Shown here: positions 1 to 64,000 of the stretch, piece after piece
How the letters are laid out: every line of letters starts with the position of its first letter
Numbering within the stretch: position 1 is the stretch's first letter
Assembly (NCBI GenBank): GCA_048013815.1
Contig: CM106586.1
Coordinates: forward strand, 21,762,001 to 21,826,000
Direction: 5' to 3'
Origin: Setoptus koraiensis
Taxonomy: Eukaryota > Animalia > Arthropoda
DNA: 64,000 bases
Position numbers and translations under genes: made by a program
Notes under the pieces: model-generated
The model's input: the letters and a program-made list of their open reading frames with translations, nothing else
Told to the model about the DNA's origin: nothing
Database searches by the model: none

Positions 1-457
1 AGTTGTTGCTGTTGTTTGTTGGGCGCCTTCTGCTGGCAAGCGGCAACAACGGCACAACTGCAACAACTCATTTTCGCTGTTGCTTGTTTTATCCGTTTGG
101 CCGTTCGTTGTGTGTATTGCGCACAACAACGTGACCATCGCAATGGGTCGGCTCCATTTGAAGTGAGCGGCTCCACTTTGCTGCCAACCGGGCTCGAGGC
201 CGCGCTTCGATTCGCGGCCGAAGCGATGGGCGCAAATCGAAGCCCATTCAATTCGAAGCGAGCGAGCATGATTCATCATAATCATGTCATAATCAATTAA
301 GCATGTGATAACTGCAAACAAGAGCGATCAAGAGCGAAGCGTCAACGATTTAAACACGGTAGGTGCTAATTTGACGGCTGCAACATGTGCATCGATATTC
401 GGGCCGCCATTCAATTTGACGAGCACGGGCCGGCTACCTGTCCGTGGCCAGCGCCCA

Positions 458-523
458 GCGACCAAGCGGCAACCGAACGGCGACCGAGCGGCGACCGAGC
501 GGCGATCGAGCGGCAACCGAACG
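458..523. repeat. 11-bp minisatellite, 6 units (consensus GCGACCGAGCG)
   Basis: Units at 458, 469, 480, 491, 502 and 513: gcgaccaagcg, gcaaccgaacg, gcgaccgagcg x2, gcgatcgagcg, gcaaccgaacg. Confidence 0.9.
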
Positions 524-3041
524 GCCGGCGAGCCTCGGGCTCACTCATTGGCGCTGCACGACTTATCGCCCACCAATAGGCGCCGAAGCCGGCCGAAAGC
601 ACAAATATCGAAGCGTAGCCAATGTCTTATATTGTATTAATGTTATATCGTGGCGCGTAACATTGTAGCTGGCGCATTGTTGGTAGCTAATAGCTGGCAA
701 TTATTAGATTTGTCCAACTAGAACTAATGAGACGTCATGATCTCGGCCCACAATGGCCGCTGATGACGCTCTTCACCTTGCCAAACTGTCTGCTCTCTTG
801 TATTTTTTTATTTTTGTTGTTTGTAGCGCTTATGGGCGCTCAAAATTAATTAGTCCAATCAAGTTAGATAAGCTGCGAGTCGCAATTTATCGCTCGTGCG
901 CCATTCTTCATCGACGTGCTCGTCGCCGTCGCCGTCGTCCATCCAACTGTAACGTGTTTTCGGCCATTCAACTGGCCAGTTTAATCCGAAGCCGAAAACA
1001 ACAACGCCAACATCAGTAGCAAAATGGTAGCAATCTGAGAAAAAGAAACGAAAGCAACGCCGCCCTTGAGACAGACGCCGCATCAACCAGCCACCCACTG
1101 CCCGCTGCGTCACATTGTCCGGCATTGTTTTGAGGCACTGGCGCCATCCTCTATACATCCGTTACATCATGTTATATAACATCATCATATAATATCATCA
1201 TCAGCATATAATATCGTCATCATACAATATTGTCGGCGTCAATGTAGCGCTTGTTCCATTCATTGTTTGATTATTGTTGTTTCATGCCGTTATTATGCAA
1301 CGTTATTATCAGCGGCCCTAATGAAGCCTCGACAGCCTCTGATGGCTCTAGTTGGCAGAGACTTTGCATGGCAGCAACTGGATTCGCTCGGGGTGTAAAT
1401 TTTTCATGAATGAATGTGCGTCTTCGATTGAGTTTGCGTCGGCCAATCTCTAAACAATTTGACCATGTTCGGACCGTTGCACTCCGTATTTCGGCGCACT
1501 CTGTCGTTGTGAAACTCTCTAAATATCGCAATAATAATTGGAAACTTGGAAAAATAATAAAAGATTTTCTCGATCGGTTTGAAAAAGCGCGAGTTGCTTG
1601 CGAAAACTTGAGTCAGCAATCTTAATTGCCATGCTCGAGCATGTCTCACTTAGGCTACTGATCTCAGCTAACTGAAAAGCAACCAACGTCTTTGTTCTCG
1701 AGCAGTTACAAGCTTCTAAACTTGAAAACAATTTTTAATTCTGAACAAATACTGGCATTTACGATCGATGTAAATTCACCACTGACCATCTATTGTTTGT
1801 GACCAGTGACGCCACCTAGAGTTGAAATTTTCATTCACGGCATGAAAGGCAAACAAAAAGATTTGTTGCCAGCGAAGCCTCAATTTTGTTTCGCTCTCAA
1901 GGCTTATTATCATGGCAAATGTCTCAATTTACGAGCCACGGTGCTGTCAGTGTGGCAGGCTAACGGGTCCGATTTGGTAGTGAGTTGATACTACCGAAAC
2001 AAATAAGTAAATATTGATATGAAAATAATTAGCTGGTTGAGAGCTGACAGAAGAGTTGATTGATCAGACAGTGATAGCAACACCTCCTGATTGATCGGTC
2101 AACATACGCGGGGCCGCCTAAATAATTCCGAAACAAAATGCACCGACCGATAATTCAGCGAACAGAATCCAGTGAAGGTCTCGAGTTTCGAGAGAGATCC
2201 AAGATAAGTCTGACCACACACACGCACACAAAATCGGAGGCATTTATGATAATAATTGTGGATGTTATCGAAGAAAAGAGTTCTCTTTGTTTATCTCTGC
2301 GACTGGCGGACGTCTTGTGGCTGGCTTCGGATGATTGATCGGCATAAAAAGATTATCATTGAGAGAGGATTGAGCTGACTGACAGTGAGCGAGCAAGCTA
2401 CTTGGCCGCTTCTAAGTGGACAATTGTCGGATTGCTGACTCATTCAGGTGAGGATGTTGTCGGAGAAAAGTTTTTTCGTCGAAAAGTCGGTTGCCGAGAA
2501 ACGATCAATCTCGACACTTTCATTGATGACAATTTGCATTTGTTCGTTTGGCGGCCACACAGTGACACTTACTTTGTTAGATAGCACTTGTCGTGTTGCC
2601 GTATCTTTTGTCGAGGCCCGCTAATCTAATCTCGATCTACTACTAGCGTGGACCACTAGCGCTGTGGCACTAAATAGAGAGCAGATAGTGGTGGTGGTAT
2701 TCACGCGTGAATACTATCCTGCACAGTGGCTATAAATAGAGTATATATAATAATATAAAATTTAAATATACGCAAAGTAATGGTTTGTTTGTCAGCTGCC
2801 TATTCGGCTGGAAGGAGTGAGTTGCAATTGGTTGCAACAAAAACAAAAGTGACTTCTCAACTGACAATTTGTTCGAACTGACGGGGCCAGTTCGAATTCG
2901 CAGACAGTTGATTGCCGGCCAGTGTGTCCAATCTAGGTGATACGGCCAACGGGACCAGTGGCCATAATTAGTGGTTTGTGGTGCCTTTGCTCCCGAACGA
3001 TAATGGTGCCTCTTAATTTACAACGACCACTGTATGCCTGG

Positions 3042-3151
3042 ATTATACCTCTATTATACCTCTATTGTACCTCTATTATACCTGTGTGTATAGCTGCATT
3101 TTACCTGTGTCATGGCTGCATTTTACCTGTGTCATGGCTGCATTTTACCTG
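3042..3151. repeat. Compound minisatellite: 11-bp ATTATACCTCT x4, then 22-bp GCTGCATTTTACCTGTGTCATG x~2.7
   Basis: 11-mers start at 3042, 3053, 3064 and 3075; 22-mers start at 3093, 3115 and 3137 (last one partial). Confidence 0.9.
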
Positions 3152-4476
3152 CGCTATAGGCACTGTGTGGCGGGCGCGAGAGGAGCGCGGAGCGGTTGCA
3201 TTTCGACTTTATTACAGGCGCACACGACGAGCCTGTCACATAAACAAATTATCAACTAGGTTGCCAAGAAGCAACAAGAAGCAACAAGCAGCGACGAGAA
3301 GCGCCAACAAGCGACCAACCAGGGCCAGAAAAGAAGCGAGCGGCTCATCAGAGAGAACGCGCAGCGCACGTCCGAACAACTACTTGTTGCTTTCGCTTCT
3401 TTGACACACACATACCCTGTCAAACATACCCCAAACAGACAAAACAATTAATTGTCGATGTGTGATTATCACGCGCCACTCATTTGAATATCTGCACAGC
3501 GCACACGATATTCAAATGAGAATTCTAACACAACAACAGCGACCGCGACAAGCGCACCAGCAACGGTGCGCTGCCGAGAGAACGTTCCAGGGCGAGAGAA
3601 CCTTCGAAGGCGAGCAAACTCATTAATTAGAAATACCCTGTGGCCAATGGCCAGCCAAACGAACGGCGCTGTGTCCATTAAATGTGTGCATGGTCAATCC
3701 TCTCCTTTCGCGAGGATCAACAATGCGAGGTGGCCACACACGACCACTTGTGACCTCACTGGTTGTCGCTTGCACGACGGACCTGAGTCCGTCCATTGGC
3801 TTCCATTGGCTTCTATTGGCTGCCGTTGGCTGCTCGGCCGCTTGCGTGACCCGTGTGTCACCTATGAATAATGTCCAACGCTCGGCTTGAACATAAAACA
3901 AAGAACTCCGATTGACAGATTCGTCCAACGAGACGCTGCCGTGCCCATCGTCGAGTGGCTGTGAGAAATGGGCCCCCATTCGCTCGCCTGACAGCACAGT
4001 TTCTGGCCAACTCCACACCGAAGCAGCCCAACGGCCGACGGCTCACTAGCGGTTGGTTTAAACTGGCCGATTTTGTATTTCTTTTTTTTCTAGAATCGGC
4101 CAGTCTAAACCGCAGTCGGCATCACCGGTAATTTCGAGTAAAATTAGCAATTACAACAGGCCCGTGTGTTGGCCAAATGTGGACGGCAGGCAGGCTTGTC
4201 GAAGGAAGGAGCAGATGCCCAGTTTCTCTGGTCACCAATTCGCGACACGATAGGGCTGCTGGCCGGGCAGCCCTTCACCTGAGCAAAACACAAAGTATTT
4301 AGTTGTTAGTAACAGTTTATTTTTGTCATTGTTATTCATGCATGAATATTGTGTTTGTGCCAGTGTCTCAAAGCGTACAACTTATACGGTATCAGCATGC
4401 ATTTGTTTCCGATGGTTTTAACGGTTTGATTTTGACCAACTAATTAATTGATTGATTAAAGGTGAGCTTCACGCTG

Positions 4477-4794
4477 TCATTGTGACACTGGCTTGCCACA
4501 ATAACAGAATATTCTGCCTTCGAGGATGTTTTTGTTTTCCACGAGCTGTCCAATTGGAAAGCCGATGCTAGCACAACAAGATTCACATGTTTTCAGGGTG
4601 TGCGAATACAGTTCACATTCGCCCGAACTGTCAAACTTGATGATGGAAGCGTGCTGCTGACCAGTGCCATCAGCTGATACTTGATTGTCACCTGTTGCGG
4701 CTGCTCGCAAGCTGGCCACAGCCATACAAAATGATGCGACAAAGATGAACAGTGACCAATTGTGAACAATTATGCAGGCGTAGGTGGACGGCAT
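4477..4794 (-). CDS. Small secreted cysteine-rich peptide, 105 aa (CS-alpha-beta/defensin-like Cys pattern)
   Basis: ATG-initiated single-exon ORF with hydrophobic N-terminus (WSLFIFVASFCMAVASLRAAA). C-terminal pattern is C-x9-C-x2-CC-x22-C-x-C. AATAAA on the - strand at 4316-4321. Confidence 0.6.
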   Translation of the reverse strand: MPSTYACIIVHNWSLFIFVASFCMAVASLRAAATGDNQVSADGTGQQHASIIKFDSSGECELYSHTLKTCESCCASIGFPIGQLVENKNILEGRIFCYCGKPVSQ

Positions 4795-7581
4795 TGCAAA
4801 TTACAATTTGTGGTCGTTTAAATATTTGATTTGTTAGTGGACAAAATTTGCGATTGCAATAGTCAGTTATTATTTATGGTGCAAATAGCGGCCGCTCCAC
4901 GAATATGAGCGCTTTTTTCGGCTACAGTTACTCTTTCATTGTCACCTGTATACATTAGCTGCATTCGATGCGTCTCAACGTGGTCACATGTATGACTATG
5001 AATAAACAAATATATTAATACACACGATAAATATTAATACATGGTGGTTAAATATAGCGAGATACAGTGGGCTTCGTTGCGATGTTCATGAAACAGCCAG
5101 GCAAATTCAATTCAAACGATTTTGCACGATCACACAACAAGATTTTACAGGTAACGAGGTTCATCTTATCGACAGGTTTGTTGCACGATCGATGGCTCGA
5201 CTTTTTGAAACTCGACCGACTGGCTTTGTCGAAACTGTCATGTGTGATACAAAATAGCGCCAGGTATCAACCTGGTTGGTTGTCGTCAGTGTCAGTGTTT
5301 TTGAAGCGCCGGCTTTCCGCTGGCGCGACCATTGTTGGCGATCGACTATTGTCAATCGTGCAGTGACAATTGTCAGAAATGAGCCAAGTCGCCGGCATTG
5401 CGACCAACCAACAAAAGAATGGACCATTTGAGGCGGAAATTGAACAGAAATCGGCGAAAACAGTAGATAACATGGCAAGTAGATAAATTGGCAACTCGCC
5501 CCCAATTTATATGCAGTGTCTTGGGGGTCGAGTTGGCTGGGGCGCCCACAGTTGCCAGGAATGTGTGATTTTAAATCGAAGCCAACAAGTTGTAAATAGA
5601 GATTGCCGACTGTGATATCCCAATGTCACTTCATTGTTCGCTGTTGTCATTCCGTCGGCATGTGGCCGCCCCATTTAACACGACACGACAAACAAATGAC
5701 CGCTAGATTTTCAGCCGATTTTCAGTCGATTTTCAGTGCATCTCTGTGGGTGCGTCACACGAAACTCGTGTCCAGTCTTGGTTCTGAACTGTTACGACTC
5801 ACTCATTGGTATCGCTCATTAACATGGCACGAACACACATGTTTGCAAACATTGACTTTATTGTGGCTGCCTTGCTCGCTATCTCAGTCAGGTAACGGTT
5901 GTGTGCATTAGTTGTCGCAACGGCAGAGAAAAGAGCAGATTTTTTCGGAATTTCAACGGATCTGAAACAAATCAAAATGCGATTGTGTCTGGCTCATAGG
6001 CACGCCATTGGCACCGAAAGGCACGTTGGCATTCGCGCATCACGGGCCAGAGAATTGGCCGGCGGCCAGCGTTGACCGGCCACTGACAATCGACAACGAA
6101 TAGGCCCATTAAACATGAAATTATAATAAATAAAATTGTGCTGAATATTATCTAATTTGTGCTGAAAACTGGCAAAGGTCTCCGTTGAAAATAACAACCA
6201 ACCGCAGCCAGGCGAACACAATTTGGCCATTTCGCACTGCCGATTGCTGATTTGGTAGCTACGGCCAAGTGCAACATGCAAGCCATTTCGGACAGACTCA
6301 TATATGCTGACAATGGTGAAATGTTATGAATTATATTCAAATATTTGATATATCGGCCCAAGTCACCGCGCCATCTACAATCACGCTCAGTAAAAGCGGC
6401 AACGTGACGCAACGTGACGCAACGTGCCAGCTCAAAATCACTGTTGCATGATGATGCAACAGAGAGAGAGACGGACGTGCAGTTGCAGTTTAATCTCGTG
6501 GTCAGCATCATTAGTGACGCGCTCATTGGTAATTAATTTGAATTAATATTGAATATTCACTTTCGTTGGTCATATTTATTTTTTTTTAAACTCATAACTG
6601 GCAGTCAGTTTGTGGGTGTTAGTTTGGGCAAGCTTGCGCGTGGGCCACGCGCTCCAAACAAAGCTCGCACTTATATTATGAGTCTCGTAACGGTCGCAAA
6701 GGTTGCCACTAGATAACAGGCTCACAATTATATAACGGACTTATAGTTATATAACAGGGCTGTTATTTCAATTCAAGTTTCAGTTTGCGTGTGTCATGTT
6801 GACCGTTTTTCACACAAACCGTTGAGCTGTCAGTTGGTGTGGCAGCGACTGACCACTAGACACGCAGTTCCGCATTGTGATGATTTATAATGCAGCGTTT
6901 GTGGCGCATTCGCTCAAATGATCAACGGCGCTGATTATATTAGACACTTTGCATAATGACTAATCTTTGTTTGTTTGTGCTCAGCTTGTCAAAATGGGGC
7001 TACATGTTGCGATCAACGGTCAACTGGAGCCACAATGACGCTCGCAACAGGTAGCCCTTGCTTTGGCCGCCAAAGTTTGGCGACAGTGGCGACACTGGCC
7101 GCTAATTTAGTGGCCGTTTTGCTGACCAGCTCAGTCTGTCAACAGTGTTGGCTGCAACTGATATATTTTAATCAGCGTTTTCATCTTTTCAACATCCTTT
7201 CCACTGACAACTGATAGAGACGCAACCTTTACAACGACTAACCATTACGAAGAAGCATGCAACAGTTTTATTATTCATGCACAATGAATGAATAAAACAA
7301 GTGACATTTGTTGTGCATGCGATTGAAGTGAAATGTTGAAATAATTTGAACAAAAATTGAACGATCGCCCAATCAAATTAAATGATGTCACCTCGATGCT
7401 TATTCAATTGTCATCGCGATGTACGGATATAAATAAAAGCCGCAGTTTTATTGTTAGTTCAAATCCACATTGTGCTAGTCGGAGCCTGAGCATCATGGGG
7501 CCACTGGCGGCCCAACGCAAAACTATGCTCTTATCTTGTCTTGCAAGCAACATGATGCAAATACATCCATCACGCGTTACT

Positions 7582-7638
7582 GTGGCGGCTAATATAGCGG
7601 CTAATGTGGCGGCTAATGTGGCGGCTCATATGGCGGCT
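7582..7638. repeat. 12-bp minisatellite GTGGCGGCTAAT, 5 degenerate units
   Basis: gtggcggctaat atagcggctaat gtggcggctaat gtggcggctcat atggcggct. Confidence 0.85.
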
Positions 7639-9227
7639 GCAAACGTGATTTGCGTTTGTAGCCGGCGGAGATTTGAGAATTGCATTCGCAAACAAGAGTT
7701 CGCAAACAAGAGGCTGGCCGTTAGTCAATAATCAATGATTTAATAATTCATAAATGACAGGTGAAGCGAGCAACAGCCGAGAGCGGGTACGTGCCAAATT
7801 GATGGACACGCGCAGGGTGCTGCTCGTGGCAGCTCTGACTGGTGCCAGAGGAAACAATGTGGGCGCAATATGGACGATGCATTGATGGGCTGTTTGTTGT
7901 GTGCCGCTACTCGTTAACCATCAATTAAGACCACCCATGCAAATCACAAAGTCGCCCTTCGCAAGTTTGTTACTATTGCAAGCGAGCGACTCGCAATTTA
8001 AAACTAACCATAATTGAATATTCTTATTCTGCCGGCATTTACAGGTAGTCGTCGAACGGCTGATTAGGGTGCTAAATCACACAACAGCGCACTGTAATTA
8101 TGGTCGCCTCTTTGTTTGTTAGCAATGCCTCATTAGATTGTTGTTGTTGTTGTTATCATCATCAGTGGTGAGTTATGTGTTGGGTGCCTGATTCAAATTG
8201 CCGATTAAATTTGTTACTTGGGCGACCGCCCGCATAAACAATGCCACTGATTGCCGATCTGAGCTGGCCTGCTCACCCAGGCTCTGGCTCGTTTGTTCTG
8301 GCTGTCGGCCATTGCTAGTGCCAGTTGACCGATTGCCATTCAAGGCCGACCATTATCGCACCTCCGAAACACCAGCGAAGCGAAAATTTCCTGCCAGAAA
8401 ATAGCGGCTGAGCAGCAGTCAGAGTGGATCAGAGTAAGAGCCCGTCGCTGTGGCTTCGCTGCTCAACCGCTACAGGCACAACAAGAGGCCCACATTGAAA
8501 CACAAAGAGACCAATTCCATAATGACTGGTCCTACTGGCACAATCGCCAGCCTCAATTGGGGCCAGCGAAAGTATGGCCGGCAGTGGGCAGCCGCTTGGT
8601 CAGTTTTGTGACAGGTTAGCGCGTGTCAAACAGCAGCCACTGTGCACACTGGCCAGCGGCCCACAGGACAGCTGATTCCGTGGAGGATAAATATAGACAT
8701 AGAGGCCTATATCATACGATTGTTGCAGTTACTCCAATGAGCACCGCCAATAAACATCGCGCAAGAGCGCAGGTGAGGGCGAAAGTTTTCGTGCGCCCAA
8801 ATTCTTTATATAGATTTTCTTGAAATATATTATCATCTTTATTGGGCTCGATTTTCGGCCACCGGTCACCTTTGGCGTCGTGCACCAGTGTTTGCTTATG
8901 CAACACATTCATTAACGATATTCTTTCTCGATATTCTCTCTGGGGCCTGTCGCGGCCCCTTAGTGTTGCTGCTACACTGACCACTGAATTGTATCAGTCC
9001 GAAGGAAGTTCCTCTGCACAATTGGCCCTGTTCGGACAGCCACGACAACAGCAACGACAAGGATGTCACAAATCATGATTAAAAGAACTTCGCTGGTCAG
9101 TCGAATTGGCGCACAGTTCACGTTTATGTGAAACACGGGCCCATATCGATGGTGATCCCTGATTAGCATATCACTGCTCTTTGGCCATTCATATTTTGCA
9201 CACCCTGTCAGCCGAGTGTCCGCTCTT

Positions 9228-9302
9228 ACACGCCAAACGCGAGACACGCCAAACGCGAGACACGCCAAACGCGAGACACGCCAAACGCGAGACACGCCAA
9301 AC
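9228..9302. repeat. 16-bp minisatellite ACACGCCAAACGCGAG, 4 perfect units plus a partial unit
   Basis: Identical units at 9228, 9244, 9260 and 9276; 11-nt partial unit at 9292. Confidence 0.95.
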
Positions 9303-11873
9303 TGTTGCGCCCCCGAGAGAGCCAATTGTAACCCAATTTAAGTTTCGCTTTCACACAAGCAAGTTGTCATTGTTGTCGGCCGCCATTGCCACTGTAGCAG
9401 TGAAACGGATATTGTTGACCACTGGTCAGTCGTCATGCGATATTAATGATTTTCCTTTCGCCTCTCTGCCTCCATCACTTAAACATGTAAACAACAACCA
9501 CCAGTTGAATGGAGACGTAACTCAATCGCCGTTGCGCACTCGATCTGTTTCGCCGCTGTCGACCTCGTCGTCGTCGTCGTCGTCGTCGCCACCGTTTGTT
9601 CCATTTCTTCGCATGGCCAAACTGACCATTGGATGTCACCTTTAGTTTCGGCTTTTTGCAACTGGGCACCACTCCAGTTATATCAGTTCGAAGGTGCGCT
9701 GTCGAACGAGACTTGGACAAGTCTCGACAGGGCCAGCTCCGTTGTTGACGTGCACTGATTGAATGTGCCACCACGGACAATGAAATATCCTTTTCATTCG
9801 AACTAGTCTGAGTCGAAGAGAACAAGACGAGCCAATTTAGGCCAATCACGGCAAAGGCAAACAATTGGCAACAATTAGCTATCGCGGCGGACGCAAAATG
9901 CATTGGCAAAAGACGATATTGGATTTGAGTTATTGTCGGATGTTTCGTGTCAAAACATGCTCGTTTTTGTGACGAGAATAGTAGTCCAATTTCCATAGTG
10001 GCCGCCAGCGGACATTTATGATTTATTTCCATGTCAGTGGAAACGAATGGGCACAAAGACGAGCCTGATCCAATTTACAATTCAATAATAATCCAATTCA
10101 TTTTAAATTCAACTGTCGTGATCAAACAGCGACGCAATTACGCTCTACAAGCCGGCTCAAATTTCTCCCCATTTTTACTACTATTCTGGTCGTGTGTTTG
10201 TGCAAAATTTGCAAATTTGTGCCATCATTGTTTGTGAATTAGCCTGTGAATGCTCATTTGTATATTCGTTGGTTGCTGTTCTTTTTTCTTTACCTGTCCG
10301 CCAACTATTTTCATTTGGTCAAGCAAATTCAGTGTCTGGCCTCATTGTAACATGCTCGCTTACCTATACAATTTTTACGCCAATTTAAACATGTTTCCTA
10401 GAGTCTGTGGCACGAGAGAACAGTGTCCACTAGCGGGCACCCAGAGAGGATAAATTGCAACTGATAAATTGCAGCAAGTAGGCCAATGGAAGTGCAGCCA
10501 TGAGCACACAACAAATGAAAACAGAGAGGGGAAATAGGTGAGTTCGTTAGCTGGCCTCCTTGTTGGCCTTTGTTTGCAACAATGGATTATTCAAATGGTC
10601 AGCGAGCAGCAAAGCCACTGTTTGCTTGTTGCGCTGACCATCGCGGCGACACAAAAACCGAAAGACGTTCGAGATTGTCGGTGCATAAGTAGTGGTCAGT
10701 TGTTTTTCAAACGCTTCTGTCGACAGAAGCGTCAAAATAAGAGTTTATCCGCTTGATTGGACGCGCCATGTCACTGTTGATGTTGATCCAATTTGATCAA
10801 GCATAACGTGATGAAATAGAATCAAACGAGACGACAGTTGATCGCTCTGTTGGCGTGCCAACAACCACGACAGCGTTCAATTTCAGTCAGATGATTTGCA
10901 GTTGCAAAAGCAAGGATGTTTGTACTTTGATCGGCACAACGGAGCGCCCTTCGAAACTTGACCAGTTCTAGATTTGAATGGATTTCAGGCGCTGACCTTG
11001 GCGCGATTTCGCTCACCAGTGGGTACCAATCTGTCTGTATTGACACCAGCGGCACTATTTCTGACCCTTAGACCAGCATGAAGCTAGAGATAATAAATAA
11101 TGGATAAATGATAATTGGCCAGATTGGATTGGACGGGGCGCTTTCGGATTCATGGTGGCCGCGATGGCGGTGTGAGGTAATTTGGCCAGCACACTTGCCG
11201 CCATCGTGTGTGAGAAGCGCCAACGAGATTCAAAGTCACATCAAGGTAATAGTGAGCAATTACGCAATATCTATTGACCAGTGAGCATTGGCTCAGTGAG
11301 TTAGCAAAACGTTAAGTGTGAGAATCGTGATCGACTCACTCACTCACACCAACACACTCAGTGACCTCACAGCCAGCAAGTCAGATTTATTAACAAGATA
11401 TTGCATCATACGCGTCGGCGTTAATGATGTGAGAACAACATCCTTAATTTGCATAATTACAATCAACTAATGGGTGCTGCAATGGTTGCGCAATGCAATG
11501 CAGCAATGGTTGGTGTTGGCCAGCAGACAGAAGAGAATATCAATTGTCGATGTGATCTAGTTATAGTTACGGCACGTTCTTGCCACTCTCACCATCACGA
11601 GAAATTGCGTGTGGCGCTCTATCGCAGAGCATTGGTGAGATTCAGCACAGTTTCTTCAGCAGTTATTTTGGGCAGAAGAAAAGAGCAAGAGAAAATTGGC
11701 TCATTTTTCGCTTCTTTCTTTTTTATCAATCACTACTGTTTCTATGTTACGCATTTCAACACGTCTCTAAACCTGCCAACACCGCACTGAATTATTCAGC
11801 TCGCATTAATTAGTTATCATTAATATTGCGTAACGAGCAGAGAAAACAACCGACAGACGCTAATGACAAGTTA

Positions 11874-12272
11874 TCAGTCCGAATAGTACATAATATGCAA
11901 ATCACGGCCGTCGCCACCATAAATATTCGTGTATGCATTGATATTGGTCAAAAGATTGACCGGTGCTGGAGGCGCCATCTCGCGCCCGTTCCCAGATGCA
12001 GCATAATTACGTCCCGTTAATTGCAAGTGGGCATTTTTAGGCAATGTAAATCGTATTCGACAATTAACGGTTTCCAGTTCGATCGCGAGCTCGAAATCCC
12101 GCGAAGCCGTTCCTAAATCAATGCTCACATTTGCGCTGGCCAGCATCGTGCGACACTTCGCACCGATTAGCATCGATTCGCATCGATTGTGCGATGCAAC
12201 TGGTGGATATTTCGATTTCATTATATCGATGGTCGCATCCAACAATCCACTATATCTGTCTCGGAGCTGTTT
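11874..12272 (-). CDS. Hypothetical protein or terminal exon; weak resemblance to DUF4097/FAM185A-like beta-strand region
   Basis: Open frame of ~130 codons with protein-like composition (…FELAIELETVNCRIRFTLPKNAHLQLTG…). A possible acceptor (aaacag) lies upstream. No upstream exon could be assigned. Confidence 0.3.
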   Translation of the reverse strand, partial: KQLRDRYSGLLDATIDIMKSKYPPVASHNRCESMLIGAKCRTMLASANVSIDLGTASRDFELAIELETVNCRIRFTLPKNAHLQLTGRNYAASGNGREMAPPAPVNLLTNINAYTNIYGGDGRDLHIMYYSD

Positions 12273-15200
12273 CAGTTCGGGTCAGCTTATTTCGCGATCC
12301 AGCGATTGTTTATTATTGTGTCATTCGGAGGGGCAGAGAGCGAGAGAAATCCGTGATAATGTCGAGCAGATACAGTAGCTAATTGGACAATTTACATTTG
12401 AATGGTTCGGTCGTTGTGACGAAAAACTCGCACCAACATCGACCATGAGAACAGCGTCAGTTCTCTTGACACAACTACCACTTGATTTGGCCGGACAATG
12501 GACGCTCGCAGAGAACGCTCCTTACCTGGGCCTAAATAACAACAATAAACACACCATTTGCATATGATTAAATAGAGAGTTGTCGCGTGTTTTTGTTTGT
12601 TTGCGTCGGCGTGTATGTCGGCCACTCTAAACTTGAGTGAGTTGCATTGCCGCTTTAGGGGTGGTCCTATATCTGGCCAACTGTATTCGGCACAAAACAT
12701 TCATATCTCACGGCGCTTTCCATGCAAATCTTGAGCTGCGAACGCGGCCGAGAATTTGAAGTTTATTGAGTTTTATGCTAATTCACAACTGATATCGCTC
12801 ATCCAACTGTGCACAAACGATACCTACGGAGCGTTTTATTACAACCGTGCTGACAGTTGTAACAATCAATCCGAAAATATACTAGATAAATGTGTAATTT
12901 AATTTGGCGAGCAGATCGACCGTTTGCGACGCGCCAGCGAAAATCGTTCGAAAATTGTCAGTTGTGACGACTGGTCATCAATTTGCAATCGTGTCGAAAC
13001 GAACGTTCGGAAGCAAGGGCTACTTGCTGATTTCAATGCTGATTCGTGGCAGAAATATGCACGAGACGTCGCTTTCGACGAAGCGGCCCACTCTCTGTTT
13101 GTCCGTTGCTGCCATTTTCGAGTCGAGAATCTCGACCAAGGTGGCCGCGAATCCGTTCGAATTGGCACTGTGATACAATGTTTTGACGAGAACAAGTGCG
13201 GCTCGCCGGCAGTCATCGAATGGCCCGAATCACATCACTCATGTCAGAAAGAAAGAAGCAAATGACATACGAACACGCGCAAGTGGCAGTGAAAATCGGT
13301 GGGTCACCGGGTGAATAGAATCAAGCGTGGACCACACATTTTTTAGTCATTGGCCAGGCCATTATAACTCAATTTCTGGCACGAGTACAACACCCGACAC
13401 CCGTGCCAGTGACCCACACAAGCACTCGGCACTTAGAAATAACACGCTGAATACAATGGAGAACTCATCAGATTATTGGGGCGACGACACGTGCACAACG
13501 TACCGTTGCATTGGCGGATGATCGATCGATTAATTCGGTTCGGTTCGGTTAAAGAGCCACGGAAAAGAATTCGAGAAAATATCGTGTATACGCACATGTG
13601 TGTGTTCCATGAGAATAAAGACGAATGTCCCAAAAATTGACCTGTTTCTCTCGTGGCCCCTTGTATCGGTGTAAAAACCTATACTGAACGAGCGCCTGAT
13701 CACCTCTCATTTGATTGCTATCGGTCCGTATAGTGTCACCATAAGAATCATTTTTGATCAATTTGAGGCTGCTCAAACAGCAATTTCTCCACAAATCGAC
13801 CCTGTGAAATGCATTATTGTAGCCCGCAGCTAAAGGTGGCAAAAAAAGAAATAACTGTCACGTTCCATGGTCGCTCTGCTGCTGATTGATATGTCAAACA
13901 GCATCAGTCGACGGACACTGGTGCGACCTCATTACAGATTAACTGTGTCGTTAGGAGAAAACGAGCAATTGGTCTGGTGATTTTAGAGTTGATTTGTGCC
14001 CAATCGATTAGAATCAATTAGGTGTAGATTAGGCGTAAATGAGATGGCAAAAGGCTGAAGAATAAAGAAAAATTTGACCGAGCGTTCATCTTCGCCATCG
14101 GCATACATTGTTGGTCGCCATTGATCTCTTCAGGGATCCTTCTTCTAGCAAACGGCTCAAGCTATAACTATATTGGTAACTGGCGTAATATCCTCGAAAA
14201 TACTAATTGGATTAGTCATTTAAACTTGATCTGAATCTTAATGATTCTGATCCTTCAAATGTCGATGGTAATTATAATTGCTTGCCAGGCGCATCATACT
14301 ATTTATCGTACAGTTCAGCTCACCATTTATCTGGCGGCCATTAACATCAAGGATATAGAGTGAAAAATTGTAACAATGATCATTGTGTTTGTTATTTCTC
14401 CGAATATCATTGTACAGTTGTAATCATGAAGCGAGCCAATTTTCATCACAAATAATGATGGTCACAATGATCAATTAGCATTTAAAACCAAAATGGAAAG
14501 AAGAAAACGGATCACGATCAACCTAAAACAAACAAACAAATGAAGAGAGTGCCAGTTAGACACACTTGGGTGCAATCAGCCAAAGAGATCTCTTTGTGTT
14601 TCGGACCAACGACAAGCCGGCATCACGACTCGGCTGGTCGTTATCCATTCTTTTCGATAATTTATAAGATAATGGCCGAATAGAATAGGATCACGAATTT
14701 ACACAGGACAATTGTCTAGTCACAGTGGATGGATTTATACATAAAATGAAATTATTTCATTTTATGCACTTCAGTCACTTACAAAAGCGAGCGGTCTGGT
14801 GCGTACGACCAGACAATTTTGACGATAATTTTATTTACTTTGAAATAATTTGCCTGCGTGAATATTCAAATTGAGTTTCGAATGAGTTTGCTTCGAATTG
14901 AATATTGCTGCCACAATCCATTCAGCGTCCCATTTGGGCTGGACCCTTTCGAATGACACTTTCTCTATCTCTTTCTCTCCCAGTCGAAACTGTACTATGA
15001 TGACAGATAAGTGCCGTTATCAGAGTGCACGAGATTTGTTTTTTCCGTTCACTGTATTAACGAAATTACAGCGCGAAACTCATAGCCTCGATCAGCCAAT
15101 TTATTATGACTCTCTAACCTGCTAATCAGGGTCAAACTGTCGCAGTTTTGGAAAGAGTGCGCCTATCAGAAAGTGAAATCTGTGCAACGGTCATAGTGGT

Positions 15201-16272
15201 TTACCACTAGCACACCACCAATGGTCATCTTCATTTATACTCAGTTATAAAGCACCATTGCAATATAGCCTGAAGTAGGGTAATTAGTTTCGCCGGCCGA
15301 CGATGAGCACGAAAAGTCACTGAGACTGGCGTAAAAGTGGGGTCGAAAGTGTGCCGCGAATACGGCCCTCAATCTATATGGAGAGCGATGTGAGGGAGCT
15401 AAAAACAAAGCCGTGTCAGAGAATGGATCTAGTGCAATCGTGGTGCACAGTTGATTTCTTATGGTCGCAATTGGCATAAAAGGTGAACAATTGCAGTTAA
15501 ATATTAATGCTGTTAATTAAATGTTAGAAACTCGCAGCTTTTTACGGTTGTTCTGTCAGCTATAGACAGCTGGCCTTTCGAGAATCGCTTCGAGAGTCAT
15601 ACCGTTACAAATGTTGCATCGGTGCGCTGGAAATTGATATACACGATCAACAACAAGAAACACCTAAAGCGGATACATACATTGATTATTTTCAGTCATA
15701 TACACATAGATCAACAGGGGCGCCATTTGAGCGTTGGTGCCGCTCGTAAATGCCACTTGGTTTGTTACTTCTTTTATCTCGCACGTGCGGCAATTGTTAC
15801 TGTTGCTGATTCTTTGCACCAGGGCACCGGTGCTATATCAATGCAACATACAATAAAATTCTGTATTATATATATAGCAATAGTAACAGTTATAATAATT
15901 GTATTTAATGGTGCAACGGAACGTGACCTCTGCCAAAACGACCTGTCGGCCCGGCTCATTTGAAGTGAGCACGAGCGAGCGAGCGAGCGATCGATTTTGA
16001 TTTTGATTTTATTGATTTGATAGGCGCCCACCATTCGACACTGGCAATTAGAGAGGCATGATTCATCATAATCAATTAGACGTTGCGCTCTTGATACATA
16101 AATGTAACATTGGTTTGGTTGCTCGTTTAATGGCTCATCTAATTGACCAAGCAGTCACCCAATGCTTGGCTACCTGTTACGTGCGTTCGCCTGGTAGCCG
16201 GTCGGCAGCGGCCCTCGGGCTAACCTTACCGAAATCGGCACGATCAATTCACGTGTTGCTTCATCTATGACT

Positions 16273-16323
16273 ACCGAATGCATCCACTGTATAACCGAAT
16301 GTATCCAATGTATAACCGAATGT
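16273..16323. repeat. 21-bp tandem repeat ACCGAATGYATCCAMTGTATA, ~2.4 units
   Basis: Units at 16273, 16294 and 16315 (partial). Confidence 0.85.
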
Positions 16324-16711
16324 GTGACCAGCAAACATTTGACCATCAAACGCACGTGTAACAGCTACTCAAAAATGTTGTTAAATTACAAATAAAATTG
16401 TTGCTGGTGCACCAATTGTAATGCAACACCAACACTGATGCGCCAACATGATCCGGTTATCGCTCCGCGTTCCGACAGTCTGCAACCTGACAACCTCTCT
16501 CATAACTCTCTCATAATTCGCAAGAGTTATGTAACTTCTTAGATTGAACTGCATAGACAGTTTTCGTGTCTAACGGCATGTATCTGTAGTGAGCGCTGTT
16601 ACGATCCAGTCCAATGTTCGATTGATTTTTATTAAGAATATGCAGGGTGTATATAGGATCTATTTCTCATATCCTTGCAATCAATTATTAGACTGACACT
16701 GAATATCTGGG

Positions 16712-18500
16712 CTAACAAGGTAAACCCTTTTATGTGATACGAGAGATTCCAACTGACTATAGCCTAAACCTTCTCTCCTGATCAAGCTGACAAGGTTAAC
16801 CTCCTAGGGGTGACACTCAGAATACGCCCACTATAGTCTTTATGAACTCTCCAGTGTACCGAGAACAAGAATATGCTAGTCTCGTTCCCAACTTCGGCCA
16901 AAAAAATTCTAGATTTTCTGAAATTAGACCCACTACTTGGATCCACAATAGTCCCTCAAGCATCTACGGATGATGCTTGGGGTAGAAGATAAATTTCCGA
17001 ATATATCAGGACTGATAATGGAAATTTTGGTTGATTGGTTGGTTGGTTGGTTGGTTGGTTGGTAATTTCTAGCGTAGTTAATTCAGCGAGCGTATTCGTA
17101 AAGTAGTAAATGGGCGTGTTTCAACAAATTTGTGGATTTTTAGGTATCAAATAATTGTCAAAATTTACACTTTATTTCAACTCAAATCACCTAATACTAT
17201 ATTCTTACGACGAATAGAAGCAAAACAATAGAGTTCTGGAAAATATTACGATTATTCCAAAAACTAGACTTTAGTTGAGGTTTTTATATATCTTTTCTTG
17301 CTCAGCTTGATCAGGAGAGAAGATTTAGGCTATAGTCAGTTGGAATCTTTTGTACCTGGAAAGGAGGTTTACTTTGTGAGCAGGAAAGGGTATACCAAAA
17401 CCTCATTTAAGGACTAATTTTTGGAATTTTTCTGCCAAGGAAGGCGTTAAATATTTGAACAAATGTAATATATTTGGGAAACTCATTGTAGAAGCCCAGA
17501 GTCGTTTCAAGACTCTTCATTAAGACCCGACGTTCTAACAGGCTCGGAGGTGCACCCGTGGATCATATTAATGGCCTTATTCAAATTTTTTTGTACTTTT
17601 ATACTGGGAGGTGTACTCCAACCCAGACCAAATTGTGGCACCATGCTAGATATGTGCATCTCAGACATCGTTTTGTACCCATTAATGAATGAATCTAACG
17701 ATGGTCGTAGGCCTTGGAATATCCCTGTTAACGCATTCACACCACCAACCTCCGTGCCTGGACCCGCGGCTCACGAATACGAGGCCTTTGTCACTGTGAT
17801 AGCAGCCTGGCGTCATAAGATGAGGCAGCCTAGAGATGGAAATATCACGGGATATGAGACGGATCATAGTGATGATGACCGAGGATCTTCTGATGAAGAT
17901 AGTATGTTCTCTGATGTTGACGAAGAGTCCTCTTCTGAGGAAGAAGAGGATCCTGATAGACCTGTGGCTGTCAATTCTTCGGCCTTCATTCTTCTTAACA
18001 ATACAGAATTAAACGATCAAAGTTGAAATTAATTGAACATTTTGACACTTATTTTTGCCACCGAGAAAACAACGAAATGATGATACTTGACTAGCCACAC
18101 CGATCATATATTAGCACAATCATCTCAAATCAGCAGTATTGTAACGTATGTACATGTTGCATTCGTGATTTGTCGAAATGCTCTCTTTTCTTCGCAGACG
18201 ATAGATCTCGCTGTATTAATAACGCTAGAAATCACCAACCAACCAACTAAACAATCAAACATTCTATCACTAATCCTGATATTTTCTGAAAATATCCACC
18301 CAGAGCATCATCCCTATATGCTTAGGGCACAATTGTGAATCCAAATAGAATGCCTAATTTCAGAAAATACGAAGAAAAATTTCTAATTTTTCTTGCCGTA
18401 GCCGGGAACGAGACTAGCGTATTCTTGTTCCAGATATACAAGAAAGTTCAAAAAGGACTATAGAGAGCTCATTCTGAGTGCCACCCCAAGGAGGTTTACC
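16712..18500. mobile_element. Fold-back/DNA-transposon-like element (locus A) with long diverged inverted arms
   Basis: ~16785-17180 is the reverse complement of ~18021-18500; e.g. gaacaagaatatgctagtctcgttccc vs gggaacgagactagcgtattcttgttc, and the GGTT tract vs the AACC tract. A 75-bp unit occurs forward at 16715-16789 and inverted at ~17290-17348. Blocks 17377-17427 and 18211-18259 recur at 58336-58386 and 58944-58992. Confidence 0.75.
17550..18026 (+). CDS. 158-aa ORF inside the element: hydrophobic N-terminus, very acidic Ser/Asp/Glu C-terminal tract; unknown function
   Basis: Uninterrupted frame that ends at the inner edge of the right inverted arm. The first codon is GTG, with in-frame ATGs downstream. 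Tail is SDDDRGSSDEDSMFSDVDEESSSEEEED. Confidence 0.45.
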   Translation: MHPWIILMALFKFFCTFILGGVLQPRPNCGTMLDMCISDIVLYPLMNESNDGRRPWNIPVNAFTPPTSVPGPAAHEYEAFVTVIAAWRHKMRQPRDGNITGYETDHSDDDRGSSDEDSMFSDVDEESSSEEEEDPDRPVAVNSSAFILLNNTELNDQS

Positions 18501-18733
18501 ATGTAAGCGTCTAAAAGACGATGCGAACAAGAATTTTGCGGTACATGACCAGTAAAGGGTCGGGCAACTGGAAGATCGATCAACTCTTACATTGGATGTA
18601 TTTTCTATAATTGTAACTGTACATTGTAAGTATAAATATTATGTATGGTTTTGTGATTTTTTTTTCACATGTTTTAAATTCCTACTTCACTTACAATCAC
18701 TCAATCACTAAACGACAGATGTTAATGTTTGTA

Positions 18734-19423
18734 TCAGTCAAGATCATCATCATCAAATATATCACCAAAATCTCTATAAAAGTCATGATGTAAATTCACT
18801 GACTGAGCGTTTTCGTTGGCCATTGCCTGGTCATTACTGGATGTTAAATTTCTGAAAAATTTGTGGATTGATTGATTTTGGCTCGCATTGCCAGATAACT
18901 GGGCCGGTGGCGGCGCTCCAACTGAATCTTCTAACATGTCCATGGGCTCGGAAAACATTTCATCGTTCATGTCGATTTTAAAATCATTTTGGCTATCATT
19001 CAATATGGACGATGCTTCTCTTTTAAATGTATTATTAGGCTTACTATTTATCAAGGATGAATTCTGAGATGGTGCTTTTGTTGAGTGTGCCATTTGTGAC
19101 AAATTGGCTGATATCGATGAAGATTGTACTGTCTTCAGGTTCTTAGAGTTAACTGAATTAGAATTATTCCTAGAATTAGTTATGTCAGGTGTACTGTTAG
19201 TTGGTGTCGATGAGTGCCTGATGGTTGTGGTTGAACTAGCAGGATTAGTGGAATCTTGGTATGTAGTGGGACCTGAGGCAATAGAATTTGCTCCCGAAAG
19301 AGATGAAGCAGATGACGAGGATGAAGCTGATGACAGTGTTGAGGACGCCACCAACTCAGTAGACTTCATCTTCTTTCTACTTATATAACACTTGCTAATA
19401 TTTACTGAATCTATGATGGCCAA
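18734..19423 (-). CDS. COPS9: COP9 signalosome subunit 9 (CSNAP/MYEOV2)-like protein with long Ser/Asn-rich N-terminal extension
   Basis: C-terminus ANENAQSVNLHHDFYRDFGDIFDDDDLD and upstream DEMFSEP match the hallmark CSNAP motifs (DEMFPEG…[22 protein letters not shown]). Single-exon 229-aa ORF. Confidence 0.75.
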   Translation of the reverse strand: MAIIDSVNISKCYISRKKMKSTELVASSTLSSASSSSSASSLSGANSIASGPTTYQDSTNPASSTTTIRHSSTPTNSTPDITNSRNNSNSVNSKNLKTVQSSSISANLSQMAHSTKAPSQNSSLINSKPNNTFKREASSILNDSQNDFKIDMNDEMFSEPMDMLEDSVGAPPPAQLSGNASQNQSIHKFFRNLTSSNDQAMANENAQSVNLHHDFYRDFGDIFDDDDLD

Positions 19424-21314
19424 TCTATTTCACCAATGACTTGATGAGGAAATTGGTCTGAAGTGTTAGAAGAAAATTCGATGAGTGATAGTCTAGACAA
19501 TTTTAGTAATAATAATATAGCGAGATTGATAATATTCCAATGATAATGATCAGCTGATACATGTGATGATTTCAGTTAGAATCTGTTATCTTAGATTATC
19601 TCGGATATCTCGATGTTAAAATGAATCTTTCGGATCAGTAAATAAGAATAATAGTAATGTAAGTGGCCTGTCGTTCCTATTATCTACTAATGCCTGATGT
19701 ATAATAGTGTATGTTGGATGTATAATAGTAATATAATAGGATATTGAATATGTGGTGTTTTGATAAATGAGGTAGTATTTATCTATTGAGGTTCGCTGAT
19801 CGTCACAAGCATTGTTATTACTCTGATCAAAAATATGTTTTCATGCGCGCCATCTATCACTCATGAAATGACTCTCGCTCGGACTTGCGAATCAGTAACA
19901 CAATCATCGCAGCGACTTTGCTCAATACAATGAAATCTGCACATGTTCGTATATTGGAAACTTTCTCTTAAAAGTTTTTTTTGTAACCGCTAGAGTGCCA
20001 AATAGTATTACAAGTTGCAGGTGGCAACCTTCATTTTTTACATGCGCTAATCTTGCGTGAAGGATAAAATATGCTGAAGTGACTCACTAAAATGGCTGCT
20101 AAACATAGATTTGCTCATCAACAATCGTTTACTCTTGATTCCAGCTGTAGTATTTTTTTTTTTCAATTCTCCCAGAATTGAAAAAAAAAATCCAAACAAC
20201 CCTCGCTCCAGGATTTCTCTTGCGGACTCGACTAGATATAACTGCCAACTGACGGTATCGATGATTCAAAGGGTCTTCCATCGAACCATCGATATCTCAA
20301 ACAGATAGAAATAAGAGCTCATTGGTGGTTAGAAGCACCACCATGACAGCTTCTTTTTTTTTCTAGTCTAGACATGATGACAACAGGTTTTAATTGTACG
20401 CTCATGTCGCGGAGATAATGATGGCGTCCTAGAAGAGGTGTTCTCTAGAGAATTTGCAAGAAACTCCTGTCTAGCAATCTTACATCTTGTTAGAGAATTG
20501 ATAATAGTTATGAGAGGAGTGTACCTGACTTTTGTTTACATTGACCATGTTTTTGCTCCAAGCCAGCCGTCACAGCGCAATCAATGACGCCCCCTAGCTG
20601 ACAATAACTGGACGATATTGAGTACATTCTTATACGAGGCCTACAATGGTCTAAAACTAATAATATTGTATCATGCTCTCCTCACCAGGGCGCTTTGTAA
20701 ATACAACTTGTATGACAGAAGTACTCATTGCCGACAAGAAGATACGCAATATATTTCTTCGTAAGACTTACAAGTTGAGTCATACTGTACCGTGTGGAAA
20801 TCTGCTGATACCTCCAGCCGCAGTTCAGGGAAAAACCGCTCGAGGTCGCTTTTTGTACACGCATTTTTCGTGCGTGAGATCGAATGAGCAATCGAAAAAC
20901 AAATCAACAAGAAAAAAAGAAGAAAAAACGTAAAATTTATCGAGCCACCTCAACCTTTTCAGTGCTTTTTTAGGGTGACGCCAGCACCCCTGGCGTCTTT
21001 TCCTTGAACTACGGCCGAAGGCATCGGCAGATTTCCACACGGTAATCAACAAAGCATGAGATGTTCAATTGACTCAACAGATTATTATTATTTTTCGTCG
21101 TCTATTATCATGGATACCACTATATAATTGGGAGAAATTGTTATTTGTTTACCATTATTATAAATCTGGCCAATTCTCACACATACAATCTTCGTCCGTC
21201 GAATCATTCCGAGAGTTACTCTCCCAAATAGGCGTTTTGGATACAGTTGCTCTATTATTGTTATCCAATTCTTTGTTATTATTATTATATTATTATATCA
21301 GATAAAACAACAGA

Positions 21315-23156
21315 ATGTCCTCATTCAAGAAACTGATTCAGCCAGAATGTGGGGGACCGAATCCTTTGGTGACCGCTGCCAATCAATTGAACGCCAGTTC
21401 AATGTTACCAGGAGTTGGTACCAGCCATCAATTATTCTCACAAACTCGAGGAATAGGCGATAATCTTGTGGGCGAATTTATGGGGATGTCACTTCATCAA
21501 CGGCAACAAATGGAGGCCAAAAATTTGCAGGATAATTTCGCTCTGAATAATATGATGCCAACTCAATCAAACCATATGCTTGCCTCTATGACTAACAACC
21601 CCATCCAATATCAGTGGGCAGATCAATTTTTGAATTCTCGGCAAGTAGGAATGAATGCTCAATGGGACAAAGAGTTTCTCGCTAAAACCTCAGGCGCTAC
21701 TGTCATGCCTTCGATCGCCCCATCGACCTCCAACCAACAACCTCAACAATACAGTCACAATATTCCATACAATAGATATTATCTTCCTGGGATATCGTCC
21801 ACTTCATCCCAGTTTAACAACACTCTCGAACAGGTACTTCAATCATCGTCGGTCGCACTCACAAAAAACCAGAGAGATGATGTTGATTTGCAAGAAAAGC
21901 TCAGAGAAATACAAGCGTTCCTTCCGTTCGAGCTTCGTATTAAACAAGAACAAACGGAGAACAAACAACGGGAGAAACTTGATGACATTAAATTTTGGCA
22001 AGACCTATCTGCAAAGATATCTGCAAGCGAAAAAAGAGCACTTGAAAGTGATCAGGTCATGGTAGATTCTGATCAGTACCTAAAAGATTCTGAAAAGCTT
22101 CTTTCCGACCATCAGTCCGGCTTTTTCAAAACCGGCGAATCACAATCCCAAAGCGAATATATTTTTGATGACACTAACCCACTCAAAGACAAATTCGAAG
22201 ATCCTTTCACCGAGGGAAAGAAGAAACTAGAACAAGGCGACATTCCATCCGCGGTGCTCTTATTTGAAGCGGCTGTACAAAAGGAAGTAAACAATTCTCT
22301 TGCCTGGCGTTTCTTGGGAACCACTCAAGCACAAAACGAAAACGACAAACAGGCCATAAAGGCCCTAAAGCAATGTTGTATATTAGATGCAAATGATCTT
22401 GTTGCTAGATTAGCGTTAGCTGTTAGCTTGGCGAATGAAGGAAAACATAGAAATGCCTGTGTAGAATTGACCGAATGGATAAACCGCAATCCAGCTTATG
22501 AAGATTTGATGAAGACAAGAAAAATAGCAATTGAAACAGAGGACCAAATGAGAGCGAAAACACAAGGAAATCTACAATTTTCATACAGCAACTATGCTAC
22601 ATCTTATATGAGTGAAAAAGAATATGAATTAGTCAAAGATATCTTTGTGGCAGCAGCGAGAATATCACCTAATAATCCCGACCCGGAAGTTCAGTGCGCC
22701 TTAGGTGTACTATTTAATCTCAAGGGAGAGTATCTCAAAGCGGTAGATTGTTTCAAGGCAGCTCTAAGCGTACGGCCCGATGATAGCCTTCTCTGGAATA
22801 GACTGGGTGCCACTTTAGCCAACGGGTCCAAGTCGGAAGAGGCCGTGAGTGCTTATCGTCAAGCCCTCAAATTGTCACCAGGTTTTCTTCGTTCTAGATA
22901 CAATTTGGCTGTCAGTTGTATAAATCTAAACTCGTACAAGGAGGCCGCCGAGCAACTTGTGACTGTCTTGAATATTCAGGCAGCTGGCAGAGGTTTGCAC
23001 AATAGTAAAGCACGCACAATCGCTTCTACAAACATATGGAATACCCTTAGAACTGTTGTGACACTGATGAACAGACCAGATTTATATTCATACATTGACG
23101 GTAAAAATTTGACAGCACTCAATAGCGAATTTCTGCCACAGCGGCAATCAACATGA
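21315..23156 (+). CDS. PEX5: Peroxisomal targeting signal 1 receptor, intronless, 613 aa
   Basis: N-terminal conserved Cys (ECGGPNPL), WxxxF motifs (WADQF, WDKEF) and TPR domain with AWRFLGTTQAQNEND, LGVLFNL, LWNRLGATLANG and RSRYNLAVSCINL. Confidence 0.97.
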   Translation: MSSFKKLIQPECGGPNPLVTAANQLNASSMLPGVGTSHQLFSQTRGIGDNLVGEFMGMSLHQRQQMEAKNLQDNFALNNMMPTQSNHMLASMTNNPIQYQWADQFLNSRQVGMNAQWDKEFLAKTSGATVMPSIAPSTSNQQPQQYSHNIPYNRYYLPGISSTSSQFNNTLEQVLQSSSVALTKNQRDDVDLQEKLREIQAFLPFELRIKQEQTENKQREKLDDIKFWQDLSAKISASEKRALESDQVMVDSDQYLKDSEKLLSDHQSGFFKTGESQSQSEYIFDDTNPLKDKFEDPFTEGKKKLEQGDIPSAVLLFEAAVQKEVNNSLAWRFLGTTQAQNENDKQAIKALKQCCILDANDLVARLALAVSLANEGKHRNACVELTEWINRNPAYEDLMKTRKIAIETEDQMRAKTQGNLQFSYSNYATSYMSEKEYELVKDIFVAAARISPNNPDPEVQCALGVLFNLKGEYLKAVDCFKAALSVRPDDSLLWNRLGATLANGSKSEEAVSAYRQALKLSPGFLRSRYNLAVSCINLNSYKEAAEQLVTVLNIQAAGRGLHNSKARTIASTNIWNTLRTVVTLMNRPDLYSYIDGKNLTALNSEFLPQRQST

Positions 23157-26003
23157 CTAGAAGATATTGTTCATGATTACAATTATTGGATGACGATACA
23201 CAAACGTTATTTAGAAACTATGTACCACTACTTACAATAGTCTGAAAACAGGACAGTTAGTGACAATTTTGACTGCTATGATTTGAAGTCACCTTACATT
23301 TAGTTTCACAAAGTAGTTCATATGTCGGAAAACGGATTAGGCATCAACGGTGATAGATTCTATAGTAAATTCATAGAGGATGATTAAACTCACGCACATC
23401 AAAAATATTGATCATTAGAAATTTCCATCCATAGACAAAAAAGTTTATTTTTCCCACAAAAAACTATTGACTAACTAAAAGAATTTTCCTAATACGAAAT
23501 TCGTGCTCACATTTTAATTAGATTCATTTTACAATTGTTACCATAAATGTTTAGATAAAAATTGTTTGAAACATTAAATGAAATTATCACAAGAAGACGC
23601 GAGCCCGGCACCTGATAGTGACCAATCAATCTACTATGGAATTTGTTTAAACTGTCTGCTCTAAAGAAATAAATGCTGAGATTCGATCCGAGTTCAACAT
23701 CTTCCCCCCATTGAAAGGATGACTGACTGGATTTTTACGCTTGTTAAGCACAGTTTATGAGGATACAACAGTCGCCCTTTAGTTATTTGACACAGTGAAT
23801 CGACTGTCTGGTAGATATTGGATAGAGAGATTGTACCTGTCATTCGCATTTGCGTAATAGGTTAGTCGGCTCAAAAATAGTAGGCTTGTTTCGCTGGATG
23901 GTGAGTTTGCACATCAGTGGAAAATGGATGGATCGGACAAGAGCGTGTTGTTTCGTTTCTTGACGAATCTCGTTTCTTTAGGTATGCATATGAACTATAA
24001 CTTAATTTTTAGCGTAATTAGTGCTTCGTTACTTTCGTTCTCTTCTGTTTTTTATTTTCAAGGATTCTCTACTTAATCTTTTATCATATTATCGTGTCGT
24101 TTATGACACATTATGAGTGGTGTGTGAGTATTTGCATTGATCATTTGCTAGTCGACATGGTTGTGTCTGTAACATTTGCTAAGATGGATGGTCTAGGATC
24201 ATTATTTTGTGTTTGATACGCTGCTGGCTTGGGAGCTTTCGAGCACCATGATGTAAATAGAAAATATTCATGGATGGGACACACATATAATCAACCAGCA
24301 CACAATAAAAGTGAAAGTTTGTGAGAAAGTTCAATGGTGTTGCATTCACAACACTACTGCGACTACAGTGTGAAGCGTGTGATATATTGGCTCATGGGGT
24401 TTGTCTACTATGTATGTCTTGCTAAGTTGAGATATGCCATCCGAGGGATTTCTCTAGAAACTAGAAAGAAAGAAACAAATGATTTAGTGCGTAGCTTTGC
24501 TCGTCATGATAGCGGCTTATGTAAGCCCAAATCTACCTAGAAGGTTGTTGAGACAGAGTGTACAATTAATCGATTTAGCGAGACACCATTGTGGGGTACC
24601 AGCGTGTTTGTGTGTCTCGATAGAAATAAAAAACAGTAGCAGCAGCGGCGGCGGCATTAGCAAGTATAAGTTATGTCATACTCGCTTAGTCTCTGCTTGC
24701 TTGTGTCGTATGGATTAGCCTAATTGTGAGCCGTGGGCCCAGACGGTTTGATTAGTCATCATTTGACTATTCGTTACTTCTTGACACTAGCGAGACTAAT
24801 TTTGCTTGTGTTCGTGCGCGGAAAAAGAATCATGTTGGTTTGGTTGTTCTTCATTGTGAACACTATTATTATGATTGTTATACTATCATTATTACCACTA
24901 TTATTACTTATACTTACTGCTCATACTCGCTGCTGTGTGTCGTTGTGTATTGCGTGTGGTCTGCTGTCAAATAAACTAGAGATAAATATATAAAAATATA
25001 AATTTATATCTAAGTTCAAGTTGCGTCTTCAATTTATTTGATGCCGTCACCGTGATCCCTGGCGACGATCAAATCAACACACAGTAGCATTAGCGCCAGT
25101 CGCATCTCAGTACGCAGAGGACGAAACGATCAAGCGATCATTATTATGGCAAATAAGCGCTCCCACTCACAAAATTGTCAAATCTAATCTAATGATATCT
25201 CTGTCTCGGCATGCTGCTCGATCCTTTACTTTCGGCGTTTATCCTCGGCGGGCGCCGTACGCAGCCAATGTCTGGCAAAATGTTTGCCATGTTGTGCAGC
25301 GAGCGAGCGAGAGGCTTCTTTTCTCTATTATGTAAGTTTTCTTTTTCTCAAAAGCGAGCACCCTATGACAGACGCTCTCTACACTATAGAGAATACTATA
25401 TAGAGAGCGTCTAGCGACATGTCGTTCGTTGTTGTTATTCACGCTGCGATATGCGCCCCTAATGATGCTGCCGCCATGCGACGACGATCTACGTCTATCA
25501 GAGATTGTGAATAGCGCCAAGATCATCTCTTGCGTCTGTTGCGCAAATCACAAATTTTGCATCAAATGACATTGCATCGAGAGTCGCTGTCGCTAATTGT
25601 CGTCAATACAACGACACACTGCAAGCGCAACAAAACAACATGAATCGGATATATATCGTATTACTATCACGAGTGAGCCAGTTGAACCACTAGCTAACAA
25701 CCAGGTGAATTATTGATAATCTATATTGAATTATGCTAATCTGTTTGGGCCAGCTAATTAGCGCCAAATTGTCAACAGCAACAACTACTCTGCTACCATC
25801 GCTCAGGTGACACACACACACACACATTGTTGTGGCCCGTACACATGTGACCCACAGTGGCATCAAATAAAATCACGTTCACGTCACAATGCCAAAAGCT
25901 TACGCAAACTTGCAACCAACTTATAACTTATGCAAATGTTATTGAATTGTGTATATATTTACTCTTGCTGTCTGATAGCCACCACCGCGAATAGTCGAAC
26001 AAG

Positions 26004-28648
26004 ATGACTTCTCCTTCAAAGAAAGAAGACAATAGCATAAAAGCGCCAGCCAGACCGGACGCCTACTCTAGACATCCGCTACGGGGTCCACTGTACCCGG
26101 GCCAAGCGGGCTCCGTTGTCAATACCGGCAGCGCGCCCTTTGTGAGGCCCATCGATGGGCCCGTTGTTAGTCCCGCCTATAGGAGTGCCAGATTAAATCA
26201 TTATTCGCCCTTTATAAATGTACATTCAAGCCGGGTAGATGGTCGCTTGCCGCCTCCCAGGCGCCCCCGGATGCCACTCAACGATCGGCTGCGGGTGGCG
26301 GCGCCCGGAAATCGTGGCGTTGCCGGTTTAAACAACATGTGGGGCGCAAATTCACAAACATTTTCGCAAGCGGCCTCGCGTGTATTAATTGTAAATCCCA
26401 TGCATATTGTCAATTTAAGCGAACACACTAAATCACGATTGATCAGGATAATAGAGGCACTAAAGCGATTTAGTGAGAAATGGTTCTCGCATGTGTTGTT
26501 ATTGTTATTTTTGGCTATTTACGCCTGTTTTGGCGCTTACATATTCACAAATTTCGAGGCGCCAAATGAACATTATGAGAAACAATTAATCATATCAATG
26601 AGAATGAAAATAGTCAACGATTCCTGGAATGCCAGAGACAGACTGAAGCCAGCTTATTTTGAGCTATTGCGAATGAGATTCGAGGAATACGAGCAGCTAC
26701 TCAACAAGGCTTGCGCAATGGGTTTCTCCAGTACGTCACTGGAAAATCAATGGACATTTTGGGGCGCCTTATTTTATTCCATGACCGTCTTCACTACAAT
26801 CGGTTATGGACACTTAACTCCAGTTACATTTGCGGGCCGCATAGGTGAGTTGACTGTCCGATCTGGTCACTGGCGACCATTGTTGTTACCTGCGATAACA
26901 CGCGATTGACTATTGTATTCAAAACCCTATAACCCTACAAAACAAATATATTCCTTATATTGGTTATATCCAATGTATTCCAACCCATTCAATGCCGGCA
27001 GCCACTATGATATACGCAATTTTTGGCATTCCGATACTGCTGATGGTTTTAGCTGATTTGGGCAAACTGTTGACGCGGGTCATCAAGTATGCCTTCAACA
27101 AGCTCAGGCTGCTCCTGTGGCGCCTGTTCAGGAGAAAGGGGGCCCAACGAACGCGCAAGATAATCTCAGACAACACAAATCAGGTGAGTCAATCAGCTAA
27201 CACCGGCTGGCATGAGCGCTAATTAGTACCAGACTAATCTAATTAGTCTAATTAGTCTAGTACTAATTAGATTAGTGAGCGTGATTCAACTAGCGTGATC
27301 AATTAGCCACTGTGACACAGACGAGCAAATGACTAAATATTGTATTGTTGACATTGTTGATTTCAATCAGTACATCGGAGTGGCCAAGGACGCCTTCGAG
27401 AAGGGATTTGCCTACATGCCGTACGTGCCTCAGGCGCTCAGGTCCAACTCGCTCAAGTCATCAGGCAACAACAACAAGCAGCAGCAGCCCCCATTCGATG
27501 CCGACAATGACACGGGCCCCAATCAGACCACCTCAGTGATAATCACCTCGTCGGCGCCCACTAAGGCCGTATCGCCGGACATCAATGGTCCGTCAACGCT
27601 GAAGAGTCAAGCCGGTGGTCAGCAGCAAGCCAACAACAAGAAACGACGCAACAGTGCCAAGTTGTCCAACTCTGGCTCCGTTAAGCAGCACAAGTCTCAA
27701 AAAGAACCGGATCAAGAGGGCTCACCATTGAGCAACGGAAATGCCAATCAAGCCGCCACAGACGAGCAACCAGACGCTGATCTGGCGCCCCCGTTGGGAT
27801 GCGTGAATCCCGTCACGGGCTTGCCGGATGCGCCTGCCTTTGAGGATATAGATGACGAATTTGATTTGCCGGTTAGTGTTGCGCTTGCCTTGTTAGTTAT
27901 GTACATGATGTTTGGTGCTGTTATATTTAGCGCCTGGGAGGGCTGGAACTTTTTCGATTCGCTATATTTTGTTTTTATATCCATGTCAACAATTGGCTTT
28001 GGCGATTTGGTGCCCCAACATCCAAAAAGAATGCTGGCAACATTCATCTATTTACTATTTGGTCTGGCGCTCACATCTATGTGCATAAACGTTGTACAAG
28101 AGAAGATACATGCCACATTCTTGAAGGCAAAAATGCAAATTGGCGAAAAAATGGGCCTCGATTTGGAACAGATAATGGCCGACGATTATTACGAGGATGA
28201 CGATGGTTATAATAATGATGACGACGACGAACACGACGCCAGTAACGACAACAACGGTCATCCAGGTAAGAACAACACCGACAATGGCCACATCACTAAA
28301 GCACCGGTGGCGCCCTCGCATTCGGAGCCCTCGTCTAACAACAACAGCTTGACGAGGGGACGCAAGAGGTCCACTAGTATAAAGGATGACAGGAATAAGA
28401 AGTCACCCAAGGATCAGGAAGCTCATGACACGTCTAGATCGTCGAGCCAAAAGAGCCTGAAGACAAACAAAGACGCTGACACCGTTAGTCCGGACAGCAA
28501 GCCGTTGGCAAACACAAACAATAAAGCCAACGAGACAGACAAGTTACAGAGGCCAATTGTAAAAAAGAAATCAACACAACCCATACTAGAGGCACCTGTG
28601 ATTAAACAATTAGACGAGCCAATGCCGCCGCCTAGGTCGCATAGATGA
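26004..28648 (+). CDS. Two-pore-domain (K2P/TWiK-family) potassium channel; exons 26004-26844, 27002-27183, 27371-28648
   Basis: Pore 1 FWGALFYSMTVFTTIGYGHLTP and pore 2 FFDSLYFVFISMSTIGFGDLVP; four TM helices. GT-AG introns keep the frame (phases 1 and 0). Confidence 0.93.
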
Positions 28649-29064
28649 GCAAGTGAGAACAAAGTCGATTGACAAGACAAGACTTACAATAGATTAATTG
28701 CGTCTTGATTATTTATAAATTAACTAGCAACAATTAAACTGGGCTCGATTGAGTCGTAGGCTAGTAATGAAAATCGAAAAATTGATTCTATATACATTAT
28801 GTAAATATTAGTTGTCGAAATCCAACACAAATCACACTCAATCAATAACAATCTGGACTTGTTGATAACAAGACGGACGCTTTTAGTTATTTATTTGCAC
28901 ATAATTAGAGCCCTAACTAACGGACAAACAACAATATGTTTCCTGTTTATATGTTCATCTTCAGTAGTAGAAATCACTATCAGTTACAGGCACAATAAAC
29001 AACATTACAATTGTCTAATTACGGCCTTCATTTTAGCCTTTATGGCATTTTTGGGTAAGAATTT

Positions 29065-30610
29065 TTATCTGGATCGTTTGAATATGATATCTTCGGTTAT
29101 ATCCTTCCTTTTGGAGCAACCGCATAGCATCATGGCGCGCCTCAATTCGTCCTCCAGTATCTTTAGAACCTTCTTCACGCCCGCTTGGCCCTGAGATTCG
29201 GGCATGAGATAATGTAAGGCAAGGTTAAAACAACAAAACAACAAGCAAACAATTAGCTTCAGTATCTCATCTTAAACACACAACCACACAGAGCCGGTGA
29301 GATAATTCATGTTTGTTAATTACCTCGCTGGCCAGGCCCCATAGTATTGGCCTACCCACAAATACCATCGTGGCGCCCAATGCGAGCGCTTTCAGAACAT
29401 CGTTTCCGGTGCGAACGCCACCATCGACAAATACCGGACAGCGTCCATTTACCACTTTAACAATGTCGGGCAGAGCCTCGATCTGGATATGTGATGGTGC
29501 AAAAATAGCAGCAATAACGGGTTATTGAATATCGGCTCACCCAGAAAAAAAAATCAGCAGCATTATCGTGGTGCCTGAATTTACTCAGACCAAACAAGGC
29601 AAGCGTTCATAGACAAGCAGAGTCAGGGGATAGTTACCGTGGATAAAGTTCCGTCCAACTGGCGGCCTCCATGATTCGAGACAAAGATTCCATCAACGCC
29701 CGCCTGAATCGCAAGCTCGGCATCTTCTCCGGTCATGATGCCTTTCACGACAACCTTGAGTCGCGTCTGTTTCTTTATCCATTCAACGTCTTCCCAGGTT
29801 AACGAGGCGTCAAATATTTTATCCGAATGATCTCGCATACTACACACATCATCGTCGTGAATATTCTCTAAAGTGAATTGGCCCAAAGTGAAATTGTTTC
29901 TCAGGTCGCGCCTACGGCATCCCAAAACGGGCGCATCACAAGTTATAACAAGCGCTCTGTAACCGTTTCTTTCTGATCGTCTAATAACGTTCATAGTGAT
30001 GTCTCGATTCTTTAATATGTAGATATTTTGCCATTTAGTACAAGCTGGCGCCTCTTTGGCAACATCCTCAAGTGATGTCGTTGAGAATAGACTCATTATC
30101 ATGACAGTATTGGCCTCATGACAGGCTCGTATGGTTGCAAGCTCTCCTTCCGGATGCGCCATCTTTTGTTGTGTTTTGTTATGTTTTGTTTTGTTTGCCG
30201 AATTAGCCCGAAGACAGCACAAGTGGCAAATCGAGTGAAATATTTGTCAAGCTAGATATTCAGAGACTCTAATATGTCCTATTTTCAAAACGAATCCATC
30301 GAAGCTAACTTACCTTCTGTAGGGCTGTGGGTGATGCACCGATTGGCATGGCGATTTTGTCGCCGAAAACCGTTATACTGGTGTCAACATCTTGGACGTT
30401 TCTCATAAGACGCGGCCTCAGTAAATACATGCTATTGAAAGAATCCTTGTTATGTTTCAGAGTTAATTCTTCGTCGGCTCCCTGATTAAAGTAATCGGCC
30501 ACTGTCTTGTTCATTTTTTCTGATGCCAATCTCTCAAAGTCATTTACACAGACCACTAGTTGACACTGGCCTGGCTCCAATTGTTGCTGGTAAATACATT
30601 CCGACTGCAT
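29065..30610 (-). CDS. HAO1: FMN-dependent (S)-2-hydroxy-acid oxidase (glycolate oxidase family); exons 30610-30314, 30162-29638, 29482-29324, 29190-29065
   Basis: Motifs [44 protein letters not shown] and [18 protein letters not shown]…GRPILWGL. All three introns are GT-AG phase 0. HAO1 vs HAO2 orthology is not resolved, and the start may lie further upstream. Confidence 0.92.
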
Positions 30611-31953
30611 TATTATTTTATGAACGATAATATTCCTATTACTTGTTAGCCTCGTTGCTTTGAAAGGGCTTCTAAATCTCTGGCAAGTTTTCGCTGTTTT
30701 TGTGAATGTGGCTAACAATCACTATTTCCTATTAGTCGCATATCTGTCCCGGTGTGAAAGAGCTCGCCATAAATTCTATATCGACACACAGTGTGTGAAC
30801 AATTGTGCAAAATTGTATTTCTCATCAACACCATTGATATATCATATCATATTGACCAAACGTATTGTCATACACAAGATGCGTGAAAAGCGTTACTAAG
30901 ACAACAATAGAGGCATAATTTCTATGAAAGAAGATAAGATGCCAGAGACAACAACAAATATCACATTATATTGCAGTCAAATCATAGAAATCTATAGTGA
31001 AACGCATTTGGTATTAATATAGTGAATGATATTTGCCAGTGTATTATTTTTTGTTGTTGTATTGCTACATAACAAAATAAAATATGTGTAGAAAAGGAGG
31101 GAGATTAAACGAGATCGCTAGTATTCGCAACGATCTCAATTGCATTACAGAGCAACTTTCCCATTTCTCGATCTTCACATTCTTTTGTGTCCAACGACGA
31201 TGATTGACAGGCTGCATCATATCAATAGAATAGCAACAGTTAAATAATAATCAAATCACATATAACAACCACTGTGTATTTGTGATATCATCATACGAGA
31301 TGAAATCAGGCGGACCTGTCGGCTTGATATATAAGCACATTAGAAATAGAGAGCAAAGAAAAAGTAAACATTTTTTCTTTATCTCTTTCATTTTATCTAG
31401 TCTATGTACATATGACTTGAATGATATTGGTGACAAGTAAATAATGATGTCGATTTCAAGTTGTTATGCATGGCAACAAACAAAGCGCCCAGACACAACA
31501 ACGGGTATTAGTGATCAGTGGCCAATTAGTGATTGCTGGTGTTCTTTACCGCTGACGTCGACACATATCCAGACGTATTTGGTAGCTATACCAACCGGTA
31601 TCAACCAAGCAATCAAGACTACTACACAATTGCGATATCATTTCTGTACGTCATTAAAACGCACGTCATTTAGGTGTATTGTGATAATCTCATCAGCAAC
31701 TATTCCCGACTCTACAAGACGTTGCCTTAGCATTACCAAGTTGGCGCTATCGTGATCATCTCTGGCAATAAAAACAACAACAACTAGCGTATCACCATGA
31801 GCATATAAACGATAATTTTCAAAAAAAAAACAGACAGACAGAAGCTGAAAGTTATTAAACAAAAAACTATTCATTCTAGTTTCGAATTACGAATATACAT
31901 CTATCCACAACCAACGAGGTCAACCATTGAATAAGATATTTAACCCGGACAAA

Positions 31954-33352
31954 ATGAGTAAGTCTACACGAGTGAGCGCGACACATGATTGAGCATCATG
32001 GGGTAAAGATTTCGTTCTTATTGCTGAAGATAAACTCATTCACTATTTTCTATTTCGAAATCACAACAGTCAAAGGAAAACTAATCGCAGAGGGCAAAAC
32101 AAAACGAATCTACCAACATGCCACGGTGGAAGACTATTGCTACATTGAAAGTAAGGACCGTATCACTGCTGGCGATGGCGCTAAAGCCGACGAAATGAAG
32201 GACAAATCCATTTACTCAACTAGAACGAATGCTGCAATATTCGAGTTTCTCAATTCCATCGGAGTGGCCACTTCTTTCGTTGGGCGTGTCGAGGGATCAG
32301 AAATAAGTTTTGTCGCGAAAAAATGCCACATGGTCCCCATTGAATGGGTCACTAGACGTATAGCGACAGGTTCATTCTTGCGACGTCATCCAAACGTCAA
32401 AGAAGGCTTCAGATTTGCACCGGTGAAACTTGAGACATTCTACAAGGACGACGCAAATCATGATCCATTTTGGTCACTGGAAAGTATTAAGGAGGCAAAA
32501 TTTCCCGATATTGATCTCAAAGAGGAGGATATTGAAAAGATGTGCATGATAACAAGACTTGTTTTTGAGGTTTTAGAACGAGCCTGGCAGAGCCTCGATC
32601 ATGCTTTAATAGATATGAAAATTGAATATGGAGTAACAAAACAAGGTGAGGTTGTTTTGTCGGATGTTATCGACAACGACTCGTGGCGCCTATGGCCTAA
32701 TGGTGACAAGCGTCTCATGCTGGACAAACAAGTGTACAGAAATTTGGAAGTAGGTGCCGATAACACCAAGGCAATGGAACAAATTAGATCAAACTTCGCT
32801 GTTGTTGCGGAGCGAACAGAAAACTTGTTTAAATCGTTAATGTCGCAATCAAATCCACCACAGTCAATCTCAGCATCACCTACCATTGCCATAATCATGG
32901 GTTCTAAGGCTGATCAAAAATTTGCTGAGCAAATTGTAAAGAATCTACGTGAAAAATGGTCAATACACGAGGTTGAACTTCATGTTAGCTCAGCGCACAA
33001 ATCAACTCATTGCACCATGGATAAGGTTGCAAAGTTAAACCAATGGCCCTCTTGCAAGTGTATAATTGCCATCGCGGGTCGCAGCAACGGATTGGGTCCA
33101 GTCGTAGCGGGAAATTCAGCCATTCCCGTAATCAATTGTCCCCCGGTATCAGATGTGGCAGTTGCAAGTGTAGATATTTGGTCCTCTATGAGATTGCCTT
33201 CCGGTTTGGGTTGCACCACAATCATTGGTGCTGACAATTGTGCCATGGCCTCTGCCCAGATAGTGGCTAACAGTAATGTTTTTGTTTGGTCTAAAGTGAG
33301 ATGTCAACAGACCATGGCTGCGATATCTTTAATGGAGTCCAATCTTGATTAA
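31954..33352 (+). CDS. PAICS: Bifunctional SAICAR synthetase/AIR carboxylase (ADE2/PAICS); coding exons 31954-31957 and 32070-33352
   Basis: EGKTK, IEWVTRRIATGSF, DMKIEYG and DVIDNDSWRLW (PurC) followed by IMGS, SAHK, AGRSNGLGPV and PVINCPP (PurE class II). ATGA|gtaagt…acaacag|TC restores M-I-K-G-K. Confidence 0.96.
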
Positions 33353-33627
33353 CATTATGAGCTGTAGAACTTTATTGAAAATTCCATAAAATACTACATC
33401 CTGAAATCAAATACGTCCGCTTCATAACTTGTAATAAAACTAAGTAGCGATTGATTGTGTCTGTTAGTTCCACGAACAGTACATCTACGATCAATTGTTA
33501 CAATAATCCTATTTACACAAGTGACTCGAAATTGGGTTAAAATGTAAGGTTGGCTCGTTTTTAATTTAGTAGTTTATTCTACCATGATTATGATCATAAT
33601 AATTATTTACTAATATTGCATAAAAAA

Positions 33628-35625
33628 CTATCTGCTTTCTGGCCAATGTCTTTTGTATTCCTCGTGTTCCGCTAAATCTTCCAAAGACTCTTTTCTATGT
33701 AGTATGCAAATAATAAACAGTATGACTATGCAAATAACAGCTAATGTTATGAATGTAGATAAAACGAGATCGCTCATTGGCGATAAAAATAGTTTATAGT
33801 CCCAGCTATTCGGATAATCCATCGGGTCTGGTATTATTATGACCTGTGCATCTGGAACTATCTGCTCAAATACTCTAGTCCTAACTTCTTTACCGCGACC
33901 ATAACCTGGAATAGTTACATTAAGTGTTTCAACAAAGTGAGGAGTTTGGCCTAAGCCAAAAATTACATAAGGTGCTTGTAAGGCAAAATGTGATGATTGG
34001 GCAAGTTGACCTGCGCACCCCTTTCGAACTTTTCCATCATTTTGGCTAAGTTCGAAGCAAATGAAAGGTCCACTTGCACTCTGACCATTGGATTCAGTAG
34101 AGGAGCATCCGTTAGTAACAAGCACTTTCATGAAGCAAGCGTCAACCATTTGCGAGTTCATCTTAGCAGTTATATACAAATCTTCCGGTTTGTTAGTGTG
34201 CTCACTACTACCAATCAACATATCGACTTTTCCGTCCTCGTTTATGTCAAATAGTATAACTAGCCTAACTTGATGATTAGGTTTAGGTGGCTCGAAGGAT
34301 ACATCATTAATCTGAAATGTTCTCGACATGGAATCAATTCCTGGTCTACTGTTCGCGGATGAATTTTCAACATTCCTCAGGAAGAGGATTTTGTTTCCTT
34401 GTGATACACTTTTAACAACCACAACAAAATCTGTATAGCCATCACCATCTAAATCAGCCGCTCTTATTGTTATAGGGAACTGATAATCCTCGCCTAGTTT
34501 TATTTCCTCTGCAATCAATTCAATATCAGTGTGATTATTGAATTTAAAAATGACCTCTGTGTGACCATTACCGGCCATGTAAATAATCTCACACATCCGA
34601 TTGCTCTTTTTACATCTTGGTATTAGATGGTCAATTTTTCCGTCCGCATTAATGTCCACCAATGCTGATTGGCCAAATTCATAATCTTTGACTTGATTTG
34701 AAAATCTATCGGTAAAGTTTTTTCTCTCCTTTGAGAACGAATCATTGAAAATTGGATTAGCCATTGCATACATGATATTTGCATCTTTGGAGCTAAATAC
34801 GAGATCGGCAGCTGCATCAGAGTTGACATCAATGAATGAATTTGAATGAGGTGCTCTGAAGAATACTGCATCAATGGACGACCATCTTGGTTCATTAATC
34901 TTCTTGAAGTCCAATGTAGTATCTTGTTTTTTAGGTGGTTGCCACACACTAACTACACCATTGAGATCAACACTCATATAATCCGTCTGTAGATCACCCT
35001 CTAAATCGAATAGTAACGGTTGAGTTAACATTTCAACGTTGATTCTAGTATATTTACATTCTGGTACATTTACGGCGGCTAATTGCATGTATTCACTTAT
35101 ATCATTGGACGAATTAGATAGTGATCCATTATTTACAATGCTACTGCTGTTTAAGGAGGGATTCTCTTCAGAATTTAAAGCTGCCGCATGAGATGAATAA
35201 GGTTCATTTATTTGTGTGACGGTATTCTTGATGGGTATAGCGAAATCTGACACAATGTTAACAAGCTCATAGATTGTTCTCCCGTCTCGCGGTGATATAA
35301 GGAGAGGCAATATGTTTGGTTGGCCATCGTTCTCTATGTCGGCCAGATAGACCTGTGCTATTTTTCTATCGCATTTGCATGAGAACTTCCAATCAAACAC
35401 AGGTTGCTTCTGTTGCTGATAATATACATTTAAATTGTATCCGTCTCCTCCAATAACAACAATATCTGTCCTCTTATCAGTGTTTAGATCACCGAAAGCA
35501 GCCGGAATACCATTGAAAGGCTTGAATTGTTCTGGTTGTTTGATTAAACATGACACTGGATGTAGATCGATCAATATGAAATTAAGTGCCACAAGAATGG
35601 CCAATTTAATGAATTCTGTAGCCAT
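33628..35625 (-). CDS. ITFG1: T-cell immunomodulatory protein / integrin-alpha FG-GAP-containing 1 (LINKIN), intronless
   Basis: Signal peptide from ATG 35625; PAAFGDLNTDKRTD, FG-GAP-like DLDGDGYTD and DINEDGKVD; QSSHFALQAPYVIFGLGQTPHFVE; IVPDAQVIIIP; C-terminal TM helix. Confidence 0.93.
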   Translation of the reverse strand: MATEFIKLAILVALNFILIDLHPVSCLIKQPEQFKPFNGIPAAFGDLNTDKRTDIVVIGGDGYNLNVYYQQQKQPVFDWKFSCKCDRKIAQVYLADIENDGQPNILPLLISPRDGRTIYELVNIVSDFAIPIKNTVTQINEPYSSHAAALNSEENPSLNSSSIVNNGSLSNSSNDISEYMQLAAVNVPECKYTRINVEMLTQPLLFDLEGDLQTDYMSVDLNGVVSVWQPPKKQDTTLDFKKINEPRWSSIDAVFFRAPHSNSFIDVNSDAAADLVFSSKDANIMYAMANPIFNDSFSKERKNFTDRFSNQVKDYEFGQSALVDINADGKIDHLIPRCKKSNRMCEIIYMAGNGHTEVIFKFNNHTDIELIAEEIKLGEDYQFPITIRAADLDGDGYTDFVVVVKSVSQGNKILFLRNVENSSANSRPGIDSMSRTFQINDVSFEPPKPNHQVRLVILFDINEDGKVDMLIGSSEHTNKPEDLYITAKMNSQMVDACFMKVLVTNGCSSTESNGQSASGPFICFELSQNDGKVRKGCAGQLAQSSHFALQAPYVIFGLGQTPHFVETLNVTIPGYGRGKEVRTRVFEQIVPDAQVIIIPDPMDYPNSWDYKLFLSPMSDLVLSTFITLAVICIVILFIICILHRKESLEDLAEHEEYKRHWPESR

Positions 35626-37279
35626 AACATTTGAAGATGTAAATAACGAATAATAATAAAATCGGTTGTTTCCCCAGCCCAAGCTGAGCGAAATAAATCT
35701 CTATTTGAGTCAGGCCTGGTGTTTATCTGTAAACGTTAACTGCAATAGCAGATAGCGCCATAATGTTACGCTATCTGCTAAATGAAACCCTGCTTGTGTG
35801 CACAGTGCACTTCTTTCGATGCACCAAGATCGGTTTACAAAAAACCCGCTAGGGGCGCTCACAGTGTTCCAAAATTTCAGATCCGAATCTACAAAGTGGC
35901 CGCTTGGAAACCGTTACACTGAAAGGTTTTACGCTGTATGATATCGCAAATCATGATGCAATCATGATGGAGCAAATCAACACTGGCGGATTTTTTTATA
36001 AATTGATCTAGATACTTTCATATAGAACACCTATTGCATTTGTTTTTGAGCTAGCGCGCCTTTGTACGTGCATTTCTGTGCTTGTGTTGCAGTGTGATGC
36101 ACTTTCATTGAAACTGTTTGTTGCGACACCCCAATGCGTAAGTAAATATACGAATCTTGCTCGATACATTTGTATTACAACTCCAAAGAGACGAAGAATC
36201 TAGATTTTTGCCCCAAGTCGAGGCTTTCGACACTAAGCTCTCGTTGATTTACCTTTCATACGATCAGAAAAGTTAGTAAGTATTGAACTCCACTTTTGAC
36301 AATGACAAACAATGGTATAAACATCACTAGCATCTGTTCAGTTTGACCGTACTACTCGCACCGCGCTCAGTTGTTGCACCTCCCTCGATCATCCAATCTG
36401 ATTGTTCTGGATTCCTTCAGAGGTATAAGAAGATGTACTTGCTCCACAAGAGAGTTCTTAGTGAAATGGACTCTCACGAGATGATTGGTGACAATTTTTG
36501 ACGGGCGGGAGTCCTCGCGCGGGTTACATCATTTCCCGTCCTCCCACTCATCTCGCGAGATATATGTATGACTCATGATATGAGGCGCTAATATTTGCAC
36601 ACTTTGTACATGTCTATGAAATGTATGAAAGCATCAATCACAGTAACATATCTATCAATAATCTTGATGTGTCGTCAGAGATTCAGGATATGTCAGTGGA
36701 TTCTCAACATGAATCTCAACCACTGGCATAGCTTATGTACAGACGACAAACGAGAGAACCGGAGTTGAGCCTCTCTCTGCCATCTCCCACCTTCCCGTCT
36801 CAGATTGGGGAGCGGGCAGCTCCTCATTCCTGATTGCAAGATGGGACCTCTCGGGGAAGAACTTTATATGCGCGAGAAGGAGATAAGTTGACGGGTGCAA
36901 TGATACAGATAAAGTTTAGATATGAATTATATCACATAAAACCCATGTGGACGTGAATTGTTTGTCTTCATTGGTCATCGAAGAGCTTCCCGTTCCGCAA
37001 AGGGGGAGGTGGGAGACCGCATCAATATTTTTTAAATCACGCGCTGTGCGTTCAAGAATCACCCTACAATGTAGAAGGAGCAAGGTTCATTGTGTTCCAA
37101 GAAGGTGTTGCAAAAAGATATGTTCACAAGCAAGAACATCTAGCGCTAACAAAGACTTTGCTATCTACATATATATATGCATACATATATAATTGCCTGT
37201 CTTTAAATCAATCAACCGATAGGAAATACCATCACGTCTGACACTTATCGGGTGACTTTTACTTTCTTGCAGTCCAAGA

Positions 37280-40200
37280 ATGCCAATCATGGACAACCCA
37301 GGTCAATCCCTGGCATCTGACAATGCCTTTCCAGTCGAGTCTCTATTGCCAAAAAAGGAAACTTGTGCTGCAAGTTTCATCAAACGAAACCCAAATTTTG
37401 ATGGTCGTGGTGTTAAAATAGCAATCTTTGACTCAGGATTAGATCCTGGTGCTCCAGGACTTTCAGTGACAACCGATGGAAAACCAAAAGTCATTCATAT
37501 GTGTGATGCCACGGGCTCAGGGGATGTAGACACCTCTGCAAAAGTATCATTAGATACCACAAACAATACCATTATCGGACTCACTGGTAGGACTCTGAAA
37601 ATCCCCGAAACTTGGCCGGCGGCCTTCGACGGCCAGTATCATATAGGTATCAAGAGTGGATATGAGTTATATCCAAGATGTGTGAAAAATCGAGTTTCAA
37701 ATTTATATACCCAACAAAAAATCAGTCCACAATTGAATAATTTACGTGCCCATGTTCTCTCGCAAAATCAGGCTTTCAAAGAGAAACAAGACAAACTGAA
37801 GGGACAAGAGAGATCGAACAGCGACAAACTCTTAGCTGATGAGTACCAAGCGAGACATAATATTATCGAGAGCATCCAAAAGATAATCAAAGATCGAGGT
37901 CCAGCATATGATGTGATATGTTACAACGACGGAACATCGTGGAAAGTATGCATAGATACCAGTGAGACTGGAGATCTAGCATCTTGCACACTCTTAGGCC
38001 CTTTCAGCGAGACACACCAATTTGCCACTTTAACTCAGACTGACCGATTGAACTACGCAGTTAATGTTCATAATGATGGAAACTTGGTTGAGATAGTGAG
38101 CATGTCAACATCCCATGGAACTCATGTGGCGAGCATAGCTGCGGCTAACTTCCCGGACGAACCTGAGAAAAATGGGGTAGCGCCTGGGGCTCAACTTATC
38201 AACATATGCATCGGTGATACTAGGCTCAATTCTGAGGAGACTGGTGTATCACTAATCAGAGCTCTAACTAAGGCCGTGGAATTAGGCGCTGATATCATAA
38301 ACATGTCCTATGGAGAGGTCAGTTCTGGAGAAGAAGGACGTATAATGGAAGTATTAGAAAAGGCTATTTGCAAATTTGGTCTCATATTTGTTGTTTCAGC
38401 AGGTAATTCTGGGCCTGCTCTCTCGACATTTGGGACACCACCTGGTAGTATTTCAGAAGCTATTGCTGTTGGGGCGTGGGTTTCACCTGACCTCATGTCG
38501 ACTGCCTACTCTATGAGAGAGAAATTACCTGCAACATACTATACATGGACATCAAGGGGTCCAACACTGGATGGGGCAGTCGGTGTTAGCATATGTGCCC
38601 CAGGCGGTGCAATCACTTCTGTTCCTAATTGGTCACTAAAAAATCATCAGTTGATGAATGGAACTTCCATGGCATCACCCAATGCTGCCGGTTGTGTTGC
38701 ACTTTTATTATCCGGATTAAAACAAAAGAAAATTCACTATTCACCTTTCAGCATCAAACGCAGTATTACAAATACAGCACGGAAACCGTCTAATTATGAT
38801 GCATTTGCTATGGGCTCAGGTGTGATATCTGTTGAAAAAGCATTCGAACACTTGGAAGCTCACGCTAATTCATCTGATTGTGATGTCCGTTTCCAAGTGA
38901 AAGTTAGTTCTCAAGGCTTAGCAGGTTTAGAGAATGGAAGAGGAATATATCTTAGAGAACCTAGACAAACCAAATTTGCGATGACACACACTGTTTCGAT
39001 CGAGCCTTCATTCTTGAACGACATTAATAGTTCACCAGTGTCAGCTGAATGTTCGGATATTTGCAACACTCAGCGCCATATCGATTTTGAAATGAACTTT
39101 TTATTAACATGCGATGCCTCTTATGTGACAGCTCCATCCTATTTAAGTCTTAGTTATACGACTAGAGTATTTGGAGTGAAAGTTGACCCTACAGGTTTAG
39201 CGCCCGGAGTCCACCACACATCTATTGTAGCGCATGATGCAGCCAACCAAGACAAAGGGGTCATGTTTGAAGTACCTATAACAATAATCAAAACTTTACA
39301 AGTGACAGATAAGATAGATTGGAAAATAGATTTCCCAGAAATGATTCTTAGGCCAGATATGGACATTCCTAGATTCTTCATCGATGTCCCTGATGGAGCT
39401 ACGTCCGCTGTTTTTGAGATAAGCCATATGGAGAACAGTGAACCAGCAACGATTATGTTACACGCAGTCCAACTAATGCCTCACAAAAGTGTGCGCGGTC
39501 ACCTATACCGCCTCAACTTTACTCTACTAGACTTGAGCACAGTAACACGTTGCTTCCCAGTTGTGGGCAATCGGACTTTGGAATGTACATTTGGAAAACT
39601 CTGGTCGTCTGTTGGACATTTGAGAGTTAAATCGTCCATTAGATTTTTCGGTTTATCACCTCTTAATTATTTAGGCGGTACACTTACGTTGAATCACGGA
39701 GAACTATTGTCTAGAATTGATGTCATTTCCCCGTTCAGACGAGATGAGATTCAACCTTCGATCTCTTTGAAACAACTAGCCACCCCACTGAAACCCTCAA
39801 GCAGCAAGATTAGTGCTTTGACCACCCGAGACAACATGATTTTTGGCGTTGAACCCTCATTCGAAATAATTCTCACATATGCCGTCAGTATTGCGACTAA
39901 GACAAGTGAAGTGACTTTTGATTGTCGCCTAACATCAGATTTTCTTTATGAATCAGAGTACGAAAGTCAATTGTGGCTTTTATTCGATTCAAATAAGAGC
40001 TTTGTTGCAGCTGGTGACTATAATCCAAGTAGATATTGCGTCGATTTGGAGAAGGGTGATTATACTCTCAAGTTTCAATTTAGACACTGTAAACATCAAA
40101 TGGTCAAACGGCTTGAGGATTTACAGATAACAATGATAAGCAAACTAAGCGGGCCGATAAACTTGGATATATACGCCAATAAATCGGACGGTGTTTATGC

Positions 40201-41440
40201 CAATGGAAAAAAGTTTAAAGACACGATGTTAGATTCCGGTACTGTTAAACCATTTTACGTGTCCTCTATGAATTCGGAGCGTCTACTCAAAGGTATTACC
40301 TTGACAACTGGTTCTTTTTTTAAGGGGACACTTGTTTTGTCCAGATCACAACTTCGTTCCCAGGCAGAAACCTTTCCAATAATATACAATATAGATGGAC
40401 CAATTGCTAAGCCTGCGCAACCTGTCGTCAATTCAAATAAGAAGCATAATCAACCAACTGCTACTAAGCAACAAGATTCAACTACGATTGAATCAACGAA
40501 TAAATTAGGTGATGATGATGGAATTAAAAGTTATCAAGAGGCTCTCTTGGACTTCAAATTGAATTGGTTGGCCAAACTTGAAGGATCTTGTGCCGATGAA
40601 GTTTTCAAGGAACTGGAATCAATTAAAGAAGAGCATCAGGCAACTAGATCACTAAACTATCTTAAGAGTATATTCAACAGCGAGCTATCCGAGATGAGCT
40701 TACATAACTTGACTAAAATAGAGGCAATATGTGATGAAATACTAGATAAAGTAAAACCAGGAGAGCTGCTCAAACAGTTAACAATCGCTTGCAAAACAGC
40801 TTCTGTAACTACCTCTCCCACTGAAAAGACTCCCAAGGCCAAAGAGCTGGACAAATTGAAAAATATAGTGGTCGAAACGCTGATAAAGAAAGGGAATGCC
40901 ATTTGTAGCTATATACTAGATCAACGTCCGTCATTAAAACCAGACACAGCCACCAGTAAAACTGTTGGTCAAGTCACACAAGGTGACGATAAATCCACAG
41001 TGAGCAGTAGCGCCAAGTATATGCATCGTGACCAGGCTGATTTACCGGACACCGTGAAAGATCAATTGCACAAGTTAGATGATCTCTACTTTGAGCTCGC
41101 TAATTGGATAGAGTTGAGCGATCCTAAGGTTATCAAATTGATAGAGACACATGCTGTTCTCAGAGGACACTACGGGCGCGCAATCGCATCATTGTTGTCT
41201 CAAAAGGAGGCAAAAGTGGATGCTGAGTTCTACAGGAATCTGATAAGTGTATGTATTCTCTCAACAAGAACCAATATGTTGTCAATCATTTTACATTCTC
41301 ATACGAGTCTGACTGATCAAATTTCTCCCATATTCCATTAACAGTACTTTAGACTTATGGACAGTCCATGGAACTGGATCAGCGACATCATTGAAAGGTC
41401 TTTCTACGTCCGATGCCCTGAATCATACAGACCCTTCTGA
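37280..41440 (+). CDS. TPP2: Tripeptidyl-peptidase II (S8 subtilase); exons 37280-41248 and 41345-41440
   Basis: FPVESLLPKKET N-terminus; catalytic triad AIFDSG, SHGTHVA, NGTSMASP. A 96-nt intron (AGT|gtatgt…ttaacag|TAC) yields the typical end …CPESYRPF*. Confidence 0.97.
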
Positions 41441-41708
41441 TCAAGGTGAAGTACTAATGTGCAATTAGGTAAAATACACCTAATATTTGAATGTTTTAGA
41501 GCCAATAAACATCATATAGAGACTTCTCAATCTCATTCTACTTTACAGACTCACACGAGCTGTAGCTACTAACGATTAAATTTTAAAGTAGCTAAGGTTC
41601 TGTAAAAATCGAAAATTGATCAAGAATTCTATTGCAATAATTTTATCTAGGTCTCTATTAGTTGTAACATTTTACGCAGCGTGCGCTAATTTTATTTGTT
41701 GCAAGAAT

Positions 41709-44174
41709 CTAATAAAGAGCTACCGACCCTCCATTGACAGGATCCGTTTGTATGGATATACAATTGGTTTTCATCTGCTGATTTTTGTTTGATTTTGGTT
41801 TGGTTTTTTTCTTTTTGCTTATAGATTTGCAAACGGTGTTAATTTGTTTCAAACTTTGCTCCGAAGAGTTGGACTTCTTTTTAATCTTCTTTTTGGTAGT
41901 GCCAACAGAGCCTGGGGCGGGTGATGAGGAGGCGACCATTAATAATGATTGTGGTCCAGGAGATAAAGTGGATGGGGTAGTCCTCGATGTAGTGCTACAT
42001 GGATGATCATTAGACATGGGTGACCCATTTGATAGGGAGGTATCAACTGATGATTCAACGAAGGCGAGAAAAGAAATTAGACACTGGAATGGTTTCTTGA
42101 GATACTAGTTCGATCATGAAAGGAATCAAGTCTACTTACTAGTTATTAGTGATACATTCGGCGATGACCTGAGTTTGGGCGAGAATTTATGGGCAATCTT
42201 GCGACACTCGTCAGTGACAAACTTTTGGAGGCATATTTTGATCCAACATGCATTACAACGACTGTCGAAGGTCATCAGACAGTCACCTAGAGATTGAGTA
42301 AGAGGAGTATCATACATACGCAGATTCAGAGTTGGTTGTTTAGAGAACATTCTATGATGCTAATGATGCAAAGTATTCATAGTTTATTCTTCTGCACCTA
42401 CCATCTTGGGCACAATAGAATTGCCGGGGCCATTGCATAAATTGCTCAAAGAATTTGGAACAAATCTGACAACTATTCTGATTGTAGGTTTTGATTATCA
42501 TTGGGGATCTCTGCTGTATACCACATATAGCACATTTTAAAAGTTCGTGACCAAACTCTTCTTGTTCTGCGATAATGATATATTGATAGCGAAATATTGA
42601 ATAAGAGTTAATTTTTAAGCCTGATTAGAGACAGAGAAATTCTTATATTTCTATTGGTTCCCAAGAATGGTTCTGAAATAAAGGTACTTACTCTTCGAAG
42701 CGATATTTGGCGGTCTCCGACTTGACACAACACTACCACCATTCGTTGTGGCAACTATGTTTTTTATATTAAGGTTATTCACAAATATTGGAGGGGATTG
42801 AAACACACTCATCCCTGTTCGCAAAGTATTAGATCTTTTGCTTGTTTGTTTCACTAAGTCTAATGGTTGACTATCATTATTCAAGCGGGAGTTGGGGTCA
42901 TTATCTAAATCATCAAACATCAGAGGTCTTTTTAGTATCCTTCTAATAGTCTTCTCACTAAGCTTCAATCGTGGTCTCTTCAAGTCGTTCATGAAAGATG
43001 GGGGTGATGGTGTAGGTGATGGGGGAGTTGGTGACATAGATTCTATAGATGATATTCTACTGCTAGTACGTGATGAATCAGAATCTGATGTCCATGAATC
43101 ATTAGAATCAGATTCAGTTGAGGTAAGATCTGATGAGAATATTTTGCCTTCAGATGACAATTCAGAACTAGTTCTACCATCTCCGTCTGATGTTTTACTG
43201 TCAGATTTGTGTTCAGCTTCAGAGACGTTACAATCAGCTAAGTTGATGATTGAATAAGAGAGATAACTAAGGTTAAACACGTGATCCGTAAGAGGGTTAG
43301 GATACTTGAGACATCTGAATAGTATTTTGTTTTACTTACGTGATGTAGTTGCAGTTAAAGCTTTTGCGCAAGATCTTTCATTATCACTCAAATCTTCAAT
43401 CGTTGTATCTTGGATTTTAATACCATTGGGCTTATTGCAGCTTCCGTTAGTCAACGAGGATATTTTTGGCAATATGTTGACGAACCGATCATTTATGCAG
43501 TGTTCAAGGTCATCTTGAGTGTTGCATGATGCATCCTTGTGATTTAATTCAATAGAAACTTTGTGTGAATCATCTCTCAGTGGAGATATATCACCGTTTT
43601 GTTTTTTTGCATTATCTATTCTGCTATCATCAATGATGCTAGGTAGATCCTGAACTTCTCTTTTGGTTTTCTCACTTATTCCATTTCTTGAACATGGCGA
43701 TCGTAATACTCTATCATTGGGTTTGGATTTTATTAAATTATGAGGAATATCAATGACAGGCTTGAGACTTGCTTTTGTGGCAACCTTGAGTGTTCTAGGT
43801 TGTTTGGGGGGTTTAGCCAGATCAAGAACACCATTGTTATGACCATTAACCTGCAATGGAGACTTAGAAACTATTTCCAAATCTTTGACTTCTTCCTCCT
43901 TACTAGATGGTGAAATAGTTTTCGCTTTTCTAAGAACATTAGCTCTAGCTGCAGTTGATTGACGAGTTGAAGATCTAGATTGAGTCACAATTTTGTTTGT
44001 CTGTAGCCTTTGATCTTTTTCTTTCTCAGAAATAGCTGTTCGGGCACAATCAGATTTTGCTGTAGCGTTGTTGTCAACATCTTGTTGGTTGCTTTCATTA
44101 ATTTTGATAGTAAGCAGCTGAAGGCACATTTTCAATCTGTTATCTGTTGCCGATGATGTGAGTCTTTGTAGACT
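41709..44174 (-). CDS. Multi-exon nuclear protein with Ser-rich regions and an atypical nuclear-receptor-type C4 zinc finger (5' end unresolved); exons 44174-43340, 43237-42692, 42566-42402, 42286-42140, 42046-41709
   Basis: Four GT-AG phase-1 introns join the ORF-track fragments in frame. The spliced product contains KCAIC-x17-CQICSKFF…YCAQDGDCLMTFDSRCNACWIKIC, a QPLDLV motif and a Lys-rich NLS-like tail. Confidence 0.8.
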
Positions 44175-44258
44175 CTGATAGAGTTAGATAGAAGAGTAAG
44201 ATAGGTGTATATGTTAGTAAAGTTACGGAAAATGGATACGACTACCATGATAGTTGTC

Positions 44259-44727
44259 TTATAGAGATTGTTTGCAATAGAAGAGAAATAAAAATATTTC
44301 TGCCTCAAGAGCAGCTAGAGCATACTGAGATAGGAGTCTACGGTCTTTCGCCGAAACATTGATTGAATTCGTCTGTTTAAACGAAGCTTGCGGTGCTATT
44401 ACTGAGGCGGTAGCACGCAGCAAAATGTCTCCTGATGTCAAAATTTAAAATAAAAACTGCACTAAAAAAATTATTATAAAATATCTTGCTTGAATATGGC
44501 GAGATGCTCACCCTAATGACGTTGTTGCTAGGCCTATTGTTTTCAGCAAGAGATTTGTACAATTCCTTGTGATTTTTGATGGTGGCTAGGCATTCTAAGC
44601 ATTCACCGTGATGTCCGATAATCTCTGAATTGATCTTGTCGAGATTATTGAAAACTGGACATCCATGCGCCTTGCCCCTGTATCTATGTGTTATGGGAGA
44701 TCTGTAGGCGTGACGTGGTCGAAACAT
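44259..44727 (-). CDS. Probable upstream coding exon(s) of the zinc-finger gene, or a separate small gene (MFRPRHAYRSPITHRYRGKAHGCPVFNNL…)
   Basis: ATG at 44727, protein-like frame ending at a donor AGG|gtgagc. Downstream acceptor catcag. No unambiguous in-frame join to the 44174 exon was found. Confidence 0.4.
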
Positions 44728-45399
44728 GATAAACACTCTAAGCAAAGGTTAGATGTTCCTGTTTACATGTCGATCAAATAAGATACAATACAGCTTCTTC
44801 TTGTAATGATTTCATTGAGAGATAAATATTGGTTGTCAACCATATTAGATCGTAGCGTAGAAGACATAATTAAGGAAAATGTGTTTGCAAGTGTTGTTGT
44901 TGTTGTTGACGTTTTTTGCATTTGAAGTATGCATTGAGATTTTGCTAATCAGATGAATGGTGATAGATGAAATTTGTCTTGATGGGTTTGCGTTTCAATT
45001 AGAATAATATGACTGATTTAATGTGTGCCCAGATGAATCCCATTTCGATTAATACCTTTAATAATAAAAAACAGCACCGATCATTTGTTCAAATGAGTGT
45101 ATGTATGCATGTGTGTGTGTCACCGTGTGTATTGTACGCGCGTACATTCGTCTTGATAATTGGTTTTAAAATTTATCTCTCCAGTAATAGTATCATGTAG
45201 TTATGTAATAAATAATGATATTGATGCGTGCGTTGATTTAAATATTAAATGCTGATACTGCCGTTGATATAATGATAAATCAATAATAATAATTATTAAA
45301 ATGATAATAGTAATAATAGTAATAACAATAATAATCGTAATAATAATTTATCGAAGATAGCGTCAGCTTGAATGGTTTTGCAGCTCATGCATGTATCAT

Positions 45400-45682
45400 G
45401 GCAATAATAATAGCAGCAATAATAATAATAATAATAATATGAGAAGATTCCATCAATCACATCTTATAATTGTGTGTGTGTGTGTGTGTGTGTGCGTGTG
45501 TTAATAATCGAACTTGTATAGTAGTTTAGGCAGACGAGCAGGCACACAAACAGACACACACATTCGCTCGCTTGCACACACTAGCTTAAATACAACGATA
45601 AAATATGATACGATGTTGGCTATTTTTTAAGTGGTATAGTAGTGATGCCATAGAGCAGCAGCCAATTAGATAGAGATGACGA

Positions 45683-45730
<48 letters not shown>

Positions 45731-46576
45731 ATGTGCATGTGTGCGTGTTCTTGTGTACGATCGCCATGCGTGTGTCCAATGGACAGTGTGTGTGTACATC
45801 GAATTTCGATGGCCAGTAACCAATAACAAATATAGGGTGTAACAAGCTAGTTTCGCCTTTCTCACTGTTTATGCTACCTTGCCTTTCACAATGCATTTTG
45901 TGTGATACACGATGGGGCCTACGCAAGCACAGATGGTGCACGGGGTCGCATCGCACTGAATATCGTGCACCAGTTGAGTGCACAGTGTGCACCGGATTTA
46001 ATGCACATGGTGCTTGTAGGGCCGTCAGCACATGCGATGCAATTGTATGTTTTGTGCCTATGTGCCGCACACAGTTGTTTACAACAGGGGGAATTGATAT
46101 TTACAGCCCGTAATTACCAATTTCGCGCACACACATTCACAATTTGCAGCTCGGCTGCAGCCGACATTGAATGAAAGCGACGACGAACAATATCTAAATT
46201 AAAAAAGCTGCTCATCATCGTTAGTATAGCCACAACGACATGTATACAATGGCAGATATACAGTACAGCATTTATGTAATGAAAGGTAAACCATGCACAA
46301 GCGCGAGCACCATACAAAAGCACCCAGTTGACTCTGAGATTCTCACACATTACCCGCTCTGGCGTGTTCTGTGCCACACAGTCTGCGCCGCAGACTGGCG
46401 CTTGTGTGCCTGTGAGCGTGTGTGTGTGTGTGTGTGCGTTTGTTGGCTGTGCGCCCCCTCTTGTCGAGCACACACACACACTCACAACACACAAAGAAGC
46501 CACGCACCAGCAGTGCAGCCAGCAGACTATTGACAAAAATACGCGCATACAAAGTGATGAATGAAATCCATACTCG

Positions 46577-46611
<35 letters not shown>

Positions 46612-47151
46612 TGTAGCCAAATTAGACAGAGTGACTGCTGCTGAAACACAGGACTGCAGACAAAACAAGCAGCAGACAGCATCTGCTCGCTCTCTTGACT
46701 GCAGTCTGGCATCCGCCGCCGCTGTCGCGCTGCTGCTGCCGCTGCAGTCAACAGCAACTGGCTGTGCAACTGCAGATGGTGCGCACAGTAACGCCGCGGC
46801 AGCGCCGCAGTCTGCCAGTCTGGCACAGCAGTGGACTAGTGCCAGTAGACTAGCGGCGGCAGCAGCAGTAGACTGTCTGGAGTGCACCACAATCCACTGG
46901 CGGAGGGGGCAGCAGTGGAGCATCGGCTTCGATCAGCACTCACATTTATTCATGCATGCGCCGCAGCGAGTGCAAGTGTGTGCATGTGTGCCAAACATTA
47001 GTAGACGCCGTGTGTGCTTTTGTACTTATTGCACCTCTTGTCTCTTTGGGTTGTCGCTATTTAATATGGGAATTATCACTAGCGCCACCACTAAACGATC
47101 GTCGTCATCATCATCGGTCGTCGTGGTTGCAACTTGCAACAACTGACACAA

Positions 47152-47186
<35 letters not shown>

Positions 47187-47420
47187 ATTCTCAATGGTAA
47201 ACAAGCCATGTCCGTCCGTCCGTCCGTCCGCTCTACCTTGGCCGATGGTGAGCCCCCCTCTTTATCATTTGTTTTACACAAATCAACGTGTGTTCGCGCG
47301 CGCGCGCTAAGTCTGCTCTGTCTCGTTGTGTGTCGCTAATGCTCTGCTGGAATTAAAACTATTCTCAACAACAACTACCTTTGCTGCTGCCGCTGCTGCC
47401 TTCCCCCTGTGTCCATTCGT

Positions 47421-47452
<32 letters not shown>

Positions 47453-48050
47453 ACAACAACGACAACAACAGCGCCAATTGTGTGACTAGTCATTCGCTGT
47501 CAGTTAGCAGCCACTTCCTATGGCTCATATAGCTTATATATAATATAAGTTATATTCACTAAAAATTGCCTTAATTTGAGCCAACAACAACATTCTTCTT
47601 CTTCTTCTTCTTGCTCGCTGACTGGCTGCATTATGCAATGCGTCAGTGGTCCATCGATCGCTCTGTTTGTCTGTCTGGCAACAATCTTGCGCTCGCCGTG
47701 TGCTTGCCAGTACAAGTGGTGGCAGTATAAATGATACTTGTGCATTATTAAAGACGCCAGAACTGGAATTATGGACGGACACACAGACACACACACGTTT
47801 AGTGGTGTAGAATGGTGGCATTCAATTCTTCTTTTTGCTCATTCCAGTTCTTCTGCGAACGACCCGACGAACTTTGAGCGCACTCACCTGACTAATACAC
47901 ACACACACACACACACGATGATGCAGATCTAGTAGTACTAGTGCCAGTGCCATCGGTAATGATGACGGGCGCCTATTCTACATAAATTCGTTTGAGAGTT
48001 CGACAATGTGCTGTTGTGAGTGTGTGTGTGTGTGTGTGTGCATTTAATAC
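45400..48050. repeat. Microsatellite-dense region: many (TG)n/(CA)n tracts (e.g. 45685-45728), plus (AAT)n, (AAC)n and (GCT)n
   Basis: Direct reading. The long Cys/Val/His/Thr-rich ORFs here are by-products of these tracts. Confidence 0.9.
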
Positions 48051-51000
48051 ATACAGGGTACACACGGCTTCTTGTTATTAATATATAACAGTGGACTACT
48101 GTGTAAGATAATGCGTTTGTCAGAGACAGAACAGGTGAAGATAAAGACAACTATAGCACCACCACAACTCCGACACACAATGGACGCTCGCTACACAAGC
48201 ACAACAACTCGCTTTGTATGCCAGACAACCTGTGTAAGCTTGGTATATGTAAGGCACGCCGATGAAGTTGGTGTGAAGGGCACCAACTTCTAGAGCTAAT
48301 TCGATGACCTCAAATAAAATACAAATACGAACAAAAATTCTCAATATAAAATGAAATGTAATATTGTTGCTGGTTATGTTGCTAATGTTCGCTGGAATGG
48401 CTGGCGTGCTTGCATCAACTTGTTCTCATATAGCAACAACAACCACAACAGCGTTGGTTCTTTTCGTCGTCATACAACACACGCTCGACAACATGGTTGT
48501 TGTTCACTTGTTTCCTTTCGTCTCGTTTCGTTTCGTTTTGTTTCGTTTTCGTTTGTTTGTTCAATGAAAACCAATTATTAATTGATTCCAAGTTGCTCCT
48601 TGTTTTTTCCAACAACCGACAAATTGCTACCGCTCATTGCTACTGTATTTCTAATTTGTTAGAATGAGTTAGCGTGAAAATCTAGTAAGCAAACAGTAGA
48701 CTCTTTCTCTCACTTTTTTAACCACCATTCGAGCCTACAATATGCACTCAGACATACAAGCTCTACTACATGTCACCACCCTTTTAATTTTCACTACTCA
48801 TAGTGTGCCATAATCACGGACAATTTAGTATTAACAAATTGTTGCAGACACTTGTTACGCTAATTTTATCAACTGGTGACGAAAAAGTCACTGTTTGCTT
48901 TTGTCATTTTGCCAATACACGTCCTCGATTTTAACTATATGAATCCAGTATCGTGAAATCACGGCTTTTAACTCCATCACCCTTGATGTAACAATGGTAA
49001 TGATTCACAAACAAAGTGAGTCAACAACTCTCATCAACTTGTGACTCGGCAGGTGGACGCATGTTTCGCATTGTGAGCTGGACTTGACTTTGTGTTGCTG
49101 ATATTTGGCATGAATGTCTCCGTTTGATATATCTGGAACCAGATGTGGTGAAAATATTATGGTGCCAAATTATTGAAAGTGGAAAATTTACTTCTCCTCG
49201 TTCAAGCAAACATCTATGCCTAAAACTCCATATGTTGCGTTTGCATTCAACTAAATTCTAGAGTGTTTTTTGGTATAAAATCCTTTGTCATCCGATCCGA
49301 CAAGATTCGACAGGTCATGCATTCGAGACTGATTCTGCTTCTAGACTACCCACTATTGCGACCCACTACCGTGAGAGGCGCTCTTATCTTGATTGGATCT
49401 GTCATGATGTGATTGCTGCCACAAATGATCATGATTTACAAATAATCAAACCAGGGTGTTCAATTCAACAGCATCCCGTGTCAAAATCGATAACATAAGA
49501 GCACCCTGCGCTGTGAACTGAAATTGTGTATCATGCTCCCAAGATTGGATATTTATCGGCCAATATTGAAATTGATTTCATAGAGGAACTGATTGGTCTG
49601 ATATTTCAGATCGAGCCAAATCAGTAAGCAATAGAATATTTGACCATGGCTAAGTTAGCTTTTTGGGTTGCGACAGTGATCTGTCTGCATAGTTATACGA
49701 TCTTACACAATCTTGTACTATGCAAGTTTGGTCACACTATAACCGGCAATCAACAAGATTTAATTAATGGTTTTATTTGATTTGTCATTTATGATTACTG
49801 GAGCTGGAGCTTTTTTTCGGAGAAAATCGATTGATTGCATAGCAATATGAGATCGCAAGCGGTATTTATATGCGGTATTTCTAATTACTAGCGTAATCTT
49901 GACTATGGAAGGAAAATTCCTCATGACAGTCTGATGTATCGAGTCATGCATACTGCGAAGTGCATGCAGGCCTGCTTGCAAACAATACGAGGAGACAAAT
50001 GGTCTGGCTACCGGCAAAAAACTGCTTAGATTTACACTGAAAAGTTCGGTCCGATGGAAAGTGTCCTTGACCTTGATAACCAAGAGTAGCTATTAGATCT
50101 GCTCTTTTTGAATTTCAATGAGGTCCCATTTGTGGTAGATCAAGTTAGGACTACGAAAGAACTGTTCAAATGGATGCAAGTCAGACCATCAAGAGCATTC
50201 TAATGAGGCATTTGGGGGTGTCCGGAAATCTCAATCGGACCATTAATTTTGTCCAGATTTGCTCAAGCCGAAATTTTGGTCTACAAAATAGTGATCTCCC
50301 AGTCTGGAAGACTTCAGACAATGTTCGATTTGTAGAGTGGGAGCATATATAAATGTATTGATTGATGATTATGTTGTTCAGACTAATGATGAGCCACGAG
50401 ACAACGCTAAATAGTTGGTTTGATTGCGATCTGATTGAAAATAGTGAAAAATAGCAAATGGTCCTCCAAGCGAGCGCTTTTGTTGTTAATAGTTAGATTT
50501 GTTGGTTAGTTTTTTATCGCTCCTCTTAGACGAACAAACCAGGCTGCATCAAAACTGATCTTCTTTTCAAATTGCCTCTCATTGATGGTAGCAAATAGTT
50601 ATCAGAATTCATTTGATTTATGTGGGGGTTGTGGTTTGACTTCTGATGCCAACCTGATATTTTAAGCGTACCTTGCGCACTAATTCAGAATAGCTTGATA
50701 TTCCAATATGTTAGTTTGTTATCATAATTGATACTATTTTATACCGTATGAGTCATACGTAATACTCAAAATAATCTGTTGATTTAAATATTCAATGATG
50801 TAGTTGTTGATATAATGACATCTGTGATATTCCTTGGTGCAATCATAATAATAATAATTTATCGATGACAGTAGCAACAGCACCAATTTTCTTCGTCATC
50901 ATACCATGCCTAGACCCACAAACTACAAGCGTGATTATGCTTCAATTTTGTTTACTTGTGTTTTCGTTTGTTTGTTTGTTTAATCCGAACAAATTAATTA

Positions 51001-51569
51001 TGGCACCGCATAGTCACTGTTGGAACTTATGCGAGTATATAGCCTGAAACGAAGTCTAAATAAATTTATTGATGAGTTGACTGCCAATAATTTTGGATAT
51101 ATCAACAAACGACAGAATACCGATATAGTTTGGCCGCAACAAGTGATGTTGTGCGAATGATGACGAGAATGTAGGGTTCTAGGAAGATGAATAATTTATG
51201 CTACATTAATAATGATATCTCTCAGTGATCGTCGCGATGGCAGTCCCGTTCGCTAGGAGAGGAGGGGAGGGGCCGTTCAGCTCTTATTCGGAATAAATAT
51301 CGCCAACTTTTATCCTGAACATTGTCGCATTGAACCCCAATTAACTATGCTGAAGCATTAAGTTATGACGAACTCGCATTTGATTTCATCAATGTAACTT
51401 TCATGGTGGCGTCGATTTATCATCATTGACGTAGAGATTTATATGAATTTGTATAATGCGTCGTGTCTAAATTATGCGAGAAAAGATTTGAGTTGGTAGT
51501 GATCTAAATCCTATTTCACGCATGTGATCTGAATCAATTGTTAGTAAGCTGAATGCGATCAAATAGAAC

Positions 51570-51611
51570 TATAAAAGATCACGAAAACAATATTGTCACC
51601 TGCATTTCAGT
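51570..51611 (+). promoter_or_regulatory. TATA box (TATAAAAG, 51570-51577) with Inr-like TCAGT (51607-51611) upstream of the secreted-protein gene
   Basis: Consensus matches about 85-120 bp upstream of ATG 51693; TATA-Inr spacing is slightly long. Confidence 0.5.
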
Positions 51612-51692
51612 CTATGAACCCAAGTTATCTGAGAGCTGATATAATCATTAGATCAACCCGATAAATCCCTCACCAAAAACGAATTGAACAAG

Positions 51693-52091
51693 ATGCACTC
51701 ATCAAAAAACTTTCAGGTTTTAGTGGCATTTGCCCTTCTCATGATACTATTCCAATCGGCTGAGGGATGTACTAGAGAATTCGCCAAGGCCAGAGTCAGT
51801 ATGTATGCTGCTAGATTCCCTGGTATACTAGAGGAAATGGGCTACCAGAGAATAAACAATCCACAACAGCAGTATGGACAACAGCAGTATGGACAGCAAC
51901 AATTATATGGACAGAACCGTCCATATGGACAGCAGCAATTAAGACCAACTAACAATCTGAATCCAACATTACCAACTAACAATCTCAATCCAACGATACC
52001 AACTAATACCATACCGAACAACCTGAACCCGACAAACACCATACCAAACAATCTGAACCCGACAAACATCATACCAACCGGCCAAACCTAA
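51693..52091 (+). CDS. Small secreted low-complexity protein with QQQYG and PTN(N/T) repeats
   Basis: Signal peptide FQVLVAFALLMILFQSAEG|C. Repeats are codon-aligned. TATA upstream; AATAAA at the stop and near 52207. Confidence 0.8.
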   Translation: MHSSKNFQVLVAFALLMILFQSAEGCTREFAKARVSMYAARFPGILEEMGYQRINNPQQQYGQQQYGQQQLYGQNRPYGQQQLRPTNNLNPTLPTNNLNPTIPTNTIPNNLNPTNTIPNNLNPTNIIPTGQT

Positions 52092-52340
52092 TAAAATTGA
52101 TCCTACCATACCGACAAATATATGAGTTCGGCCATAATGGTCTTTGTTAGAGCACTCTATGCGACTGCTAAACTAAATGTCGTTGAATGAAAGTTGAATT
52201 CAGTCAAATAAAATCAAAACTTTGCAGATAAATACTGGTTAACTGTTCTTTGCAAGATGGGAATCATTCAATTTTACTCGAGTTTTAAACAATATAATAA
52301 ATTAATATATTTTCTTTCTCTTTTGAAGATTGCTCTTTCA

Positions 52341-54434
52341 TTATCCGAATTGGAACTTGAAAGTAAAAGGACCCCCTCCGCCGAACTGACTAAATGGATC
52401 AGGATAGAAACCATGATTTCGACCTTGTTTATTTTCTGGATCTAAAGGATCCTCACCTCTGTCATAGAGTTGCCTTTTTTCTTTATCTGTAAGCACTGCT
52501 TTGGCATCTGCAATGTCCATGAACTTTTCCTGAGCAATTTTTTTATCATCCTCCTTCTGATGCCTATCTGGATGCCACTTAGCGGCCAGCTTTCTATAAG
52601 CCCTGTTGATCTCAGTCTCACCGGCACCCCTTAGAGAGAAGAAAAATATGGTCAACTAATATGCTACGACTGAAGTGGACAAAAACTGGGGGCGCATTCA
52701 TTCAAACCTACCTGCTAACTCCGAGAATCTTGTAGTAGTCTCTCTTCTTTCTTTGTTTCTGAACTTTTTTAGTTTTTTCTACGCCTTCCCGAGCTCGTTT
52801 ATTTTGTTTAACTTTTTGTGATTCCTGGTATAGTTTGAGGGCTGTTTTGGAGAAAAAGGTAACCATTATTGGAATATTCATTTCATTTAAGAAAATTAGC
52901 TCAATAATCTTCCAATCACCGATATTTACCTTCGTCGTAGTCTCCTTTGTCCGATAAAAGATCCGCTTTATCACATAATAATTCGTGCAGTTCAATTTCT
53001 GTGGAAAAAAGAAATGTGATTCCAATGTTAATAAAAATGTGAGCCTATTTGGATATTATATCATCCTCGCAACCGTAACTCACCTAAACCTTCAATTCCC
53101 CCTTCTGGATGTCTTGACTCGATCGCGTCGGTGCATACGGCGAGTCCATCAATCAGATCTCCGGACTTGAGTTAATGACATAAGACAAGATTAGAATAAC
53201 TGTAGATCTACTCATTTATATCTGAAGAATAATTTCTTAACGTTCGCCAACTTACCTTACTTAAACAATGGCACATGACAGATTTTATCGAGTAAGAAAC
53301 TCTGGGTAGTTCGCTACCTAAAACTTTCAGAGCATTTTTTCCTTGGGTGTGGCAGGCGTCATTATCTTTTTCTTGAGATGATTCAAGCATAAGCGTTATG
53401 TGATTGTTCAACTTTTTGGTTGGTTTGTAATGTTTCATACAGGCCTGGTTATGTAGCATGTAAACAGAGTGGTTGTGACGAGAAAAATAAATAAATAATT
53501 AGTCTTCAAAACTAGCGGGTATTAGAACCAGAGCTCATTGGGAATTTCCCAGCATATTGATTTACAAACCTGGTTATCGGGGTCAAGTTTGAGACATTCT
53601 CGAATATAGTTGAGAGATTCACTTATGTCTCCAGAAGCATAACTAAGTTTGGATATGGTAAGAAATATGGTGGCATCTACAGTTAGTTTTGCCATTGTTC
53701 TGTAGTCGCTTATCGCGCGTCTGGTTTCCCCAATTTTCTCGAAGGCTTTTGCTCGCATTTTTAGTAGTTCTATGTTCCATGGTATTGATTCAATCAGCGG
53801 TTCAAAAGATCGTAGAGCTTCATCATAGCGATTTTCGTCTATTAAATCTTGAACGTTCATGAAATCATCTTTGAGCCTTTCAATTCTTTGATACATCTTG
53901 ATGGCTTCTTCATTATTGGCATCACTTCTTAAAACAGTCTCAAAGTCGATATGTGCCTCATCTAATCTTCCCAACTTGATATAGAGATGGCCTCTCTGAT
54001 TCAGTGCTGATACAAAATCTTGCTTCAATTCTATAGCTTTGTTCAAATCATCTAGAGCTGGCTTTGGCCTGCTAAGAGCAAGGAATACTGTAGCTCTCCT
54101 AAAGTAAGTTAAATAATTGTTGGGATCTTCATCGATAGCTGCATGAAAATGAGGTAGTGCATCACTGTATTGACCCTGAGCTAATAATCGTTTAGCCATT
54201 TCCAGATGATTAGAAGATTGTTCAGCAACCGCTGAACCTAAGACTGTTCGATGAATAAAAATAGATTAAGCAGGTAAAGAATGATTAGTTTAGTTTAGAT
54301 ACACTCAAAGATTCTTCGCTGTAAGATGGCTGAAAAGTAGAAGAAAGTTATTTACCTTCAAACGCATAACTCAACAGGAAGTAATAATGCACGGAGTGGT
54401 AAAGGTTTTTCGGGTGATCAAGTAATGATTTCAT
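52341..54434 (-). CDS. DNAJC3: DnaJ homolog subfamily C member 3 (P58IPK); exons 54434-54356, 54237-53570, 53444-53256, 53165-53084, 52998-52930, 52841-52712, 52629-52341
   Basis: TPRs (HLEMAKRLLAQGQYSDALPHFHAA, YLTYFRRATVFLA), KRDYYKILGV and J-domain KWHPD; tail DPLDPE…FKFQF. All six introns are GT-AG and keep the frame. Confidence 0.95.
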
Positions 54435-55373
54435 TACTGTAGATTACTTGGATGAATGATGATTCAATATAATATAATATATTATGGCTAGGATTAATAT
54501 ATCACATACAAGTCTATCAACTATGAATATGTGATAGCAAGATTGTATTTGTTTTCGTCCTAGGCTCGTCTTATATTCAATTTGAGGTACTTGATTGTAT
54601 CGCCTATCCACATAACACTTGGGCGTGTATCATCTGAGTTGATAAGCCATTGTGGACCCGATAATAATGATGTTCTTTTGGTTATATTGCAATACCCCAG
54701 GATTTATAACAATTGACAGTTATATGAAGTATTACAAGTTAGATAAATGATATTGTGACAGAAAATATTGATAAATTCTATCCTATTTGCCTATGTCGTC
54801 TCACTAATAATGGAAGTGTCGATTATCAGTTCAACTAATCGCTTTGAGTATATACTTTACTGGGACTTTACAACAGTAGCAATTTTTATTTGCCTTCAGG
54901 GTGTCACCACCAAGTTTAAATATTTTCTGTATCTGAAGGTGCCCAATAATGATGTAACGATATTCTTGGACATATACTACAGTGTAAAGTATACTTGTTA
55001 TTAAATAGCGACACAATGACACGTAATGATAATGTTTGAATTCTCTGTATATGATATCGTCCTATAGATGGATCTTTTTTTTTATTAAAGATATTCAAAA
55101 TGTGTGCAGCAATGAAAACAACCAGCTCTACTAAAGACACGTAACATAGTCGGATTGGCTGGAAAAATGGCGCTATATTCAAACATGCGAAACTGCTAAT
55201 CGTATGGGAATAATGGTAGAGAGTGGTGGTTTTCGTTTTGTGAGAACAACATCTCTGACAAATCATATATTAGGATGAGAGTACAAAACAATCAATCTGT
55301 TGATATCTTTGTTGGGTGGTTGATTTGATTTGAGGTGTCGTAGTATGGTATTGGGCGGTTTGTTGGTGCGCGT

Positions 55374-55733
55374 CTACTTCCTATCCGTCTTGATTGTCTT
55401 AGACTGATGTTGTTGGTGTTGTTGATGTTGGTCCCCATCAGCTAGGTCGCCTAGATCCCTTATGTAGTCAATGACACTCTTGAGAATGTTTAACTTGGTC
55501 ACTTTCTTTTCACTGGGTATGTTTGGGACCATGTTTTGCAATTTGTCTAGCAGTGCCCTCTCGTTCAATCTGTTTGCGTTGGTTGCCTTGTGATGATTAC
55601 TGTTTGAGCTGTTTCGTCCATTAGAGCTACCGCTACTGTTGTTGTGATTGGTGTTGCTGTTGCTGGCGTCATCGTTGGTGGACGACGACACTACCGGCGA
55701 TGAATTGTCGTTACGTTCCCTCTTCATGGTCAT
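55374..55733 (-). CDS. emc: Extra macrochaetae / Id-family HLH protein lacking the basic region
   Basis: LLDKLQNMVPNIPSEKKVTKLNILKSVIDYIRDL is the Id/Emc HLH signature; single exon, 119 aa. Confidence 0.9.
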   Translation of the reverse strand: MTMKRERNDNSSPVVSSSTNDDASNSNTNHNNSSGSSNGRNSSNSNHHKATNANRLNERALLDKLQNMVPNIPSEKKVTKLNILKSVIDYIRDLGDLADGDQHQQHQQHQSKTIKTDRK

Positions 55734-55974
55734 AGCTGATCGATTATTATCCGGCCGCTTGTTGTGCGATTGACTGGTTGTGATGAATAATTAAATTATA
55801 TGTACAGTTTGTAGTGGGTGCCAAACAATTTGAGTTAAATTGTCAAAAAAATGTTGAACTCTTATTGTGTGTCTATATATATACAAATAAGTGAAATAAA
55901 AACAACAAAACAAAATATTGAGCTGGCCGTCAGACTGCATTCTGTTGAATTGCTTTGAGCGCGACCCCTAGCTA

Positions 55975-56701
55975 CCCCCGCAGGTGCAAATTGTGAGTGG
56001 GGGAAAGGAATGAGCGTTCTTTGGTTGGTTTGGCTTGTGCGCGACACAACGAACGACGCGCAAATAAACCGTGTGCGCATTCGGTCCTGTCATTCGGTCG
56101 AACGCCGAACGCCGCCGATCAAGCCGACATTGGCCCTGGGTCAAGCTCACGAACAAACATTCGAACTGTTCGATTGTTTGTGTCGAACTCGCACACACAA
56201 AATACCCAAACGCCGTTAGTGTGTGTGTGTTGCTTGTGAGAAATTCTCACCGAGAATCCTCGGCCTTATTCGAACGAATGCACGTGCTTTCCCTCCCTGT
56301 TCTCTGTCTTCTTCTTCTTCTTTCACAATGTCAGTACAATCTATTTTACCTGTGACTCACAGGCTGTGAGAAACTGAGCGCAGCCAAACATGAGACGACC
56401 GGCCAAAAGGTGGGCGCGGCACCACCAATCTCCAGGTGTCCTAATGGACGCAATTAATATTACGATATTATCAATTTCTCAGGGCCCACAACGCGGCCAC
56501 TGGAGGCTACTCGCTTCGAACGTTCCATGTTCGAATTGCTCCCTTCGGACGCCGCCAGCACCACCAACAACACCAGCACCACCACCAACAACAACAAACA
56601 AAGACAACCTCTATGCTTGATGATTATGCACCGACGCACAGTCGGCCTGTGCACCTGTGCACCGTGAACTTTTTCGAACATCATGAGACATTTTGTGAGA
56701 A
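55975..56701. promoter_or_regulatory. Candidate Su(H)/CSL sites and proneural E-boxes upstream of emc
   Basis: TGTGAGAA at 56235, 56365 and 56694; inverted TTCTCAC at 56244; GCAGGTG at ~55980; GCACCTGT at ~56651. Confidence 0.4.
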
Positions 56702-57760
56702 GATGGCAACAGGTTTCGATAAAGTGGACGCCAGATCAAATGCACTCGTGTGCATGCAAATGTACAACACAAGACGCTTTATCCATACTAATCCTGTATC
56801 GATGAAGCAGCGAAGAAAATTAAAATGATTTCTGCGATTCAACAATCTAATGATTGATTGATAATGCAGAGTAAGAGATTAGATCTGCTCAAGGTATTAT
56901 TTCAACGACTTTGCCAAGACTTTCAATTTGTGTGTTAATTAAATGTGTCGGTGCATGTCAATGATTCAATTTACGACAACACTTTTGAATGAAGCTCTCG
57001 GTGGCGATGCGCAACCAATCAAAAATAACTATAGAATCTTCATTAGCGGCTCATAAATTGTCAACCGATCATAACTTATTTTGGTTAACATAGTGTAAGC
57101 GGCCAGTTGAACTTGTAGGCATGCCGATAATTCATTAATTTTGATCTGCTTGAACTTTTGTCGTGTTACTGTCGTCATCAGTACAGTATAGTGTTCTAAT
57201 AGAAAATGCTTGGTTTGGTGCTTCAACCACCGAGACAACCTGCCACTTTCATCCGTTTCTACTTGGAGGGAAGTGAAAGTCGGGAGTTTTCACCACTTTC
57301 CACCAAAAATGAGAGAAAATGGTGAAAAATCGGAGTTTCTTTATTTATGAGCCAGAAGATAAACCGAATCTACCACAAGGAAGAAACGGCAAAACTGACC
57401 GAAAGTGGTTTAAAACATTGAGTTCCTACCGAGACACTGGTACAATGGAACAAACTAGCTTAGATAGATTTATTGAGATAGTGTAGAACCTTTAGTTTTT
57501 TTGTGGTTTTCGATATAACTACCGTCATTCACCTATATTGTCTGACAGTTGTGAGTTGTGGATGACATTTGACTCAAATGATTTGACAGAGGTGTTGTAA
57601 ACAACAAGTAGTGGCGTGCAAAGTATTTTCACCTCGGCAAGTTAGGTGATTTCATCAAGGCGTGTGTAGATGCTGTTTTTTTCTCTTTACATAATCAACG
57701 AGCTGTTTCAACAGGCGCGTTAGGGAGACTAATTGTGACTTGTATAGTCATCTGAATATA

Positions 57761-58187
57761 TTCACCACCGATGACGTCTGTCGAAGAGACGGGAAGAGGG
57801 AGAGAAAGAGAATGGTAGAAAGTTTCGCTGACGGTAGAGGGTGTTTCAATCTGTTCTCATATTGTGTTGCGCGCCGGCACAAAATCGCCCCCTTTTCGCT
57901 GTTCAAATAAAGCTAATCACAACTAGCTATATGAAAGGCAGCGGAAACGCCGTCGACGAACAATTGATTTTGGATTTGACACAGAACAATTATAAATTTA
58001 GTGTGGATCGACTATCACCGAAAAAATAGCTGATGCCGGTTATATTGAACGATACTTTAGATAGTCTCTCTAAACATTTGCTTTTACAAGGACATAAACA
58101 AACGCAGCACATCTTTTGACAATCAATCTTTTCACGCGACAGGGACTGTTACACACACTTGAGCAAACAGCAGGTCCAAGAGTACTC
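57761..58187 (+). repeat. ~420-bp direct repeat, copy 1
   Basis: Colinear with 59249-59650; e.g. gagaatggtagaaagtttcgctgacggtagagggtgtttcaatctgttctcatattgt and cacacacttgagcaaacagcaggtcc. Confidence 0.9.
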
Positions 58188-58192
58188 ACAAT

Positions 58193-58992
58193 CTAAACCT
58201 CATTCACAGGCACGAGAGATTCCAACTGACTTGAGCCTGAATCTTCTCTCCTGATCGAGCTGACAAGCTAAACCTCATTCACGGGCACGAGAGATTCCAA
58301 CCGACTATAGCCTGAATCTTCTCTCTTGGTCAAGCTGAGCAAGAAAAGGTATACCAGAACATCATTTAAGGACTAATTTTTGGAATAATTGGAATAATAA
58401 TACAACGAAGTTGCACGTCCGGAAGTGTTTTTGGCATATCAATTGAAGGCCGTAATGAAGGGAACCGATGAAGGACAGCAGTCCACCCCAAAACCATCAT
58501 CATCTACAAATGTTGTGAGTCCGGACGAAAAAGAGGCGAGATCAAGAGCGCCAAAATTGCAGCCGTACATCATGCAGATCGGTAGCGACTTCATCGATGC
58601 CTTGATTTGTCAAATGGACCTGGTGTTCACAAACAACTTCGAGAAAAAAATGTCGTCCTCATATAGGAAGGTGAAATTTTGCCGGTCCGAAGATTGGTTA
58701 CTGAAACCAACACAAGAAATGTGTAGAGAGTCTAATTGTCATTCCTTGTGACGGACTCAACTCTTGCAGATGGGTTGATCCTCATTGCCACAGGTCAGTT
58801 GAGTCCGTCACAAGAAATAAGCGACAATTAAACTCCGTACACATTTCTTGTGTTAGTTTCAGTAACCAATCTTCGGACCGGCAGAATTTCACCTTCCTAT
58901 ATGAGGCAACATTTTTTTCTCGAAGTTGTTTGTGAACACCACTCTGTATTAATTACGCTAGAAATCACCAACCAATCAACTAAACAATCAAA
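58193..58992. mobile_element. Second copy (locus B) of the repeat family seen at 16.7-18.5 kb: two tandem 75-bp units, shared left and right flanks, interior ORF fragment and long hairpin
   Basis: 75-bp units at ~58194 and ~58269. 58336-58386 matches 17377-17427 at 47/51; 58944-58992 matches 18211-18259 at 47/49. Confidence 0.75.
58621..58941. repeat. Long near-perfect inverted repeat: arms 58621-58762 and 58797-58941, 34-nt loop
   Basis: tggtgttcacaaacaacttcgagaaaaaaatg…gtgacggactcaact pairs with agttgagtccgtcac…catttttttctcgaagttgtttgtgaacacca, with only a handful of mismatches and small indels. Confidence 0.95.
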
Positions 58993-59248
58993 ATTTTTAT
59001 ATTGTATACCAATAGGTGAGTACTAATAGGTGACGGACCAATACGGGCAAATTAATGTTGTTGTTGTTTTTGTGTCGACAGCAGTATATTTTGGACATTG
59101 GCAGTATTGGGCCATGTATGAAATACCACGGCCGTGTCGATTACTCATTTGCTGATCATCACTTCCTGCGCGAAACGCCAACAAATTTAATTTGTCCAGT
59201 TACCGGCAATCACTTAACAGACAACACACTTGCGTTCTTGAGCTCACA

Positions 59249-59650
59249 TTCTCCACAGATGACGTTTGTCAAAGAGAGGGGAGAGAGAGAGAGAGAGAAT
59301 GGTAGAATGTTTCGCTGACGGCAGAGGGTGTTTCAATCTATTCTCATATTGTTGTGTTGCTTGTCGACACAAACTCGACCCGTATCGCTGTTCGAATAAA
59401 GCTCACCACATCTAGTCGTGTCAAAGTCGGCAGAAATCCCGTCGACTCGTCACAATAATTGATTTCAGACTAGTCACAGAACTATTACAGTGTGAACCGA
59501 TCATTACCGGAAGAATAGCTAATACCGGTTAGATTGAACCATACTTTAGATAGTCTCTTGGAACGTGACGCATACATTTGGATAATCAATCTTCTCATGC
59601 GACGGGAACTATTGCACACACTTGAGCAAACAACAGGTCCGAGAATACTC
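59249..59650 (+). repeat. ~400-bp direct repeat, copy 2
   Basis: Colinear diverged copy of 57761-58187. Confidence 0.9.
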
Positions 59651-62600
59651 CATTAGATCAACGATGAAGCCAAGGCAGCTCGTAGTGTTGAATAATCGAC
59701 AATTTTTTGCTGATAACTCGTTTAGGTTGCTTGTCTGAAAAGGGCCACGTACGAACAGCGTGTTCACTTGCTGTCAGTTTGTTATATCACTATCAGTTGC
59801 GCCTGTATGACAAGTATAGTTCGAACAAAATTATCCCAATCTCACAAGTACAAAATGGATGGCAATTGATATACAGGTGCGCAAACACATAGCTTGGACA
59901 TTTTATTCAAGTTGATCTGCTGATATCATAAGCCACCGAGCTTCTCTGGTGGCTCCATTTATTCAAAGTTATATAGAGCTATGGCAGTATAGATAGTTTT
60001 TCCTCCTAGTGAATATGTCTATTTTTGCTAAATTGCGCAACGATGCGACAAGATGATGTCGGACGGCCAATGCATGCTAGTCGGCAATGAACTCCCGCAA
60101 CCATGTATGTGCAATATTAGAACAAAATTCACTCAAGTTCTAGAGCTTGGCCTGATGCTCATACTAATGGAAATCAATTTACAAGTATGTCACGGTTGGA
60201 TGTAAAAAAGAGAAAAAATAAATTTAAAAAGCCGGCGAGTTAGCTGAACTTATCATGCTGCATATTTGTCATAGATAAATCTTCGTAGGCACCATCGAAT
60301 GAGAAGGATAAGCAGCATGTGAAAAAGAATTTGAGAGGAAATTCAAAAAGTTAAATTAGTAAAGGAAATTTATAATTTCATTTCAAAGCACGCCCAGATG
60401 AAAAACCTCATGAATGGCATAGCAAACGATAATGAAAGAAAAACGAGCTCTCAACAAGTGACATAACATGCACTGTACAATGTACAATATCAATCTGATC
60501 ACTTGATTATTCACATGTACCGATGATGTACCGGTGTCTTGAAATGTCTTGCAGAATTGCTAGATATAAGCTGATTGCAAAGGACAAATGGTCCTGAGCA
60601 CCCATTAAATGCAAGTCAACCATCAAGTATCTGCAAAAGTACAGTGAGATTACTACTATGGATGTGGTGCTCAGGTGGATCTATTACTAGTTGAACTTCA
60701 ACTGTTGAAGTGCGAAAAAAAGGAATCGAGAGACTTTTTGCACACTTGAGCCAACCATTTCTAAAGTTATTTTGTGAATATGAATATGTTTCAACTGACT
60801 CGTGCTGGCATGTGATGGTAATGATCCGCAGAATCCCCATGATAAGGCAGTATTTTGAACGATCTTATCATGGCACATCATTAATTGTGGTGGATCCAGA
60901 CTCTGGATTCCAGAGTCTATCATCGGGACGGAGTACGTTTCCATCATTATATTCCTCTGAGCTAGCCAGGGAATTTAATATTGGAAACAAACATGTCTCT
61001 TACAAAAATTGAAAAATGAAGGAAAATTTCTGTTCAACGTAAGTGGGCTTAAATTGCACATCAATTCATATTCACGGAATGACTTTCTAGTGTTGACACG
61101 ATCCATGACAATTGACATTGATTGAAGATTAGTCCAATATGCAAATATATATCTTCAATGGACAAAAGTGATAAGTCACCAATTGAAAATACATATACTT
61201 GCATAGGTAGTTGACATGACACGCGTCATAGATGGTCGCTGACAATTGTGAGTCGAGATAAACGATGAATAAAGATAAAGTTTGTTTTTGCTACGAGCTT
61301 TCTAACAAATAGTACAGCAGTTATCTATTGATTGTGACATCATTCTGAACGAAATACAATATGGGTAGCAGCAAATCTATCACCTTTGTCGGTTCTTTGA
61401 AAGTTTCAATTCAATGCAGCTGGTTAGCTCTTACAAGTTGTTAGTCTGGAATACATGTAATCGTTTTGAAAGGTTACAATCATCTTGTTGTCGATAGAGT
61501 TGTCGATAGGTTGCCGGGCACGCTTGCCTGCTATCTGTAATCGGTATGCGAGTTGCCATTGGTTGGCATTATCTTTTGACAATTGACAATTGACAATTCA
61601 TGTGTGTTGCTAGTGGAATGGGAATCAACAGCCTGACACAAGTACGAGGCGAGGGTAATAAACGAGACAAATAACCATATAAAGTTGGTTGTAAAAGCGA
61701 CACGAACCTTGCGACTAGCACACTAGCATTACATAGCATTTAAGAATTAAGCTAGTTGGTGAGTCGACAGCATCAAGGTGAGTTGACAAGCGGACAAAAG
61801 TGACAATTTTCGATATTAATTACAATCAAGATGAAGAGGTTGTGTGTCACAATGGAAAAAACTATTACTGTCATGTTTGCCCATGCCTGTCAACGTTGTG
61901 TCAACAAATGCAAGTGTGTGGAACATTTTTGGTCACATGTACCCGACGCAACTAACAGCAAGCAACAACTAAATCAAGCGCTGGACACTGCTTAAGGAAT
62001 ATCTCATAGCTCAATGCCAAGGTGACGTCTGGTCAGTGAGACGCTAGTTTTGGGTACAATTTTCGCGCGACGTAATTGTTGATTAGTGACATTTTAGCAA
62101 CAATCTCATACTACACAAACAGGCCGATACATGTAATGCTTGCTTCGTTATCTTCATCTGTTTGTGTTTGTATATATTGTATCATCTGCAATCTGATTCG
62201 TTAATCACACACGCTACAGTGATCTGAAATCCGGATATAATTGCCTAAAATGTTGTTGTTTGCCCAACAATCTTTCCTGTTGTTTACAAGTTTTCTGCAA
62301 CTGCATGCCCGGTGCGCCGGCGTCGGCACATGAGCTGTTCAGCCGCACAAAGTGTGCAATTTGCGCCATGTTGAATGTTACATGACGCACAATAGTGAAC
62401 TAATACAGTGTAAAAGCCGGTGAGTTTGGGGAAAAAGTGTTGCCCGTAGATGACGCACAGAAAAGGCTAGCTTTATGTTAGGCAGCAGGCGAGTGATTCG
62501 CCTTACAACACTGTTAGAGTGTGTCTACTTGTCAGCTGATCAAGCGACAACATGCACAGTGAGTGCGTGGCGCGCAGTTGCAGACGTTGGGTCGCCTGGC

Positions 62601-64000
62601 CGGGCCGGGCCGGCCACGACTCACGCAGAGTGTGTTTGCGGCAGAGAGTTAAAACCCGCAGAGAGAGAGAGAGGGTAAACCTGCATACTGTGCAACTTGA
62701 TCTCCATGTGCGTGTGTGCTGCTGGTGTATAAATGTAAGTGTTTCTCAAGTGTGCTACTTTTCGGCGTGCATGAGCCAATCTAACAAGTCTCAAGAGTTG
62801 CTGCAGTCTTGTTGCCTAGCTTGGCCTGTACTCAATAATAAATGCAACCATCACAGTTCGATAGTTGCGATCATTCCCATTTTATTCGACGCCTATCGAA
62901 CGCAAATCCCCATAGAAACGAAGCCCCACAATTGTGGCGCCTACGACACAATAATCGAAATTAGCCAACACACACAGTTGAGACGATATAAGACGAGAAT
63001 ATAATTATATAAATATAATAATACCAGTACGGTGATAGCACTACAGTATCGTTAGCGACAGGGGAAACAACAACAACAACAACATTGCCAGCGCCACGCT
63101 CACTCGATACTATCGAGTCGATAGAAGTTTCAGAGTCAACGCTATTGTCCACTGGGGCAAACACAATTCGCTGGTTCACCTCGTTCGATTGCAGTCCAAC
63201 AGTCCACACCAGGCCAGCATTGGAAACATCCAAATCACTCGTATAATTATATTATAATAGATCGTCCATGACGATTCTAGGCCAATAAACAATTCGCCCG
63301 CGTTACAGCAACATCACAGACAGAATCGCCATTATTATTATCGTCGTCGTTACATTAGCTAGTTCTGTTGAGAGTCTGCTAGGATAGACACAGCCATAGA
63401 GAGACAGATAATATAAGAGATCTATTAGACACACTTATAGAATAACAATTTTTAAGAAAAAAAAACAATTCATTCACACTTAGGCGTGATTGATACAATT
63501 GTGAGCGAGGATCGCTAATCAAGTACCTATCGTTGTTATCTACACACACTTGTATCGTCATCATTATTATTGTTATTGTTGCCAATAATAGAGAGAATTT
63601 ACAACTAATACTACTACCACCACTATTATTATTAGATCAATTAATTTCACATACAAAGTACACTCATACATCTCGTATAGCCGTCTCGTACGATTCAAAT
63701 CTCACACACACACACACACACACACACTCAATATTAACTGTGGAGTAATATCACTCACCTCATCTGAGCCTTTTGTGTCAAGCTTAATTCATCAGTTTGC
63801 CAACCACCAGCCAGATCTAACAAGCAGCCACATCAACAGACGCCGCCGCCGCCGCGCCACTATTAATAAAAGCACTGATTCAACAGCGAAAGTGCCATCA
63901 CTATCTGGCTATCCATCCTAGCTACTACTCCAAATACGCCGCACACTGTAATACATACTCTAACACACATCGATACACAGTTTATATATATTTGTCTATA

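What the first reader, a model, noticed from the sequence alone, without database searches (positions are those of the whole stretch)
42231..42534. Hidden, intron-split atypical nuclear-receptor-type zinc finger with no ligand-binding domain
Splicing gives C-x2-C-x17-C-x2-C-x15-C-x5-C-x7-C-x2-C-x4-C, against the canonical NR pattern C-x2-C-x13-C-x2-C-x15-C-x5-C-x9-C-x2-C-x4-C. The P-box is non-canonical (CQICSKFF vs CEGCKGFF), and the RCNACWIKIC end resembles the NR-like finger of Drosophila Trithorax (RCTACWLKKC). The protein has no LBD, PHD or SET domain, places the finger near the C-terminus and carries a CtBP-like QPLDLV motif. It may be a little-known stand-alone transcription or chromatin regulator with novel DNA specificity. 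The first finger is absent from the ORF track.
Basis: partly seen in the sequence, partly recalled or inferred. Interest (0 to 1): 0.7.

Follow-up and report, generated by a model that had tools for sequence, protein, structure and literature searches.

The report
Orphan receptor-like zinc finger gene
This is a real six-exon gene of a compact, intron-poor animal genome (a gall-type mite, according to earlier notes of this scan) whose protein ends in a two-zinc module descended from the DNA-binding domain of hormone receptors, with altered loop lengths, no hormone-binding part and a conservation pattern suggesting it no longer reads DNA the way receptors do.

Summary
GT-AG splicing at 42692/42566 and 42402/42286 joins open frames and gives C-x2-C-x17-C-x2-C-x15-C-x5-C-x7-C-x2-C-x4-C.

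The junctions are supported instead by 41 homologous proteins. On the four contigs I fetched, these are single uninterrupted ORFs that read collinearly through the junctions. One distant relative keeps the intra-finger intron at the same codon and phase.

A profile of the family's finger matches nuclear-receptor DBDs in the PDB across both fingers (VDR 2.8e-8; all 60 listed rows are receptors). No ligand-binding domain is present.

There are two more 5' exons, which encode a conserved block of about 100 aa of unknown fold, and probably one more 3' exon. The total is 748 codons.

The CtBP-like motif is not conserved. The positions that read DNA bases in receptors are among the most variable in the family, while finger 2 is nearly invariant. 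Canonical half-site recognition is therefore unlikely.

No member has an informative name, and none comes from NCBI or UniProt. I file this as a new variant of a known kind: an unannotated family with an NR-derived finger. The scan's notes showed no earlier finding of it on other DNA.

The parts
44512..44727 (-). Exon 1 (ATG at 44727; 72 codons, phase 0): first part of the conserved N-terminal block (MFRPRHAY...NNVIR)
   Evidence: 69% identical to P0017 residues 1-72. The tblastn hit boundaries are exactly 44727-44512 (E 7e-30). Alignment A4. Donor AGG|GTGAGC.
44175..44511 (-). Intron 1 (337 nt, GT...AG)
   Evidence: Intronless homologues read NNVIK-SLQRL without interruption across this point. 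AG-free zone of 65 nt with two CTAAC motifs.
43340..44174 (-). Exon 2: SLQRL...NRLKxCLQ(F/L)L..K(V/I)NE motif, followed by a variable polar region rich in Ser, Lys, Asn and Thr
   Evidence: E 3e-10 to P0017 residues 73-157. Donor C|GTAAGT, phase 1.
43238..43339 (-). Intron 2 (102 nt, GT...AG)
   Evidence: The frames join (C+CT = Pro). Retention would give a stop.
42692..43237 (-).
   Evidence: E 1e-11 to P0005 residues 233-334. The basic motif and the FQ(A/S)PP motif are conserved in most of the family. QPLDLV is not.
42567..42691 (-).
   Evidence: AG-free zone of 52 nt. Phase 1 on both sides.
42402..42566 (-). Exon 4: finger 1 (C-x2-C-x17-C-x2-C), the helix-1 equivalent with its non-canonical P-box, the linker, and the first Cys of finger 2
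   Evidence: Alone it gives Pfam zf-C4 at E 0.023, profile positions 2-41 of 70. All 30 Atlas feature hits are zf-C4. It is 46-58% identical to P0001-P0010.
42287..42401 (-).
   Evidence: All 41 homologues read ...C(A)QDG(D/N)CLMTFDSRC... without an indel. The distant relative on L005 has an intron at the same codon and phase.
42140..42286 (-). Exon 5: rest of finger 2 (C-x7-C-x2-C-x4-C) and the conserved tail ...KFSPKLRSSPNVSLIT
   Evidence: 78% identical to P0005 residues 404-452, E 4e-25. tblastn boundaries 42287-42141.
42047..42139 (-). Probable intron 5 (93 nt, GTAAGT...TCAG).
   Evidence: After splicing, the window reads SLIT-IDTS-LS..., matching the homologues' SLITIDTS(LSR). L005 has a phase-1 GT at the same place, after ...ALIT. 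This is inferred and has no RNA support.
41709..42046 (-). Probable exon 6: IDTS followed by an extension of about 107 aa with Lys-rich stretches, which the homologues lack. Stop codon at 41711-41709.
   Evidence: Open frame. No Pfam family. Homologues end 3-4 residues after IDTS.
42231..42534 (-).

Best explanation
Shown:
- The finding is part of an intact six-exon, 748-codon gene on the minus strand (44727-41709). It belongs to an unannotated but strongly conserved protein family.
- The family architecture has three parts. First comes an N-terminal block of about 100 aa, helical and of unknown fold. Next is a long Ser/Thr/Asn-rich, probably disordered middle carrying a basic PRLKLSExKIRKIKKRP motif and an FQAPPxFVNxLK motif. 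Last is a C-terminal two-zinc module followed by a conserved tail (KYSPKLLSSPNVSLITIDTS).
- The zinc module is homologous to the nuclear-receptor DNA-binding domain. It keeps all eight zinc-ligand Cys, the ninth Cys (not a zinc ligand in receptors, by textbook knowledge), CxxCG, YG, the FF pair and C-x-A-C-x-[IL]-K-x-C-L. Relative to receptors it has 4 extra residues in the finger-1 loop and 2 fewer in the finger-2 loop. It has no ligand-binding domain.

Inferred mechanism:
- The protein is nuclear, given its basic NLS-like motif.
- It uses the receptor-derived module as a rigid zinc scaffold whose working surface is finger 2, the helix after it and the tail. It does not use the helix-1 'reading head'.
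- It therefore probably does not recognise AGGTCA/AGAACA-type half-sites as receptors do. It more likely docks onto a partner (a protein, or nucleic acid in a non-canonical way), while the disordered middle and the N-terminal block carry the regulatory output.
For: Gene and junctions:
- All introns have canonical GT-AG ends, and the six exons give an open 748-codon CDS.
- Every exon matches the homologues in order.
- On the four fetched contigs, which are gene-dense and genomic, the homologues are single ORFs that read through the junctions.
- L005 shares the intron position and phase.

Homology to the NR DBD:
- Profile A3 against the PDB gave 84 distinct sequences at E<=1, and all 60 listed rows are NR DBDs. 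The best are VDR 2.8e-8, TR4 1e-7, RXR 1.1e-7 and COUP-TF1 3.8e-7, spanning profile positions 8-73.
- Pfam zf-C4 scores 16.5-28.4 bits over profile positions 3-65 of 70.
- The Atlas feature search returned 30 of 30 zf-C4 clusters.
- The AF2 model (pLDDT 79) has NR DBDs as its top structural neighbours, but only weakly: Z 3.1-3.9 and TM about 0.42.

No LBD: there is no other Pfam domain in the homologues or in the window's exons. Only about 370 nt separate the stop codon from the convergent TPPII gene.

Working surface: in 39 distinct domains, the P-box and base-contact equivalents (positions 23, 26, 27, 30, 31) have 1.5-2.5 bits of entropy, among the highest in the domain. Finger 2 (positions 41-68) averages 0.31 bits, with 18 invariant non-Cys positions. 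Mean net charge is only +3.6.
Against:
- The window's own joined domain was never scored or folded. Its assignment rests on exon-wise matches and on the homologues.
- Structural matches are weak (Z<4), and the model draws finger 2's C-terminal part as strand, not the helix seen in receptors.
- Positions 27, 34 and 35 are mostly Lys/Arg, the domain is still net basic, and the tail has Lys/Arg. DNA binding of some kind is therefore not excluded.
- Variable helix-1 positions could also reflect lineage-specific retargeting and not loss of DNA reading.
- The nuclear location, the partner and the function are all untested.
Confidence: 0.55

Rival explanations
1. One reading: a stand-alone, sequence-specific transcription factor. 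The module binds DNA through helix 1 as receptors do, but with a new specificity set by its unusual P-box.
For: The module is homologous to the NR DBD. The FF pair and the helix-1 core are conserved. The domain is net positive, and positions 27, 34 and 35 are mostly basic. A basic NLS-like motif lies upstream. DBD-only receptors that bind DNA exist (knirps, ODR-7; my own knowledge).
Against: The exposed helix-1 positions that equal the receptor's base-contacting Glu, Lys, Lys and Arg are not conserved. They are among the most variable columns even between orthologues that are 50-86% identical in the domain. Finger 2 is almost invariant. The Arg after the last CxxC, which contacts phosphate in receptors (my own knowledge), is an invariant Trp here.
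Confidence: 0.27
2. A degenerate orthologue of a canonical nuclear receptor (for example one of HNF4, HR39, HR78 or HR83, reported missing from an eriophyoid genome) that lost its LBD during genome streamlining, like E75, DSF, HR4, HR38, HR51 and SVP in Aculops lycopersici.
For: LBD loss is documented in an eriophyoid mite (PMC7738191). The best PDB matches include the NR2-type DBDs TR4, RXR and COUP-TF.
Against: The finger sits at the C-terminus behind a conserved non-receptor N-terminal block. The loop lengths differ from receptors in both fingers in all 41 members. A much more distant relative that still has introns (L005) already has the x17 loop and the same tail, so the family predates the streamlined, intronless lineage. 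No canonical receptor appears among the sequence hits at E<0.01.
Confidence: 0.08
3. A relative of the nuclear-receptor-type finger of Trithorax, that is, a chromatin-complex module and not a transcription-factor DBD.
For: The literature confirms that Trx carries a variant of the NR-type DBD (cited title seen).
Against: No SET, PHD or FYR domain is present. No Trx-like protein appeared in any search, although the length limits of the word search would hide a protein of about 3700 aa. The resemblance was not tested directly.
Confidence: 0.05
4. Not a functional gene: a chance Cys pattern or a decaying pseudogene.
For: No RNA evidence was obtained.
Against: All six exons are open. 41 homologues have invariant Cys and a near-invariant finger 2. 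The window's copy keeps every invariant residue of the domain; among the conserved columns it differs only at two near-invariant ones (Leu33 to Met, Gly18 to Asn).
Confidence: 0.01

Closest known systems
Nuclear receptor DNA-binding domain (Pfam PF00105 zf-C4; e.g. TR4/NR2C2, RXR, VDR, COUP-TF DBDs)
   Same: Two C4 zinc modules in the same order. It shares CxxCG, the YG before Cys3, the FF after Cys4, the 15-residue linker, C-x5-C, the R-C-x-A/x-C-x-[LI]-K-x-C-L ending and the ninth Cys. Profile-to-sequence E is 2.8e-8 to 1e-6 over both fingers.
   Different: The finger-1 loop is 17 residues, not 13, and the finger-2 loop is 7 (10 in L005), not 9. The P-box Glu-Gly and the base-contacting Lys, Lys and Arg are absent and variable. 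The Arg after the last CxxC is replaced by an invariant Trp. The module lies at the C-terminus. There is no LBD. Pfam scores straddle the gathering cutoff.
DBD-only nuclear receptors (NR0A: Drosophila knirps/knrl/eagle; C. elegans ODR-7)
   Same: A receptor-type finger without an LBD.
   Different: By my own knowledge, not tested here: those have canonical spacing and P-box-type helices, an N-terminal DBD (knirps group) and a kni-box. This family has none of these and carries its own N-terminal block.
LBD-less receptors of the eriophyoid mite Aculops lycopersici (E75, DSF, HR4, HR38, HR51, SVP; PMC7738191)
   Same: If the earlier scan notes are right, the same kind of organism. All are receptor-type DBDs without an LBD.
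   Different: Those are recognisable orthologues of named receptors, found by BLAST at E<1e-10. This family is not in that inventory (no match in the supplements), and it matches no canonical receptor at E<0.01 in the sequence searches.
Nuclear-receptor-type finger of Drosophila Trithorax
   Same: A receptor-like finger in a protein that is not a receptor.
   Different: No SET, PHD or FYR context. The similarity was not testable with the sequences available.
GATA-type zinc finger
   Same: Finger 1 has the C-x2-C-x17-C-x2-C spacing.
   Different: No GATA hit in Pfam or in the PDB profile search. GATA1 scores only Z 2.6, below the receptors.

Membership tests
Nuclear receptor DBD (PF00105 zf-C4) | Eight Cys in two C4 modules, plus the conserved ninth Cys | tested here: met
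   All nine Cys are present in the window and invariant in 39 distinct family domains.
Nuclear receptor DBD (PF00105 zf-C4) | Canonical spacing C-x2-C-x13-C-x2-C-x15-C-x5-C-x9-C-x2-C | tested here: not met
   17 in place of 13 and 7 in place of 9, in the window and in all 41 homologues. L005 has 17 and 10.
Nuclear receptor DBD (PF00105 zf-C4) | Score at or above Pfam's gathering cutoff (21.1 bits) | tested here: inconclusive
Homologues score 16.5-28.4 bits. Four of ten pass, and so does a P0017 fragment at 23.9. The window's exon 4 alone scores 15.6 bits.
Nuclear receptor DBD (PF00105 zf-C4) | Significant sequence homology to solved receptor DBDs over both fingers | tested here: met
   Family profile against the PDB: 84 distinct sequences at E<=1, all 60 listed are receptor DBDs, best 2.8e-8.
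Nuclear receptor DBD (PF00105 zf-C4) | P-box (C-E/D-G-C-K-G/A/S) and the basic base-contact residues of helix 1 | tested here: not met
   The window has C-Q-I-C-S-K-F-F-E-Q. In the family these columns have 1.5-2.5 bits of entropy and no conserved Glu, Lys or Arg (position mapping from the TR4 alignment).
Nuclear receptor DBD (PF00105 zf-C4) | Receptor DBD fold | tested here: inconclusive
   The AF2 model of homologue P0002:415-495 has pLDDT 79. NR DBDs take ranks 1-6 of 48,161 chains, but at Z 3.1-3.9. Foldseek gives TM about 0.42 and E about 1.
Nuclear receptor superfamily (canonical) | Ligand-binding domain (PF00104) C-terminal to the DBD | tested here: not met
   No such hit in any exon or homologue. 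Homologues end 30-47 aa after the ninth Cys. There is no room downstream in the window.
NR0A knirps group | N-terminal canonical DBD followed by a kni-box | tested here: not met
   The module is C-terminal with non-canonical spacing. The kni-box was not compared, as no reference sequence was at hand.
Trithorax-type NR-like finger | Sequence similarity to the Trx finger; SET/PHD/FYR context | not testable with these tools
   No Trx sequence was available by reference. SET, PHD and FYR are absent.
CtBP-recruiting repressors | Conserved PxDLS-type motif | tested here: not met
   The window's QPLDLV has no counterpart in the aligned homologues. A P.DL[SVT] pattern occurs in only 2 of 41, at other places.

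The most novel reading that the evidence does not exclude
A receptor DNA-binding domain has been turned into a non-DNA-reading docking module. Its invariant finger 2, the counterpart of the receptor dimerisation (D-box) surface, would pair with the DBDs of true receptors or with another partner. The protein would then act as a lineage-specific modulator of receptor signalling, in animals that have lost many receptors and ligand-binding domains.
Probability: 0.15. Interest if true: 0.7.

Novelty: new variant of a known kind. Interest (0 to 1): 0.5.

Why it matters
Receptor-type zinc fingers outside true nuclear receptors are very rare; by my own knowledge, Trithorax is the usual textbook example. 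Here a whole conserved family carries such a finger in a new architecture: a new N-terminal block, a C-terminal finger, changed loop lengths and lost reading-head residues.

The family was missed by the published receptor inventory of a gall-type mite, and it has no named member in the collections searched.

It offers a natural experiment on what a receptor DBD scaffold can do once it is freed from hormone and half-site recognition. It also shows stepwise intron loss: five introns in the window, and none in the homologues whose ORFs span the whole protein.

Tried and rejected
- All such calls were exon by exon and by reference. Exons were joined only inside local scripts, to count Cys spacing and check for internal stops. 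The fold model is of homologue P0002:415-495, not of the window's protein.
- **Exon 5 alone against Pfam:** only a spurious RING-like hit (E 0.003, below cutoff).
- **N-terminal block:** no Pfam family (best E 0.018, below cutoff), no Atlas feature hit, and AF2 pLDDT 57. I did not run a fold search on it because the model is too poor.
- **Three word-index searches** (full-length profile, P0017 finger region, P0015 finger region) returned only the same closed family, with no named relatives.
- **Cluster look-up:** no accessions or informative names.
- **Placing the window's genome:** the exact look-up of the window's PAICS found nothing on record.
- **Paper searches:** searches for the sample accessions found nothing. 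The A. lycopersici supplements held no zf-C4, PF00105 or knirps text.
- **NR intron positions:** a paper confirmed that DBD intron positions are group-specific but gave no coordinates in its text, so I could not test whether the family's intron coincides with a receptor intron.
- **Rejected readings:** GATA and RING (no supporting hits), the CtBP motif (not conserved), and pseudogene (all exons open and conserved).
Full report
**1. Observation**

I read 41800-43200 on the minus strand.

The first is a|GTAAGT...GCAG|aa (intron 42691-42567, 125 nt). The second is g|GTAGGT...CTAG|gt (intron 42401-42287, 115 nt). Both exon ends are phase 1, so the frames join. A script reading the window file counted Cys spacings of 2/17/2/15/5/7/2/4.

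**2. RNA evidence**

I report the junctions as supported by homology, not by transcripts.

**3. Exon-wise searches**

Every call used single exons by reference.

- Exon 4 (54 aa) alone gives Pfam zf-C4 at E 0.023, 15.6 bits, profile positions 2-41 of 70, which is below the 21.1-bit cutoff.
- It also gives about fifteen receptor DBDs at E about 1-10 in the PDB.
- In the ESM Atlas feature search, all 30 hits are zf-C4 clusters, the top one at 0.91 with 182 shared features.

**4. A family**

A phmmer search of exon 4 against 1.84 billion representatives found 16 proteins at E<=0.001. Thirteen of them (P0001-P0010, P0012, P0013, P0015; 39-58% identity, E 6e-12 to 5e-4) carry the match about 100 residues from their C-terminus. 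One more is a fragment of a distant relative (P0014), and two (P0011, P0016) are unrelated repeat proteins. With the later searches, the family has 41 recovered members.

The four contigs I fetched are genomic and gene-dense, with mostly intronless metazoan genes such as DC-STAMP, tropomodulin, polyubiquitin, SDA1 and ATG14. In them, the called ORF that includes the finger is one uninterrupted reading frame.

When the window's exons are aligned to these proteins, exon 4 plus the split Gly codon plus exon 5 is collinear with '...YCAQDG-DCLMTFDSRC...' and shows no indel. Exon 5 is 78% identical to P0005 (E 4e-25). This is independent support for junction 42402/42286. Junction 42692/42566 lies in a variable stretch. 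It is supported by the canonical sites, matching phase and order of matches, but less sharply.

**5.

The homologues begin with a conserved block, MF(R/K)PRHAY...GCPVFNN...ECLECLA...NNVIK-SLQRLSSSASNNRLKTCLQFLIIKVNEKS. The window encodes it in two further exons:

- Exon 1 is 44727-44512. The tblastn hit has exactly those limits, at 69% identity and E 7e-30.
- Exon 2 starts at 44174. Across the junction it is collinear with the intronless 'NNVIK-SLQRL'.

At the 3' end, most homologues continue ...SPNVSLIT-IDTS and stop 3-4 residues later (the three most divergent, P0010, P0012 and P0015, end differently). The window reads SLIT, then Ser-Lys-stop in frame. A GTAAGT donor one base after the ACT codon and an acceptor at 42047 restore 'IDTS-LS'.

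The full model is six exons: 44727-44512, 44174-43340, 43237-42692, 42566-42402, 42286-42140 and 42046-41709. The five GT-AG introns are 337, 102, 125, 115 and 93 nt. The CDS has 748 codons with no internal stop, comparable with P0017 (742 aa) and P0042 (748 aa).

Each intron has an AG-free zone of 27-65 nt before its acceptor, and four of five have a CTAAC-like motif near it. Earlier notes of this scan describe this layout for the genome, and I checked it only on these five introns. The last exon adds about 107 residues with Lys-rich stretches that no homologue has. Whether it is always included is unknown.

**6. What the module is**

I aligned the finger region of 12 members (A3). A profile of that alignment against all PDB sequences found 84 distinct sequences at E<=1. 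All 60 listed are nuclear-receptor DBDs: VDR 2.8e-8, TR4 1e-7, RXR-alpha 1.1e-7, COUP-TF1 3.8e-7, then GCNF, HNF4, RAR, USP, GR, ERR and NGFI-B. The matches span both fingers (profile positions 8-73).

Pfam zf-C4 matches the full homologues over profile positions 3-65 of 70 at 16.5-28.4 bits. Four of ten pass the cutoff, one has no hit, and a P0017 fragment scores 23.9.

The printed TR4 alignment places the differences as follows:

- four extra residues in the finger-1 loop, between CG-x-K-x and the YG;
- two fewer residues in the finger-2 loop.

CxxCG, YG, the FF pair, R-C-x-x-C, [IL]-K-x-C-L and the ninth Cys all line up. By textbook knowledge the ninth Cys is not a zinc ligand in receptors, so its retention speaks for common descent and not for a convergent zinc motif.

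An AlphaFold model of homologue P0002:415-495 (pLDDT 79, pTM 0.65) has receptor DBDs as its best structural neighbours. They take Foldseek's top five places and VIA-align ranks 1-6 of 48,161 chains. The scores are weak, though (TM about 0.42; Z 3.1-3.9), and FYVE and RING fingers follow closely. I take the fold evidence as consistent but not decisive. The sequence-profile evidence carries the claim.

**7. No ligand-binding domain, no CtBP motif, Trithorax untested**

- No exon and no homologue has any other Pfam domain. Homologues end 30-47 residues after the ninth Cys.
- In the window, only about 370 nt separate the stop from the end of the convergent, intronless tripeptidyl-peptidase II gene.
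A P.DL[SVT] pattern occurs in only 2 of 41 members, at other positions. It is probably chance.
- The claimed likeness to the Trithorax finger rests on a recalled sequence. The literature confirms that such a variant finger was described in Trx (cited title), but I had no Trx sequence by reference and could not test it.

**8. Constraint pattern**

I measured per-column entropy in 39 distinct domains.

- The columns that correspond to the receptor P-box and base-contacting residues (positions 23, 26, 27, 30, 31 counted from the first Cys) have 1.5-2.5 bits. They are among the most variable in the domain.
- The core-facing F29, F32 and L33 are fixed or nearly so.
- Finger 2 with its following helix (positions 41-68) averages 0.31 bits. 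D44, G45, M49, D52, R54, A57, W59, K61, L64 and K66 are invariant.
- The Arg after the last CxxC in the aligned receptors VDR and TR4 is an invariant Trp here. By my own knowledge that Arg contacts phosphate in receptors.
- Mean net charge is +3.6. Receptor DBDs are, by my own knowledge, considerably more basic.

The window's copy keeps every invariant residue of the domain. Among the conserved columns it differs only at two near-invariant ones: Leu33 to Met and Gly18 to Asn.

For orthologous DNA-reading domains one expects the reverse pattern. I therefore infer that the functional surface is finger 2 plus the tail, and that classical half-site reading has been given up. This is an inference from conservation, not a measurement. 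Some form of DNA binding is not excluded.

**9. Distribution and intron history**

Three word-index searches (a full-length profile, then the finger and tail regions of P0017 and of P0015) returned only the same closed set. Nothing scored between E 1e-87 and 1e-3 in the first search. There were no NCBI or UniProt sources, and the only name was 'hypothetical protein'.

One distant relative lies on ENA contig L005. It has finger 1 with the same x17 loop, an intron of about 60 nt at the same codon and phase (AGC G|gtaatc...ctcag|GC GAC TGT), a finger-2 loop of 10 residues, the same tail (KYSPKL...VALIT) and a phase-1 GT at the same place after '...LIT'. So both introns are probably ancestral, and the intronless genes are the derived state. 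Many homologue ORFs start just upstream of 'SLQRL', which suggests that intron 1 is still present in those species.

Earlier notes of this scan call the genome an eriophyoid (gall-type) mite. That fits the very compact, intron-poor layout I saw, but I did not verify the identity.

The published receptor inventory of the eriophyoid Aculops lycopersici lists eight canonical and six LBD-less receptors, found by BLAST at E<1e-10 with spider-mite receptor queries (PMC7738191). This family is not among them and would not pass that filter.

**10. Verdict**

The gene model needed extension at both ends. The CtBP motif falls. The proposed 'novel DNA specificity' is less likely than a non-canonical use of the scaffold.

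The finding is a new variant of a known kind: an unannotated, conserved family with a receptor-derived finger in a new architecture. Function is unknown. My committed reading is a nuclear regulator that uses finger 2 and the tail as a docking surface (confidence about 0.55 for the whole statement, and about 0.9 for the gene and homology part alone).

Noticed in passing
window 37280-41341 (+): An intronless 1353-aa tripeptidyl-peptidase II gene (Peptidase_S8, the TPPII domains and TPPII_C). It is convergent with the finger gene, with only about 370 nt between the two stop codons.
   Followed up: partly
window 21315-35682: A run of long single-exon metazoan ORFs: a TPR protein (613 aa), two adjacent K2P-type ion-channel ORFs (26004-26909 and 27329-28648), bifunctional PAICS (31985-33352) and ITFG1 (33628-35682, minus strand). 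Against this intron-poor background, the finger gene's five introns stand out.
   Followed up: partly
family members P0007, P0020, P0021, P0028, P0029, P0039 versus P0001, P0002, P0017, P0019, P0023, P0042, P0044: Intron presence varies across the family. Several ORFs begin just upstream of 'SLQRL', which implies a retained intron 1. Others read NNVIK-SLQRL continuously. The intra-finger intron is absent from all 41 but kept in the window and in L005.
   Followed up: partly
window 41709-42046 (-): The window's protein probably carries an extra C-terminal extension of about 107 aa with Lys-rich stretches (KKKIKKK, KKKKTKPK) after the IDTS motif. The homologues with this motif end 3-4 residues after it.
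   Followed up: no
P0004 (229 aa) and P0045 (237 aa): Two short family members join the first 20-30 N-terminal residues (MFRPRHAY...RYRGK) almost directly to the basic motif and the finger. They lack the helical block and the long middle. They could be a short paralogue or isoform, or an artefact of ORF calling.
   Followed up: no
L005 2071-2650 (+): A distant relative of the family on a metagenome scaffold next to an Ig/DSCAM-like gene. It has a finger-2 loop of 10 residues. No N-terminal block was detectable within the 2 kb upstream. The organism is unknown.
   Followed up: partly
window 45250-45345 (-): A run of ATT/TTA-type simple repeats about 550 nt upstream of the gene's start codon.
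   Followed up: no
family tail ...SPNVSLITIDTS: The conserved tail resembles a SUMO-interaction-type hydrophobic core (L-I-T-I followed by D-T-S). It is preceded by Ser-Pro sites. This is a resemblance from memory only.
   Followed up: no
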